NCBI GenBank assembly: GCA_013360285.1
Contig: JABWCM010000011.1
Location: 2,422-66,421, forward strand
Reading direction: 5' to 3'
Origin: Myxococcales bacterium
GTDB taxonomy: Bacteria; Myxococcota_A; UBA9042; JABWCM01
DNA: 64,000 nucleotides
The notes under the pieces were generated by a model that made no database searches, had not been told where the DNA came from, and saw nothing but the letters and a program-made list of their open reading frames with translations. The position numbers and the translations under genes were made by a program. Positions 1-64,000 of the stretch are shown here, one piece after another. Positions within the stretch are counted from its first letter, which is position 1, and the number at the start of each line of letters is the position of its first letter.

Positions 1-199
1 TCAATCGCCGGCGGCATGGTGAGCCGGAATCGGGGATGAGGTCGGTCATCTCCTCGCACCTGCTCAAACAGCGTTGCAACGGCTCGCCCCCCGGGTTTAA
101 CCGGTTGATGGCGAACATCTTTGATCCGTTTCCCGCGCCATGCGGAAGACTCGGTATAGTTTAGAAATTTTTTGTAAGCATCGTTTTGGATAACGGTTT

Positions 200-1540
200 T
201 CATAGGTTCAAACCTCGGCTTTTGGGCCTGGCGGTTGGTGAATTCAGCACGGCGTTGAGTATGGTTGCGATTTTGTTTGCCTGCTGATGAGCGCTGTATT
301 GGTCGGCAACGGCGTGATCCAACGGGTAGGGGTGGGTACGGACTCGGGGATCGCCGTAAAGTCGCACCAACGTTCGGGTGATTGCTGCGGGGTCATGTGG
401 CGAAACGGACCATCCGGCAGACGTGTGACGTAAGATCTCGTTGGCTTCCCGGTTTGAAGAAATGGCCAGAATCGGGCGTTGTGCGGCCAGATAATCAAAC
501 AACTTTCCCGGAATCTGAAGTTGGCATTCGTCTTCTATTACCAAGGTCAGCACATGGGCGTTTTGTAATACGCCAAGGCTTTGGCGAAACGGGACCGCCG
601 GCGTGATGTCGGCAAACGCCGTCAGACCGGCAGCAACAATGGCTTCGGCAACGTTGGTTTCCGATTCCCCAACGATCCGTAGGCGCGCCTGGTTTGGTGT
701 TAACTTCAGTTCTTGGACAAAGGCGGCAAACCCGGAAAGCAACGAAGTTGGACCGACAAATTGCCGAAACCGGCCGAAATACAGCACGGTAAACACGTCG
801 GCCAGTTGTGCCGGTGTGGGTTCAAACAACGACGGGTCAAAGGCGTTGTGTACGGCATAAAACCGGTCGGCGCCGATACGGCCACGAAATGCGTTTACGT
901 AAGCGTCGCGACAGCTTTGGGTGTTTAAGATAACGGCACTTGCGGTTTCAAAAATCGTTTCTTCGACTTGGCGTAACAACTGCTGAGAACCGCGGGGGCG
1001 CAGCGCCATTTTGGCTTGGTGCATCGACCACGGGTCACGTAGATCGGCTACCAGCGGGAGTCCGGTTCGGCGGTGGAGGTACCAGCCGGCCACGAGTCCC
1101 GACCAGGGATCGGCGCTGACGTGAATCGCTTTGGCTCCATACCGGTCGATCATCGACAAACCGGCGCGGACAGCGGCGGGCACATCCCAAAGATAACGAT
1201 CAAATGGTGTAAGATAACGCCAGGAAGGCGGAAAGTGGAGGCGCGATTTGGGGTTGGTGGATGTTTTTACGGCACCGGGCGAACGCTGGGTTCGGTTGAG
1301 CGCCGGCCTGACGATTCCGGAAAAGTTGTACTGAACCACGGCATCCCGTGGAATGGCGTGAGCAAGATCCGGATCCGCTGGCTCCAGCGCCGGATTTCCC
1401 GCCAGGACCAGCGGCAAATAACCGTGTTGTGGAAGGTGGCGCACCAGGTGTAATGCGCGTTTGGCGCCGCTGATACCCATTGGCGGAAAATACGGAGAGA
1501 TCAACAAAAACGGAGTAGGGCGCGGTAATTGATTTGCCAT
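200..1540 (-). CDS. Glycosyltransferase family 4 (GT-B)
   Basis: Motifs ISPYFPP..GAKR, ADLRDPW and IPGKLFDYLAAQRPIL. Start moved to the ATG at 1540 (MANQLP). Confidence 0.85.
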   Translation of the reverse strand: MANQLPRPTPFLLISPYFPPMGISGAKRALHLVRHLPQHGYLPLVLAGNPALEPADPDLAHAIPRDAVVQYNFSGIVRPALNRTQRSPGAVKTSTNPKSRLHFPPSWRYLTPFDRYLWDVPAAVRAGLSMIDRYGAKAIHVSADPWSGLVAGWYLHRRTGLPLVADLRDPWSMHQAKMALRPRGSQQLLRQVEETIFETASAVILNTQSCRDAYVNAFRGRIGADRFYAVHNAFDPSLFEPTPAQLADVFTVLYFGRFRQFVGPTSLLSGFAAFVQELKLTPNQARLRIVGESETNVAEAIVAAGLTAFADITPAVPFRQSLGVLQNAHVLTLVIEDECQLQIPGKLFDYLAAQRPILAISSNREANEILRHTSAGWSVSPHDPAAITRTLVRLYGDPRVRTHPYPLDHAVADQYSAHQQANKIATILNAVLNSPTARPKSRGLNL

Positions 1541-1811
1541 GAATTCAGACTTGGGCCACCCTCGATCACGTCTCCAACAACCCCGGACACGACGCCGTTT
1601 TCGCAAACGAAAGAATCCGTGTCAAGGGGCCGAATGTTTGTCCGCCGCGTCTCCGGTTTCGTCTGTTGAGAATTGACCCGCGCGGATCTGGGGCCTATGA
1701 TGCCCGCCGTAGATTGCCGGCCATCCTCGATGGTGGCGGCATGATGAAAACGCACGGTAAACTGCTGAACCGCTCGTTTGGGCGGTTTTATTAGACTCCG
1801 AGGTGATCCGA

Positions 1812-3017
1812 ATGAAACGCGGGTGGTTGTGGATTGTTGTGTGTGTGCTGTTCGTGGCGGCAGGTTGTGGACGAAATACCCGCGGCAGCGGCGGCAGCAT
1901 TCTTCCGCCGGGCGGTAATGGAAACAACGGCGGGTCGGATGCCGACAACACGTCGGACAGTTCCAACAACACTGCCGACGGGGTCTCCGGTGGGGATGAA
2001 GACGGTAGTTCACCCGGCGCGGATGGGGAAGTGGGGGATGAAGACACAACAGCGCTCGACCCCGATAGCGGCGGCGGCGGTGAAGACATTCAAACTTCGG
2101 ACAGCTCCGAAGAACAAGACACGTCCGGGCCGGATTGTGTTGAAGACAACGACTGCGGCTCCGGCTTTGTGTGCAAAAACGGCAAATGTTTGCCGGACCA
2201 ACCCGGGTGTGAAGACGCCTGCACGCCGGCGACCACGAAATGTACGCCGGATACAAGTGCTTATGTTACCTGTGTGCCGTTGCAGGACGGGTGTTTTGGT
2301 TGGGGAACCGACAAAATTGCGTGTCCGGCAAACACCAGTTGTATCAACGGTGAATGTAAAGAAACGGCGGTTGTGTGCCCACCGACGGCGTGTCTTTCTC
2401 AAGGCGCCAAACAATGCAGCGGCAATGCCGTTCAGACCTGCCAATCCAGTGCCGCCAATCCGGGATGTAACGAATGGAAAACCACCGAAAATTGTGGGGC
2501 TACAGCGACTTGTAGTGCGGGAGCGTGTATCCCGAACGCGGGCGATGGGAGTTGTGCCGAGGTGTTTGAGTGCCTTGAAACCAACCAATGCGAATCGTTG
2601 GACGACGCCTGTTCGACCGGTTGCGCCGAAGAATCGGGAACCAAAGGGGAGGCGGAATTCAATGCTTATGTGAGTTGTATCAACACCCAATGCGGGGCCG
2701 TTGAGACCCAAGCTGAATTTAACTATTGTATGTTGTCAAAATGTAAAACCGCGGGATCAAAATGTTTTCCTGACCTGGGAGCCGGAACAGACGATTGTAT
2801 GGCGTTTTACGAATGCACCGGTGGATGTGCCGACGGTGACGACGCGTGTATTACCGCGTGCGCGGAACAGTTGTCGTGGAACGGGTTGGCGGATTTGTGG
2901 AATTTTCAGTCCTGCGCCGAAAACTTCTGCGAAGGGTTGACCGGCAACGATTTCGCCAATTGCGCCCTGCAATATTGTTATGCTCAAACCGAAAAATGTT
3001 TTCAACTGGCGCCATAA
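1812..3017 (+). CDS. Cys-rich lipoprotein (myxobacterial type)
   Basis: Signal peptide with lipobox VAAGC, Gly/Asp/Ser linker, then numerous Cys repeats including repeated C..xxEC...C...DDAC...C units. Confidence 0.8.
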   Translation: MKRGWLWIVVCVLFVAAGCGRNTRGSGGSILPPGGNGNNGGSDADNTSDSSNNTADGVSGGDEDGSSPGADGEVGDEDTTALDPDSGGGGEDIQTSDSSEEQDTSGPDCVEDNDCGSGFVCKNGKCLPDQPGCEDACTPATTKCTPDTSAYVTCVPLQDGCFGWGTDKIACPANTSCINGECKETAVVCPPTACLSQGAKQCSGNAVQTCQSSAANPGCNEWKTTENCGATATCSAGACIPNAGDGSCAEVFECLETNQCESLDDACSTGCAEESGTKGEAEFNAYVSCINTQCGAVETQAEFNYCMLSKCKTAGSKCFPDLGAGTDDCMAFYECTGGCADGDDACITACAEQLSWNGLADLWNFQSCAENFCEGLTGNDFANCALQYCYAQTEKCFQLAP

Positions 3018-3022
3018 ACTAT

Positions 3023-3184
3023 GAGGTTGTGAAAAAATAGCTGCGCGCCCTGGTGCCGGCGACTTTTGGCCGACTTGGCTCCGAAAAAACCTGCGCCATA
3101 TTCCCGATATGACTCGGGTTTTTCGAGTCCAATTCGGCGCAAAATTCGCAGCCCCAAAACGCGCCCATATTTCTTCACAACATC
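3023..3184 (+). repeat. 162-bp palindromic MITE/REP-like element, copy 1
   Basis: Ends GAGGTTGTGAAAAAATA...TATTTCTTCACAACATC; core GCGCCATATTCCCGATATGACTC. Confidence 0.85.
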
Positions 3185-3205
3185 TATGCGAGGTAAAAAA
3201 ACGCC

Positions 3206-4552
3206 GTGGCAGACAAAAATAAGGTTGATGACGACGGTGATTTGGACGCGCACAAACCGGCAACCAAGGGGAAACGGTTTCTGAAACTTGCGTCGATGAC
3301 CGCTTCGGTGGCCGGTCAATATGCGGTTTCCCGATTGCAGACCGCGTTTCGTGGCGACGAAACACAAAAAGAGGTCCGGGCGGATTCCCACCGGCGGATC
3401 GGTGAACGAATCGCTTCGACGTTGGGGGAACTGAAAGGTGCGGCGATGAAACTCGGACAGATGGCGTCGCTTGGCGGCGACATTCTGCCTGCGGAAATCG
3501 CTGTTGCGCTGAAAAAACTGCAAAAAGAAGCGCCCCCAATGCCGTTTCCGGTGATCGCCCAGCAGATTGAAACCGAGTTTGGCGCGCCCCCCCAGCGGTT
3601 ATTTACGCGGTTTGACGCGACCCCGTTTGCATCGGCGTCGATTGGCCAGGTCCATCGGGCACAAACCGACGATGGGCGGGAAGTGGTGGTCAAAGTGCAA
3701 TATCCGGGGGTCGATTCGTCGGTAGACTCGGATTTGTCCCATCTGAAGTTTGCGCTGCGGGCGAGTGGTTTGTTACGATTCAACAAACAGGTCATGGATC
3801 GGTTATTTGAAGAAGTCCGACTTCGGCTTCACGAAGAGCTGGATTATTGTAACGAAGCGGAGAATGTCCGTCTGTTTCGGGAACACCATCGGCACCAGCC
3901 GTTTGTGGTGGTTCCCGATGTTGTGGGGGAACGCAGTTCCAAACGGGTATTGACGTTGACCTATGAGGAGGGGGAAAACATCAATCACCTGGACCAAGGG
4001 CGATTTACGCAGGCGGTTCGGGACCTTATTGGTGAAAATCTGTTCCGATTAACCTTGAGTCAACTGTTTGATCTCAAGGCACTTCAGTCCGATCCCAACC
4101 CGGCGAATTTTGCGTTTCGGCAAGACGGCACCATTGTGTTGTATGACTTTGGGTGCGTAAAACGGATTGAACCGACGATTCTGGATGCGTGGCGGGATAC
4201 GATTCGTGGGGGATTGGATGAAGACTACGAGGCGGTGGAACGGGGGCTGATTGCGCTTGGGGCAAGGAATGTGGCCGGGCCGGCCGTCGAGGCGGATTAT
4301 TACGCGGTATGGCGAGAAATCCTGTTGCGGCCTTTTCTGGGGGACGACCCGTTTGATTATGGGGCGTCCAAAATCCACGAAGAAGTTGCGCGGCAGGTGC
4401 CGGGGATCTTAAGACGGCTGAGTTCTTTTCAACCACCGGTCGAAGTTGTGTTTATCGATCGGGTGTTGGCGGGTCATTATTGGAACCTCCGCACCATTCG
4501 GTCGCGGGGGCGGTTTATGGATCTGGTACGTCCTTATTTGTATTCGGGTTAA
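3206..4552 (+). CDS. AarF/ABC1/UbiB family atypical kinase
   Basis: LKGAAMKLGQ, FASASIGQVHRA, VVVKVQYPGV, DPNPANF and YDFGC motifs. Confidence 0.92.
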   Translation: MADKNKVDDDGDLDAHKPATKGKRFLKLASMTASVAGQYAVSRLQTAFRGDETQKEVRADSHRRIGERIASTLGELKGAAMKLGQMASLGGDILPAEIAVALKKLQKEAPPMPFPVIAQQIETEFGAPPQRLFTRFDATPFASASIGQVHRAQTDDGREVVVKVQYPGVDSSVDSDLSHLKFALRASGLLRFNKQVMDRLFEEVRLRLHEELDYCNEAENVRLFREHHRHQPFVVVPDVVGERSSKRVLTLTYEEGENINHLDQGRFTQAVRDLIGENLFRLTLSQLFDLKALQSDPNPANFAFRQDGTIVLYDFGCVKRIEPTILDAWRDTIRGGLDEDYEAVERGLIALGARNVAGPAVEADYYAVWREILLRPFLGDDPFDYGASKIHEEVARQVPGILRRLSSFQPPVEVVFIDRVLAGHYWNLRTIRSRGRFMDLVRPYLYSG

Positions 4553-4555
4553 AAC

Positions 4556-6571
4556 ATGTGGGCCGTAAATCGACGGAATCGGATTGGATGGGGTGGGTAC
4601 CGATTGGCGCCAATGGTGTGTGTGGTCATCTTGGGGGCGATCGGGGGGTGTTCCGAGTCGGGATCGGTAGACAATGGGGACACCGACGTCCAAAACGAAG
4701 ACACCATGACGGTTGCGGACGTGGGTTCGGCGCCTAACGATCGGTGTTTTCACTACAATCCCAACAAAAATGTCTACTTTGGGGACTTGCATGTCCACAC
4801 CTCGTTGTCATTGGATGCGAATCTGCAGGGAACTCGGCTGCGCCCGTTCGAAGCATATACGTTCGCTCGTGGGGAAACCGTGGGGATGCCCCCTTACGAT
4901 TCGATGGGGCGACCGTTACGAACGTTGACGATCGACAGGCCGCTCGATTTTGCTGCGGTGACCGACCATGCGGAGTTTTTGGGTGCGGTAACGGTGTGTA
5001 CCACGCCGGGGGTACCCGGGTACGACCATCCCCAATGTGTTCAATATCGAGAACAACCCGATTTGGCGTTTATTTTACTGAACACACATCTTGCGGCTCC
5101 CCAGGGGCAGGAGGTGGCGCCGGCATTGTGTGGGGAGGGGGGAAAAAATTGCCAAGAACCACTGATGGCGGCCTGGAGTGAAATACAGGACGCAGCGGAA
5201 GCGGCCCTCGACCCGAGCCGGGCGTGTACGTTTTCGACACTGGTGGGGTACGAGTGGTCGGGAAATCCCGGCACGGCCAATTTGCATCGAAACGTGTTGT
5301 TTCGGACCGCCACCGTTCCTGCCGAGCCGGTTGGCTATTTTTCGGAAGCGTATCCCGAAGGATTGTGGGCGGCATTGCGGGAGAAATGTATTGACCAGTT
5401 GCCGGGTTGTGATGTCATCACGATTCCCCATAATTCCAACCTGAGTAATGGCCGGATGTTTGAAGGGACAGACAAAACGGGCGCGCCGATCGATGCGGCT
5501 TACGCGGCCGAGCAAGCGGCGATGGAGCCCCTTGTGGAGATCATGCAACACAAAGGCGACAGCGAATGTATGCCGGGCAGTCCTTTGGGGGACGATGAAT
5601 GTGATTTTGAAAAAATGCCTTACGATACGTTGGCTATTGCTTTTGCCGACGGAAACAGTCCCCCTGAACCCAAAGATTTTGTGCGGGATGCGTTGGTTTC
5701 TGGGCTGACATATTGGGAGCAATGGGGAATCAATCCCTATGCGTTTGGGATCATTGCCAGCACCGATACACACCTTGGAACAGCCGGCGCGGTGGATGAA
5801 AGAACCTACCCGGGGCATGGGGGAGCCGGCGCCGCTCATACGACGGAGCTTCCCCGTGGGTTGGTGGATACACCGGCGTTTAATCCGGGGGGATTGGTCG
5901 GGGTGTGGGCCGAAGAAAACCGGCGGGAATCGATTTTTGATGCACTCAAACGAAAAGAGACGTTTGGCACCAGTGGTCCACGAATCGTAGTGCGCTTTTT
6001 TGGCGGATTCGATTACCCCTCGTCGGCATGCGAGTGGGACGATTTTGCGGCCCAGTCGTACACCATGGGGGTCCCCATGGGGGGAAATTTGGAGGTACCG
6101 AAAGGGGGAGGCGCCCCGCGGTTTGGAGTGTGGGCGACACAAGATCCGGGGACCGAGGCGGAAAAAGGGGTTCCGATCCATCAAGTGCAGATCATCAAAT
6201 GTACGGCGGCCAAGGGAAAGAGTGGTTGCACTGTGTTTTCTTTGTACAAATCGACTACGGAGCCGTCGTTGTCCACCGCCGACTGTGTGCCGGACCGGGA
6301 GTCGGGTGAAACGTCGGTATGCCAAACGTGGGAAGATCCCGATTTTGACCCGGAAGGGGCGGCGTTGTATTACGTTCGGGTGTTACAAAACCCTACTTGT
6401 CGGTGGACGACCCTTTTTTGCCAAACAAACGGAGTGGATTGCGCGAAACCGGCCACCATCGCCCCGGGGTATGAGGGGTGTTGTGATGACCGGTTTGCAA
6501 AAGTGGTCTCCGAGAGAGCTTGGACATCGCCGATTTGGGTTTTGCCGAAAAAAAACCAAGTAGGTGGGTAA
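4556..6571 (+). CDS. DUF3604 domain protein (PHP-like metal-binding lipoprotein)
   Basis: YFGDLHVHT, LDFAAVTDHAE, NLHRNV, IPHNSNLSNG, STDTH and ERAWTSPIW. Start uncertain. Confidence 0.85.
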   Translation: MWAVNRRNRIGWGGYRLAPMVCVVILGAIGGCSESGSVDNGDTDVQNEDTMTVADVGSAPNDRCFHYNPNKNVYFGDLHVHTSLSLDANLQGTRLRPFEAYTFARGETVGMPPYDSMGRPLRTLTIDRPLDFAAVTDHAEFLGAVTVCTTPGVPGYDHPQCVQYREQPDLAFILLNTHLAAPQGQEVAPALCGEGGKNCQEPLMAAWSEIQDAAEAALDPSRACTFSTLVGYEWSGNPGTANLHRNVLFRTATVPAEPVGYFSEAYPEGLWAALREKCIDQLPGCDVITIPHNSNLSNGRMFEGTDKTGAPIDAAYAAEQAAMEPLVEIMQHKGDSECMPGSPLGDDECDFEKMPYDTLAIAFADGNSPPEPKDFVRDALVSGLTYWEQWGINPYAFGIIASTDTHLGTAGAVDERTYPGHGGAGAAHTTELPRGLVDTPAFNPGGLVGVWAEENRRESIFDALKRKETFGTSGPRIVVRFFGGFDYPSSACEWDDFAAQSYTMGVPMGGNLEVPKGGGAPRFGVWATQDPGTEAEKGVPIHQVQIIKCTAAKGKSGCTVFSLYKSTTEPSLSTADCVPDRESGETSVCQTWEDPDFDPEGAALYYVRVLQNPTCRWTTLFCQTNGVDCAKPATIAPGYEGCCDDRFAKVVSERAWTSPIWVLPKKNQVGG

Positions 6572-7469
6572 CCCTGTGGTCGATCATCCCCGCCGGCGTC
6601 CTGATTGGTTAAGCGTCATACAAATCGCCGGGGTGTATTTGATTTTGGGAACGACTGGTGCATTCGTGGTGGAATTCGCCCCACACGATGTGGCCACAAC
6701 ACCGGCTGTGCGTGAGTTTGCCGTGCCTGCGGACAGCGACGCGGCAGAATGGGTGCGATATCGGGATGAGGCAGTGGCCCTGGTGTTGGCCGAAGAGTTG
6801 GCGTGGTTTCATATCGATCCTCTGGTGTGGGAGCGGCTCGTACAAAACCAGCGATTCGTTCAGAACGAAGGGGAGTTGAACGTGGGCGATCAGGAGTTGT
6901 TTATGCGGGCCTTGGCTATGGGCATGCACCAAGATGATCCGGTAGTCCGAAGGCGGATGCTTTCCCGGCTAATTCAACTGCTGGAGGCGGAGGTCCCTGA
7001 CCCCACCGAATCGGAAATTGTTGTTTATGTTCATTCGAATCGGGGGCGTTTCGTAACGGCAGAACAACGCCGATTTGAGACGTTGTTTCAAAAAGTCCCG
7101 CGGGATCAGGATGGGATTGACAAACGTTCCCCACGACCGTGGTTCGATTCCCCGCCGCCCTTGGCCCATTTTGGTTCCCAGTCGGAATTACAGCGGGCGT
7201 GGGGGAAAGATCTGGCTACGGCGATTTTCGCCTGTTCCCGTGGGCAATGGTGTGGACCTGTGTTGTCTGCTTATGGTGTTCATTGGGTGAAAGTAACCGA
7301 CATCATTGCTGAATCGGAGCCGTCGGTCGATCAAAGTCGGGAGTGGATCGCCGAAAAAATAAAAGCCGAACGGAGGGAACGTTGGGTTCGGCAGCGCCTG
7401 GATCAACTCGCCAGTCGGTTGGGGTTGGTGCCGGTTCGGGTTGGGGTAGGGGAAGACGATGCGAAGTGA
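6564..7469 (+). CDS. PpiC/rotamase-like peptidyl-prolyl isomerase domain protein
   Basis: ALAMGMHQDDPVVRRR and WCGPVLSAYGVHWV; position within the DUF3604 module. Confidence 0.75.
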   Translation: MGNPVVDHPRRRPDWLSVIQIAGVYLILGTTGAFVVEFAPHDVATTPAVREFAVPADSDAAEWVRYRDEAVALVLAEELAWFHIDPLVWERLVQNQRFVQNEGELNVGDQELFMRALAMGMHQDDPVVRRRMLSRLIQLLEAEVPDPTESEIVVYVHSNRGRFVTAEQRRFETLFQKVPRDQDGIDKRSPRPWFDSPPPLAHFGSQSELQRAWGKDLATAIFACSRGQWCGPVLSAYGVHWVKVTDIIAESEPSVDQSREWIAEKIKAERRERWVRQRLDQLASRLGLVPVRVGVGEDDAK

Positions 7470-8601
7470 CCGATGGATTGGTTTGGCGGCCGTTTTGTTG
7501 CTTCTGTTAGGCGCCTTGCCGGCCCAATCCCATCCTTTGACCCCCATCGCGCTCGAGGTGGTTCAAACCGATCCGACCACGTTTGTGCTGACCTGGAAAA
7601 TTCTGGGTATTCCCCGTTCCGAAGAAGTTGTTTTTTCGTTGGAACCCGACTGTATTGGTGAAAAACCGGTTCTGTTGGCCACACCAGGGGCGGCTGACCG
7701 TGACGGGGAGCAAGTGACACGAAAACGGTCGATTTGGGTGTGCCCCGCCGGAAACGAACCGGTGTTGACGGCGCGTAATCTCACCGAAGGGCGACTGGTC
7801 ATCGGGCGACAACACACGGGTGCCGGCTCGTCGGTCGAAATGGTCTTAAGTGAGTTCCGCCCGACTTGGCGCTTGGTCAAGAACTCGGAAAATACCGAAA
7901 CATCGGTTGGGTTTGGCGCTATGATGGCGCAAGGAACCGCACATCTTTTGGTAGGTCTGGACCACATCGCGTTTTTGTTGTGCTTGGTTGTTGTTTTTGA
8001 GCAGCTTTCGTTGTTGGTGCTGACCACAACGGCATTTACGGTAGGACATTCCCTGTCGTTGATTTGTGTGGCGTTAGGCGTATGGAACGTACCGTCGGTG
8101 ACAGCAGAAACCCTGATAGCCCTTACGTTGGTGGTGATGGCAGTCCGGCTGCGCGTGGGTGGACGCAGTCGGGTTTATGGCCGGTCCGACAAAATAACCG
8201 CTGTCGTATTGTGTATGGGATTTGGGTGTATCCACGGCCTGGGATTTGGTTCGGCAATGCAGTGGACCCATCTTTCCGGCGCGGACCTGCTGGTACACCT
8301 GTTTGGGTTCAATTTGGGAGTCGAGATAGGTCAACTGCTGGTGATGGGACTGGTTTGGATCCTGTTGTGGCCGTCACGAAAGCAATCGGTTGTGGGTGTT
8401 GGCGACGGGGTTCCACCAATGGAATCGTGCAATGCACCCTGGACGCCAGTTACGCAAGAAAAGAAGAGTTGGCGTACGATAGTTAAACAAAAAACGCGAA
8501 TTTTGGTTTCAGATTTTTGGCGAATCGTACGGTATAAATGGATTCCGGATGTGGTGGGGATTTATGGGGTTGCGCTGACGGTATGGGCGTTTCGCCAATG
8601 A
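7459..8601 (+). CDS. HupE/UreJ family membrane protein
   Basis: GTAHLLVGLDHIAFL, TAFTVGHSLSL, FGCIHGLGF and FGFNLGVEIGQL. Confidence 0.88.
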   Translation: MRSDRWIGLAAVLLLLLGALPAQSHPLTPIALEVVQTDPTTFVLTWKILGIPRSEEVVFSLEPDCIGEKPVLLATPGAADRDGEQVTRKRSIWVCPAGNEPVLTARNLTEGRLVIGRQHTGAGSSVEMVLSEFRPTWRLVKNSENTETSVGFGAMMAQGTAHLLVGLDHIAFLLCLVVVFEQLSLLVLTTTAFTVGHSLSLICVALGVWNVPSVTAETLIALTLVVMAVRLRVGGRSRVYGRSDKITAVVLCMGFGCIHGLGFGSAMQWTHLSGADLLVHLFGFNLGVEIGQLLVMGLVWILLWPSRKQSVVGVGDGVPPMESCNAPWTPVTQEKKSWRTIVKQKTRILVSDFWRIVRYKWIPDVVGIYGVALTVWAFRQ

Positions 8602-8649
8602 GGTTGTGAAAACCCAGGCAATTTTTGCGAACGTAATAAAAAGGAGGGA

Positions 8650-8681
8650 GCCCGTCGGGTTTTCCAGGGTTCCCGACGGGC
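8650..8681. terminator. Hairpin between convergent genes, probable terminator
   Basis: 10-bp stem GCCCGTCGGG/CCCGACGGGC, with a T-run a few nt downstream on the minus strand. Confidence 0.55.
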
Positions 8682-8820
8682 CGTTTATTGATGTTCCGCT
8701 GTGCGAGAGAGGGGCACGCGAAACCAAGAAGGGATTGCGAGAGAGGCAGATTGATTGACAATGTACCGCCACCCGAGTCGGGTTTCGGTACAGCGTTTTT
8801 CTGGCGGGCACATAGTGTTT

Positions 8821-9261
8821 TTACGCGGCGGCTTTACCTGGAGCCGGCGACGTTGGCACTATGAATTTGAACAATAACATACCTACCAGCATGGATGCTA
8901 CGAATGTCAGCACGGTGATTTTTCCCGACGCCAACGATACCAGGCCTGGTCCCGGGCAATACCCCGCGATTCCCCACCCCAGGCCGAATAACGCCGCACC
9001 CGTAAGTAGTCGTCCATCCAGATCTTTTTTTGTCGGCAGACTGAATGAACGGGCGAATAGTGGTTGTTTTCGTTTTAAGATAAGACGGAAAAATATACCG
9101 TAAGTAACTACCGCGCCGCCCATTACCCCAAGCAGAGCCGGATCCCAGTTGCCAAAAAAATCGAGAAAACCGACCACATGTACAGGTTGGGTCATGCCGC
9201 TGATGCCGAGCCCAATGGCAAACAGGACGCCGGATACAAATGCTGCAAGTTCTTGTTTCAT
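8821..9261 (-). CDS. YeeE/YedE-type sulfur transporter subunit
   Basis: GLGISGMT...GFLD...WDPAL and GWGIAGYCPGP. Start at MKQELAAF, overlapping the upstream stop. Confidence 0.85.
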   Translation of the reverse strand: MKQELAAFVSGVLFAIGLGISGMTQPVHVVGFLDFFGNWDPALLGVMGGAVVTYGIFFRLILKRKQPLFARSFSLPTKKDLDGRLLTGAALFGLGWGIAGYCPGPGLVSLASGKITVLTFVASMLVGMLLFKFIVPTSPAPGKAAA

Positions 9262-9728
9262 GGGGATTGTTCTCCTGCCGATGTGGTTTCCGTCAATTGC
9301 GGTTTCGGATCTATGACGTGATGGACAAGGTACGTTGAAAGCGCACCAAAGGCGATAAATGTGATGGTAGCGATGATGGAACGTTTGGAAAAACGACTGA
9401 TCCCGCATACCCCATGGCCGCTTGTGCAGCCGCTGCCGAGGCGGGTCCCGAAACCGACCAACAATCCGGCGACGATAACCCACGGCATCGATGTTCCGAG
9501 GCCGTCGTAAATCAACGCCGGATTGAAGGCCACGATACCGATGCCGCCGCCGATGAGGCCCAAAATGAACGCGACGCGCCACCCCATGTCGCCTTTGGGA
9601 TGGTCCAACGCACCGCCGACCACTCCGCTGATCCCGGCGATTCGACCAAGCGTCAGCATCATGATCGCCGCGGCGATTCCGATCAGCACACCGCCGATGA
9701 GCGGAAGCACCATGATTGACAAATCCAT
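9258..9728 (-). CDS. YeeE/YedE family sulfur transporter subunit
   Basis: GRIAGISG and [21 protein letters not shown]. Confidence 0.9.
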
Positions 9729-9764
9729 TGTTTTTCTCCTTTTGAATTGACCGCTACAGTTAAA

Positions 9765-11462
9765 TTAACTACTCCCTTTCGGTAACTTTGTCGCGGCCAC
9801 AACCGCATCATGAATGTCGAACACAAATCGGTCAACTCCGAGTTTTTCCCAGAAACCGGAACGTTGCATCACATCTCGAACCGGGCCTTTTACCGATGCA
9901 AAATAAAGTTTGATGTGGGCCTGTTCGAGAAACTCGGCGATTTCGTGGAGTGCGGCATCTGCCGACGAATCCAACTCGTTGATGCTGCTCGCGTCGATAA
10001 TGACGGTATGGGGTGTTGGTTTGGTATCAGTCAGTGTTTTGTGGAGCGTTTCTTTAAGAAACGACACGTTGCCGAAATAAAATTGGGCATCAATACGCAG
10101 AATCAACACCCCGTCGACTGCTTTGGCTTCGGGAAACCGCAATAAGTTACGATAAACGGTGGTACCGGGGAGGCGACCCAGTATCGCGGTATGGGGGCGG
10201 GTGGTTCGGACAACAAACCACAACAGGGAAGCGCCGACGCCCAACCCGATCCCTTCTTCAATCCCCAACACCAACGTTGCCACAAAGGTGAAAACCAACA
10301 ACGCCAAATCCGCACGTTTGACGTGCCAGAGGTGTTTGATTTCGGCGATGTCCACCAATTGGGCCACGGCTACCAGAATAATTGCGGCCAACGTGGTTTT
10401 GGGAAGGTAATAAAACAGCGGCGTCAACGCGACGAGAACCAATATGATGACGGTGGCCGTAACCAGTGCGGCCATCGGAGACCGGGCTCCGGCTTGGTCG
10501 TTGACCGCTGTGCGCGAAAATCCACCGGTAACCGGCAATGCGCCGAGAATCGATGAGCCGATATTCGCCAATCCAAGCGCGATGAGTTCTTGGTTCGGGC
10601 GGATTTCGTAGCGGTGTTTGCTTGCAAACGCTTTTGCAACTGAAACCGACTCCATAAACCCAACCAAGGCGATGGTCATGGCCGCCGGCCACAACCGGAC
10701 CAACAATTCCGTCGAAAATAGTGGAAAAACAACGTCGGGAAGGCCCTGGGGGACGGAGGCGACGATTGCGACGCCTTTGTTGTGTAGGCCAAACAACCAC
10801 ACAACCAAAGTCGACAACACAACAACGACAAGGAATCGGGGAAATTTGGGAGCGAATCGCCGCAACAGGAGCAAAGTGGCCATGCTGCCGATCCCGATCA
10901 GCAACGTTGTTGTGTGGATTTCGCCGATTTTCTGAAAGATTTCTAAAAACGATCCAAAAATCGAATGGGTGGACGACAAGGGCAGGCCCGTCAGATGTTT
11001 CACCTGACTCATACCGATAACCAGGGCCGCAGCCGAGGTGAATCCGCTGATAACCGGATGCGACAGAAAGTTAACAAGAAATCCCGCACGCAGCAGACCC
11101 AACCCCACTTGAAAAACGCCGACCAACAACGCCAAAAAAATCGCGGCGGTAATAAATTCGGATGACCCGGGGGCCGCAATGGCGGAAGCAGAGGACAACA
11201 CAAGCAACGACACCATGGCCACGGGCCCGACCGCCAACTGCCTCGAGGTGCCAAACAACGAATACAAAACGAGTGGAAGAGTTGACGCGTAAAGACCCAA
11301 AATCGGGGGAAGGCCCGCCAACAGCGCGTAGGCCATTCCCTGCGGGACCAACATGACGGCGGTGGTCAAACCGGCGGAGCCGTCTTGAAGCCACTGAGCT
11401 TTTTTATAGGACCCCATCCATTCAATCGCCGGAATCCATCGTTTTAAGGCAGCCAACACCAT
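9765..11462 (-). CDS. SulP family anion transporter with STAS domain
   Basis: VPQGMAYALLAGLP, GTSRQLAVGP, NQELIALG and a C-terminal STAS domain (IIDASSINELDSSA). Confidence 0.93.
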   Translation of the reverse strand: MVLAALKRWIPAIEWMGSYKKAQWLQDGSAGLTTAVMLVPQGMAYALLAGLPPILGLYASTLPLVLYSLFGTSRQLAVGPVAMVSLLVLSSASAIAAPGSSEFITAAIFLALLVGVFQVGLGLLRAGFLVNFLSHPVISGFTSAAALVIGMSQVKHLTGLPLSSTHSIFGSFLEIFQKIGEIHTTTLLIGIGSMATLLLLRRFAPKFPRFLVVVVLSTLVVWLFGLHNKGVAIVASVPQGLPDVVFPLFSTELLVRLWPAAMTIALVGFMESVSVAKAFASKHRYEIRPNQELIALGLANIGSSILGALPVTGGFSRTAVNDQAGARSPMAALVTATVIILVLVALTPLFYYLPKTTLAAIILVAVAQLVDIAEIKHLWHVKRADLALLVFTFVATLVLGIEEGIGLGVGASLLWFVVRTTRPHTAILGRLPGTTVYRNLLRFPEAKAVDGVLILRIDAQFYFGNVSFLKETLHKTLTDTKPTPHTVIIDASSINELDSSADAALHEIAEFLEQAHIKLYFASVKGPVRDVMQRSGFWEKLGVDRFVFDIHDAVVAATKLPKGSS

Positions 11463-11621
11463 GTCCCATTCTCCTCGGCACTTGCCGTAGGTAGGTAGAG
11501 CATAGATCGTGCCAAGTAAAGATGTGTTGGAAGGCGGCGGGTACACCTTGGAAGGATCGGGGTGGGATTGTTTCACCGTGAAACAGCGATGAAACATAAC
11601 ATGTTTCATGTCCGATGCGGG

Positions 11622-12032
11622 TTATTCCGTCGGGTCGGGTCGCAGCAGTTCGCCTAAAATACGGAGGGCGTCAATCGTGGTGAAGATGCCGACCACTAAG
11701 TCGTCGTCCATCACTACAACCGAGCCGATTTTGGTGTGCTCCATTTGTTGTACGACGTCCAGCAGTTCTGCGGTGGGAGGCACGGCCACGACTTCGGCGC
11801 TCATCGCTTCTTCTACGGTCAACTGGGTGTTGCCTTGGCCTTGAATGCCCTCGATCAACCTCAGATCGCGTTCTGTTACGATTCCGACCAAGGAACCACT
11901 TTTTAATACGGGCAGATGGCGAATTCCGTGTTCGTACATGAGTCGTCTTGCCGAATCGGTGCTCGCGTCCAAACGGATACTGTGTGGGCTTCGGGTCATC
12001 ACGTGAGCCATGATCAATGTATCAGCCGGCAT
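11622..12032 (-). CDS. CBS-pair domain protein
   Basis: IRHLPVL..LVGIVTERDL and IGSVVV..VVGIFTTID. Confidence 0.88.
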   Translation of the reverse strand: MPADTLIMAHVMTRSPHSIRLDASTDSARRLMYEHGIRHLPVLKSGSLVGIVTERDLRLIEGIQGQGNTQLTVEEAMSAEVVAVPPTAELLDVVQQMEHTKIGSVVVMDDDLVVGIFTTIDALRILGELLRPDPTE

Positions 12033-12164
12033 GAATCAGGTCTCCTTTGGTGTGAAAATCAAATGGGTGCTGTAAACAGCTACCGTACAGCTTGATATAC
12101 ACCAAGTTCCAACCCGTTTGAACCCCAATGAAACACGATGATGTTGTGAATTTTCCCAAACTCG

Positions 12165-12326
12165 GAGTTTGTGAAAAAATATGGGCGCGGGCTGTGGGCG
12201 TGGATTTTGCGCCGAATTGGACTCGAAAAACCCGAGTCATATCGGGAATATGGCGCAGGGTTTTTCGAAGCCAAGGCGGCCACAAGCCACCGCCCAGAGA
12301 CCGCGCAGCTATTTTTTAACAAACTC
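12165..12326 (-). repeat. 162-bp element, copy 2 (inverted orientation)
   Basis: GAGTTTGTGAAAAAATA...TATTTTTTAACAAACTC; reverse-complement core GAGTCATATCGGGAATATGGCGC. Confidence 0.85.
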
Positions 12327-12387
12327 CTAGATGTGGTGTACCGTTGGGTTGGTTTTTGAGGCGCGAGAGGATCGGAAAGGAGCGGCG

Positions 12388-15075
12388 ATGGTCAAAAATG
12401 CTCACGAGGCGTTGCGTAAAGATGTTCGGTTGTTGGGAGAGTTGTTGGGGCGACTGCTCAAAGAACACGGCGGGGTGTTGTTATACGAAAAAGTGGAGCA
12501 GGTACGACGGTTGGCCAAAGAAGCCCGCGCCGGAGGCAAACCTGCTTTTTCTAAACTTCAACATGTGTTAAGTGAGCTTCCTCTTGAGCAGGCATACCTT
12601 GTTGCCAGGGCGTTTTATCATTTTTTGGCGTTGGCCAACGTTGCCGAGCAACATCATCGGGTTCGGAGGCGGCGCCATTATGAACGAGACGCCGCAGCAA
12701 CGCCCCAGCGTGGTTCGTGCGCCGATGTTTTTGCGCGGCTTTTGTCCGGGGGAATGTCGGCTGATACGTTGTTTCACGCTGTTTCTCAACAGCGGGTAGA
12801 GTTGGTGTTGACCGCGCATCCGACGGAGGTCTCACGAAGGACTTTGCTGAGAAAGTATAATCATATCGAACTGTTGTTGTCCGAGCGGGATCGTCCGGAC
12901 CTGACGGTGGCGGAATCGGAAGCGGTGGTCCGTTCGTTGGCGGCCGAAATTCTGTCGTTATGGGAAACCGACGAATTACGCCGGCGCCGACCGACTCCGA
13001 AAGACGAAGCGATCGGTGGGTTGTTTATTGTGGAACAAACGTTGTGGGATGCCGTTCCGGCGTTTGTCCGGCAGATCGACGACACGTTGATGTCGATGTG
13101 TGGAAAACGATTGCCGTTGGATGCGGCGCCGGTGACCTTTGGCTCGTGGATGGGCGGAGATCGGGATGGAAATCCCAACGTGACGGCATCGGTAACGCGC
13201 GAGGTATGTTTGTTGTCGCGGCTTATCGCTGCGCGGCTTTACACCCAACAGTTGGAGAAATTACGCGCCGACCTGGCGGTGACCCGATGTAACGCGGCAC
13301 TACGAGCAAGGGTCGGAGACGTTCGGGAGCCCTATCGGGTGTTGCTGACCCAACTGCGTGACCGCATGGCGGCGACCGCAGGTTATTTGGAGAAATCGCA
13401 GACAGGGCAGGGGGATACGGCGGATTCGACCAGCGGTGTATCGCTGATTCATCGGGTCGATGACCTTCGTGAACCACTGTTGTTATGTTACCAATCGCTG
13501 GTGGAATGTGGGTTAAGTGAGTTGGCGAATCGGGAACTGTTGGATTTGATACGCCGCCTTGCTGCTTTTGGGTTGTCGTTGGTCCGCCTGGATATTCGTC
13601 AGGAATCCCAACGGCATACCGAAACGTTGGACGCGCTGACCGTGGCGTTGGGATTGGGGTCGTACAAAAGTTGGAACGAAGAACAGCGGCAGGCTTTTTT
13701 GATCGCGGAACTCAACAGTAGACGACCGTTGACGCCGATTGGATTTGTTGCCGATCCGCAGGTTGAGGAGGTGTTGGCGACGTTTCGGACTATTGCGGAA
13801 ACCAACCGTGAATCGTTGGGATGTTACGTTATTTCCATGGCCCAGGCACCGTCCGACGTGTTGGCCGTGGTCCTGCTGCAACGGGAAGCCCGCATGTTGG
13901 ACCCCCTGCCGGTGGTACCGCTGTTTGAAACGTTGGCGGATTTGGAGTCGGCCGGTGACACTCTGCGGCAGTTGTTGGCGTTGGAAACGTATCGAGAACG
14001 CATCGGGGGGCGCCAGCAGGTGATGATCGGGTATTCGGATTCGGCCAAAGACGCGGGTCGATTGGCAGCGGCGTGGGCGTTGTATCGGGCACAGGAAGAA
14101 ATTGTGTCGGTGTGCCGCGAAGCCGGTGTGGCGGTGACGTTGTTTCATGGTCGTGGGGGAACCGTGGGGCGAGGAGGGGGGCCGACCTACCTTGCGGTCC
14201 AATCCCAACCGCCGGGTTCGGTGGATGGGACGCTTCGGGTCACCGAGCAGGGGGAAATGATTCAGGCGAAGTTCAGCACGTTGGGGATCGCCTTGAGAAC
14301 ATTGGAGTTGTATACCACGTCGACCCTGCTTGCGACCGTCCAACCGCCGGCGGATCCAAAACCCGAGTGGCGAACGAAGATGAACGACTTGGCCGCCGCG
14401 GCGGCGGCATCCTATCGGGAAATGATCCGGGAAACGGATGGTTTTGTGGAGTATTTCCGGCAAGCCACACCGGAGCAGGAGTTGTCGTTATTGAACGTCG
14501 GGTCGCGGCCGGCGCGGCGATCCAAAGGTGGCGGCGTAGAGTCGTTGCGGGCGATTCCGTGGGTGTTTTCCTGGACCCAAACCCGGCTGATGTTGCCGGC
14601 GTGGTTGGGGGTGGAACGAGCGCTGAGTGAAACGATTGGAATGACCAGCGACGGTAAGTTAACAAGTGGGGGCGTGCTGGAAGAGATCCAAACAATGTAT
14701 CGGGAATGGCCATTTTTTCAGTCGACGTTGGATCTCATCGAAATGGTGGTGGCCAAAGCCGATCTGCCGATTGCCGACTTATACGACCAGGTGTTGGTGC
14801 AACCATCGTTGCAGCCGCTAGGGGCACAATTGAGAGCCCGCCTAAAACAAATGGAAACGGTGTTGTTGACCATTACGGAACACGATGAATTGTTGCAGAA
14901 CAACCCGGTATTGAAACGGTCGATCCAGGTCCGAAATCCGTACGTCGATCCCATTCATGTGTTGCAAATGGAATTGCTGCGCCGCCGGCGCCAAGGCGTG
15001 GAGGACGACCAGGTCAACGTAGCGTTATCGATGACGATCAACGGCATCGCCGCAGGGATGCGCAACACGGGGTGA
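12388..15075 (+). CDS. ppc: Phosphoenolpyruvate carboxylase
   Basis: VLTAHPTE, SWMGGDRDGNP, QVMIGYSDSAKD, FHGRGGTVGRGGGP and the C-terminal GIAAGMRNTG. Confidence 0.98.
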   Translation: MVKNAHEALRKDVRLLGELLGRLLKEHGGVLLYEKVEQVRRLAKEARAGGKPAFSKLQHVLSELPLEQAYLVARAFYHFLALANVAEQHHRVRRRRHYERDAAATPQRGSCADVFARLLSGGMSADTLFHAVSQQRVELVLTAHPTEVSRRTLLRKYNHIELLLSERDRPDLTVAESEAVVRSLAAEILSLWETDELRRRRPTPKDEAIGGLFIVEQTLWDAVPAFVRQIDDTLMSMCGKRLPLDAAPVTFGSWMGGDRDGNPNVTASVTREVCLLSRLIAARLYTQQLEKLRADLAVTRCNAALRARVGDVREPYRVLLTQLRDRMAATAGYLEKSQTGQGDTADSTSGVSLIHRVDDLREPLLLCYQSLVECGLSELANRELLDLIRRLAAFGLSLVRLDIRQESQRHTETLDALTVALGLGSYKSWNEEQRQAFLIAELNSRRPLTPIGFVADPQVEEVLATFRTIAETNRESLGCYVISMAQAPSDVLAVVLLQREARMLDPLPVVPLFETLADLESAGDTLRQLLALETYRERIGGRQQVMIGYSDSAKDAGRLAAAWALYRAQEEIVSVCREAGVAVTLFHGRGGTVGRGGGPTYLAVQSQPPGSVDGTLRVTEQGEMIQAKFSTLGIALRTLELYTTSTLLATVQPPADPKPEWRTKMNDLAAAAAASYREMIRETDGFVEYFRQATPEQELSLLNVGSRPARRSKGGGVESLRAIPWVFSWTQTRLMLPAWLGVERALSETIGMTSDGKLTSGGVLEEIQTMYREWPFFQSTLDLIEMVVAKADLPIADLYDQVLVQPSLQPLGAQLRARLKQMETVLLTITEHDELLQNNPVLKRSIQVRNPYVDPIHVLQMELLRRRRQGVEDDQVNVALSMTINGIAAGMRNTG

Positions 15076-15153
15076 ACGGGGGGATGGTGGTTTGGAACGT
15101 TGGAAAAATGTTGGCGGACGTCGGTCGACGCCAATCCATGACGAGGCTGAAGT

Positions 15154-15810
15154 ATGACCATGCCCGACCATCCCAAGATTTACCATATCGTCCATATGGA
15201 TCGGTTGCCGTCTATCGTACATTCCGGCGGTCTCTGGTGCGACGAGGAAATGATGAAACACCCGCCGCAGGGTACGACGATTGGAATGACTTCTATCAAA
15301 CAGCGGCGTTTGACCGCAAAGCTCCGCAGTTATCCGGGTTTGTGTGTAGGTGGTTGTGTACCCTTTTATTTTTGTCCGCGATCGGTCATGTTGTATTTGA
15401 TCCACTGCGCCAACAATCCGGAACTCACCTATCGCGGGGGTCAGGCGCCGATTTTGCACCTCGAAGCCGATTTATTTACGGTCATTCAATGGGCTGAACA
15501 GCACCAAAAACGTTGGGCATTCACGCTATCGAATGCGGGCTCGAGCTATTTTGAGGATTTTAGTGACCGATGCTCTTTGGGCCGAATCGATTGGGATGCC
15601 GTCGCTGCCCGGGACTGGCAGAAATGTAAGGAACCTAAACAGGCGGAGTTCTTGCTGGAACACTACTTTCCTTGGTTTTTAGTTGAGCGGATTGGGGTTC
15701 ATCCTGCGGTAGACTATTGGAAAATAGTCCAAACACTGGTTGGGAGCGAACTTCGGCCGCTGGTCGAAGTCCGCGCGGACTGGTATTATGACCACGGAGG
15801 TAACCGGTGA
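15154..15810 (+). CDS. darT: DarT ssDNA ADP-ribosyltransferase toxin (DUF4433)
   Basis: KIYHIVH, VPFYFCPRSVMLY, FTLSNAG and KQAEFL (catalytic Glu). Overlaps the macrodomain gene. Confidence 0.92.
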   Translation: MTMPDHPKIYHIVHMDRLPSIVHSGGLWCDEEMMKHPPQGTTIGMTSIKQRRLTAKLRSYPGLCVGGCVPFYFCPRSVMLYLIHCANNPELTYRGGQAPILHLEADLFTVIQWAEQHQKRWAFTLSNAGSSYFEDFSDRCSLGRIDWDAVAARDWQKCKEPKQAEFLLEHYFPWFLVERIGVHPAVDYWKIVQTLVGSELRPLVEVRADWYYDHGGNR

Positions 15811-16871
15811 TGATCGAAACCACTTATGGCGATATTTTGAAGTGCGACGCGGACGCGTTGGTCAACACGGTCAACTGTATGGGAGTGATGGGTCGGGGTA
15901 TTGCATTGCAGTTCAAAAACGCGTATCCGGAAAACTTCAAAGCCTATCGTACCGCCTGCAAACGTGGTGAAGTAGTGCCCGGGCGGATGTTTGTGTTCGA
16001 GACCGGGCAATTGGTATCTCCTCGGTATATTATTAACTTTCCAACCAAACGCCACTGGCGGGACAAAAGTCGGATTGAGGATATAGAGGCTGGGTTGGCT
16101 GCTTTGGTGGAGGTCATCCGCACCGAAAACATACAATCAGTGGCAATTCCACCGTTGGGTAGCGGGTTGGGAGGACTTGATTGGGCCGATGTCAAACCTC
16201 GCATTGAATCGGCAGCCGCGCGGTTGCCTGATGTCCGTGTGCTGACGTTTGAGCCGCAGGGTGCACCCAGTTCCGATACCATGGTGCACTCTCGTGGATT
16301 ACTCAAAATGACCGCGGGGCGTGCGGCGTTGTTGGAACTGATACAACGTTATCTGAACGGGTTACTCGATCCTTACGTCACCTTGCTTGAGGTGCATAAG
16401 TTAATGTACTTCATGCAGGAAGTCGGGGAACCATTGGATTTAAAGTACGTCAAGGGAACTTACGGGCCATATTCCGAAAATCTGAGACATGTGCTCAGCA
16501 GGATAGAAGGGCATTGGATCCTCGGTTACGCCGATGGCGGAGATGCACCCGGTAAACCCTTGGCCCTCATACCAGGGGTTATCGACGAAGCGACGAGTTT
16601 TCTTGAGCATCACCCCGAAACGCGTGCACGCTTAAACAGAGTAGCAGCTTTGGTGGAAGGTTTTGAGTCGCCGTTTGGCCTGGAGTTGCTGTCTACGGTG
16701 CACTGGGTCATGAAACACGAACACGTCACGGTTCCTGCTGAGGTACAAGATCGCGTTTATGCATGGAATAAAGGTAAACAGCAGTTTACGCCGCGGCAGA
16801 TCGAGATTGCAATCAACAGATTAACTGAAAATGGTTGGGTGATCTGTCATACCCCCGCGGACTTCGCATAA
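15807..16871 (+). CDS. darG: DarG macrodomain antitoxin (DNA ADP-ribosylglycohydrolase)
   Basis: GDIL..DADALVNTVNCMGVMGRGIALQFK, INFPTKRHW and PPLGSGLGGL; C-terminal domain with KLMYFMQ, YGPY and GFESPFGLELLSTVHW. Confidence 0.93.
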   Translation: MMIETTYGDILKCDADALVNTVNCMGVMGRGIALQFKNAYPENFKAYRTACKRGEVVPGRMFVFETGQLVSPRYIINFPTKRHWRDKSRIEDIEAGLAALVEVIRTENIQSVAIPPLGSGLGGLDWADVKPRIESAAARLPDVRVLTFEPQGAPSSDTMVHSRGLLKMTAGRAALLELIQRYLNGLLDPYVTLLEVHKLMYFMQEVGEPLDLKYVKGTYGPYSENLRHVLSRIEGHWILGYADGGDAPGKPLALIPGVIDEATSFLEHHPETRARLNRVAALVEGFESPFGLELLSTVHWVMKHEHVTVPAEVQDRVYAWNKGKQQFTPRQIEIAINRLTENGWVICHTPADFA

Positions 16872-16941
16872 ACCATGCCGACATTACGACAAAGGAATCG
16901 AAATTTTCGGATCTGATAAAGCGGAACCAAGCCGGCCCAGA

Positions 16942-17103
16942 GAGGCTGTGAAAAAATAGCTACGTGCCCCAATTCCGGCCGCTTTTAGCCCCATTGTCTC
17001 CGAAAAAGGTTTCGCAATATGCCAGATATTACTCAACTTTTTCAAAGCCAATGGAGCGCAAAATCGGCTGACTTGGGGCACGTAGCTATTTTTTCACAGC
17101 CTC
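16942..17103 (+). repeat. 162-bp element, copy 3
   Basis: Perfect 31-bp terminal inverted repeat GAGGCTGTGAAAAAATAGCTACGTGCCCCAA; core CGCAATATGCCAGATATTACTC. Confidence 0.88.
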
Positions 17104-17144
17104 AGAGCCACCGCTCAGAGGGCGAACAGCATTTTTTCCCAAAT

Positions 17145-18935
17145 CTACAGCGTGTCGCTGGGCTCGGGCCGGTCTTCGTTGAGGTAGGTTAGTATGGATT
17201 GGGCCGTTACACCCACTACGTGCTGGAGTTGGGCCATGTGCAGTACGTCTGGGCCATCCAGGGTGACAGGCTCGTCGCCGCGATAGGTCCAGATGTGGTC
17301 TTTACGGAACTCGATGCCCAACGAACTTGGGCGGCGGTTCGATGAGCGGTAGTCGCCGATGATTTGGTCGCGGTTGCCGTATAAAAAATCACCAATCTTT
17401 TCGTATGCTTCTCTGGCTCGTTCCAGGGTGCCTTCCAGTTGTTCTGGGAAACCCGCGCTCAGTCCGAACACGCCTGCGGCCCAATCGCTTGGGGGACGAC
17501 GGAACATATGAAGGTAGCTGCGCAACATTTCGCTTTCTGCGGATCGTAGGTTTGTATCCAACAACATCCGCCAGACCCATTCGTATGCCGGCGATACCCG
17601 GCTATCTGGGTTCATTTCTTCAAATCGTTTTCTTAAATAACTAAAAAAGAACCAGACTTGAGCCCGGACTTCGACGCTGCCTTCGGGCAACGCATAGGGG
17701 TGATTGTGACCTACCGCGATTCCGCCGCGTTCGAGATCCAACGAAATCCGGGCGGCCAATTTTCGGTCGGCGGTAAATTCCCCAAATTCATCGGGGTAAT
17801 AAGGGTCAAACAGGCCGACGGGCATCCGTTTGGTTGTATGATACGCCATCGTGGAGTAGATGATGCTGGATTCGGGGCGCAAGGTTCCTTTTTCCCCCGG
17901 CATGTCGGTCGGATTGTATTTGTCGTAGGTATGTACGGCTAATTTAAGAACGGCGCGGCGGACCGCTTTTTCGTAGGTTTCGGAAATACGGTCGTAATAA
18001 TCTTCCAGGACTTTCTTTTTTTCGGCGTGACTCAGATAATGCGAAAAAGGATAGTTGATGGCAAAACGGGACAAATAGTCGGCATTGGCGCGGGTGATTC
18101 CGGGAAACCTGCCAAAGTCGAGCAGTACACGAGCGATGTTGACCCGATAAAACCCAGGCAGATTGAGTGCACGCACCAAACCGGCGGCGATGTAGTTACA
18201 TCCCCAGTCCTTTTCCCGCGCATATCCTTTGTTGACATGCTCAAACAGCATCTGGTCCGACAGGCGTTGGGCCAACGAACGGTAGATTTGTGCCGGAATA
18301 AAATCGCCGCCGTGAATCGTGTCGATCACGATCCGATCTTTGTAACTTTCGGGAAACAAATGAAGATCGGGGTCATACTCGGGATTGGTTACAAAAGAAA
18401 CCGGCTCAAATTGGTCGCTGATTTGTAGACCTTCACCAAACATTCCGGCAATACGCGGAAGATGGGCGATGGTCGTGTTGAGGTGGGCGCTGATACGGTT
18501 TCGAAGCGCTTTTGTGGCTCGGATGGGAGGAAGCCCAAACAGAACGTCATGGACCGCCGGGGTGGGTGGTTCTCCCACATTCAGCCGGTGAACGATGGTT
18601 TCGAGAGGAAAGCGCCGGAGGTTTCGAAGCGGCTCCGGCAACGATTCTCCGGTAGGCGCCTGGGAAAAAAGGAACACCACCGGGCGGTCCATGGCCAAAA
18701 CGGTTCCACATTCAAACAAGACCCACGGTCGTTCGACGGATTGAGCCGATAGCACAAATACAACACCGTCGGCCAGGTCGACAGCATTGCGGATATTGAC
18801 TGGGGGTTCGGCGTCATCGTGAATGGTTCTGGATGCCAGTTCGGTACGAACCCCCCGTGTTTGTAGAACATCAGCAAGCTGATTGGCAGCTTCGGATTCC
18901 GCGTCTTCAAAACGAATCAACACCTGATACAACAT
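17145..18935 (-). CDS. TIR domain fused to an N-formylglutamate amidohydrolase-like domain
   Basis: N-terminal TIR_2-like segment ADGVVFVLSAQSVERPWVLFECG. The C-terminal motifs IHGG, EKDWG, ARVLLDFGR, AVHTY, NHPY and GIEFRKD follow the FGase motif order. Confidence 0.7.
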   Translation of the reverse strand: MLYQVLIRFEDAESEAANQLADVLQTRGVRTELASRTIHDDAEPPVNIRNAVDLADGVVFVLSAQSVERPWVLFECGTVLAMDRPVVFLFSQAPTGESLPEPLRNLRRFPLETIVHRLNVGEPPTPAVHDVLFGLPPIRATKALRNRISAHLNTTIAHLPRIAGMFGEGLQISDQFEPVSFVTNPEYDPDLHLFPESYKDRIVIDTIHGGDFIPAQIYRSLAQRLSDQMLFEHVNKGYAREKDWGCNYIAAGLVRALNLPGFYRVNIARVLLDFGRFPGITRANADYLSRFAINYPFSHYLSHAEKKKVLEDYYDRISETYEKAVRRAVLKLAVHTYDKYNPTDMPGEKGTLRPESSIIYSTMAYHTTKRMPVGLFDPYYPDEFGEFTADRKLAARISLDLERGGIAVGHNHPYALPEGSVEVRAQVWFFFSYLRKRFEEMNPDSRVSPAYEWVWRMLLDTNLRSAESEMLRSYLHMFRRPPSDWAAGVFGLSAGFPEQLEGTLERAREAYEKIGDFLYGNRDQIIGDYRSSNRRPSSLGIEFRKDHIWTYRGDEPVTLDGPDVLHMAQLQHVVGVTAQSILTYLNEDRPEPSDTL

Positions 18936-19132
18936 GGTGAAATCCTGCCGGAGAGGATTACCTCATACAAATGCCGGAAACCCTATGCGGGACGGGACCC
19001 CGCACACCTTCGGTATGGAGACGTTCCATACCTTCCTATTGGGCGCTACACGTATACAGGACACCGAGACGGAAGTCACGAAGCCGGGTTCACAAACTCT
19101 TCGTAGCGACGGGTCAGGTTGTTGGAAATGTT

Positions 19133-20137
19133 TCAAACCGACAATACTTCGACCCCATGATTGTTGTCGTCGGTGAGAATTTCAAACGCAGCCCGATGTT
19201 TGGAAAACAACGTCACCGGCGGTTCGCCGGGAAAAGAAAGGCGGATCTCCGCCGTTGCGATTTTGGAATTGAGGCACGTTTTCCGCCCACCGGGCGGGTT
19301 GTCATAAGGTAACCCAATAAAATCCACTGCTGTTGTTTCCATTCGGCCTTCCAACTGTACGCCATGACACTGAGTTGAAAACCGCCAGACACGAAAATCG
19401 TATTCCGCCGTTGCTCGTAATGCCGTGACCATGTCGTTAAACGCGTAGTCGCGCCCTTGATAACGTAAGACTGCCATGGTCATCCAGGGGGTGCGGATCG
19501 GAAAAAATGACGGGCCGATTTTAACTTTGGCCGTGGCTATCTCCAGGTGGGTGTCGGCGCTGTTGTCAAAACCACACACCTGGCCCCAGGCATACCGATC
19601 CGTATGTTGGCTACCCCAATTGTGGTTTTGACTACCCACCCAACCGTCAATGGCAATGGTTTCGTCGTTGACCGTCAGGTTGCCGTGATAGACCGCAAAC
19701 GGAGACCCCACCAACGCTTTGGCTTTGGGAAACGGGGCTGTATAATACTGCGGTTTTAACAAACACAACGGAGGCGACGGCGACTCATACTGGAGTTGCC
19801 AGGCGATGGTATTGCCCAGCGCCGATGATTGCCCTTGTAAAACCTGGTTGTCGAGCGTGGCCTGGCCGACCTGGATGTTGAGCCCGTATGGCGCAAACCG
19901 GCAACGTGTTATGGGGATGTTTTCTTTGACGGCAGTAATTTTGTGACTTTCACCATTAAAATAAATTGCCCAGAGTTCACCTACCGCATCTTTTGGGCGA
20001 TTCCGCGGCGAAAACACAGTATAACGAATCCAAAACGCCAACGGTCGGTTTGGGTGATTGGCCCGCTGAAAATAACTCTCATAATGACCCTTGTGCGAAA
20101 AATCGTACCGAAACCCATTACACTCATCCCGGTTCAT
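19133..20137 (-). CDS. Hypothetical protein, tocopherol-cyclase/AttH-like beta-barrel
   Basis: GHYESYF, FWIRYT and GSQNHNWGSQHTDRYAWGQ. Start set at MNRDEC. Confidence 0.6.
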   Translation of the reverse strand: MNRDECNGFRYDFSHKGHYESYFQRANHPNRPLAFWIRYTVFSPRNRPKDAVGELWAIYFNGESHKITAVKENIPITRCRFAPYGLNIQVGQATLDNQVLQGQSSALGNTIAWQLQYESPSPPLCLLKPQYYTAPFPKAKALVGSPFAVYHGNLTVNDETIAIDGWVGSQNHNWGSQHTDRYAWGQVCGFDNSADTHLEIATAKVKIGPSFFPIRTPWMTMAVLRYQGRDYAFNDMVTALRATAEYDFRVWRFSTQCHGVQLEGRMETTAVDFIGLPYDNPPGGRKTCLNSKIATAEIRLSFPGEPPVTLFSKHRAAFEILTDDNNHGVEVLSV

Positions 20138-20264
20138 CTTGATCTCCGTCAAACAAACTTCGTTTCCCCGGTCTTTTATTATCACGGACATCAGGCATAA
20201 TCCATCAAGTCGTGACCAGTTGGTCATGATTTCTTTTTCGATTGGTGCGTGGCTGAGGTGAAAC

Positions 20265-22778
20265 ATGGCGCAAACACCATGGTTGGAAACAACAAGACCC
20301 ATCATCGTGTCCCAAACAACGGAGAACTCAATGATACCGCGGTTGGACGCCGCCGATGCACGGCGCATTGTATTGTTGGCAGAGGCGGTGACTCCGGCGG
20401 GGCAAACCGTGGCGGCGCCCGATGCCGACTTGGTCAATCATGTATGGGCGATCCTGTTGCGCATCGGATCCGAGGCCGCAGGTCGGTATGGTACGCTTTT
20501 GTCGGCTTTGGATGTGGCGGCGATTCCCCTTGCCGGTCGGCGGTTGTTTGATTTGCCGGTCGAACTTCGGACGAAAACACTGAAAACGTTGGCCGATTGC
20601 GCCCTGTCCTCGGCATTGGTGTTGGGTACGACCGCACCGCTTCGGCTGGCGCAGGTCACCCGGGGTGTTGTGGCGTCTGGTGTGGGGATAGACAGTGCAT
20701 CGACACAACTTTGCGGAACCGAGGAGGTCGCGAGATGGCATCGGCGGCTGATCGATGCCCGGAGTCTCGCCGACGGGGAAACCCTGGAGGTCGACGTAGT
20801 GGTGGTCGGCAGTGGTGCGGGAGGAGCGGTCGTTGCTCACACCTTGGCGAGCCGGGGACAAGCGGTATTGATTCTGGAATCGGGAGGTTGGTTTAAACGA
20901 ACCGATTTCGGTGGTTGGCCGTGGGAACGTTCTCTTTCGATGATGCGCCATTATCTTACCTTAGGAAACGGCGCGATCCTCATTCCCACCGGCGATACGG
21001 TAGGTGGATCCACAACCGTCAACTCGGGTACCTGTTTTCGAACCCCGGAGGCCGTTTTGCGCCGATGGCGATTTGAACACGGCTTAACGGATTTGGACCC
21101 CGAAAGTTTACAACCCCATTTTGAACGGGTGGAAACCCGGCTCGGGGTGGCCCCGTCCGACCGGAAGGCGCTCGGCCAAGTTGCCCAGGTCATCGCTCGC
21201 GGTGCCGAAACGTTGGGATGGAACTGCGCGCCGCTGTTACGGAACGCACCCGGGTGTGATGGACAAGGTGTGTGCTGTTTTGGATGCCCCACCGATGCCA
21301 AACGGTCGACCAATGTGAGTTATATCCCCGCCGCGATGGAGGCCGGTGGGCAATTGATCTATCACGCACGGGTCGAAGAAATCCTTGTTGCCGGCGGACG
21401 TGCTGTCGGTGTGGTTGCCCGTGCCGGAGGTGCCTCGGGACACAGATTGCGGGTGTTGGCCCGGGCGGTGGTACTGGCCTGCGGCAGTTTGGCCACCCCA
21501 GCGTTGTTGTTGAAACAGGGGTTGGCCAACCGATCAGGTCAGGTGGGTAAAAACCTCACGGTCCACCCGGCGATGAATGCCTGGGGGCGGTTTGATCACC
21601 CCGTGGATGGCTGGAAAGGCGTACCCCAGGGTGTAGGGGTGGATACGTTTTGTGACCAAGGAATCCGGTTTGAAGGGGGTTCGGTGCCGCTCGACATCGC
21701 CGCGGTTACCAACTTGCGGATCGGCGCAGCCTGGACACGGTTTGTTGAAGAGTTTCGTTATTATGCGACGTTTGGGTTCATGATTGCCGATTCTTCGCGG
21801 GGGCGACTGGTGCTGGGGTCCGGCGGTCGACCGAGGATTCATTATTATATCAATGAAGCGGACCGTCGCCGGTTCGTCTTGGGGCAGTCGTTGTTGGCCA
21901 AGTTGTTTTTGGCCGCGGGTGCCGGCGAGGTTCAGTTGGCTATTCGCGGGGCATCTCCGGTTTACGATATAGCGGGAGCCGAACGTTTACGCCGGGAAAC
22001 GGAGGGACGGTTTGGTGCCCATCGGTTGGAACTGGCGGGTTTCCATCCGTTGGGCACGTGTCGGATGGGGGCGGATCCGTCCCGGTCGGTTGTTGATGCC
22101 AATCATGAATGTCACGATATTTCTGGGTTGTACGTGGTGGATGGCGCGGCGGTGCCGGGTCCGCTGGGTGTCAATCCCCAGGTGACGATCATGGCGTTGG
22201 CGGAACGGGCGGGGCAACGGTTGGCACAACGCCTGGAACACGGTACCCCGCGGCGCCCACGTTTGTCCCAGCCAGTTCATTATAAGTTACCGGAAAATGG
22301 GGCGGCTCTACAATTTCAGGAAACCATGAGTGGCCACTGTGTCCGACTATCCGATGGGACACGGTGCGATGTCGATTTCACACTAAGGGTATTTTCAAAC
22401 GACCAGGATGTGTTCCAGAAGGCCGTTAAGCACGACCAAGGCGGAACGTTGTCTTTGGAAGGCGTTGTCACCGTCGAAAACCTGGCGACCGAGGTGCATA
22501 CGACCGGTACGTTGACGCTTCGGCCAAGGCGACGTTGGGGCACACTGATCTACGACCTGACATGGTGTGGTGATGACGGCGCGACGTATTTTCTTCACGG
22601 GGAAAAAAACGTTTCATTGTTCCGACCGCTGACCGGCATGACGACGTTGTACACCGAAATTTGCGGCGCGGCCAAAGTTCCCCTGTTTCGGGGCCAACTT
22701 CGATTTAAGTGGGCAGATTTGCCCGCGTTTTTGGCGACATGGCGTTTCCGCCAAAAACCTTCGAACTTGCAGCCATGA
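20265..22778 (+). CDS. GMC family oxidoreductase (long-chain alcohol oxidase-like) with an extra C-terminal domain
   Basis: VVVVGSGAGG, VGGSTTVNSG, C.G.G.CCFGC, HPLGTCRMG and GVNPQVTIMALA. Confidence 0.88.
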   Translation: MAQTPWLETTRPIIVSQTTENSMIPRLDAADARRIVLLAEAVTPAGQTVAAPDADLVNHVWAILLRIGSEAAGRYGTLLSALDVAAIPLAGRRLFDLPVELRTKTLKTLADCALSSALVLGTTAPLRLAQVTRGVVASGVGIDSASTQLCGTEEVARWHRRLIDARSLADGETLEVDVVVVGSGAGGAVVAHTLASRGQAVLILESGGWFKRTDFGGWPWERSLSMMRHYLTLGNGAILIPTGDTVGGSTTVNSGTCFRTPEAVLRRWRFEHGLTDLDPESLQPHFERVETRLGVAPSDRKALGQVAQVIARGAETLGWNCAPLLRNAPGCDGQGVCCFGCPTDAKRSTNVSYIPAAMEAGGQLIYHARVEEILVAGGRAVGVVARAGGASGHRLRVLARAVVLACGSLATPALLLKQGLANRSGQVGKNLTVHPAMNAWGRFDHPVDGWKGVPQGVGVDTFCDQGIRFEGGSVPLDIAAVTNLRIGAAWTRFVEEFRYYATFGFMIADSSRGRLVLGSGGRPRIHYYINEADRRRFVLGQSLLAKLFLAAGAGEVQLAIRGASPVYDIAGAERLRRETEGRFGAHRLELAGFHPLGTCRMGADPSRSVVDANHECHDISGLYVVDGAAVPGPLGVNPQVTIMALAERAGQRLAQRLEHGTPRRPRLSQPVHYKLPENGAALQFQETMSGHCVRLSDGTRCDVDFTLRVFSNDQDVFQKAVKHDQGGTLSLEGVVTVENLATEVHTTGTLTLRPRRRWGTLIYDLTWCGDDGATYFLHGEKNVSLFRPLTGMTTLYTEICGAAKVPLFRGQLRFKWADLPAFLATWRFRQKPSNLQP

Positions 22779-22790
22779 CTGCAAAAAAAT

Positions 22791-23357
22791 TTATACCCGA
22801 AGCCTTCCGCGAAATCCCCGCGCCGCATAATACGATTCGGCGCCGTTGTGATACACAAACACGTGATGATAACGCCGGTCACAAAAGAGAGCCCCGCCGA
22901 GTTTACGAATGGGGTCGGGCGTTTTGATCCAACTGGAAGTTTTGCGATCAAATTCGCCCAAAAGTTGTAATTGCCGGTACTGTTCTTCGGTGAGCAACTC
23001 GATTCCCATGGTCGACGCCATCTCTATGGCATTTCCTTTGGGTTTGTTTTCTTTCCGCGAATCCAAAGCCGCACGGTCATAACAAAGACTTCGGCGTCCG
23101 AGTGGACTTTCGGGTGAACAATCACAAAAAACAAACTCCCCAGATGCGGCATCCAAACCCACGACGTCGGGTTCGCCTCCAGTTTCTTCCATAGCCGCCA
23201 ATGCGGCCAATTTTTCCGGGAACTTATGCAGTCGGGCCAAGACAGAATCCCAATCGATTCCGGAATGGCGCCGGTGATTTTTCTGAAATCGATCAGCCAA
23301 AACGGCAATAAGGCCGCTATCGGGTAATGTTTCCAAGTCGTTTCCTTGTAATAACAA
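22791..23357 (-). CDS. DUF4256 domain protein
   Basis: METGGEPDVV-like segment, DCSPESPLGRRSLCYD and YHNGAESYYAARGFRG. Confidence 0.8.
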   Translation of the reverse strand: MLLQGNDLETLPDSGLIAVLADRFQKNHRRHSGIDWDSVLARLHKFPEKLAALAAMEETGGEPDVVGLDAASGEFVFCDCSPESPLGRRSLCYDRAALDSRKENKPKGNAIEMASTMGIELLTEEQYRQLQLLGEFDRKTSSWIKTPDPIRKLGGALFCDRRYHHVFVYHNGAESYYAARGFRGRLRV

Positions 23358-23467
23358 ATGCGGCTCCGAAAAAACAATGGCCGCTGTTTCGGTACGTTGC
23401 CGAGTGTAAAGCCGCCCCGCGGCATGTCAACAGACACATGGTGGTAAGATAGGGATCTCCCGTGGAG

Positions 23468-23655
23468 CTTCCGCCGCCGTCTGGAAGCTTCCGCCGCGGA
23501 AAAAAAACCTTCCGCCGCCGCGAAAATGCTGTGTTCTGGCGACCGATGGTTTTCGACGCCAAAAAAAAAGCGCCGAACGACGCGTTGTAAGTGCCCTTCG
23601 CCATTGAAGAAAAATTTTCAGGCCCGCGGCGGAAGCTTCCAGACGGCGGCGGAAG
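23468..23655. repeat. Element bounded by a perfect 32-bp inverted repeat
   Basis: CTTCCGCCGCCGTCTGGAAGCTTCCGCCGCGG (23468-23499) and its exact reverse complement (23624-23655). Confidence 0.8.
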
Positions 23656-23687
23656 GCCGGGTTATCGCAGAGTAGACCAGACGTCTA

Positions 23688-23849
23688 GGTGTGTGGTGTT
23701 TTTAGATGAAATTTTGTCATCGCGGCCTTTGGCCGCCTCGCCCCCCAAAAAAACCTTGCGCCATATTCCCGATATGCCTCAAGTTTTTGGGGGGCGATCC
23801 GGCTCAAATTCGGCTGGGTCGTAAAATCCCCCAAAAAACACCACACACG
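23688..23849 (+). repeat. 162-bp element, variant copy 4 (different termini)
   Basis: Same core GCGCCATATTCCCGATATGCCTC, but the ends are GTGTGTGGTGTTTTT...AAAAACACCACACAC. Confidence 0.75.
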
Positions 23850-24083
23850 TAGGTGGCTTTTTTCGTTTAAGGGATACGTATCTCACTAAAGACATCGCAA
23901 AGAAGGTCAGCGACAACGTCGATGACGTGGGTTGAGACCTCGCCATTGATTAGGAATGACGGCTCGATTGAAAACGAACATCTCTCGCACGCCAAACGAT
24001 GTCATCTCAACGCACCGATTGACCAACACGAATCTCTTGCAGGTGGCAGGGTAGGGTCATGGACACTTTGCAATACCTTCGCG

Positions 24084-24318
24084 ACACGGCTCGAACACCT
24101 GGTTGATGCCACTGAGTGGTCTACTGGATACCATTCGGTGGCCAAAGGTTGCCTTCAAGACACCTCCGGAAGTCCATATCGGGGTGTGTTTCCGGCATTT
24201 ATGACACGTTGTTGGGTGTCGCGGCCGTGTGCCCATCATATCATCAAGGCCAGTACCAGGTCTCTCGAACACGTCGCGGAGACAACTTAGTCGTAAAATG
24301 AGGGTGTTCGAGCCGTGT
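24084..24318 (+). ncRNA. Candidate structured RNA or inverted-repeat-bounded element, unassigned
   Basis: 16-bp perfect closing inverted repeat; internal 13-bp hairpin with two G-U pairs on the + strand; no credible CDS. Confidence 0.4.
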
Positions 24319-24381
24319 TTCGAATCTCGTTAGCCATCTCTGAGGGTGCTACAGTGACCGCGTAACATATGCAAAAGACCG

Positions 24382-24573
24382 GAGTTTGTAAAAAAGTCGC
24401 GACAACGGGCGCTGGTGTGTGGTGTTTTTCGATGACTTCCACGCCCTGCCGCCTTTGGCCGTGTCGCCCACAAAAATTCCTGCGCCATATTCCCGATATT
24501 ACTCGACTTTTTCCTGGCCGATTCGCCGCCAAATCCACGCCTACACTCCGCGCCCAGATTTTTTCACAAACTC
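24382..24573 (+). repeat. 162-bp element family, chimeric copy 5 (192 bp)
   Basis: GAGTTTGTAAAAAA left end, internal GGTGTGTGGTGTTTTT variant end at ~24414, conserved core, and right end TTTTTTCACAAACTC. Confidence 0.8.
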
Positions 24574-24757
24574 AGAGTAATGGATTTATTGAGGAATTTT
24601 CCTTAAGAACTAACCAATGACAAACGTAAAGTGGCAGAATAACTCACAAAAACCTCAGGTCATCGGCATTAGGGCTGGGGTCGCAACCTTGTATCGATTT
24701 TGTTAATGTTGTGACCCAGAGGCGGTGTAACCGTTCATCGAAATTCGTTTTTGCCAA

Positions 24758-26422
24758 GTGGAGTATAACGTGTCTTTTCCCGAACCCCTTTCGTCGTCCG
24801 TCGCCCGGTTGCGTGCTCGTGCTCCTCTGCCGGATTCGGTCGACGTTGCCATTGTGGGCGCTGGTCCCGGTGGATTGACTGCCGCTGGTTATCTTACTCA
24901 ATTGGGATTGAGGACTGCTGTTTTTGACAGTCACTATGTGGCCGGCGGTTGTGCTACCCAGTTTTCCCGTGGTCCCAAAAATCAACGGTATCATTTTGAT
25001 ATTGGGCTTCATTACGTCGGAGATTGTACGCCGGATGGTCTCATTCCCAAGATGTTGGCAGACATCGGGGTGCACGTCGATTTTCTGGAAATGGATCCCG
25101 ATGGGTTTGATACCTTTGTGTTTCCGGACTTTCGGTTTCGGGTCCCTGCGAATTTGGATTTGTATCGGCAGCGGCTGGTCGATTTGTTTCCGTCGGAACG
25201 CCGCGGGATTGATCGGTATGTGAAACTGGTGCAGCAGGTGGATCGAATCGGCCGTACCATGGCGAATCGGGGTGGGAAACTTTCTGCGGTCGTGGTGCTG
25301 GAAGTGCTGTTGTTTGGGCGCCTGTTGGCCCGATATCAAAACGCGACACTGGGTGCTTTTTTGGATACGGTGACCCAAAATCCTCATTTGAGGGCGGTGA
25401 TTGCCGGACAAAACGGGGATTACGGTTTGCCGCCAAGTCGGGTCAGTGTGGCGCTGCACGCGGGGTTGGCCGCACATTATTTTCGTGGGGCATATTATCC
25501 CCGCGGAGGTGGGCAGGTATTGGCGGATAACATCGCCGCTGCCGTAGAAAGTCGCGGCGGTACGATCCATCTGCGGCGTGGCATTTCGCAAATCCTGGTC
25601 GAAAACGGGCGCGCCGTAGGGGTTCGTACCGAGCCGCGCGATGGGGAAATCGCCGAAGTGCGGGCTAAAGTGGTGATTTCCAATGCAGATTTGAAACGTA
25701 CGATGTTGGAACTGGTTCCGCCCGCTGTGTTGCCGACCCCAGCTTTGGAAAAAGCAAAACAATACGAAATGGCTGCCGCCATCTTTTTGACTTGCCTTGG
25801 GATAAAAGCCGATTTACGCGCTTTGGGGATGCAGGTCACCAACTACTGGCAGTTTGATACCTACGATATGGAGTCGTTGTATCGGGACGCCAATCAGAAA
25901 ACCACACCCGAAGTCGGCGCTTGTTATATTACCAGTGCCACCATGAAAGACCCGGTCAATCCGCATCATGCTCCTGAAGGGATTTATAACGTCGAAGTCA
26001 TGACCCTGGTGCCCGGTAACCCCCGATTGTGGGGGGTCGAGCCAGGTTTGGCCGACAATTGGGGATACAAACGGAACGATGTCTACCTCCGCCGAAAAGA
26101 AGAGGTTGAGAATCAGATGATCGAAAGGCTCAACAACTTATTTCCCGGGTCCAAAGATCACATCGTATTTCGTGAATCGGCCACACCGGTCACTCACAGC
26201 CGATTTACTCGGGCCACAGACGGCACCGGATATGGACTGGCGGCGATCCCGTCTCAGTTTATGAAAAACCGTCCTTCTTATCGGTCACCAATCCCGGGGC
26301 TCTATTTTTGTGGCGCGTCCACCCGCGCGGGACACGGGATAGTCGGCGCCATGATGTCCGGAAAACACGCCGCCGCCAAAGTCGCAGCCGATTTGGGGTT
26401 GGTGTTTCCTGACCGTCGCTGA
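24758..26422 (+). CDS. Phytoene desaturase/retinol saturase family FAD-dependent oxidoreductase
   Basis: VAIVGAGPGGL, FDIGLHY, GAYYPRGGGQ, ESATPVT and GLYFCGAS...GHGIVGAM. Confidence 0.88.
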   Translation: MEYNVSFPEPLSSSVARLRARAPLPDSVDVAIVGAGPGGLTAAGYLTQLGLRTAVFDSHYVAGGCATQFSRGPKNQRYHFDIGLHYVGDCTPDGLIPKMLADIGVHVDFLEMDPDGFDTFVFPDFRFRVPANLDLYRQRLVDLFPSERRGIDRYVKLVQQVDRIGRTMANRGGKLSAVVVLEVLLFGRLLARYQNATLGAFLDTVTQNPHLRAVIAGQNGDYGLPPSRVSVALHAGLAAHYFRGAYYPRGGGQVLADNIAAAVESRGGTIHLRRGISQILVENGRAVGVRTEPRDGEIAEVRAKVVISNADLKRTMLELVPPAVLPTPALEKAKQYEMAAAIFLTCLGIKADLRALGMQVTNYWQFDTYDMESLYRDANQKTTPEVGACYITSATMKDPVNPHHAPEGIYNVEVMTLVPGNPRLWGVEPGLADNWGYKRNDVYLRRKEEVENQMIERLNNLFPGSKDHIVFRESATPVTHSRFTRATDGTGYGLAAIPSQFMKNRPSYRSPIPGLYFCGASTRAGHGIVGAMMSGKHAAAKVAADLGLVFPDRR

Positions 26423-26683
26423 GGGGTCCTGTCAGAACGGTGACAAGAAAACACTTACGTTTGTAGTCGTGTTGTGAGACAAAGTTTTCGACAAACAACT
26501 TCGATTGGCCGGCAGGTTGGGATTTGACCTGCCGGCCATTCGGTGATTTGACGAAGTAAGGTGCCAAGGCGTACGGCGTTGTTGTTTTGAGCGGTCAGGA
26601 TAATCAAATCCGGTCAGGACGCAGAAATCGTAGCCGAATTGTGATGTAACAGGAACGGCGGCGTTGTTTTTTTAGCGAGGAAG

Positions 26684-29600
26684 GTGGCCATGTTCGTATA
26701 CGAAAGTGTTTTCCGGAGTAATCCACCGGCTTACAACGACATTGGATGGTTTCGGCGCCTGGCGGCGGCGACGATGATGATTGTTTTTGTCATGACGGCG
26801 CAGAGCGCCTATGCCCAATTGGTGGGGGACTCGATTCCCGTAACCGGGGAATTTCGGCTGACGGACACAAGCGGCACACCGCTTGATCTGGTGAATCCGG
26901 CACTGTTGGATCCAAACGGCGCCGAAGTGTATAATGTACTACAAAATCACGGGTTTGCGTCGATGACCTACTGGGGTGGATTGTGGGACGGAAACTTCGG
27001 CATTCGAGCGTATTCGGACTCCACACCCACGATCCCAACTTTGTATGCGTACGGCCAGATCACAACGGTCAACAGCATGCGCGCGTCGTACATCTTGAAT
27101 GTACAGCGCGCACTTAACGAAACGTTGTACTACAACGTGAACCCGTGGATGCGACTGGATCAACAGGGGATTCCGGGGACACAATTCAACGCCTTATATT
27201 ACCAAACCGAACGAAAAGAAAACAACATCGATAAACGAATTGCGGTGACCCCGGCCACCAACTCGGTTCCCAATCACCATTTTCAAACGTCTCCGGCGGT
27301 TATCGAAGTGCAGTTCTATATCGGTTCGGCTGCCGACAATCAGATTTTTACCGGAACCGGCGCTGGATCTGCGTGTGCTGCGGGTGGAAAAACGCCGGTT
27401 GTGACGACAGGCGGGAACCTCTACATCGCTGCGTTACAAGGGAATGACTACCAGAATCCGCCGATCAGCGAAGGTACTACGGCGATATGGTACAACACTT
27501 GCTGCAACAACGAATTTGTGGTCGTCCGCGGATTTCAAGACCCCGCGCGCCAAAATTACCGGATCACTCACAGCACATTTATCAGCTACAACCATCCCGA
27601 TGGCACTTCCAGGAGTGTTAAGTTTGCCGATTTGTTGGGTGGCTTATCCTATGTCGACGTTGTGGCGCCCCCGATGGCGGTCACCAGTGTGTGTATTCCG
27701 TTGACCGATCTCCAAGATCGTTCATGTATCGTCGGATATGGCGACGTTTATGGTGAAAACGAGATCACTTCTACCATTTGGTTCCAAGGTACGTTTGGCG
27801 AAGTCGCAGCCAGCCGCAATGGAATTTTGGATACGGTTGCCAATCCTTCGTCCGGCGAGTTTGTGATTCCTTCGTTGGTGCCGGCCACTTTCAATGGTGT
27901 TCGGTTCCAGAGTGTTGTCGATCGCCCGCCGACGGTGGCCGGCTATCCCAACTCCGGCGACAGTTTGGCCCGTTTGTACACCCACCCGAGTTATGACAAA
28001 GATGCCAACGGCAATCCGCGTACTTCTGCGTTTACTACGGTGGGGTATCCGACTCCTCCCGGGCCGTCGGTGCCCAGCCAGTGTTCGATTTATGCGGCTC
28101 CGGGTACGTCACCGACCCCGACGTTGGTTCACCCCGGTTATGTGTCGGGAACCGTGACGATGTACGACGGCGGAACGTTTATCGATGCCGACGCCCCGAA
28201 TCCGGTGCGTTTGCTGGCCGCGGTCGATTATTATACCGAAGCCAACAAAATCCAAAACGGTGCGTGGACTTATGTGACGACTTACGAGGCGTTGACCCCT
28301 ACGGGTGGAGATACCGGCGCATTTACCTACGGGGAGCCGATTCCCGACCTCGATCCCATTACCGGACAACCTTATATCGATCCCAACGGCAACAAAACCA
28401 CCGGGATTTATTATTATCCGGTGATTCGCCCCAACTGGACCGCCCCCGATGGCACCTGGTTGCCGGGATATTGGCGAGCTCGTATTCTGGTGTTGCAGTT
28501 CAAAGCGGGGGTTACGACTGATCCTGAAGGGTATATCAGCCAAACGCTTCATTATATTCGACAGCAACCCAACGCTGCTCAGACTGCGCCGACTCTTCTT
28601 GATGCGTCCCCGATTTTTCCGGGACAGACGTTGGCAAACCAGAACTTCGACCTCTGTTTTGGCGTTGTACGGTTGACTATCAAGGACACCGGAGGAGGTG
28701 TCGCCAAGATGATTTACGATCCGGTTGTTTCCAAAGATGTGGCCGGCGCGGGATTCCTGGTGGGCGATTTCGAGCCGTTGGCGGCGGGTTCTCCGAGCAA
28801 AATCGGTGGGCCGCGGATCGACATCAAAGCGGTCAATGGAACGCCTTCGGGTGTGGCCAATGCGGCCCAGGAAGGAATCATCAAAATGATCCTGCCGGCG
28901 GGTGTTTATAAGGGGTTGAACCTGAGTTACAAAATCGTCAACGGTGGATCGACAACGTTGCCGCCATTTGATGTCGGCGCCGTGGGGTGTGGTCAAACCG
29001 TGGAAATTACGCCCAATCTGCAAATTACCGCGAGTGCACCTCCGTGTGTGGAGCAGGACAACGTCGGTGATTTTGGTGTGGTTGGCACGGTGAATTCGAT
29101 TCCTTTGGGACCGGGTGCCCAAGCGGTTGCCAACGCTCAGATCCAATCGATGTGGTATACCGTGGAAAACGGCCCCCCGATCATGTTGAACCCGGCCATT
29201 CATCGGACCGACGTACCCGGTGCAACCGAGTGGGGGCTGACACCCACCTATGGGTTTGATGCTATCTTACCAACCGAATGTGAAATCTATCACATTAAAG
29301 TGAGTGCAGAGCTTGTTGACGGCACCATCGCGTCTTCGGAAAGCATCACGGTGTATGATGACGGTCAGGCGCCGGTGTTGGAATGCGACGACGTGACATT
29401 GGTAGATATCAACCTGGATGGGTCGGAAGCCGGAAACCTTTCCAACTTTATTTCGGCTACCGACAATTGCGATATCAATACACAAATCAGCTACTTTGGT
29501 GCGCTGGGGGTGTATCCTCTCAATTCGTCTACGGAAGTGGTTGCAACCGGCAAAGATAGCTGCGGGAATGCTGCGACGTGTACGTTTAATGTCAACGTCG

Positions 29601-30433
29601 TGCCGCCACCTATCCCCGATATCCCGACACTGCCCACGGTGACCGGTCAATGTTCCGCATCGGTGGCGGCAAACCCGCCTACCGCAACCGATTACCTTGG
29701 CAATACCATTGTGGGTGTGCCGCTTGGCGCCACGACGTTCTCACAGCAGGGTGTGTATACGGTGAACTGGCAGTACACCGATGGTTTGAATACGGCGGTG
29801 GTACAAACCCAACAGGTGATTGTGGATGATACCTTGGCACCTGTGCCGGCGATCAATCCATTGCCCGATGTGGCCAGTGAGTGTGTTTATACCCTTACGC
29901 CGCCTGTTGCGCAGGACAACTGTGCCGGACCCATTGTTGGCACTACCAACAGTCCGACTGTTCTCAGCCAGTTGGGGACTTATACGGTGACCTGGACGTT
30001 TGACGATGGGTTGGGCAACACGACTACCCAGGATCAAGACATCGTGATTTCCGATTGTAACGACCTGGATGATTGTAATGGGGAAGAACAGTGCGACGGT
30101 GCCAACGGATGTATTCCGGGCACGCCCGTACCGCTGACACAGTGTGGTATCTGTGCGTCTATGGGTGATGTCAATGGCGATGGTCTGGTGAATGTTGGGG
30201 ATACCAACTGCCTGATCCAAGTGGCGTTGTGGAATCTCAAAAACCCCACCGATCCGCCCCCCGCTTGTGTTCAGCCAACTATTTATTATGCCGATTTAAA
30301 CTGCGATGGGACCTGGAATGTCAAAGACGTTCAGATGTCTATGGTCCTTGTACAACTCGCCCTTTCGGGCACCCCCCTTCCGTTCACCGTAGATAACGAC
30401 GGCAACGGTTGCCCTGATACCTGCCACGATTGA
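26684..30433 (+). CDS. Large secreted protein with HYR-like repeats and a C-terminal dockerin-like module
   Basis: Signal peptide ending AYA-Q; repeats SATDNC, PTATD and PVAQDNCAG; paired loops GDVNGDGLVNVGD and ADLNCDGTWNVKD. Confidence 0.75.
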   Translation: MAMFVYESVFRSNPPAYNDIGWFRRLAAATMMIVFVMTAQSAYAQLVGDSIPVTGEFRLTDTSGTPLDLVNPALLDPNGAEVYNVLQNHGFASMTYWGGLWDGNFGIRAYSDSTPTIPTLYAYGQITTVNSMRASYILNVQRALNETLYYNVNPWMRLDQQGIPGTQFNALYYQTERKENNIDKRIAVTPATNSVPNHHFQTSPAVIEVQFYIGSAADNQIFTGTGAGSACAAGGKTPVVTTGGNLYIAALQGNDYQNPPISEGTTAIWYNTCCNNEFVVVRGFQDPARQNYRITHSTFISYNHPDGTSRSVKFADLLGGLSYVDVVAPPMAVTSVCIPLTDLQDRSCIVGYGDVYGENEITSTIWFQGTFGEVAASRNGILDTVANPSSGEFVIPSLVPATFNGVRFQSVVDRPPTVAGYPNSGDSLARLYTHPSYDKDANGNPRTSAFTTVGYPTPPGPSVPSQCSIYAAPGTSPTPTLVHPGYVSGTVTMYDGGTFIDADAPNPVRLLAAVDYYTEANKIQNGAWTYVTTYEALTPTGGDTGAFTYGEPIPDLDPITGQPYIDPNGNKTTGIYYYPVIRPNWTAPDGTWLPGYWRARILVLQFKAGVTTDPEGYISQTLHYIRQQPNAAQTAPTLLDASPIFPGQTLANQNFDLCFGVVRLTIKDTGGGVAKMIYDPVVSKDVAGAGFLVGDFEPLAAGSPSKIGGPRIDIKAVNGTPSGVANAAQEGIIKMILPAGVYKGLNLSYKIVNGGSTTLPPFDVGAVGCGQTVEITPNLQITASAPPCVEQDNVGDFGVVGTVNSIPLGPGAQAVANAQIQSMWYTVENGPPIMLNPAIHRTDVPGATEWGLTPTYGFDAILPTECEIYHIKVSAELVDGTIASSESITVYDDGQAPVLECDDVTLVDINLDGSEAGNLSNFISATDNCDINTQISYFGALGVYPLNSSTEVVATGKDSCGNAATCTFNVNVVPPPIPDIPTLPTVTGQCSASVAANPPTATDYLGNTIVGVPLGATTFSQQGVYTVNWQYTDGLNTAVVQTQQVIVDDTLAPVPAINPLPDVASECVYTLTPPVAQDNCAGPIVGTTNSPTVLSQLGTYTVTWTFDDGLGNTTTQDQDIVISDCNDLDDCNGEEQCDGANGCIPGTPVPLTQCGICASMGDVNGDGLVNVGDTNCLIQVALWNLKNPTDPPPACVQPTIYYADLNCDGTWNVKDVQMSMVLVQLALSGTPLPFTVDNDGNGCPDTCHD

Positions 30434-30439
30434 TTTCTG

Positions 30440-30472
30440 CCCGGATTTCTCACACCCGCTGAGAAATCCGGG
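30440..30472. terminator. Hairpin between convergent genes (terminator or small repeat)
   Basis: Perfect 13-bp stem CCCGGATTTCTCA/TGAGAAATCCGGG. Confidence 0.65.
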
Positions 30473-31756
30473 TTAATGAAATTGTTCGGTTTCTGTGGAT
30501 TCGTGTAAAGCAAGTGTCGATGCCGCGCCGCCGGTAATTGTTTCGGCGATGGTGTCAAAGTAGCCGGTACCAACTTCGCGTTGATGGCGGGTGGCGGAAT
30601 AACCAGAGGTTTCCGCAGCAAATTCAGCTTGTTGTAAGGCTGAATAGGCGGTCATGCCGTGGTCTTTGTAACCTTTTGCCAATTCAAACATCCCGTAATT
30701 TAACGAATGGAATCCGGCCAGGGTCACAAACTGGAATTTGTATCCCAATTCTCCCAACTCCTTTTGAAATCGCGCAATTTGGTCGTCGGTTAAATGTTTT
30801 TTCCAGTTAAAGGACGGCGAACAATTGTACGCCAACAACTTGCCTGGAAACTTCCTGTGAACGGCATCGGCAAATCGTCGCGCTTCCTCAATGTCGGGGG
30901 TCGATGTTTCGCACCACAACAGATCGGCAAACGGTGCGTATGCCAACGCCCGTGCGATCGCGGCCTCGATTCCGCCGGCGTATCGAAAAAAACCTTCGGG
31001 AGTACGATCCGGTAACACAAACGGGCGGTCGACTTCATCCACGTCGGCGGTCAAAAGGCGGGCGCTGTTGGCGTCCGTGCGGGCGATGAGAATGGTTGGC
31101 ACACCGAGAACGTCGGCAGCGAGCCTTGCTGCAACAAGGTTACGAATAAACTGCGATGCCGGAATCAACACCTTGCCGCCCATATGGCCACATTTTTTTT
31201 CCGCGGCCAATTGATCTTCAAAATGAACGCCGGCGGCGCCCGCTTCAATCATCGCTTTCATTAACTCGTAGGCGTTGAGTGCACCGCCGAATCCGGCTTC
31301 GGCGTCCGCTACCATCGGGGCGTACCAGTCTCGCGTCACCTGTCCTTCGGAGTGTTCGATCTGGTCGGCGCGTTGTAAGGCTTGATTGATTCGTCGCACC
31401 ATTGCCGGAACACTGTTTGCGGGATACAGACTCTGGTCAGGGTACGTATGCGCCGCTAAATTACCATCGGCTGCAACCTGCCAGCCGCTTACATAAATCG
31501 CCTTGAGACCCGCACGAATCTGTTGCATAGCCTGGTTTCCGGTAATGGCTCCCAATGATGCGACGTAGGGTTCTTCGTGCATCAATTGCCAAAGGCGTGT
31601 AGCTCCACGGCGTGCCAAGGTGTGTTCAATGACTAGCGACCCTTGAAGACGTTTCACTTGTGCCTGGGAATAGGGTCGGGTGATGCCCTTCCAACGTTCG
31701 GGGTCGTTCATACTACCACGCTGTGTGTCAAATGGTTTATTTGAGGTATCGGTCAT
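30473..31756 (-). CDS. aceA: Isocitrate lyase
   Basis: Signature [29 protein letters not shown] and [11 protein letters not shown]. Confidence 0.98.
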
Positions 31757-31799
31757 ATCTGTTCCTTTCTGAGGTTGTTGAAATCGATTGTGTATGATG

Positions 31800-33428
31800 T
31801 CACTGCTCAGTGCCCACCTTGGATTCATGGTCGAGCAATTGGTTGTAGGCAACTACGGTCAGAAATTCTGTATAGTTTTTCTCCGTAGATAGTTGCGAAA
31901 ACAGCTTTTTGGCTTCGGCAAATCGCCCCGCGGCGTAGGCTTCGTCCCCCACTTCGTTACGAATCGCGTCCATTTCTTGGTCCAAAACTTCATAAAACCA
32001 AGCCGGAGTCAATTCTTTGTCGCCGTCCAAGAATGTTCGGTGGTGTAACCACTGCCATACCTGAGTACGAGAAATTTCCGCAGTTGCTGCGTCCTCCATC
32101 AGGTTGTAAATCGGTACACATCCTGAGCCACGAAGCCAGGCTTCCAGGTATTGGACGCCGACACGAATGTTGTGCCTCAGACCGGCTTCGGTACGAAATC
32201 CGGTAGGAGGGGAGACCAGATCGGTGGCGTCGACCGCAACATCCAACCGCAACTTGTCGATCTGATTCGGCGTTTGCATATGTTGGTCGAAAATTTCCCG
32301 CGCTAAAGCCACCAATCCCGGATGTGCAACCCATGTTCCGTCGTGCCCATCCAACACCTCACGGAGTTTGTCTTCGCGCACTTTGGCCATCGCGGCCGCG
32401 TTTTTTTCCGGGTCATTTCGGATTGGAATCTGCGCTGCCATTCCACCCATTGCAAAGGTGCCACGCCGGTGACAGGTCCGAATCAACAAGGATGTATAAC
32501 TGCGAAGAAAATGCTGGGTCATGGTGACCTGGCCACGGTCGGGAAGCACCCGTTCGGGGTCATTACGTAATGTTTTGATGTAGCTAAAAATATAGTCCCA
32601 CCGGCCACAGTTCAGACCCAACGAATGATCCTTGAGTTCATATAAGATTTCGTCCATTTCAAACGCCGCAGGTAGGGTTTCAATCAGAACGGTGGCGCGG
32701 ATCGTGCCCAGCGCAATCCCCAATGCGGCTTGTGCTTTGACAAATACACTGTTCCACAATGCGGCTTCTCGGTGGCTTTGTAGTTTGGGCAAATAAAAAT
32801 AGGGCCGGCTACCACGACTTAGCAACTCCGTTGCATTGTGATAAAAGAACAGACCAAAATCGAACAACGCTCCCGGGACCGGTTTTCCGCGGACTTGCAT
32901 GTGGGATTCGACAAGATGCCAGCCACGAGGTCGAACCATCAGTGTGGCGGGTTTGGGGCCGAGCGAGTACACTTTTCCCGATTGTGGATCAGTAAACCCA
33001 ATGGTACCGCGGACGGCGTCCCGAAGGTGAACCTGGCCCAATACCACGTTGTCCCAAGTGGGTGAATTCGAATCCTCAAAGTCCGCCATGAACACGTTGG
33101 CGCCGCTGTTAAGCGCATTGATGATCATTTTTCGGTCAACCGGCCCGGTAATTTCTACGCGACGGTCGATCAAATCGGCTGGGATAGGGGCAACTCTCCA
33201 ATCCGATTCTCGGATAACGCGGGTCTCCGGCAAAAATTGGGGCAGTTCCCCGTTATCAAATCGTTTCTGTCGTAACTGCCGTGTTTCCAACAACGCCGAT
33301 ACCGCCGGCGCAAATTGCTCCACCAACATGACAACAAATTCGAGTGCCGCGGGGGTCAGGATTTCAGCTCCGATGTCTGTGCGAGGGGCTATCATGACAT
33401 TGGGCGAGGTTTCGACAAGGTTGTTCAT
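31800..33428 (-). CDS. aceB: Malate synthase A
   Basis: [27 protein letters not shown] and [12 protein letters not shown]. Confidence 0.98.
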
Positions 33429-33468
33429 TCCAGAAAACTCCCGAATTCCGATAAACTACGAAGGAATA

Positions 33469-33584
33469 TTGACATTATTTACAAGCCTGTCAAGCAGATG
33501 AACTGCCGATAAACCGTGGTGTTTGTAAGCAATTCATTGTAAACTATTTGTGTGAATTTGTTGATTTTGTAAATATTTGCAAAA
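33469..33584. promoter_or_regulatory. Divergent promoter region with probable RamB/ScfR-type operator sites
   Basis: AT-rich region with repeated TTTGTAA/TTTACAA units and the near-palindrome TTTTGTAAATATTTGCAAAA, between aceB and the regulator. Confidence 0.55.
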
Positions 33585-33601
33585 ATCACGAGGATCGAGT
33601 C

Positions 33602-35047
33602 ATGCAATTTGGTGCAAAAGTAAAGTCAATGAGAACCCAACGGGGAGTGACTCAGGCCCAGCTTGCCGCGGAACTTGGGATCTCGGCCAGTTACTTAAAC
33701 CTCATCGAACATGATAGGCGACCGCTCACGGCCAACGTGTTGATCAAACTTGTGAAGGCGCTGGACGTTGACCTGGCGCAGTTTGAATCGGACGTGGACG
33801 AACGTTTGGTGTTGGAACTGCAGGAAGTGTTTGGGGATTTGGCGCTGGAAAACCATGTGGTTCCCGCAGACGATATCCGGGAGTTCGCTCGCACACTTCC
33901 CGGGGTGGCGGACGCGGTGGTTGCTTTGTATCAGCGGTACCAAAACACGCAGACCTCGCTGACAACCGTCGCGTCTCAGGTGACTCACAACGACGAGTTG
34001 GTTGGCGTGGATGTTGCGCGGCTGCCGACCGAAGAAGTCAACGACTTTGTCCAGCGACATTTGAATTATTTTCCGCAGTTGGAAGAGCATGCGGAAGATT
34101 TCTGGCGAAAAGCGGACCTCGATGAAGATGATGTCTATCGGGGATTACATTGGTTTCTCGAAAAACATCTTGGAGTCCAGGTGCGTATTGATCGCTCCGG
34201 TGAAAGGGGGCATACGCTGCGGAGGTTTGATCGTACGCAACGTGTTTTGTACTTGTCGGAACTACTGCCCCCGCGAAGTCGTAACTTTCAGATGGCGCAT
34301 CAGGCCGGAATGCTGTTGCACTACGACGATATTACGCAACTTACTGACGATGTGACGTTGACAAACCCGGTGTCCCGCTCCATCGCCCGGGTTGTGTTGG
34401 CAAACTATTTTGCTGCGGCCGTTTTGATGCCGTATGACAAATTTCACGAAGCCGCAATCAAAGAACGTTATGACATTGAGTTGCTGGGACATCGGTTTCG
34501 TGCTGGTTTTGAACAGATTTGTCACCGTTTGACCACACTACGCCGTAAGGGTCGTTCAGCCATACCATTCCATATGCTACGAATCGACATCGCCGGCAAT
34601 ATCTCGAAACGGTTTAGTGCGTCGGGGATCCGCTTTGCACGATTCAGCGGCGTTTGTCCGAGATGGGACGTATGTCTGGCGTTTCTCACACCTGGAATGA
34701 TTCGGGTTCAGGTGTCGCAGATGCCGGATGGAGCCACTTTTTTTTGTGTGGCGAGGACCATTTCGAAACGCCTCGGTGGGTATCCGTCAACCGCCCCGGT
34801 CCATGCCGTGGGGTTGGGATGTGAAATCAGTCACGCGCGGCATCTTGTTTATGCCGATGGGGTTGATTTGGACAACGTGCAGGCAGCCGTTCCGGTTGGG
34901 GTGACCTGTCGGCTGTGTGACAGGCTCGATTGTGAACAGCGGGCGTTTCCGCCATTACACCATCCACTGACGGTTGATGAAGATTCGCGGGGGGTGTCAT
35001 TTTATGCGCCGACACCATCTAGTGGGAATGGGCAGCAGCCTAAATAA
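33602..35047 (+). CDS. XRE-family short-chain fatty acyl-CoA regulator (RamB/ScfR/PrpR type)
   Basis: HTH LGISASYLNLIEHDRRPLT, ANYFAAAVLMPY, CHRLTTL, D.AGNISKR and Cys motif CRLCDRLDCEQRA; divergent from aceBA. Confidence 0.92.
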   Translation: MQFGAKVKSMRTQRGVTQAQLAAELGISASYLNLIEHDRRPLTANVLIKLVKALDVDLAQFESDVDERLVLELQEVFGDLALENHVVPADDIREFARTLPGVADAVVALYQRYQNTQTSLTTVASQVTHNDELVGVDVARLPTEEVNDFVQRHLNYFPQLEEHAEDFWRKADLDEDDVYRGLHWFLEKHLGVQVRIDRSGERGHTLRRFDRTQRVLYLSELLPPRSRNFQMAHQAGMLLHYDDITQLTDDVTLTNPVSRSIARVVLANYFAAAVLMPYDKFHEAAIKERYDIELLGHRFRAGFEQICHRLTTLRRKGRSAIPFHMLRIDIAGNISKRFSASGIRFARFSGVCPRWDVCLAFLTPGMIRVQVSQMPDGATFFCVARTISKRLGGYPSTAPVHAVGLGCEISHARHLVYADGVDLDNVQAAVPVGVTCRLCDRLDCEQRAFPPLHHPLTVDEDSRGVSFYAPTPSSGNGQQPK

Positions 35048-35084
35048 GCGGGTTGTTCAGTTATATTTATTGATGCGGAGTGGA

Positions 35085-36890
35085 TCAGGGTGTGCACGGA
35101 CCCGGGGTAATCCGAAACGTTTTTGGGGAGTGTGTTGTCGGCACAACGCATTTTGGGTCCTTGGAGCGGAAATACTGTGCAATGATTTCACGAACAAGTC
35201 CGCCTCTTTCGACTACTTTGGCGCCAGTCATGGCCGGGGCCAGATGATCTCCGCCATCCAACAAGAAGTCGCTTACCACCACGCGGTAAGTGTGGTTTTC
35301 GTCGATCGGAGCGCCATCGTCCGTTACAACATGGCATAATTTATCGAGTTCCCATTCCTCGATTTTGGAGTCGCCGTTCAGGTCGGACCCAGTGGTTTTT
35401 GCCGGGTCAAAGGCGTAGCGGACGCCGGACACCTGAAGCACCCCGTGTGCGCCGGAAGAACCGATTCGCAACATGGTTTTGATTTGGTGGCCGGTCATTT
35501 CCAGCAGCACCGTTTGGTTATCAAATGGCATGACGTCGGCGACGTGGCGCCGACGGATTTTTCCCTTGGGAAGATCCGCACGCAGCCCACCTGAATTTTG
35601 AATCGCGATATCAACGTCGGGGAATGCGTGATGTAGAGCATCGGCAACCACGTTACCAAGGGGACTTTCAGTGGTGCGATTGCGGTTCAACACTTCATCG
35701 GAACATCCAACGATATCACACTGACTGCCGGCCCTCGATTCGAGGCCTTTGAGCCATTCCACAACATGGGAGTCGGGCGTCAGCGTTACACCACCCACGT
35801 CTACTGGGGCGATGTCGTATGTACCCCCGTCGCATCCAGGATCAAGTGGGCGATGAGTCAATGCCCATGGTTTATGGAGAATCGATTTGTCGGGATCGAT
35901 GCCGGAAGGACCGACAGCCAGCGTCAATCTCCCAATGATATGGCCACGACTTCGATTGGACAACACGAACGTCTTTTCGGTTCGTTGGGCGACCAACGAA
36001 TGGGTATGTCCGGCAATGATGACGTCGACAAATCCGGGAGGCAATTCGGTCAAAATTCGCCCAAGTTCACCGTCCGGCGTACACGGTTCGCCAGGTTCAA
36101 CATAACTGAACGGCTTACAGGTTCCGGTGAGATGGCCAAGTACCACGACCACGTTGGCGCCGGCGGCCCGCATTTGAGGCACATGGGTTCGTAATGTTGT
36201 GATGGGGTCTTCAAATCGTAAATCAGCCACATTTTTGGGTAGGGTTGTGGTAGGCGTTTCGGTAGTGGTTAGGCCGATAATTCCAATTTGAATACCTTTT
36301 TTCCGAATGACGGTCCAGGGCAAAATACCTTGGGGTTGATAAGGCGCCCAAACGTCGCCCTGTTGTACAGAAATGTTTGCCGTAAGCCACAAAAATGGTG
36401 CATTTTTGGCAGCGTCTTCTAGCGCTCCGCGAAGGGGATGGCCGTCGTTAAGGCCCTTTCCGTAATCAAATTCGTGGTTTCCAATCGCCGACGCATCGAC
36501 CCCCATGTAACGAAACGCTTTCACCGCAGCGGCTCCCGCGGTTTTGTTTACCGGCCAACTACCTTGAAAAACGTCGCCGGCGTCGACTACCAGCAGATCA
36601 GGGTCGTTTTTACGCAAATGGTGCAGCGCAGAAACCACCACCGGCAGTCCGCCAATGGCGAGTTCCGGTTGTCCTGCCACCCGCTCTTCATATAAACCGC
36701 CATGAAAATCGTTTAACGCGGCGATGTTCAAGTAGACCAATGGCTGTTCGCCATATGCGGAATGGGATACGCAACCACCCAATATCCCCACGACGATTAC
36801 CGCGCCGACCAGCCAGTGGCGAAATGGGGTTGAATGTGGGTCAGGTACAAACATTCCGCAGTGGTTTGCGGATAAAGAAAAATTCTGCAT
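35085..36890 (-). CDS. 5'-nucleotidase / bifunctional metallophosphatase
   Basis: NDFHG, DAGD, GNHEFDYG, AGHTH, NSGGLR and MPFDN. Confidence 0.92.
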   Translation of the reverse strand: MQNFSLSANHCGMFVPDPHSTPFRHWLVGAVIVVGILGGCVSHSAYGEQPLVYLNIAALNDFHGGLYEERVAGQPELAIGGLPVVVSALHHLRKNDPDLLVVDAGDVFQGSWPVNKTAGAAAVKAFRYMGVDASAIGNHEFDYGKGLNDGHPLRGALEDAAKNAPFLWLTANISVQQGDVWAPYQPQGILPWTVIRKKGIQIGIIGLTTTETPTTTLPKNVADLRFEDPITTLRTHVPQMRAAGANVVVVLGHLTGTCKPFSYVEPGEPCTPDGELGRILTELPPGFVDVIIAGHTHSLVAQRTEKTFVLSNRSRGHIIGRLTLAVGPSGIDPDKSILHKPWALTHRPLDPGCDGGTYDIAPVDVGGVTLTPDSHVVEWLKGLESRAGSQCDIVGCSDEVLNRNRTTESPLGNVVADALHHAFPDVDIAIQNSGGLRADLPKGKIRRRHVADVMPFDNQTVLLEMTGHQIKTMLRIGSSGAHGVLQVSGVRYAFDPAKTTGSDLNGDSKIEEWELDKLCHVVTDDGAPIDENHTYRVVVSDFLLDGGDHLAPAMTGAKVVERGGLVREIIAQYFRSKDPKCVVPTTHSPKTFRITPGPCTP

Positions 36891-36978
36891 GATTTTCCCG
36901 AAACGTCGATGTCAAAACAGGAGGCGTGGCTCCTCCGAACTTACGCCGCTTGGTAGGTCAAAACCCGAACCGTAACAA

Positions 36979-37160
36979 GAGGCTGTGAAAAAATAGCTAC
37001 GTGCCCCAATTCCGGCCGCTTTTGGCCCCAAAGGCTTCCGAAAAAGGTTTCGCAATATTCCCGATATTACTCAACTTTTTCGATATTACTCAACTTTTTC
37101 AAAGCCAACGGGGCGGAAAATCGGCTGACTTGGGTCACGTCCATATTTTTTCACAGCCTC
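36979..37160 (+). repeat. 162-bp element, copy 6, with an internal 19-bp tandem duplication
   Basis: Very similar to copy 3; CGATATTACTCAACTTTTT occurs twice in tandem. Confidence 0.88.
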
Positions 37161-37259
37161 CAAGAACATGGCGTGTCGAATTTCGGAAGTCAAGGTGTTG
37201 AAGTTGGACCAGCAGTGGCCAAAACGGGTGGGAGAAGCAAGGTTGCCGAGTGGGATGGG

Positions 37260-40079
37260 TTAGGCCGAACGACGTCGTTTGGTCACCAGGAGGACTACTA
37301 CAGCAATCATAAGTGCGAGCGGGAGGTTGCTCGGTGTTGAATTGCTCTGTGTTGAACATCCACCCCGGTCATTTGAACCGCTACCGGTTGCTCCTGAACC
37401 AGTTGGTGGAACCGACCCGCCATTGTTGGTGGCGTCGCTGGAACCGGTCGTGTCTGACGTCGTATTGGCGGTATCTGCGCCACCCGTGGTGCCTGCATCG
37501 TTGTCGCCACCGGCCGTGTCGTCGCCAGTAGTGGTGTCTGGTCCATCCGGGCTACATGCACCCTCGTGATCGACTTCCACATTCGCACATGCAGCAAGGC
37601 AGCCGTTGCTATAGGTGGTTCCGTCTTTGCCGCACACGGGTTCTTCTACAGCGGGGCATACACATTCGTCGTCACATACGCTGTTATCTTTGCAGTAGTC
37701 GCAAATATCTTCACAACAATCGCCGACGTTGCCACACTCACTATCGCATTGGCAGTTCGCGTTGTCGTCAAATTCGCCACAACGGTTTTCACAGGTGTCA
37801 GGCGATCCCGACGATACACATTTGCCTTCTTGACAATCTTCGTCCCCATCGCAGTCACCGCACGAGCCGCCACAGCCATCGTCGCCGCATTCAGCGTCTC
37901 CGCACTGCGGAACACAGGCTACAGCTTCGCATTGGAAGGCAGCAGTGCAGGTTTCGCCGCCTTCGCACGTACCGCAGGAACCTCCGCAACCGTCGTCGCC
38001 ACATTCTTTGCCATCACAAGACGGAGCACATTCCGCGGAACAGGTCCCTGCATCACAGACAGCGCCGTCAGTACAGTGACCGCATGACCCACCACAACCG
38101 TCGTCGCCGCATTCTTTACCGTTACATTGAGGGGCGCATTCACCAACACATTGCCCTTCGACACACGTTTTTGTGTTTCCGCAACTCCCACAATTTCCGC
38201 CGCATTTGTCGTCCCCACACTGTTTTCCGGAGCAATTGGGCACACAATCGGCAACACACTGGCCCGACGCGTTACACGACGATCCGCCGGCGCAGGTTCC
38301 GCAGGACCCGCCGCATCCGTCGTTACCACAAACTTTTCCTGAGCAGGAAGGCGTACAGATGGCAACACATTGCCCATTGGTGCAATTGGTGCCGGCGCCA
38401 CAGGTGCCGCAACTTCCGCCGCAACCGTCGTCGCCGCAGGTTTTGCCGGTGCAATTGGGTTTACACGTCGCTTCACATTGCCCGGCGGCATTACACGTTG
38501 TACCCGCACCGCACGTGCCGCAACTTCCACCACATCCGTTGTCGCCGCACTTTTTACCGGTGCAAGATGGTTCACATAAGCAGGCTTGGTCGTAATCTTC
38601 GCAGCAGTCGTTATATTGTTTGCACAAATCGTCGCAGTAACAGCCGGCATCCGATTGTCCACCACAGAACCCAACACAGGATTTCGGAGGGGCGTCGGGT
38701 CCACAGAATTTGCAGTCGTTACACTCACACAACCATTCGGGCCCCGAACACGGGATTGTCGCGCTGCATTCGCCAGTATAACCCCCCGCAGGCGCGGAAC
38801 ATTTGCCGCCAGAGCAGGTTCCATCGGCAATCCAAGCTTTGTAATTGCCGACCGGCAGGGTTCGGGTAATACAGTGAATGGTTCCACTGTAACTGGCGAT
38901 TTTATCGCTGATGATGCCAATGTGTTTGTAGGTGGGCATCGTCTGTTGCCACACCGCCAACGCCTCCGCTTCTGCGTCTTTCATGTCGGTATAAATAGGC
39001 CAAAGATTGACGCCGTTAACAAACGTGCTGTTAATATAAGTTCTTGGAATTCCGCCTTTTTTGCTTGGAAACGGCATCCGCACAACCTTGATCTTGCTGC
39101 CGCCGGCCACGGTTGTCGCTTCCAGTTGCAGTGCGTTGTCATCCATCCGCTTTTTGTTGGTTGCATCGGTTACGTAAGGCAACTTGTACTCGCCCATAAT
39201 CGCGGTTGTTTTGTCAACCAGCTTAAAAAACATGTCGATGTGGCCGGTTCCGTCGTCGGTGATATCTTTCATCACGATGACCTGCTTGGTACACGCAAGG
39301 TAATCCGACCAAATTTGTTGGAACTGCGTCAGCGTCATGCCTGCGTTTTGGAGTGCACGTTGCGCTGTATAACAGGTGCCTTCGCCGTCACCTTGGAAGG
39401 TGCCGCCTTCGGTGTTGACCGGCATTCGGAAGGTATTGATTTTGTAATACGCGCCCATCTGCGTTGGAATGGCGTCGTCCTCGACCCGTTGGTGGTAATA
39501 CCGGAAATCGCCAAACGCGATGTTGTCATTCATGTCAAGCAGCGGCACCGGGCCATAGTCAATATGCCAAATGGTTTCGTTTTTGATCTGATGAAAAAAC
39601 ACCATGCTGTTGATTTGTGTCTGGGTCATCCCGTTCGCCAACAACCGGTTGGTTAAGTCGGTTTTGGCCGATGCCTTTTCGTAGATGACCGCAACTTTTG
39701 TTTTGGCGTCCACCACGGTGCCCTTGACAATATCTACAATGGTTTTCGCAACCTGCGGGTCCGACGGCATGGAGTCCGAGTACGTCGTGTACAGGATCTG
39801 CATCGGTTCCCACTCGGTCATATGCCGGTAGGTGTTTGGTTTGGGAAATTCGGTGATCGCATACCACTGTGGATTTGCCGCGCGGTAGTCGTCATAAGTA
39901 TCGGCCTTGCCGGGCACTTTTTTTTCCCACGGCAATTCGTAGGCCGGCAACGTGACTTCAACTTCGGGCGTTGTTGCACCGCCGGAATTACCGTTGTCGT
40001 CGCTCTGGGGCTCCTCCGCGCCGCAGGCCAACATCAGTGTTGCCGCGCCGCATAACCAAACCAAATCTCGAATACGCAT
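37260..40079 (-). CDS. Agmatine/peptidylarginine deiminase family surface protein with Cys-rich repeats, somatomedin-B-like and Kazal-like modules, and MYXO-CTERM
   Basis: Lipobox LMLAC; EWEP, IWHIDYGP, EGG, TGHID, TYIN and GTIHC; repeated C.GK.CGDDGCGGSCG.C; PVCGKDGTTYSNGC; C-terminal GC...hydrophobic...KRRR. Confidence 0.85.
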   Translation of the reverse strand: MRIRDLVWLCGAATLMLACGAEEPQSDDNGNSGGATTPEVEVTLPAYELPWEKKVPGKADTYDDYRAANPQWYAITEFPKPNTYRHMTEWEPMQILYTTYSDSMPSDPQVAKTIVDIVKGTVVDAKTKVAVIYEKASAKTDLTNRLLANGMTQTQINSMVFFHQIKNETIWHIDYGPVPLLDMNDNIAFGDFRYYHQRVEDDAIPTQMGAYYKINTFRMPVNTEGGTFQGDGEGTCYTAQRALQNAGMTLTQFQQIWSDYLACTKQVIVMKDITDDGTGHIDMFFKLVDKTTAIMGEYKLPYVTDATNKKRMDDNALQLEATTVAGGSKIKVVRMPFPSKKGGIPRTYINSTFVNGVNLWPIYTDMKDAEAEALAVWQQTMPTYKHIGIISDKIASYSGTIHCITRTLPVGNYKAWIADGTCSGGKCSAPAGGYTGECSATIPCSGPEWLCECNDCKFCGPDAPPKSCVGFCGGQSDAGCYCDDLCKQYNDCCEDYDQACLCEPSCTGKKCGDNGCGGSCGTCGAGTTCNAAGQCEATCKPNCTGKTCGDDGCGGSCGTCGAGTNCTNGQCVAICTPSCSGKVCGNDGCGGSCGTCAGGSSCNASGQCVADCVPNCSGKQCGDDKCGGNCGSCGNTKTCVEGQCVGECAPQCNGKECGDDGCGGSCGHCTDGAVCDAGTCSAECAPSCDGKECGDDGCGGSCGTCEGGETCTAAFQCEAVACVPQCGDAECGDDGCGGSCGDCDGDEDCQEGKCVSSGSPDTCENRCGEFDDNANCQCDSECGNVGDCCEDICDYCKDNSVCDDECVCPAVEEPVCGKDGTTYSNGCLAACANVEVDHEGACSPDGPDTTTGDDTAGGDNDAGTTGGADTANTTSDTTGSSDATNNGGSVPPTGSGATGSGSNDRGGCSTQSNSTPSNLPLALMIAVVVLLVTKRRRSA

Positions 40080-40288
40080 TTTGTTCCTCCAAACACGAAA
40101 AAACCGACGCTGTACCATATAGAAACGGCGAGGGTGTTCGCAAGTGATTCCGACGCGCAATTGTGGTTTGTTTCCACTCATGTTTGGACCGCCCCAATGA
40201 TGGTACGATTTCAGAAACAAGATTACCGCCTCATGGTAAGTTAAGAGCTGCGCTTGTCGGCACGGTGTGCTCTAGCTACACTGCAACA

Positions 40289-41317
40289 ATGATTTCTCGG
40301 CGGGTCACAATATTTGTCGGGTTCTGGGTGGTGACGGGGCTTGTGGCCGGTGTCGTCGCGGGTCTTTATTACGCACTACGGCCTGACACGACTGTTAAGT
40401 TATATATCGCGTTTGATAACGTACCAGATTTGCACACCGGCGCCCCGGTTCGCTTAGGTGGTCTGCGTATTGGCACAGTAGAGTCCGCAGTGTCCCAGGC
40501 CGGAAAAGCATGCGATGCTTCGTTGGCCGAAGGCGCTCATTTGCTTGTCGCGGTGTCAGTCGACGCCAAAGAATTTCACCACATCCGGTCCGACTCACGA
40601 ATGCACATCACCACTGTAAGCCCATTGGGGGAATACTATGTGGAGGTGGACATCGGCGCCCGGGGGGCTCCTGTCAACCCCGGCGACCGGCTCTGTGGGC
40701 AACCCGGCATGAACCTGACCGCACTTTTTGACCACGCGACGCACACATTGGGTGTCTTCAACGAAGCCGGAAGTAGTATCTCGAGCCAAGTGGACTCGTT
40801 CCGGAGTAAAGTGACGGACCTCGTGTTTGTGTGGTGTGAACTTGGATGGTGCTCGGCCGAAAATTTTGCGGAATTGAACACAAAAGGTATTCGTATCGGC
40901 GAGTTATGGAAAGATTTTCAAACAAAACTGGACGAATTTTCCTTTCCCAACGTTGACGTGACCCATATTGTTGCGCAATTCACAGAGATTCGGGATACCG
41001 TGGCCCGACGTACTGCCTCATCCATGGCGGGACTACGACGGTTCGACCGCGAAATCGTTACGGAACTGTCGGAGATTGTTTCGGAACTGCAAACCCGCAC
41101 CTTGAAAATGCAAGACACGGCTCAAAGTTCCATGCTGAACACACAAAATAACCTTCGAACTCTCTCCCAACGTCTGGCTGACAAACGGTATACTCTGGGT
41201 GCTTTTGCCGCTGATTTAGAAATGCAGAATGACGTCAAGGGGTTGCAGCGCGATCTAAAAAGATATCTTCTTCGATTTATGCTGTCGGGCGGCGACGAAA
41301 GTCTTCCCGCACGATAA
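40289..41317 (+). CDS. MlaD/MCE family protein
   Basis: N-terminal TM helix, L.TGAPVRLGGLRIGTV and LGEYYVEV. Confidence 0.8.
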   Translation: MISRRVTIFVGFWVVTGLVAGVVAGLYYALRPDTTVKLYIAFDNVPDLHTGAPVRLGGLRIGTVESAVSQAGKACDASLAEGAHLLVAVSVDAKEFHHIRSDSRMHITTVSPLGEYYVEVDIGARGAPVNPGDRLCGQPGMNLTALFDHATHTLGVFNEAGSSISSQVDSFRSKVTDLVFVWCELGWCSAENFAELNTKGIRIGELWKDFQTKLDEFSFPNVDVTHIVAQFTEIRDTVARRTASSMAGLRRFDREIVTELSEIVSELQTRTLKMQDTAQSSMLNTQNNLRTLSQRLADKRYTLGAFAADLEMQNDVKGLQRDLKRYLLRFMLSGGDESLPAR

Positions 41318-41326
41318 GAAGCCGTT

Positions 41327-43111
41327 CTAACTTTCAACGAAACTTTGGAGTTTTTTGCACCGGGTTGGGTGCCGAAGTTTTCTTAGCGCTTTCGCTTCGA
41401 TTTGGCGGATTCGTTCACGTGTCACATAAAAATCTTGTCCGACTTCCTCCAGTGTGTGGTCACTTTTTTCGCCGATGCCAAATCGCATCCGGAGCACTTT
41501 TTCTTCGCGCGGGGTCAACGTCGCCAAAATTTTGCGGGTTTGTTCTTGCAAATTCATGTTGATGACCGCTTCGGAAGGACTAACAATACGTTTATCTTCA
41601 ATAAAGTCACCAAGATGGCTGTCTTCTTCTTCACCAATCGGGGTTTCAAGGGAAATAGGCTCCTTGGCGATTTTTAACACCTTTCGAACTTTGTCGATCG
41701 GCATCTCCATTTTTTCGGCAATTTCTTCCGGGCTTGGCTCTCTCCCCATTTCTTGAACCAGATATCGACTGGTGCGGATCAGTTTGTTGATGGTTTCGAT
41801 CATATGCACCGGAATCCGGATCGTTCGCGCCTGATCGGCGATCGCCCGGGTGATGGCTTGGCGAATCCACCAAGTGGCATAAGTCGAAAATTTGTAGCCA
41901 CGTTTGTATTCAAATTTGTCGACCGCCTTCATCAAACCGATGTTGCCTTCTTGGATCAGATCAAGGAACTGCAAACCCCGGTTGGTATATTTTTTGGCGA
42001 TACTGACCACCAGCCGAAGATTCGCTTCAACCAGCTCGCTTTTTGCGCGTTCGGCCTTCCGTTCTCCGTTCACAATCGCGCGGTACGTACGACGAAGGTC
42101 TTCTACGTCCAAACACGTGGTTTCCGTTACCGACTGCATCTTACGTCGTGCGTGGCGGATTCGTTTGTCTGCATCTGCGAGGTCGTCGGGCGAAAGCCCT
42201 CGTTTTGCGGCGAAAGCCAACGCGTCCTGGTTGCCCTTTTTGGTGTCCCTCACCAAATCCGTTATCTGAGCTTCCGTGAGTCTTAACTGGCGTTCGACGT
42301 CTAAAACCTCGGTTTCGGCCTTTTGAACCCGTTTCACTTCCGCCTTCAACCGCTCACCGATCCGCTCGATCTGCCGTTTGTTAAATCGTGCTTCCTTCAG
42401 CGCGGAAATCATTTCCTGACGGTTGCTGCTCAATTGTTCGTTGGCTTGTTCCAGGCTGGCGCCGACAAGTTCTCCTTTTTCGACTTGTTGCGACAACCGT
42501 TCGTTTTCTTTACGTAGCCTTCGAACCTTGCCCAACATTGCAAAAACTCGGATTCGGGCGCCTTCTTCGTCGGCGTTTCCCTCCTCGTCGTCGACGTCTC
42601 TCACCACGTCTTTGATGGTGATTTCGTTTTGTTCGAGTTTTGTTTCGATTTCAAAGAGTTCGTTGATGGCGATGTCGGTACTCATGATCACATTGAGTAC
42701 CTCCTGTTCACCTTCTTCGATTCGTTTTGCGATTTCGATTTCCCCTTCGCGGGTTAACAGGGACACCGAACCCATGCGGCGCAAATACATCCGAACGGGA
42801 TCGTTTGTTTTGCTGTAGGCGTCGGTCAGAGCGTCATCGTCTACTTCTTCACTTTTTTTCTTGATGCCGGGCTCGGGAAGGATCTTGGCCGGAGGTGCTA
42901 CCGGTGCTACAGGTCGCGGAGCCGCCTTGGCGGCCTCGAAAACAACCTCAATGCCGTTTTTGCGTATTTGGCTCAAAAAATCGTCGAGCCCGTCGGGATC
43001 AAACTCCCCTTCCGGAATCGATTGATTTAACTCGTCGTACGTCAGAAATCCTTGACGTTTTCCTTGACCAATGAGCTTTCGAAAATCTTTTTCTTCCAAC
43101 AATGCGGTCAT
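41327..43111 (-). CDS. rpoD: RNA polymerase primary sigma factor
   Basis: [36 protein letters not shown] and [16 protein letters not shown]. An alternative start at 43159 is possible. Confidence 0.97.
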
Positions 43112-43201
43112 CTGACATCCCTGACATGTATGTCTTCGCCCATGACCTGCCGTACTCATCGGCAGATCATCTCAGGCGCAGTATCTAACCAATAACGGTC
43201 A

Positions 43202-45016
43202 CTATCTAATAAGTGGGCGGCGATGGCTCCGGCTTAGCTCGGTTAATTGGCGCATCACCTCTTTCACTTTGGCAACATCCCCTGCTCTTTCCGCCGTTTC
43301 CAAGTCATCTTGCAGCCTTTTTCGCTGATTTTTTCCATAGTCGCTTCGAATCAATTGAAGCATTTGTTCCGTATTCTTTTTTGTTGTTTCTTCGTCAAAT
43401 TTTGGCTCAGAGCACAGTGTTGCTTTTGTCCAATCGGACATCAATGAGCCCGATAGTTTACTCAACAACTCCGCGCCGTCCAATCGTCCTGTTTCTCCGT
43501 ACAGGGCAACCGCTTCCGACAGCACTTCTCGTAATCCATCATGCTCGATCCAGGTCGACTGGTCATCGACGAGAAGCAAACATGCCGGATAATGGAGGCA
43601 ACCTTCAACAAGAACACGTTCCCTGATCGACGCACGAGCCACGGGATTATTAGGCTTTGATGCAATTTGAACCACCGCTTGTTTTGCTCGCGTGGGTTCA
43701 CTCAACAACTCTCCAACCCGGGATTCCGGAAGTCTCAGGTGACTTGCAATACGGGTCACGTATAAATCCCGCTCCAGAGTATCTTTTACTTTGGAAACGT
43801 AGGTGGCCAATTCCGACAACGCCATCGCCTGAGAATGGGCGCTTCCGTCAACCTTTTGTAATGTTTGCTCAATCAGAAATTCCATTAAAGACTGCGCATG
43901 TTTTAGCAGTTGATTGAGTGCATCCGATCCGCGGGATTGAACATACGTATCCGGATCCTCTCCCTCCGGTAATACCGCGACGCGCCCGAATACGTCGGCT
44001 TCCAGCAACAAATGAAGCGCTTTCATGGATGCCGCTCGCCCGGCGATGTCCCCGTCGTACAACAAGATGACCTCGTTGACAAAACGGCGTAGCAGATGGA
44101 CCTGGGTTGTCGTCAATGCGGTTCCCATTGGCGCCACTGCGTTGCGGAAACCATACTGGTGAAGCATCAGGAGATCGATATTTCCTTCAACGATGATCGC
44201 TTTGTTGGTCGCGCGTGCGTGTTTTTTTGCCTGCGCCAACCCAAAAAGCACGTCCCCTTTGGTATAAATCGGATTGTCGGGCGAGTTAATGTATTTTGCG
44301 GCCTGGTCTTCTTCGGATCCCGGCAATTTACGGCCTCCAAACCCTATAGGTCGTTCCAGCGTATCAAAAATGGGAAAAATCAATCGGTTCCGAAACCGGT
44401 CATAATGTCCCGGCCCGTTTTTCCGGGGCAGAATAAGACCCAGTGTTTCCGCAACTTTCTGCTCCGTTGTGTTCGAACGAAACCGATCGGCCAACCACGC
44501 CCACTCCGGAGGCGCGTATCCCAGTCGAAATTCCGATACCGTTTGTTCTGTGATGTTCCGATTGGTAATATAACGCCATACAGGCGTGTCTCGCGGTTGA
44601 CCAAGCAGATTTTTGTGGAACAGCTCCATTGCGGAGCGGGTCGTCTCCAAACATTGCTCAGAAAGCGCCTGATTCGGATTTCGTTTGTGGGCGTTAAAAT
44701 CCCTACCGTCAGCAGCCCTGTCTTTCTTGAGTTCGATTCCGGCACGCGTTGCCAACAAAGCCAGTGCTTCCCGAAACGTCATGCCGTTGTGTTTTCGAAG
44801 AAACTCAATCGCATCGCCGTGTTCACCGCAGCCGAAGCAGTGAAAAAAACCCTGTTCTTCGTTCACGGTAAACGACGGGGTTTTTTCCTGGTGGAATGGG
44901 CAAAGTCCTTTGTACCGTACGCCCATTTTTTTTAGCGTAACAAATTCTCCGATCAGCCTAACTGTGCTTGTTCGCGCAAGAATTTCGCGCACTTCTTGAT
45001 CTGGTCCGGATGTCAT
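43202..45016 (-). CDS. dnaG: DNA primase
   Basis: CPFHQEKTPSF...CFGC zinc finger, KYINSP and TOPRIM VEG...YDGD; directly upstream of rpoD. Confidence 0.97.
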   Translation of the reverse strand: MTSGPDQEVREILARTSTVRLIGEFVTLKKMGVRYKGLCPFHQEKTPSFTVNEEQGFFHCFGCGEHGDAIEFLRKHNGMTFREALALLATRAGIELKKDRAADGRDFNAHKRNPNQALSEQCLETTRSAMELFHKNLLGQPRDTPVWRYITNRNITEQTVSEFRLGYAPPEWAWLADRFRSNTTEQKVAETLGLILPRKNGPGHYDRFRNRLIFPIFDTLERPIGFGGRKLPGSEEDQAAKYINSPDNPIYTKGDVLFGLAQAKKHARATNKAIIVEGNIDLLMLHQYGFRNAVAPMGTALTTTQVHLLRRFVNEVILLYDGDIAGRAASMKALHLLLEADVFGRVAVLPEGEDPDTYVQSRGSDALNQLLKHAQSLMEFLIEQTLQKVDGSAHSQAMALSELATYVSKVKDTLERDLYVTRIASHLRLPESRVGELLSEPTRAKQAVVQIASKPNNPVARASIRERVLVEGCLHYPACLLLVDDQSTWIEHDGLREVLSEAVALYGETGRLDGAELLSKLSGSLMSDWTKATLCSEPKFDEETTKKNTEQMLQLIRSDYGKNQRKRLQDDLETAERAGDVAKVKEVMRQLTELSRSHRRPLIR

Positions 45017-45107
45017 ATTCTGGTTGCCGAAATGCGGCGGGAAACGGATCTCGACCGGTTGTTAACCCGGATTTCTGTCATAACACGAATTCTGGTGAGA
45101 ATCCGGA

Positions 45108-45740
45108 TTAAGGGGACATGAACACGCTCAAAAGACCCATCGGTAATCCCATATCGCCGGCAAGCTGGATTCGTCCTTGCATAAACGCCTGCTGAAGATT
45201 GGTCTGACCTGTCAGTGATCCAAGCCAGTCGTTCAACAGAATCGTTAATTTAGCGCGAGGATTTGTTAAATTTGGCTTATCGCCGCCAATCGTAATCGTC
45301 AGCAGATATTTGTTCAGCTCCTCTCGGTCATCGATTTCCAACTGTAAGTCGCCGGCAAATTGACGTAGCCGGGAAAACTGATCCTGACTCAGGAACAACT
45401 TTCCGAATATCGATGGGTTGTACAGCGCTTCGGCTTTTGCGCGCCCGCCCAAAATATCGACCGCGCGATCCCGAACCGAACCAAACATCAATTCACGCCA
45501 GTCGTCTTCGGTGATCGACAGGTGCAGCACCGCCCCTGTGATATGTCCCGAACGTATTGTGACCGTTTGTCCGTCCACGCCGATGGACCACGACCCTCCA
45601 TTCTCACCGTGAACATGTACCAGACAGCGTTGTGGGCTTGCGTGTGGTGGCACCGGAATACGCGAGAGTTCCGACGGCAGGATGGTATCGAAAAATTGAA
45701 TCGGTGTGGTGTCGTCGGGCAGATCGAACAATGTGATCAT
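45108..45740 (-). CDS. SCP2 sterol-binding domain protein
   Basis: C-terminal NLQQAFMQGRIQLAGDMGL; probably tandem SCP2-like domains. Confidence 0.7.
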   Translation of the reverse strand: MITLFDLPDDTTPIQFFDTILPSELSRIPVPPHASPQRCLVHVHGENGGSWSIGVDGQTVTIRSGHITGAVLHLSITEDDWRELMFGSVRDRAVDILGGRAKAEALYNPSIFGKLFLSQDQFSRLRQFAGDLQLEIDDREELNKYLLTITIGGDKPNLTNPRAKLTILLNDWLGSLTGQTNLQQAFMQGRIQLAGDMGLPMGLLSVFMSP

Positions 45741-45942
45741 CGGGTCACTCCTTACTTTGCATGAATCGTTTGTAGCCGCGTTACAACGTGACGGTCGCAT
45801 TCTCCGAAAGCCGTCCTTTCTGTCAAGGACTGAATCTTCGTATCGAACGAACTTTCCGGTCGTACAGTGGTCATTGGCGAAAAAATGGCTTATTGCGGAT
45901 AACGGCTACAAAGACACTTTTGATCGAGCGGAGGCTACAACG

Positions 45943-46782
45943 ATGACAAATCCTGAACCCAAAGTGGTACTTAGCATTGCGGGCAGTGACAGCGGAGGCG
46001 GCGCGGGGATTCAGGCGGATATCAAAACAATCGAAGCGCACGGTGCGTTTGCGATGACGGCTGTCACCGCCGTTACCGCACAAAATTCCCGCGGTGTTCA
46101 AGGAATCTTTTCCATATCACCCGAAATGCTTCGTAAACAGATTCAGAGTGTATTTGATGACTTTCCGGTCGCAGCGGTGAAAACGGGTATGTTGTACTCC
46201 TCGGCACATATTCGTGTTGTGGTTGAAGAGCTGGCGCGTCATTCCGATGTCCCAATCGTGGTTGATCCGGTGATGGTCGCCAAAGGAGGCGCTTCGCTTT
46301 TGGATGATGATTCGGTGGATGATTTGGTTGAGCGACTGATTCCGATGGCAGCAGTCGTGACGCCAAATATTCCGGAAGCTTGCCGAATTCTCCGAATGAG
46401 GCGAATTTCGAGCATCGAAGAGCGCCGTCTCGCCGCATCGCTCCTTCATCGTATGGGAAGCAAGGCGGTGGTAATAAAAGGTGGGCACTTGGACGGCAAA
46501 GCAACGGACTTGCTCTATGATGGTCGTCAATTTCGCGACATGAGCGAAGAAAGAGTGACTACAAAGCATACTCATGGAACCGGATGCGCATTTTCCGCGG
46601 CAATTGCTTCCAATCTCGCGTATGGAAAAGATGCCGCTGCTGCGGTTGTCGCGTCGAAGCAGTACGTGCACAATGCGCTCCTCAACGTGCCGGGTTTGGG
46701 GTCCGGCCATGGTCCCCTTGGTTTTTTTCACCGCCTGGCGCCCATTCGACTTGTTTCCGCCGATGACGCGGCGCTTTTGTGA
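45943..46782 (+). CDS. thiD: Hydroxymethylpyrimidine/phosphomethylpyrimidine kinase
   Basis: SIAGSDSGGGAGIQAD, VKTGML, DPVMV, TPNIPEA and HTHGTGC. Confidence 0.95.
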   Translation: MTNPEPKVVLSIAGSDSGGGAGIQADIKTIEAHGAFAMTAVTAVTAQNSRGVQGIFSISPEMLRKQIQSVFDDFPVAAVKTGMLYSSAHIRVVVEELARHSDVPIVVDPVMVAKGGASLLDDDSVDDLVERLIPMAAVVTPNIPEACRILRMRRISSIEERRLAASLLHRMGSKAVVIKGGHLDGKATDLLYDGRQFRDMSEERVTTKHTHGTGCAFSAAIASNLAYGKDAAAAVVASKQYVHNALLNVPGLGSGHGPLGFFHRLAPIRLVSADDAALL

Positions 46783-46789
46783 GGAAATA

Positions 46790-47557
46790 ATGAATATTCA
46801 AGATCTGGCAGTAATTGTCACCGGTGGTGCTTCCGGTATGGGAAAACATTTTACGCTTCGGTTGGCCGAAGGTGGCGCCAATGTGTTGGCCGTAGATGTC
46901 AACCAGGAAGCATTGGCCGTGCTTACACAAGAAGGTGCCGGCAAAGCAGGAACCATTGCGACTCGAGTATGCAACGTTGCCAACGAAGAAGACGTCGTGA
47001 GCGCGGTAAACGACTGCGTGACGCGGTTTGGCAAAATCAACGGCGTAGTCAACAATGCGGGGATTTTCCGGGATGCGTTGTTGGTAAAGCCCGACAAAGA
47101 TACGGGCCGGGTACAGCGAATGAGCTTAAAACATTGGCAAGCCGTTATCGACGTGGATTTGACCGGGCCATTTTTGTTCGCCCGTGAAGTCGCTGCGGCG
47201 ATGGTCGAAAATGGTTGGAAACCCGGGGTGATTGTCAATATCAGCTCGGTGAGTCGCCACGGCAACGCCGGGCAGGGGAACTACAGCGCCGCAAAAGCGG
47301 GACTCGTTGCCGACACCAAGTTATGGGCAACGGAACTCGCCCGATATGGAATCAGGGTTGGCGCAGTGGCTCCTGGCTTCGTAGACACCCCAATCCTCCA
47401 GGGAATGCGCCCTGAGGTATTGGACAAGATGTTGGCAGGTGTTCCGCTTCGGCGTGTAGGGACGCCCGAAGAGATTTATCGCGCCATTCAGTTTATCATC
47501 GAATGTGATTACTTTACCGGCCGATGTATCGATGTAGACGGCGGTTTGACCATGTGA
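46790..47557 (+). CDS. SDR family oxidoreductase (FabG-like)
   Basis: TGGASGMG, NNAGI and YSAAK. Confidence 0.9.
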   Translation: MNIQDLAVIVTGGASGMGKHFTLRLAEGGANVLAVDVNQEALAVLTQEGAGKAGTIATRVCNVANEEDVVSAVNDCVTRFGKINGVVNNAGIFRDALLVKPDKDTGRVQRMSLKHWQAVIDVDLTGPFLFAREVAAAMVENGWKPGVIVNISSVSRHGNAGQGNYSAAKAGLVADTKLWATELARYGIRVGAVAPGFVDTPILQGMRPEVLDKMLAGVPLRRVGTPEEIYRAIQFIIECDYFTGRCIDVDGGLTM

Positions 47558-47582
47558 AATGGTTCACCTCGTGGGCGATTCG

Positions 47583-48134
47583 TCAGGGACAGGGAACTTT
47601 TCTCAGTTCTGCCCATCTCGCCCCAAATCCGTCTTTTTGGGATATCGCTCGTTCGTGTGCCGCTTGAATCGTTTTTGCCCACGACGCACTCGTATACCCA
47701 AACGTTTCCCAGATACGAAAAACGGCTTCTTGATTCCCACGTTTCTGTGCGCAGTAAACGAGACGAACGGCTCTCAACAACACCTCATCCGGATCTTCGT
47801 CGGTGGGTAGTGGTGGCGCGGTATCCGTTTGTGGTCTGGAAAGGGTTTCGGTGATTAATCCGGGATTGGGAGCCAACGGTTCGTTGTGGTTTGACCCGAC
47901 AAGAGATGTCATTTGGGTGTCGGGTGACGACAGATGGTCTGTTTCAGGATCCGGGGATGTCTTTTTCGCGGTCTCGGTATCGTTTATCTGTCGTGATTTT
48001 GGTAGGTCATCTTGGAATTTTTTGCAATTTGACTGCAAAAATGGGCAAAAAACGAAAACAACAAGAAAAATGAACCGCGCAGCGACTCCAAACTTGTACC
48101 ATGAGGTTTGCTGTGCGGGGGGGGACTCGTTCAT
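47583..48134 (-). CDS. Hypothetical exported protein or lipoprotein
   Basis: Hydrophobic N-terminus followed by CKK; C-terminal domain resembles that of 50580-51032 (YCAQKR). Confidence 0.6.
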   Translation of the reverse strand: MNESPPAQQTSWYKFGVAARFIFLVVFVFCPFLQSNCKKFQDDLPKSRQINDTETAKKTSPDPETDHLSSPDTQMTSLVGSNHNEPLAPNPGLITETLSRPQTDTAPPLPTDEDPDEVLLRAVRLVYCAQKRGNQEAVFRIWETFGYTSASWAKTIQAAHERAISQKDGFGARWAELRKVPCP

Positions 48135-48225
48135 TTTCCTACTCCAGACCCCCTATCCGACCCTAACCCACCCGATGTGGTTTGTGCCACATTCCCCCGT
48201 TGCGCCCCAATGGTCCAAGCGGTAG

Positions 48226-49584
<1,359 letters not shown>

Positions 49585-49653
49585 AGTTTAGCTATTCGTT
49601 TGTTTACATTAAATGCAACTCATCGCTGTCGAAAGGGTTGAGGTAAACCGCCA

Positions 49654-50442
49654 ATGGAAACCAATGATACGATCGGGGTTGTATTATCCCAGCAAAATAA
49701 CGGTGTGTTGACGTTGACCATCAATCGGCCGGATCGCCGTAATGCCTTGTCCGATGAAGTGGTTGGGGCGTTGAAAGCGGCCGTCGAATCTGCACGTGTG
49801 GATCCAACTGTGCGTGTCATTGTGATTACGGGTTCCGGCGACCGGGCGTTTTGCGCCGGCGGAGATTTAAGCCCGGGCAGCGGCGGTTTGTTGCAGCGCC
49901 ATGACCAACGCGGCGGTTTTGTAGAGTTGTTACAAGCACTCTGGCGGGTCGGTAAACCGACGGTGGCCCGCGTAAACGGGCATGCGTTGGGCGGAGGGTT
50001 CGGACTGGTGTTGGCATGCGATTTGGCGGTTGCAACTGATTCTGCGGTGCTCGGAACGCCGGAAATCGATGTGGGGTTGTTTCCCATGATGATCATGGCG
50101 CTTATCCACCGTTCGTTGCCGCCAAAACGGACGTTGGAGATGATGTTGATGGGTCGGCGAATCGGTGCGGCCCAGGCGTACGATTGGGGGCTCGTCAACG
50201 CCGTGGTTCCTGCATCGGAATTGGATACCCAAGTTGCTGAAATCACGACGCGCCTTTGTTCGGTGAGCCCGGCGATTCTTCGTTTGGGGCTCGAATCGTA
50301 TCACACCATGGCCGACATGCATCAAGACGAAGCGCTTCGATTTTTGCAAAGCCAATTGACGATCAACACGTTATGCGACGATGCCGCCGAAGGGGTGGGC
50401 GCGTTTTTGGCGAAACGGCCACCGGAATGGAAGGGGAGATAA
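49654..50442 (+). CDS. Enoyl-CoA hydratase/isomerase family protein
   Basis: NRPDRRNAL, AFCAGGDL, ALGGG and TPEIDVG. Confidence 0.92.
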   Translation: METNDTIGVVLSQQNNGVLTLTINRPDRRNALSDEVVGALKAAVESARVDPTVRVIVITGSGDRAFCAGGDLSPGSGGLLQRHDQRGGFVELLQALWRVGKPTVARVNGHALGGGFGLVLACDLAVATDSAVLGTPEIDVGLFPMMIMALIHRSLPPKRTLEMMLMGRRIGAAQAYDWGLVNAVVPASELDTQVAEITTRLCSVSPAILRLGLESYHTMADMHQDEALRFLQSQLTINTLCDDAAEGVGAFLAKRPPEWKGR

Positions 50443-50579
50443 ATCCACCGGGGTCGGTTTGTGGATGGCAACGATCCGATGTTGTCATTTGCCGCGTGAA
50501 AAGCGATTGCGGCAAAAAAAAACTTCACTTAAAATTAGCCGCTGTTTTGGGGGAAACCTTTCAAATCTGGGAGTTTTGG

Positions 50580-51032
50580 ATGCGAGCGTTTGGAATGACA
50601 CGAAGTTATGTTGCTGGTTTGTTCATTTTGGGTTTGGTTTTGCCCACCGGATGCAAAAAAGAGGAACCGAAACCCGAAAGTAGCCCCGCTGTAGAGGCTA
50701 CAAAACCCGAAGAAAAGGCCGAAACGCCGACCGAACCCCCTCCCGCTGCTGAGCCCGAGGCAACTCCAAAACCGACCGAAGAGGTCGCGGCCGAAAAACC
50801 GGACGCCGGCAACAAAAAAGACAAACTCGCCACCGCGTTTGCCGAGCTGTATTGTGCCCAACGCCGTAACGATGCGACCAATCTGTTGGAGCTCTACAAA
50901 AAACACGGTTTTGAATCACCGGCGGTTTTTTCCAAAGAATGGGACAAAACCGCAACCGATGATTCCGAGTGGGCGGAAACCGTTGTTTCCGGGGCTATGG
51001 CGTCGGATTGTGCGCCGCCGGCAAACCCATAG
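50580..51032 (+). CDS. Hypothetical lipoprotein
   Basis: Lipobox LPTGCKK, Pro/Glu/Ala linker and a C-terminal YCAQRR domain. Confidence 0.7.
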   Translation: MRAFGMTRSYVAGLFILGLVLPTGCKKEEPKPESSPAVEATKPEEKAETPTEPPPAAEPEATPKPTEEVAAEKPDAGNKKDKLATAFAELYCAQRRNDATNLLELYKKHGFESPAVFSKEWDKTATDDSEWAETVVSGAMASDCAPPANP

Positions 51033-51049
51033 GTGGTAACAAACTCAGA

Positions 51050-51211
51050 GAGTTTGTGAAAAAATAGCTGAACGGACTTGGACGGATGCTTTTGTCCCCG
51101 CTGCCCAGAAAAAAACCTGCGCCATATTCCCGATATGACTCGGTTTTTTTTCCGGGCATCGGGACCAAAATCCTCGCGTCCAAATCCGTCCCCATATTTT
51201 TTCACAAACTC
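51050..51211 (+). repeat. 162-bp element, copy 7
   Basis: GAGTTTGTGAAAAAATAG...ATATTTTTTCACAAACTC with the conserved core; overlaps the comEC stop codon. Confidence 0.88.
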
Positions 51212-53606
51212 AATCCCCGTCGTTTTTCCAAAGCCGTACCCCGTCGGATTCCAGGGTGACCGCGCCGTCTACGTCGGTTCGGAGCACTTCTGTCCCATGT
51301 TGTTTCCATCGTGTGAGCACCTCTTCGTCCGGCAAACCGTGGGCTCCGTGTTGATTACAGGACACGATTGCCAACGATGCTCCGGTTGCCCGAATAAACG
51401 CGGTGGAACTGGATGTTTTGGATCCGTGGTGGGCTACCTTGACAACATCTGCCGTTAACTTACCCGGATCATGAAGCAACCATTCTTCCCCTGCTTGCTC
51501 GATATCCCCCGTAAACAAAAACCGATGTCGACCGTAGCCGATTCGCAGCACCAAAGACCGGTTGTTTTCGGACCAATTTGCAGTCCGGGTTGAATCAGGT
51601 GGAGCCAACGTCTCGATTGTGCACTCCCCCAGGCCAAACCGGGGATCCAACGTTGCTGCAAAAGGGTCGAGCCCTCGGAAAATCGCCGTACTAAGCAGCA
51701 CCCATTGCAGGGGCGACGCGGTAAGTTGCCCATTCCACCACAGATGCTCGACATCGCGCCTTTGTAATACTGTTACCAAACCACCGATGTGGTCCAAATC
51801 GGCGTGGGTGTTGACAACCGCAGACAAAGACGAGATTCCGAGTGCATGCAACGACGGCACAACCGCGTATCGACCCATTCCCGTGGGGTCGCGATGGGTA
51901 CCGCCGGCATCGATCACGATGGGTGCTGCGCCGGGGCACTCGACGATGGCTGCATCCCCATGACCGACATCCAGATAGGTGATTCGAAGTCTGTCGATGG
52001 GTTTGGATTGAAAAACGAGCCAAATGACCCCAACGATACATACAACCCACGCAGTCAATCGAATACTTCGATGGCGATCGGTCCCCGAAAGCACAACGAA
52101 CACCGCGATGGTGGTCAATAACAACCACACACCGCTGGGGCGGCCTACCACCATGGTTTCCGACAAAAAAATCAACCGGTCCAACAATCCAAACAACCCG
52201 CCGTTGGCCCACTCAATCAGTTGCAGACCTACCGATTCACCCCAAGGCCACCCAATCAATACAAAGGTCAATCCCAATACCGAGCACGGCATCCAAAACA
52301 GGGTCACATAGGGTACGACGACCGCGTTGATGAGCGGGGCGCCGAGTGAAACAAAACCAAAATGATAAATCGATATCGGTGCGGTGGCGATCCATGCCGC
52401 AAAGCAGGAACACAGTGTTCCCAAGACCCAGCGTCGTATTCGATTTTGATGGGCGTCGTCCCAGCCGAGTTTCTGATAAAGAAATGACACGGTTGGCGCC
52501 GAGATCAAAAGGCCAAAGACGGCCGCAAAACTCAGTTGGAACGACGCCCCCCACACTTCCGCCGGCTCCCAGATGGCAATGGTCAAAGCGGCCGCGGCCC
52601 ACCAAGATAAGGTGTCGTGATCGTGATCCCGTAAAGCGGCCCATGCGAGCAACGCGATCATACAGCAGGCCCGAACCGTAGGGATATGAGAACCAGTCAA
52701 CAGGGTAAACAGGATACATCCAATGGTTGTGACCACCCAGGCCAACTTGTTGGCGGTACCGCGTAACAACAATCCGGTAAACCGGTTCAAGAGTCGTCGA
52801 CAACAAAAAAAGAGCAGCATGGCGACCCAGGCCATGTGTAATCCGGAAATCGCCAACAGGTGGGACGTGCCGGTGTCGGCGAATCGATCGCGTAATTCCG
52901 GGGTGATGTCACGAGCGGCACCGAGCAACATGGCGATGGTGACCGAATAAGCATCCGCCGACAAACCTTGGTGTAATCGTTGAATCAATCCGGTCCGTGC
53001 GCTGTGCCCACACCTGTCCGAGTCACCATCGGCATAACAAACCAGACCGGTGGTCGTGTCGACACCGATTCCGACTTTGGGGTTGGCATAGGGATTGCCA
53101 AGAAAACCTGGATTGGTCTGCTGGTTTGGCAACAGGGGGTGTCCAAGAAACAGCACCCGGCTTTGAGGTTGGGCATCAGGAAGATCGCCGTGGCCGTACA
53201 ACACGACGTTTTGGTTGGGAAAACCGACATCATTCCAGACGACGGTAGCGTCGACACTCCAGCCGTCGTTTGTTCGTGGGTCGAAGTCTCCGGTTAATAT
53301 GGCAACAAATCGGCCGGTGGGCCAAGGTTCCGCCCGTGGGGCATCGGGCTCCGAGTCGGCAGGTGACGGCACCCAAACCCAAGCCGTAAAGGTGGCCAAC
53401 CCAAACGCCAGAGGAATCACGATCATGTGGGGACGACGGTACCAGACGGCAACCAAGGCGACATAGGCTGTCAGCAAGATCCACAAAAACACCACGACGG
53501 TGTAAAGAACCCAACTGGTTTCAGCAACATATAAACTACCCAAAAAGGTGAATGTCACAGCCAACAGTGGACGTTTCCGAATCTGTTCAAACAACCCGCC
53601 GATCAT
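51210..53606 (-). CDS. comEC: Competence protein ComEC/Rec2
   Basis: HLLAISGLH and SFQLSF; metallo-beta-lactamase domain DVGHGD, THADLDHIGG and HHGS. Confidence 0.93.
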   Translation of the reverse strand: MIGGLFEQIRKRPLLAVTFTFLGSLYVAETSWVLYTVVVFLWILLTAYVALVAVWYRRPHMIVIPLAFGLATFTAWVWVPSPADSEPDAPRAEPWPTGRFVAILTGDFDPRTNDGWSVDATVVWNDVGFPNQNVVLYGHGDLPDAQPQSRVLFLGHPLLPNQQTNPGFLGNPYANPKVGIGVDTTTGLVCYADGDSDRCGHSARTGLIQRLHQGLSADAYSVTIAMLLGAARDITPELRDRFADTGTSHLLAISGLHMAWVAMLLFFCCRRLLNRFTGLLLRGTANKLAWVVTTIGCILFTLLTGSHIPTVRACCMIALLAWAALRDHDHDTLSWWAAAALTIAIWEPAEVWGASFQLSFAAVFGLLISAPTVSFLYQKLGWDDAHQNRIRRWVLGTLCSCFAAWIATAPISIYHFGFVSLGAPLINAVVVPYVTLFWMPCSVLGLTFVLIGWPWGESVGLQLIEWANGGLFGLLDRLIFLSETMVVGRPSGVWLLLTTIAVFVVLSGTDRHRSIRLTAWVVCIVGVIWLVFQSKPIDRLRITYLDVGHGDAAIVECPGAAPIVIDAGGTHRDPTGMGRYAVVPSLHALGISSLSAVVNTHADLDHIGGLVTVLQRRDVEHLWWNGQLTASPLQWVLLSTAIFRGLDPFAATLDPRFGLGECTIETLAPPDSTRTANWSENNRSLVLRIGYGRHRFLFTGDIEQAGEEWLLHDPGKLTADVVKVAHHGSKTSSSTAFIRATGASLAIVSCNQHGAHGLPDEEVLTRWKQHGTEVLRTDVDGAVTLESDGVRLWKNDGD

Positions 53607-53697
53607 CGGTTTAGCCTCCGCATAGTGATGGGGCATGCCAGCGTTCGAATCAGCGGTTTTTCGGTTGCCCCCAAGGTGTGTTATGGTCGCGCCCTGA

Positions 53698-54060
<363 letters not shown>

Positions 54061-54305
54061 CTCCAAATTCACTAATTTAAGCATCAACCATCGGAAGGAC
54101 CTGGCACCACCTGGAGCTATGACAAGGATTTGACCGAACTGCCGCCATCGCCGTCGGCGGATTGGTTCAAAAAAATAGCGGCTTGCCCGATAAAAAAATA
54201 TTTTCGCAATCAATGTGACATAATTTGGAAACATTCTTCAGGTGAAGTGTGCCTCGTTCGACGCTGAAAATGGTTTTGGCGTGATTTCAACGATGAGGTG
54301 ACAAG

Positions 54306-55721
54306 ATGAGGACTCCGCAGGATGTATTGGCGTTTGCCAAAGAACATGGCTGTCAGATGGTGGATTTAAAATTTCTTGATTTTGTTGGCATGTGGCAACA
54401 TTTAACCGTGCCGATCAGCGAGTTCGACGAAGGGCGATTTGAAGATGGATTCGGATTCGATGGGTCGTCCATTCGGGGATGGCAGCCGATTCATGCATCC
54501 GACATGTTGATGATTCCGGATCCAAGTACGGCGAAATTGGATCCGTTTCCGAAATATTCAACTCTGTCGCTGATTTGTGATGTATTCGACCCGATTACCA
54601 AAGAGCCCTATTCGCGTGATCCACGGCATATCGCCAAAAAAGCGGTTGCGTTTTTGAAGTCGACCGGAATCGGAGACCATGCTTATTTCGGCCCGGAAGC
54701 CGAGTTTTTTGTGTTTGATGATGTTCGGTTTGATCAAACCCGGCATTCGGCGTTTTACCATTTGGACTCCTCCGAAGGGCGGTGGAATACGGGTCGAGAT
54801 GAGAAACCCAATCTCGGATACAAACCTCGATACAAAGAAGGATATTTTCCGGTTTCTCCCACCGACAGTTTGGTGGATTTACGCACCGAAATGTGCCTGG
54901 AACTTCAGAAGTTGGGGATTCAGGTCGAAGCGCAGCATCACGAAGTCGCGACAGCCGGTCAATGCGAAATCGATATGCGGTTTAGTGATCTTGTGACGAT
55001 GGCCGACAATTTGATGTGGTTTAAGTATGTGATCAAAAACGTGGCACGTCGCAACAACAAAACGGTGACTTTTATGCCCAAGCCGTTGTTTGAAGAAAAC
55101 GGCAGCGGAATGCACTGTCATCAGAGCATTTGGAAAGGGGACAAAAACCTGTTCGCCGGCGACACGTATGCCGGGCTCAGCGACATGGCAATGCATTATA
55201 TCGGTGGGATTTTGAAACATGCACCGGCGATTTGTGCGCTCACCAATCCAACCACCAATTCTTACAAACGATTGGTTCCCGGTTACGAAGCGCCGGTCAA
55301 TCTGGCTTATTCGAGCCGGAACCGGTCGGCGGCGATACGGATTCCGGTTGCGGTGTATTCGGCGAAAGCCCGAAGAATCGAATTTCGAACGCCCGATCCC
55401 TCGTGTAATGGGTATATGGCGTTTGCGGCGATGTTGATGGCGGGACTCGACGGTATTGAAAACCGGATCGATCCCGGCAAACCGCTGGACAAAGATATTT
55501 ACGGGTTGTCGCCCGAAGAACTGAAAGATATTCCGAGTGTGCCGGGTTCGCTGGAGGGCGCATTGAACGCATTGCGTAACGACCACGAGTTTTTGCTGCG
55601 CGGCAACGTGTTTACCGAAGATGCAATTGAGATGTGGGTAAACTACAAAATCCAGTCGGAAGTACGCCCGGTGCAGATGCGGCCGGTTCCTTATGAATTT
55701 GCGTTGTATTACGATATCTAA
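54306..55721 (+). CDS. glnA: Glutamine synthetase type I
   Basis: FDGSSI, HHEVA, TFMPKP, NGSGMH and [12 protein letters not shown]. Confidence 0.98.
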
Positions 55722-56079
55722 CCGACCCCCAATCGACCCTTAAGTTACGAAATTCCTGCCGATCTGACTCGTCCAGCCCACGTCTCCACTTCTCTGCGGC
55801 AATCAATTCAATTTTCGGCCCTGTTGTGGTCCAAGGGGCGTCTTTGTTCGTTCGAAGCGATGGTTGACGTTTACCTGGTCAGTGGCCAATTGTTGGGCAG
55901 TTTAAAAAATGGTGATGGAGATTGGGCGACTTGCGGCCTTAGTCCACCGCTGTGGGTGTTTGTTGGCTCGGGCGAAGTGATTATCCCGTGAATCGGGCGA
56001 AGGGCGAAAGTGGGGCGGAAGAGATGGCATTGTCAATTATTACAACACATTAAGGCGACGTAGCGGCGAGGCAGAAAAC

Positions 56080-56096
56080 TTGGCACACAACCTGCA
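56080..56096 (+). promoter_or_regulatory. Sigma-54 (-24/-12) promoter
   Basis: TTGGCACACAACCTGCA: GG at 56082-83 and GC at 56094-95 with exact 10-nt spacing; predicted +1 near 56107. Confidence 0.75.
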
Positions 56097-56106
56097 ATAG
56101 TGTTTT

Positions 56107-57155
56107 TACGCGAGGCGCTGGATGAATAAACCAGCCAAGCAACCCAGGCCTAAAGTCACTAAACAGCTAATCCCTGTTCATTAGATCGGCCAAAAACATC
56201 AAGAGGGCCGGCAATCTCGAGAGAGATAAGCCAAACTCCCAGTACGACATACTCTGAATGACACACGTCACCTGATCACCGCAGCAGCAATGTTGTGGCT
56301 GAAGAAGTGTCGATAAAGTCAGTTGAATCCCATGTGAACCGTAAGGTCGTGTGTGTGTTCATCTCGAAAGAGGAGAGGATCGTCCACGAAGGTGGAACCA
56401 AGGCTGGAGTGAGAATTCCCTGAAGATGTGAACAACCAAGAAAGCATCGGGGTATTTGGGCGTCGCGGAAACGCGGCACAATACCAACGGACTTTCCCAC
56501 GGATGAAAGCCCTGAAGGCGCGGGTTCTCTGAAGCAATTCAGCGAACAAAAACGACAAGAGGGCAACACGCCAAAGATAATGCGGCGGTGCTGTGTGAAA
56601 GGGAAAAGCTTTGAAGGGTAGAATCCCACGAGTGCTTGTCGAGTGAAACAAATCGACAACCAATGAAAAGAGAAAACCGTCACGAAGGAGAGAAACCTTG
56701 AAGGCGGAAAGGCGGCGGGCTAGGTAAACCCGAAGCCGATTTCGTAAGTCTTCGGACTCAGCGAACTCGATAAATGGATTTTCATTGAGAATAGCGCTGT
56801 AGGGAAAAAAAACCTCATGAGAGGTGCTGTTCCAAAAACAGCAGGATCAAACGACCGGGAGTGTCGAAAGGCCCTCCGGTGGAATTTCACAATGGCCGTT
56901 GGTTTCCTTCGGACTTTGTCGAATCCAGTGTTCTCTGAAGTAGACGTAAGCTAGTGAGCGGATGACTCCTTGGAATACAGGGAAGACCTGCTTGTCGAAA
57001 TACCTCAAGGCCGGGTCACTGCAAAGTGATAATGGCGTAGAGGGAGTGTCAACCAATACTACACTACGACAAGCAGATAGAATACGCTGAGTAGCAACCT
57101 AACTGCATGAGAGGACAGGACAACACGGTGACGTGTACCGTCCAGCACGTTTGAT
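56107..57155 (+). ncRNA. Candidate ~1.05 kb highly structured non-coding RNA, family not recognised
   Basis: No credible CDS; upstream sigma-54 promoter; 5'/3' closing helix; at least 8 GNRA/UUCG hairpins; G-U pairs on the + strand; repeated TGAAG/CAYGAG module. Confidence 0.75.
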
Positions 57156-57192
57156 ACGTATCCCTCTGAAGAGGAATTTCGGGTTTGTTTGG

Positions 57193-58356
57193 TCATGTGT
57201 TCTTCAGCGTCTCGCTTTTTTTTTTGCCAAATTCCAAAACAAGTGGTGCCGGACCGATATCGCCAACCAACTGTTCATCGTTGTAGATAAGACATCTTTG
57301 TTCAGTGATTTCCCAGCGATTGCCTTCCAACAACGTTTTACCCACATCATAAAAAAACACCCAGTCGAAATAAGCCGAGTCCACATTGCGGTCGAGCGCA
57401 AACGGGGTCAAGAAATCCGTATACGTGTTCTCGGAACCAGGGGCACCGTTGACGAACAGCACCTGGCGCCTGTCATCCCAATAAAGCCGGGTCAACGACA
57501 AGATATTCAACAGTATTGTGCGTGAACTGGTGTGGGTTTGCGCCAACTTCGTATCGATTTGTTGCGCATAAACGAAAGATTCCGGGCAGTCGTAACGGCA
57601 CGGAAACCAGCCAATATAATGGAAAAATGTCAGAGATAGGTTGTTCAACAATGGTTCAAAGTGGTCACTAGCCCGGGTGCTTTGACCAATGATGGAGTGG
57701 TTGCGGTAAATTCGATCGAGCGAGACATAAGCCTGAACACAACAGGATGGATAACCCAGTAAGTTACCAAGTTTTGTCATCAGTTCCCGTTCCATGGTAG
57801 TATACGCATAGGCCAAAAGCTGTTGATCCAGTTCAACCGCTTGATGGAGTCGGTCGCGGTCCCAACCGATGTAGGTAAGCAATCGCTGATTTTCCGGAAC
57901 ACGGGAGTCGACGCGGAACACGTATGGGTCTTCGGGTTTGTGGTCGCCTTGATTCACCCTGTTTTCCCGGTGGGTACGGGCGTCGGAGTCACAAGTGTAT
58001 CCGTCAAGCCAATCTTCGCTGATCGTAAGAGGATAACTGGCTGTAAACAATCCGGTTGTTTCAATTTGTTTCCGTGTGGATTCCCATCTAGCGGCGGGTA
58101 CAATTTCGCGGATCAGCGGTTTTAAGCCGAGTTGCAGTGCGGTCCACTCGCCGTCGTTGGCCCCCAACCCAACGTCGTGCCGAGTATTGGCAAATTTGCG
58201 ATACAGTTTGTAGGTTGTTGGGTCGTTGAGATTCGTCATGGCAGCAAGCGTAGAGTTGTCTACGTGACCCCAATAGAGGTTTGCCGCAGCCTGGAGTTTG
58301 GAGGGTAAAAACTTCATCATGTCCTGTGTCTGGGATCGTAGCAGGACCTCCAGCAT
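57193..58356 (-). CDS. Hypothetical protein, DUF483-like
   Basis: LGNLLGYPSCCVQAY and WFPCRYDC Cys motifs. Confidence 0.6.
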   Translation of the reverse strand: MLEVLLRSQTQDMMKFLPSKLQAAANLYWGHVDNSTLAAMTNLNDPTTYKLYRKFANTRHDVGLGANDGEWTALQLGLKPLIREIVPAARWESTRKQIETTGLFTASYPLTISEDWLDGYTCDSDARTHRENRVNQGDHKPEDPYVFRVDSRVPENQRLLTYIGWDRDRLHQAVELDQQLLAYAYTTMERELMTKLGNLLGYPSCCVQAYVSLDRIYRNHSIIGQSTRASDHFEPLLNNLSLTFFHYIGWFPCRYDCPESFVYAQQIDTKLAQTHTSSRTILLNILSLTRLYWDDRRQVLFVNGAPGSENTYTDFLTPFALDRNVDSAYFDWVFFYDVGKTLLEGNRWEITEQRCLIYNDEQLVGDIGPAPLVLEFGKKKSETLKNT

Positions 58357-58413
58357 GTTTCCGACATGTTGTCATACTTTGGCGGGCCTCGTCGACTATG
58401 AGCGGAGGTTTTT

Positions 58414-59229
58414 GTGCCGGAATTACCCGAGGTAGAAATTTACCGACAGAATATGGTTGCCTGGTTGGGGGATGACGTGGTCTCTGGGGCGGTGATAGTC
58501 GACCCCACGTTGGTTGTGACCCACAATGTGGCGATAGTGGAACGGGACGTGGCCGGATTGCGGGCGGAGTCATTACGCCGAATCGGCAAATTTCTGATTT
58601 GGACAACCGGCGCGGGATCGGCTTTGGTGACTCACTTAAGGATGACGGGGAAATGGGTTCCGCAATCACCCGGAGATCCTACTCGGTTTGTTCGGGCCAA
58701 GTTAGTGGCCCATTCCGGAAAGGAGCTGGCGTTTGTCGATGCCCGACGATTGGGGCAATGGTGGTGGGGGCGGTATCACGACGTGTTCCACATGTGTGGG
58801 GTCGCGGAATTTGGACCCGATTTATTGGATGCCGACCTGACGGCCGAGCGGCTCCATGACAGGCTCCGCGGGTCACGTCGCAACATCAAACAGGTGCTGA
58901 TGGACCAAGGGGTGCTTGCCGGTGTGGGCAACATCATTGCGTCCGAAGGGTGTTTTCGGGCACGGGTCCATCCGGCGGCCATTGCCGGCGAATTGTCGCT
59001 GGACGTTGTTGCTGCACTTTTACGGGAAATTCGAGCCCATTGTGCCGAAGTTATTCGCGATAATGTAGGTGAGCCGGTCACTTACCAAGGGGAGCCGGGT
59101 GCGGTCAATTCCTTTCTGGTATATGGAAGGGACAATCAACCGTGTTCGTTTTGTCAACAATCGATTCGCCGCGTTGTGATGGGGGGAAGATCAACCTATT
59201 TTTGCCCCCAGTGCCAGTCGCTCACTTAA
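58414..59229 (+). CDS. mutM: Formamidopyrimidine-DNA glycosylase
   Basis: N-terminal PELPEVE, HLRMTG, AGVGNI and zinc finger C..C...RSTYFCPQCQ. Confidence 0.95.
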   Translation: MPELPEVEIYRQNMVAWLGDDVVSGAVIVDPTLVVTHNVAIVERDVAGLRAESLRRIGKFLIWTTGAGSALVTHLRMTGKWVPQSPGDPTRFVRAKLVAHSGKELAFVDARRLGQWWWGRYHDVFHMCGVAEFGPDLLDADLTAERLHDRLRGSRRNIKQVLMDQGVLAGVGNIIASEGCFRARVHPAAIAGELSLDVVAALLREIRAHCAEVIRDNVGEPVTYQGEPGAVNSFLVYGRDNQPCSFCQQSIRRVVMGGRSTYFCPQCQSLT

Positions 59230-59268
59230 CAAAAGCGCATGGCGGAATCGGTTGGTAAGTGAGGGGGG

Positions 59269-59853
59269 TCACTCCACACCGGTGAGCATTCGGCGGTAAT
59301 TCCACGCCGGAGACCAGCCGGCGTCCCGATCGATAATTCGGCCTTGGCGGTTGAGCACATAGGTGGTTGGAAACTGGCGGATTTGCATCTGACGCCCAAC
59401 CTGGTCGTCGCCAAGATAAACCGGATACCGTACCCCTTCCGCTTTCACAAACGCAGCAACTTCTTCGGGGCTGCCGTCGAGGGCGACTGCAACCAGCGCT
59501 GCATTTGCCGGCAAATCGTCATGGAGACTGTTAAGCTGCCGCACTTCCATTTTGCATACACCGCACCACGGCGCCCAAAAATGCAGCAATACGGCTTTTC
59601 CGCGAAAGTCGGCGATGGATTTTCCCACTCCGTCCGGTGTGCGTATCAGAAATGGTTCGACTAACGTTCCGTCGGTCGGAAGTAAATCCTTTGAATTCCA
59701 CCATTTTATCGCGACCAACCCGATGACCATCAATACCGCCAAAATAATGATTTCTCGTACAAAACGAAACAGCAAACCCAGCATTTTGTGGTGGCGTTTG
59801 GGCAAGGGTGCGGCCGGCTCCGGCACGTCGGGCAGTGTTTTTCTCTCGGTCAT
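59269..59853 (-). CDS. TlpA-like thiol-disulfide reductase
   Basis: N-terminal TM helix, FWAPWCGVC and FPTT. Confidence 0.88.
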   Translation of the reverse strand: MTERKTLPDVPEPAAPLPKRHHKMLGLLFRFVREIIILAVLMVIGLVAIKWWNSKDLLPTDGTLVEPFLIRTPDGVGKSIADFRGKAVLLHFWAPWCGVCKMEVRQLNSLHDDLPANAALVAVALDGSPEEVAAFVKAEGVRYPVYLGDDQVGRQMQIRQFPTTYVLNRQGRIIDRDAGWSPAWNYRRMLTGVE

Positions 59854-61283
59854 TGTGGTTGTTTTTTACCTGGTCGTTTGGGTGCCGACTCGATGGGTTC
59901 GAGTTTGACGGTGGACAACAATTGTTGTGTGATGCCAACGGGATCACCCAGGCGCTCGCCCCACAACCCTGCCACCAACGATTCTTGCACGGCGACGTGC
60001 AGCGGTGGTTTCGGAGTAGTTCGGAGCGCCGCCGCTGCTTCGTTGGCATCTTCGTGGGTGTCCCAGATGCTGACCCACGCCATCACGTAACGTTTCTCAG
60101 CCCCACATTCAAACAGCATCCATGTATCTCCGTCCCAACCGGCTGCAGCGATTGTTGCGACGTCTCGTGGACTTCCCTGCGCAAAGAGGGTCCCTTTCAG
60201 AAACTCTCCGGCAGTTTCTGTTATTTTAGCAGAACATTGATGTAAATTAAATTCAGTTGGAACGGTGAACCCAATGGATTGTGGATAATCGCGAGGTTCG
60301 GAAAACCAGCGTTCGGGATGCAAAATCGCCTCCGTTGACAGAGGTGGTTCGTGATACAGGGTGTCGAGAGTTTTTGGACCGTGGTGTTCCAGAGCGTACA
60401 TCACAAACTTTAACCCTGCGGCATAAGGAAACAACAACGATTCGGCAATTACCGGCGGGGCGTTGACGCTCTGCATTGCGGCTTGCATTTGTGTCGCCAA
60501 ATTTTCCAACAACCGTTTTCGCATCGAAACAGCGTCTTCGGTGTTGGCATCGATTCCGAGCATGTCATCGGCCATAACCAGTGTTGCGTCTCCCTCGATC
60601 AGTGCTTGGATGGCCGACTGGATGTCGGAAAGTCCTTCTTGCGGTTCCATAAACCGACCGAGGTCAAAATGTTGATCCTGAAGGGCATGAACAACCTCGT
60701 GAACCAGCGTCGGGCGCTGGAGAAAGGACGGCAGCCAGTCGGCAACAAACAACGTCTTTTTTTCCCAATCGTAATAACCGGCAACTTGATCACGCAGCAA
60801 AAGTTTCAACTCGTCGGCCATGTTGTAGTTGTCGGGCAAAACCCCCAGCAGTTGAAATGCAACGGCAGTCCACTTCAACAACCGTTGTGAATCGGTGGTA
60901 TCCAACCGCTCCGTCACATAGGTCAAAATCGCGTCTTTGGACGCGACCTTAATTCCAACCGGGCGCATTTCCGGAAGCTGACGTAGCCGAATCGCCTCGG
61001 CTTTGGCGGTGTGTGCCAGTTTGATCAACTCCGCATCGTCTATTTTGGGTGTGTCCGCAAAGGTTTCAGAATCGGGTTGGCAGGTAGTGCAGGCGGTTAT
61101 CATCAGTCCGGAGCAAAACAACGTAACCAGCGTCGTGAAACGCCCAAGTGGACCTAATCGCCCTTCGATTATGGACGGGTTTGCTGAAGTACAATCGTCG
61201 TCAACCATTGTGTTTGGTAGTAACATAAGAATCCCGTTATTCAGTTGGTATCGCAAAGTCATGAAAAGCACGCACCGACTCAT
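59850..61283 (-). CDS. Putative zinc-metallopeptidase-like lipoprotein
   Basis: AGYYD, LVHEVVHALQDQHF, ALIEGDAT, FPY..G and PP.STEAILHPE. True start is probably downstream of 61283. Confidence 0.7.
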   Translation of the reverse strand: MSRCVLFMTLRYQLNNGILMLLPNTMVDDDCTSANPSIIEGRLGPLGRFTTLVTLFCSGLMITACTTCQPDSETFADTPKIDDAELIKLAHTAKAEAIRLRQLPEMRPVGIKVASKDAILTYVTERLDTTDSQRLLKWTAVAFQLLGVLPDNYNMADELKLLLRDQVAGYYDWEKKTLFVADWLPSFLQRPTLVHEVVHALQDQHFDLGRFMEPQEGLSDIQSAIQALIEGDATLVMADDMLGIDANTEDAVSMRKRLLENLATQMQAAMQSVNAPPVIAESLLFPYAAGLKFVMYALEHHGPKTLDTLYHEPPLSTEAILHPERWFSEPRDYPQSIGFTVPTEFNLHQCSAKITETAGEFLKGTLFAQGSPRDVATIAAAGWDGDTWMLFECGAEKRYVMAWVSIWDTHEDANEAAAALRTTPKPPLHVAVQESLVAGLWGERLGDPVGITQQLLSTVKLEPIESAPKRPGKKQPQ

Positions 61284-61431
61284 CGGGTTTGGTGCGGTAT
61301 TCGTAACACTTCACACACACCACGGCCGGCAACATTGTTGCCATAACTGGCAGGGATACGGCAAATTTGAACGATGACGACGGGTAGATCTATAGGTAGT
61401 ATCGAAATCGTCTGGACGGCATCGTAAGACT

Positions 61432-63636
61432 GTGTTTGGTTTTTATCGCACTATTTTTCAAAAATTACCGGATATGATCTCATGGGTGGATTTTGTGACG
61501 ATTTCCCCTAGTCGATTCTCAAATTTATTTTTTTTGTGCTTCTTGTTTCAATTTTTGCTGCTTTATGGCAATCCAGTTGAGGCGCAAACCGGTCCGGATG
61601 CAGGTCACCATTCACCGTCTGATTTGAAACAATCCGAGACCAATGGGGTGGTGGACTCAGGGGCGCCGGCCGGGGCAGAAGCAGAACCGAACCCCGCGCC
61701 CGAGGTTGTGGATAAAGTCCATACGTCATCTTGGACCTCGTCGGCTCTGACTCAGAAAGGATATACCGCGCTGCAAAATAGTTGGCCTGCTGTGGCTGCC
61801 CTGCTTGCGGCCGAGGATTTTCGGACCGCGCAGATTCAACTGGAAAGTTTGTTGGCGGTTCAGCACGACCACGGGGTGCGGAATTTTGTGTCCGCAGCGC
61901 TGGCGATCCAACGTGCCGCCGTGAAAGCGGTGGAGGCGGGGGAAGTGGACACGGGTGTTGCCCTTGCGCAGAGTGCGCAGAAACACGCTCCGGATTTGCC
62001 TCATGTTTATCTTGGGATGGCGCGACTTTATGTTGATGCCGCTCAACTAGCGCCAGGCCCGATGACGGCGGAAGTGGCAGCCGGGATCGCCCGCCTTTGG
62101 ACCCATGTCCCTACCAGGATTCGCCTGCTCGGAAACCTGGCCATGGCGATCATGCTGCTTCTGATCGTGATGGCGTCGTTTTTTGTGGTGGTCATTGCCG
62201 TCCGATACACAGCGTTACTTGGGCACGACTTAAAAAACTTCGCGCCGCGAGGGGTAAGTGGTTCGCAGATGGCGCTGCTTTTTGTGGTTGTGACGTTGTT
62301 GCCGCTGGTATTTGGTTTTGGCGTCATCTACGTGTTGTTTTGTTGGTTGGTTATTTTCTGGCTGTACATGAACACCCGCGAAAAGGTGGTGACGGTGGTG
62401 GTGTTTCTGTCGTTTGCCGGAATGGAAAAAATCAACGATTACGCCGTCCGGCTGATGGGTTACGACCAATCCTGGTACGCGGCGGCATATGACTGCACCT
62501 ACGGCTTATGTGACCACGAACGGGTTTCCAAATTGTATTCGGTGGTCGAAGAAAAAGACAACCCTTTGGCATTGTTGACGCTTGGATCCTACCATCACCG
62601 GTTGTCGCAAGCGGATTCGGCTTCGGCAGCACTCGCAGAGGGCTTTTTAATACGCGCGTTGTCCTCTCGGGGCGACGACCCGTACGTATTGACCGCCGTC
62701 GGCAACTATCGGTTATCCGATGCAATGGCCACCTGCAAAACCAACGCGGAACTTGCGGATACCCGGATGAAGGAAGCCGACGACTATTACCAGCAGGCGT
62801 TGGACGTCGACCCGAATTTTCTTCCGGCATTGTACAATCGAAGTCACTTACTACGTCGCGCCGGCCAAATAGAAGATGCCGACACGGTGTATCGACGGGC
62901 TCAATCTGCCGACGACGGGCGGCTGTACTTTTTTGAGCGGCAGGTCGCCGGCACCGAAGGTACGTCGCGTTGTCCTGGTCTGTTCAATGTCAACCGCCAA
63001 CTTATGCCGCCGGGGATTGATGACGAAAAGGTATTCTGGGGTGCGTTGGCGACAGATAACCCACTTTCCCGATCCGTTTTGCTGATTCCATTTTCCGATT
63101 GGATGGTTGGGCTGTTGGGCCATTCGTCGCTGCCGATTTTTGCGCTCACTTTGATTGTGGTTCTGTTGGCGCTTTTGCCGTTTCGAGCGGTGCTTCGTGC
63201 CACTTGGTTTTGTCCGCAGTGCGGTAAGATAGCAAATACGCGGGAAAACCCGGAACTGGAAGATTTGGACGATTGCGATGAATGCCTGCTCATCCGCATC
63301 AAGGGGGCGTTTGTGGACCCCAAAGATTTGTGGTTCCGGCAACGGCGTATTGAAGCGGATAAGCAGGCCAGGCGCCGTAGGATGCGGTTATTGACCTTTT
63401 TGTTGCCGGGCGCCGGGCATTTGTACGGCGGCAGAACATTGCGCGGCGTAGCGTATAGTACGACATTCGTGTTTTTGATGATCCAACTGCTCACTCCGGC
63501 GGGTGTGATTCGCGACCCTCTGGAAATGACGGCCATGATTTCCTGGCCAAAAATGACCATGATGATCCTGTTTGCCGTCGTGCTTTATGTCGTAGCGCTG
63601 GCTGATATTTATGCGGCGCGTGATGCACGTCGGTGA
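61432..63636 (+). CDS. TPR-containing multi-pass membrane protein
   Basis: TPR-like helices (YYQQALDVDPNFLPALYN), several TM segments, CPQCG...CDEC and LLPGAGHLYGG. Start uncertain. Confidence 0.7.
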   Translation: MFGFYRTIFQKLPDMISWVDFVTISPSRFSNLFFLCFLFQFLLLYGNPVEAQTGPDAGHHSPSDLKQSETNGVVDSGAPAGAEAEPNPAPEVVDKVHTSSWTSSALTQKGYTALQNSWPAVAALLAAEDFRTAQIQLESLLAVQHDHGVRNFVSAALAIQRAAVKAVEAGEVDTGVALAQSAQKHAPDLPHVYLGMARLYVDAAQLAPGPMTAEVAAGIARLWTHVPTRIRLLGNLAMAIMLLLIVMASFFVVVIAVRYTALLGHDLKNFAPRGVSGSQMALLFVVVTLLPLVFGFGVIYVLFCWLVIFWLYMNTREKVVTVVVFLSFAGMEKINDYAVRLMGYDQSWYAAAYDCTYGLCDHERVSKLYSVVEEKDNPLALLTLGSYHHRLSQADSASAALAEGFLIRALSSRGDDPYVLTAVGNYRLSDAMATCKTNAELADTRMKEADDYYQQALDVDPNFLPALYNRSHLLRRAGQIEDADTVYRRAQSADDGRLYFFERQVAGTEGTSRCPGLFNVNRQLMPPGIDDEKVFWGALATDNPLSRSVLLIPFSDWMVGLLGHSSLPIFALTLIVVLLALLPFRAVLRATWFCPQCGKIANTRENPELEDLDDCDECLLIRIKGAFVDPKDLWFRQRRIEADKQARRRRMRLLTFLLPGAGHLYGGRTLRGVAYSTTFVFLMIQLLTPAGVIRDPLEMTAMISWPKMTMMILFAVVLYVVALADIYAARDARR

Positions 63637-63659
63637 CATTTGTTTTCGCGGAGAAACGT

Positions 63660-64000
63660 GTGGGCGAAAAATCGGACGAGTTACAGGCACTGGATTCACC
63701 TCGACAAAGTTGGAGTTTCGCCGAGGTGTTGCGTTTGATGTATGACAAGGAACGTACGGGTATTCTTGATGTGAGCGGTTTGAGTGGCCAGTGGGAAATC
63801 CATTTACGAGCAGGCCAGGTTGTCAACCTCGTTGTGCGCGAAGGACAAAACTGGAATCTGGGTAATCTGCTGATTGAAGGGGGGGCGCTGACGGACCCCG
63901 AGATGTTGAAGGCGAACAAACGCGCCAAGAAAAACAACGAATCGTTGGAAACAGCCATTTTGAGCCTGAATCTGGTGACAAAAGATGTGCTCCGGCGGTA
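63660..64000 (+). CDS. DUF4388 domain protein (partial, runs off the window)
   Basis: Manual translation: ...SFAEVLRLMYDKERTGILDV...IHLRAGQVV...LGNLLIEGG...; frame is open to the window end. Confidence 0.7.
   Translation, partial: MGEKSDELQALDSPRQSWSFAEVLRLMYDKERTGILDVSGLSGQWEIHLRAGQVVNLVVREGQNWNLGNLLIEGGALTDPEMLKANKRAKKNNESLETAILSLNLVTKDVLRR

Follow-up and report, generated by a model that had tools for sequence, protein, structure and literature searches.

Downstream of glnB-glnA, a stretch of about 1.1 kb on the + strand (about 56107-57225 of the window, i.e. the whole analysed DNA of 64,000 nucleotides) very probably is a stand-alone gene for an expressed, structured non-coding RNA of an uncatalogued family. 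The open reading frame (ORF) of glnA extends to 55721; the long ORF that follows, 57193-58356 (387 codons), is convergent. A stand-alone large structured RNA had already been proposed for this place in a first-pass annotation, and all sequence strings quoted there were found again at their positions. The proposal is borne out by covariation, the lack of a coding signal, the independence from neighbouring genes and matching contigs in RNA libraries.

The annotation had also suspected an undescribed class and had noticed no signature of rRNA, tmRNA, RNase P or group II introns. In agreement with this, Rfam 15, with a test that spans OLE, GOLLD, ROOL, HEARO, raiA, group I and II introns, RNase P, 6S and tmRNA, gave no match at the gathering score in the 64-kb window and none at E ≤ 0.1 in 16 homologous loci. 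At E ≤ 10 the region 55700-57300 yielded a single noise match (16.8 bits, E 4.3). Genome G000 possesses its own RNase P RNA, 6S RNA and tmRNA at other places. A literature search, with supplementary motif lists outside its reach, revealed no paper describing this RNA, and a term look-up in the available part of 10.64898/2026.10.21.760802 gave 0 occurrences of Myxococc, sigma-54, Polyangi and metatranscriptom.

Table 1 Features of the RNA gene and its predicted fold (window coordinates)
Feature	Coordinates	Strand	Description
Sigma-54-type promoter	56081..56096	+	TGGCAC 56081-86 (GG 56082-83), TGCA 56093-96 (GC 56094-95)
Predicted primary transcript	56107..57225	+	About 1.12 kb, from predicted +1 to end of T-run; based on promoter, terminal helix with T10, and homologous contigs of 1012-1112 nt
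Terminal helix, 5′ strand	56110..56120	+	GCGAGGCGCUG; pairs with 57205-57215, one G·U
5′ hairpin CGCUGG-loop-CCAGC	56116..56136	+	Conserved in G002, L021, L022; competes with terminal helix for 56116-20
RNA-library contig, run X6	56117..57188	Not shown by contigs	One 1073-nt contig, 0 differences
AACCC, second closing helix	56141..56145	+	Pairs with GGGUU 57181-57185; 3/3 pairs change on both sides
Domain I	56197..56428	+	Closed by 56197-200/56425-28 and 56204-07/56418-21, with 3x3 loop AAG/GAA between
Nine recurrent 3x3 internal loops	Within 56201..57170	+	Identical purines opposed in each
3x3 loops 1-3	56201-03/56422-24; 56438-40/56613-15; 56514-16/56557-59	+	
3x3 loops 4-6	56628-30/56799-801; 56682-84/56700-02; 56817-19/57168-70	+	
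3x3 loops 7-9	56937-39/57107-09; 56954-56/57089-91; 57007-09/57037-39	+	
Domain II	56434..56619	+	Closed by 56434-37/56616-19 and 56441-45/56608-12, loop AAG/GAA; helices 6-14
Domain II sub-domain	56509-56564	+	Loop GAA/AAG
Domain III (central)	56624..56805	+	Helices 56631-36/56793-98, 56637-42/56653-58, 56659-69/56779-89, 56711-19/56729-37
Outer 3′ domain	56813..57174	+	Closed by 56813-16/57171-74 and 56820-23/57164-67, loop AUG/GAA; helices 22-25
Domain V (R1 domain)	56926..57120	+	54 consensus pairs; best-conserved part; R1 179.8 bits
Hairpin ACACG-GUGA-CGUGU	57123..57136	+	Helix 38; CCGCG-GUGA-CGCGG in G002
Terminal helix, 3′ strand	57205..57215	+	CAGCGUCUCGC
Run of ten T	57216..57225	+	Directly after terminal helix; inside 3′ end of convergent ORF 57193-58356

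Conserved fold and recurrent purine loops

The full-length alignment of 12 homologues (E-INS-i) contains 184 supported base pairs. In this alignment 91.2 % of the cells are paired compared to 77.4 ± 0.5 % after shuffling (0/500 shuffles reach the value), in a test that is partly circular because the structure was predicted from the alignments used for pair counting, with alignment A4 fitted to the model. Changes on both sides were found for 127 of the 184 pairs versus 62 ± 4.5 in shuffled alignments (again 0/500 shuffles), so the covariation among homologues that the first-pass annotation had named as a check was indeed found by pair counts against shuffles. When the partners are slid, only 39-44 % of the cells pair. 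The 5′ third aligns poorly, and its helices 2-5 (78-89 % paired) are less supported.

Model R1 describes the 3′ domain with 198 positions. In the corresponding alignment of 48 sequences 93.6 % of the cells are paired (60.8 % when shuffled), 51 of 54 pairs change on both sides and the covariation score amounts to 0.781 versus 0.193. G·U cells number 223 and A·C cells 42, an excess which fits the + strand as the RNA strand. Both long-range helices of the annotation were recovered with many compensatory changes, 56661-69/56779-87 being canonical in 98 of 107 cells and 56988-97/57067-76 in 112 of 120. Its tetraloop hairpins fared differently: those at 56464, 56529, 57016 and 57123 are part of the consensus and covary, whereas those at 56279, 56338, 56363 and 56747 lie outside it, in variable or inserted segments where the homologues fold other hairpins.

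Covariation shows that the RNA body comprises about five domains, two of which are similar to each other (Table 1). A variable insertion in domain I (about 56245-56379) is missing from G002, L021, L022 and L029. The helices 15-21 of domain III are 91-100 % paired, and its hairpin 56677-56707 carries a near-invariant 20-mer; this domain is also weakly matched by model R1 (56602-56827; 23.2 bits; E 4.9e-5 genome-wide). The outer 3′ domain has in addition a hairpin at 56825-56843 and the helix 56844-53/57148-57, and domain V includes the long-range helix 56988-97/57067-76 as well as an invariant loop, AACCAAU.

A recurrent element of this fold is the 3x3 internal loop. Among the 48 sequences of the R1 domain the outer loop positions face each other as GG or AA, mixed combinations being almost absent, as exemplified by one position with 25 GG, 22 AA, 0 mixed and 1 gapped, and by a second one with 33, 14, 0 and 1, respectively. 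Helices with these loops close or punctuate the domains, with G·G or A·A facing each other in nine copies.

Promoter and ends of the RNA

The −24/−12 promoter of the first-pass annotation is present just upstream of the transcript, with GG and GC dinucleotides 10 bases apart (pattern match TGGCACACAACCTGC at 56081-56095). The pattern alone is not significant, since 2 matches occur in the window versus 0.67 expected and 17 of 100 shuffles also reach 2, but its position is conserved: in 6 genomes, which belong to 3 families, TGGCAC-N5-YTGC keeps a constant distance to the RNA. G002 has an identical element with equal spacing to the RNA, and in G023, G033, G048 and G028 the element is located at −686 to −712 from the R1 domain. 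The loci of the families f8, f16 and f4 lack a −24/−12 element and carry sigma-70-like boxes instead. Judged by these motifs, only some lineages have the sigma-54 promoter. In the lineage of the window, transcription would start from the sigma-54 (−24/−12) promoter, a dependence to which the conserved motif points. The gene rpoN is present in G000; a Pfam search of four neighbouring ORFs (59850-61283, 59269-59853, 59531-60049 and 51210-53756) found no activator gene. A candidate enhancer dyad, TGTTCA-N5-TGAACA, shows upstream enrichment at 5 of 6 loci but does not occur in the window, the enrichment being partly circular because the dyad was defined from those very sequences; patterns with a 6-nt spacer gave no match, and a 5-nt spacer gave the dyad.

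From the usual −24/−12 spacing, which is taken here as an assumption, the +1 is predicted at about 56107. The terminal helix starts at 56110, 15 nt past the promoter GC and 3 nt past this +1. The annotation had closed the molecule by pairing GCTGGATG (56117-24) with CGTCCAGC (57139-46). This helix is perfect in the window but canonical in only 27 of 50 cells across the family, and it gives way to the terminal helix 56110-20/57205-15. In G002 the terminal helix is GUGAGGCGCUG/CAGCGCCUCAC, with one compensatory change from C-G to U-A. All lineages examined have complementary RNA ends, whose sequences differ from one to the next; other families have unrelated helices of 8-13 bp. The 5′ hairpin, too, shows a compensatory change in L011 (CGCUGA/UCAGUG).

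A local terminator scan detected none at the 3′ end of the RNA, where the candidate stem is the long-range terminal helix followed by T10. Going by its sequence and place, T10 is likely a termination signal; G002 has T7 at the equivalent place, and in one RNA contig the length of the T-run varies. In the f8, f16 and f4 relatives an ordinary separate hairpin terminator follows the terminal helix. The first bases of the RNA would thus pair with the last ones and seal the molecule, and the U-run directly after them probably ends transcription.

Distribution and expression of the family

BLAST with a 1141-nt stretch reached only 1 of 60 relatives, and the family becomes visible only by covariance model. 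Homologues made up 11 of the 26 metagenome loci with the conserved 20-mer and 1 of 11 loci on genome contigs. Within the class, the R1 model of the 3′ domain matches 40 of 107 genomes; in a sample of the phylum it matches 21 of 151, including 6 of 123 outside the class. Most genomes contain 1-3 separate loci and some up to 4; G000 has a single copy. G054, assembled in 20 contigs and with 3 loci, may be the genome of an isolate. By these model matches, the RNA is a family spread through the phylum and not the rarity of one genome. Many R1 matches are situated at contig ends of fragmented MAGs.

Of the sampled words, a fraction of 0.81-0.96 was present in 11 RNA runs, which come from 5 studies. 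The range of the X6 contig (Table 1) is also covered by contigs of 3 other RNA runs, four metatranscriptome studies overall, and 8 public contigs of 1012-1112 nt are made up entirely of this RNA. In run X4 flanking genes of the same organism were recovered with 0 differences at a depth of 0.3-7.7, and the summed depth of 56113-57117 is higher by orders of magnitude. This sum (370,000-615,000 over about 1 kb) is not absolute: it exceeds the capacity of a run of 150 million letters and is inflated because 1734 contigs overlap. RNA samples from sewage sludge contain this RNA in very large amounts, as a visible fraction of the RNA of the whole community. Runs X6, X12 and X16 cover the flanking genes hardly or not at all. 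The DNA runs X21-X23, from the sample of the RNA runs X6-X8, contain next to none of the words.

The expression data consist of assembled contigs throughout, from which strand, true ends and level are not readable. A + strand transcript of about 1.05 kb starting near 56107, as expected in the first-pass annotation, is matched in size by the 1073-nt contig; the start is not, as the RNA contigs begin at 56116/56117, 9-10 nt past the predicted +1, and the strand is not shown. Contigs of X6 and X12 end at 57188 and 57182, upstream of the 3′ strand of the terminal helix. Loose ends with adapter lie just before 56118-56129 (X4, X16) and behind 57182 (X16). According to these contig positions the ends of the mature RNA may differ from the predicted transcript, and the RNA, whose contigs start inside the terminal helix, may be processed.

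Possible function and comparison with known RNAs

The best guess for the function of the RNA is a multivalent scaffold. It would act in trans as an abundant molecule, and the repeated purine-purine loops would be its docking sites. Tentatively, several copies of a protein can be imagined to bind these loops, resulting in an RNP or a sequestering RNA. Less likely, the loops would make RNA-RNA contacts and so build an assembly of RNA alone; other roles account for the remaining probability. CsrA (PF02599), Hfq (PF17209) and TROVE/Ro (PF05731) were not found in G000 (92.8 % complete), and the 21 loci analysed lack a conserved neighbour gene that would hint at a partner protein. A broader reading, possible but somewhat less likely than protein binding, is a new giant modular RNA class, on a par with housekeeping RNAs in abundance, in which the nine G·G/A·A loops assemble a large particle, be it protein-laden or RNA-only. 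If true, the quantity of this particle would be adjusted by paralogues under sigma-54 or sigma-70 control, in bacteria in which neither Hfq nor CsrA was found, and the RNA would be among the largest structured bacterial RNAs besides ribosomal and intron RNAs and would contain a new recurrent structural motif.

The strongest competitor of a protein scaffold, though unlikely in itself, is an architecture of RNA only, a homo-oligomer in which the purine loops and the conserved hairpin loops would form contacts within or between RNA molecules. The large size, the many GNRA-type loops and the highly conserved unpaired segments are in line with it, as are a gene context that suggests no protein partner and the failure to find CsrA, Hfq and Ro in G000. 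However, a self-complementary conserved loop was not identified, and the RNA has no homology to ROOL, GOLLD and OLE, which to our knowledge are not built of repeated modules. These three RNAs are nevertheless a precedent, their cryo-EM structures having been reported under a title that speaks of 'RNA-only complexes' (10.1101/2024.12.08.627333).

That the RNA is catalytic, as a new large ribozyme or as the RNA subunit of an enzyme, is quite improbable. In size, abundance and conserved core segments it is similar to RNase P-like housekeeping RNAs, and the most conserved stretches are unpaired or in internal loops. On the other hand, ribozyme and intron models do not match, flanking exons and an associated protein gene are missing, and the patchy distribution (40/107 genomes) together with the alternative promoters of the paralogues argues against an essential housekeeping enzyme.

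A cis-acting element, either a long 3′ UTR of glnA or an antisense RNA or terminator for the convergent 387-codon gene, has very little probability. In its favour, glnA ends 386 nt before the RNA and shares its strand, the final codons of ORF 57193-58356 coincide with the 3′ end of the RNA, and X4 has a low level of read-through into 57144-57403. But it has its own conserved promoter, and no RNA contig links glnA to it, the glnA pieces in X4 having a depth of 1-4 and stopping at 55798. Moreover, other genes are neighbours in G002 and in 20 further loci: the G002 copy adjoins a gene for a periplasmic binding protein, and the location beside glnB-glnA looks coincidental from the genomic sequences. 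When the flanking ORFs of 21 of 22 loci (those with a profile match) were clustered, no neighbour proved to be conserved, and the best cluster comprised 4 loci.

Equally remote is the idea of a mobile or viral element, such as a phage-borne RNA or a transposon guide RNA. It could account for up to 4 loci per genome, for the many matches at MAG contig ends and for one IMG/VR contig (1095 nt) that is this RNA; yet this 'viral' contig contains the RNA and nothing else, BLAST against 50,697 phage and 72,556 plasmid records gave 0 matches, the 21 loci share no conserved transposase, integrase or other neighbour, and G000 has just a single copy.

As to coding capacity, the first-pass annotation had seen no credible coding sequence in the gap, and this view held. 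Stop-free runs on the + strand of 56105-57235 do not exceed 68 codons, none of the 12 homologues has one above 171 codons on this strand, open frames are not kept among homologues, and a Pfam search with the 135-codon minus-strand ORF 56276-56683 gave no match. A conserved protein-coding signal was not seen either, substitutions being flat across the three phases in 6 homologue pairs (chi2 0.26-1.77). Least credible of all is that small proteins are encoded, by an mRNA or a dual-function RNA: the short + strand ORFs (42-45 codons) and the long minus-strand stop-free runs (maximum 308 codons in L030), the latter a consequence of the purine-rich + strand, are outweighed by substitutions without three-base periodicity, indels of every length between homologues, a minus-strand ORF without Pfam match and G·U pairs consistent with the + strand only.

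The known bacterial RNAs that are both large and highly structured are few, and every one (ribosome, RNase P, OLE, GOLLD, ROOL, raiA) has led to new RNA biology. The family described here combines unusually clear covariation with a presence in numerous genomes of a phylum that figures prominently in wastewater and soil. Its contigs are easily mistaken, as the one in a viral contig collection illustrates. The repeated homopurine loop offers a defined, mutable handle for structural biology and genetics, and the split of sigma-54 and sigma-70 promoters among the paralogues is a route into the regulation of the RNA.

With about 1.1 kb the RNA exceeds the orphan classes OLE, GOLLD, ROOL and raiA in size. 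Like them it is stand-alone, very large and intricately folded, with many covarying helices, conserved unpaired segments and high abundance. For raiA, an abundance comparable to rRNA and tRNA is reported for one species (PMC12968392). In contrast to these RNAs, which it matches neither in sequence nor in structure, the present one occurs in another phylum, is composed of modules in which a G·G/A·A internal loop recurs, and has sigma-54 or sigma-70 promoters of its own, with no link to phages or a fixed partner gene.

A second group for comparison are sequestering RNAs, namely CsrB/RsmZ with the partner CsrA, CrcZ/CrcY with Hfq, and 6S RNA with RNA polymerase; CrcZ is transcribed from an RpoN promoter. 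Abundance, the proposed action in trans, a repeated motif and paralogues with differently regulated promoters are common to them and to the RNA of the window. CrcZ and CrcY are reported to antagonise Hfq and Crc (PMC5113210). The RNA of the window is, however, 3-6 times longer and far more structured; its repeat is an internal loop within a helix, whereas the CsrB and CrcZ types repeat a GGA in hairpin loops or A-rich single-stranded segments; and in G000 CsrA and Hfq were not found, whereas a separate 6S RNA exists. Concerning bacterial Y RNA and the Ro RNP, the TROVE protein (PF05731) had no match in G000.

Paired 5′ and 3′ ends are a property of several stable RNAs, e.g. rRNA precursors, 6S RNA, RNase P RNA and Y RNA. 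Here, as is typical of long-lived RNAs, the end helix is kept by covariation across families; different is that in the window and in G002 the U-run directly follows the long-range helix, with no separate terminator hairpin. Finally, purine-purine internal loops can serve as protein-binding sites, e.g. the Rev site of the HIV-1 RRE. The likeness consists in homopurine mismatches of conserved identity within a regular helix, but in the RNA described here two R·R oppositions flank one pair that is often Watson-Crick, and the element appears in nine copies per RNA.

Locus and coding capacity

The RNA gene is situated in a gap of 1.47 kb between glnA and a convergent 387-codon ORF. The first-pass annotation, whose quoted sequence strings were each recovered at their positions, had regarded this gap as free of a credible coding sequence, and the RNA stretch indeed contains no long ORF on the + strand. 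In the gap this strand is purine-rich (AT skew up to 0.38, GC skew about 0.17), and the long runs free of stop codons belong to the minus strand, which is to be expected opposite a purine-rich strand. Differences between the members of six homologue pairs are spread evenly across the three phases (chi2 0.26-1.77), and indels between homologues occur in every length. The stop and the final codons of the convergent ORF overlap the 3' helix strand and the T-run of the RNA (57193-57225), so that either the end of the ORF is miscalled or a termination region is common to both genes.

The suggestion that the RNA might belong to an undescribed class agrees with the search of Rfam 15, which gave no match at gathering score over the whole window and, at E ≤ 10 in 55700-57300, a single noise match of 16.8 bits and nothing else. 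Sixteen homologous loci had no Rfam match at E ≤ 0.1 and phage and plasmid records none to the RNA, while the genes for RNase P, 6S RNA and tmRNA are present as separate genes in the genome of the window (G000).

Features of the RNA locus in the window, with the end helices of related lineages (G002, compared genome; f4, f8 and f16, genome families)
Feature	Position	Strand	Remarks
glnA	54306-55721	+	Pfam Gln-synt_C/N
Sigma-54-type promoter boxes	TGGCAC 56081-86; TGCA 56093-96	+	GG and GC ten bases apart
End helix, window	56110-20/57205-15	+	11 bp, one G·U
End helix, G002			11 bp; C-G to U-A exchange compared with the window
End helix, f8			13 bp; unrelated sequence
End helix, f16 and f4			9-11 bp
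Conserved 5' hairpin	56116-56136		compensatory change in locus L011
Central domain, second match of R1	56602-56827		23.2 bits; E 4.9e-5 genome-wide
3' domain, basis of model R1	56926-57120		best conservation
T-run	57216-25		
Convergent ORF	57193-58356	-	387 codons; weak DUF483 match, under its cut-off

Homologues, fold and repeated modules

By BLAST just one relative was found among 60 genomes, in G002, a member of the same order and a different family. This copy lies away from glnA and is divergent from a gene for a periplasmic-binding protein; it aligns with the window copy from the promoter to the T-run with a mean column identity of 76 %. A 20-mer invariant between both copies led to 26 loci in metagenome contigs, 11 of which are homologues by nhmmer, and to 11 loci in 185,579 species genomes, where the contig of G002 itself was the sole homologue. 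The RNA alone makes up seven of the 11 metagenome homologues, contigs with lengths of 1012-1112 nt. The IMG/VR 'viral' contig L084 consists of nothing but a full-length homologue (1-1095 of 1095 nt, profile positions 11-1098); it is probably a transcript that was assembled and then wrongly filed as viral.

For 12 full-length sequences RNAalifold predicted 184 pairs in 38 helices, with a both-sided change in 127 pairs (62±4.5 in shuffles) and standard pairs in 91.2 % of the cells (77.4±0.5 % in shuffles); prediction and test used one and the same alignment, a bias in favour of the fold, but the margin is still very large. Neither value was reached in any of 500 shuffles, and pairing falls to 39-44 % when the partner is slid by 1-3 columns. 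The two long-range helices of the first-pass annotation held up, being canonical in 92 and 93 % of the cells. As the consensus pairs include 223 G·U cells versus 42 A·C cells, the fold fits the + strand.

A covariance model of the 3' domain (R1) extended the family considerably. Its 48 matches, in an alignment fitted to the model, show 93.6 % pairing compared with 60.8 % in shuffles and both-sided changes in 51 of 54 pairs. Within the class, 40 of 107 genomes have an R1 match; these genomes belong to 10 of the 18 scored families, and some carry as many as three or four separate loci. G000 has a single copy. In the phylum sample 21 of 151 genomes were matched, including 6 of the 123 that lie outside the class. 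According to profile matches these loci are full-length relatives, about 0.75-1.1 kb long. Clustering of the flanking ORFs of 21 profile-matched loci revealed no common neighbour, the best cluster comprising four loci.

In the metagenome contigs L015 (1233-1600) and L016 (982-1348), on the minus strand, the full copy is immediately preceded by a further, weak match to the 5' third of the profile (E 4e-5 and 7e-5), perhaps the product of a partial tandem duplication or else a 5' extension that has diverged. In fragmented MAGs many R1 matches are no more than a few hundred bases away from where a contig ends (e.g. G001:C4, G042:C90, G064:C36, G071:C155, G092:C409, G002:C117); assemblies seem to break at the RNA, and paralogues or strain variation may be the cause.

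The central domain of the RNA is also recognised by R1, and in ten other genomes the contig with the strong match carries a second, weaker one beside it; thus at least two domains have a common architecture. A 3x3 internal loop (three unpaired bases per side) is found in the helices that close the domains or punctuate them, and the window RNA has nine such loops. The outer loop of the R1 domain, compared over 48 sequences, has G-A-A opposite A-N-G between nearly invariant C-G and U-A pairs, and in all three loops of the domain the opposed outer positions bear the same purine. In the first loop these are GG in 45/48 and AA in 42/48 sequences. One position of the second is GG in 25 and AA in 22, the other GG in 33 and AA in 14, both with one gapped and no mixed case; the third has GG in 26, AA in 20 and mixed purines in two, and GG in 45/48 at its other position. 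Since the loop columns are unpaired in the model, this purine covariation was not created by fitting. Judged from sequence, it points to ordered homopurine pairs as a defined recurrent motif.

Promoters, transcript ends and abundance

Taken in the window alone, the match to the proposed -24/-12 promoter is not significant; however, the identical element with identical spacing is kept in G002, four genomes of family f10 also have it, between -686 and -712 relative to the R1 domain, and rpoN is present in G000. From the usual spacing, +1 is predicted near 56107. The pattern TGGCAC-N6-TGC has just one further exact match in the window, at 11500-11514 (-). Eight f8 loci have TTGACN-N17-TAnnnT-like boxes instead, and f16 and f4 other sigma-70-like boxes. 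Upstream of the TGGCAC boxes of five of six sigma-54-type loci (L004, L045, L062, L075, L077), a dyad TGTTCA-N5-TGAACA (with at most 3 mismatches) was counted 12 times within 320 nt, compared with 0.08 per 320 nt in the background; the dyad was defined on the same sequences as its enrichment. It is located at exactly -61 in three loci (G023, G033, G028), is absent from the window and represents a candidate enhancer or activator binding site.

In all lineages examined the first bases past the predicted start are complementary to those just beyond the last domain. This end helix is followed by an ordinary hairpin terminator in f8, f16 and f4 and by the T-run only in the window and G002. RNA contigs begin at 56116/7, inside the end helix and at the foot of the 5' hairpin; the extreme 5' end could have been lost in library preparation or removed by processing. 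The bases CGCUG (56116-20) have alternative partners in the nearby CCAGC(G) of the 5' hairpin and in CAGCG at the 3' end. Both structures are mutually exclusive, and this competition may mark a folding switch or a processing site.

At least 0.75 of the sampled words were present in 20 of the 24 listed public runs, and 11 of these 20 are sludge metatranscriptomes (RNA) from five studies. Contigs of four RNA runs from four studies were compared with window positions 53500-59500; strand and true ends are not readable from contigs. In run X4 the same organism's flanking genes have depths of 0.3-7.7 with 0 differences. The summed depth over 56113-57117 is 370,000-615,000, a sum of 1734 overlapping contigs which is above the capacity of the run and hence a sign of very high abundance rather than a measured level. 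X6 contains one 1073-nt contig over 56117-57188 with 0 differences at a depth of 199.6, and summed depths over the RNA are about 800-2600 in X12 and 1200-12800 in X16. Adapter letters adjoin 56118-56129 (X4, X16) and 57182 (X16), and read-through as far as 57403 is seen in one contig of low depth (549).

Contigs of X16 and X12 skip 97 and 81 bases (56260-56358 and 56712-56794). The skipped stretches coincide exactly with the RNA's two variable or inserted segments, so that variants or relatives without the expansions coexist in the samples. A second X12 contig (depth 603) with seven differences over 56597-56649 looks like a co-existing strain variant: its loop at 56629 is AUG, the commoner form in the family, instead of ACG, and at 56649 it has the GAAAUA form seen in L018 and L019.

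Likely role and relation to other large RNAs

The RNA is discrete, abundant and heavily structured, with sealed ends and repeated modules, and its paralogues carry different promoter types. Its own promoter and variable neighbours suggest that it acts in trans. Together these properties lead us to infer a multivalent scaffold, on which the purine loops would serve as docking sites. A protein is tentatively favoured as partner; other RNA surfaces are less likely in this role. Because neither a match to known RNAs nor, in the titles and abstracts of the literature searched, a description was found, the RNA is rated as a new class.

Abundance, repeats and a sigma-54-type promoter are shared with CrcZ-type sponges; however, their motifs and partners are missing from the RNA and G000, and the usual partners of sponge RNAs, CsrA, Hfq and Ro (Ro60/TROVE), had no match in this 92.8 % complete genome. 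Although it matches none of the orphan large RNAs OLE, GOLLD, ROOL and raiA, the RNA behaves like them.
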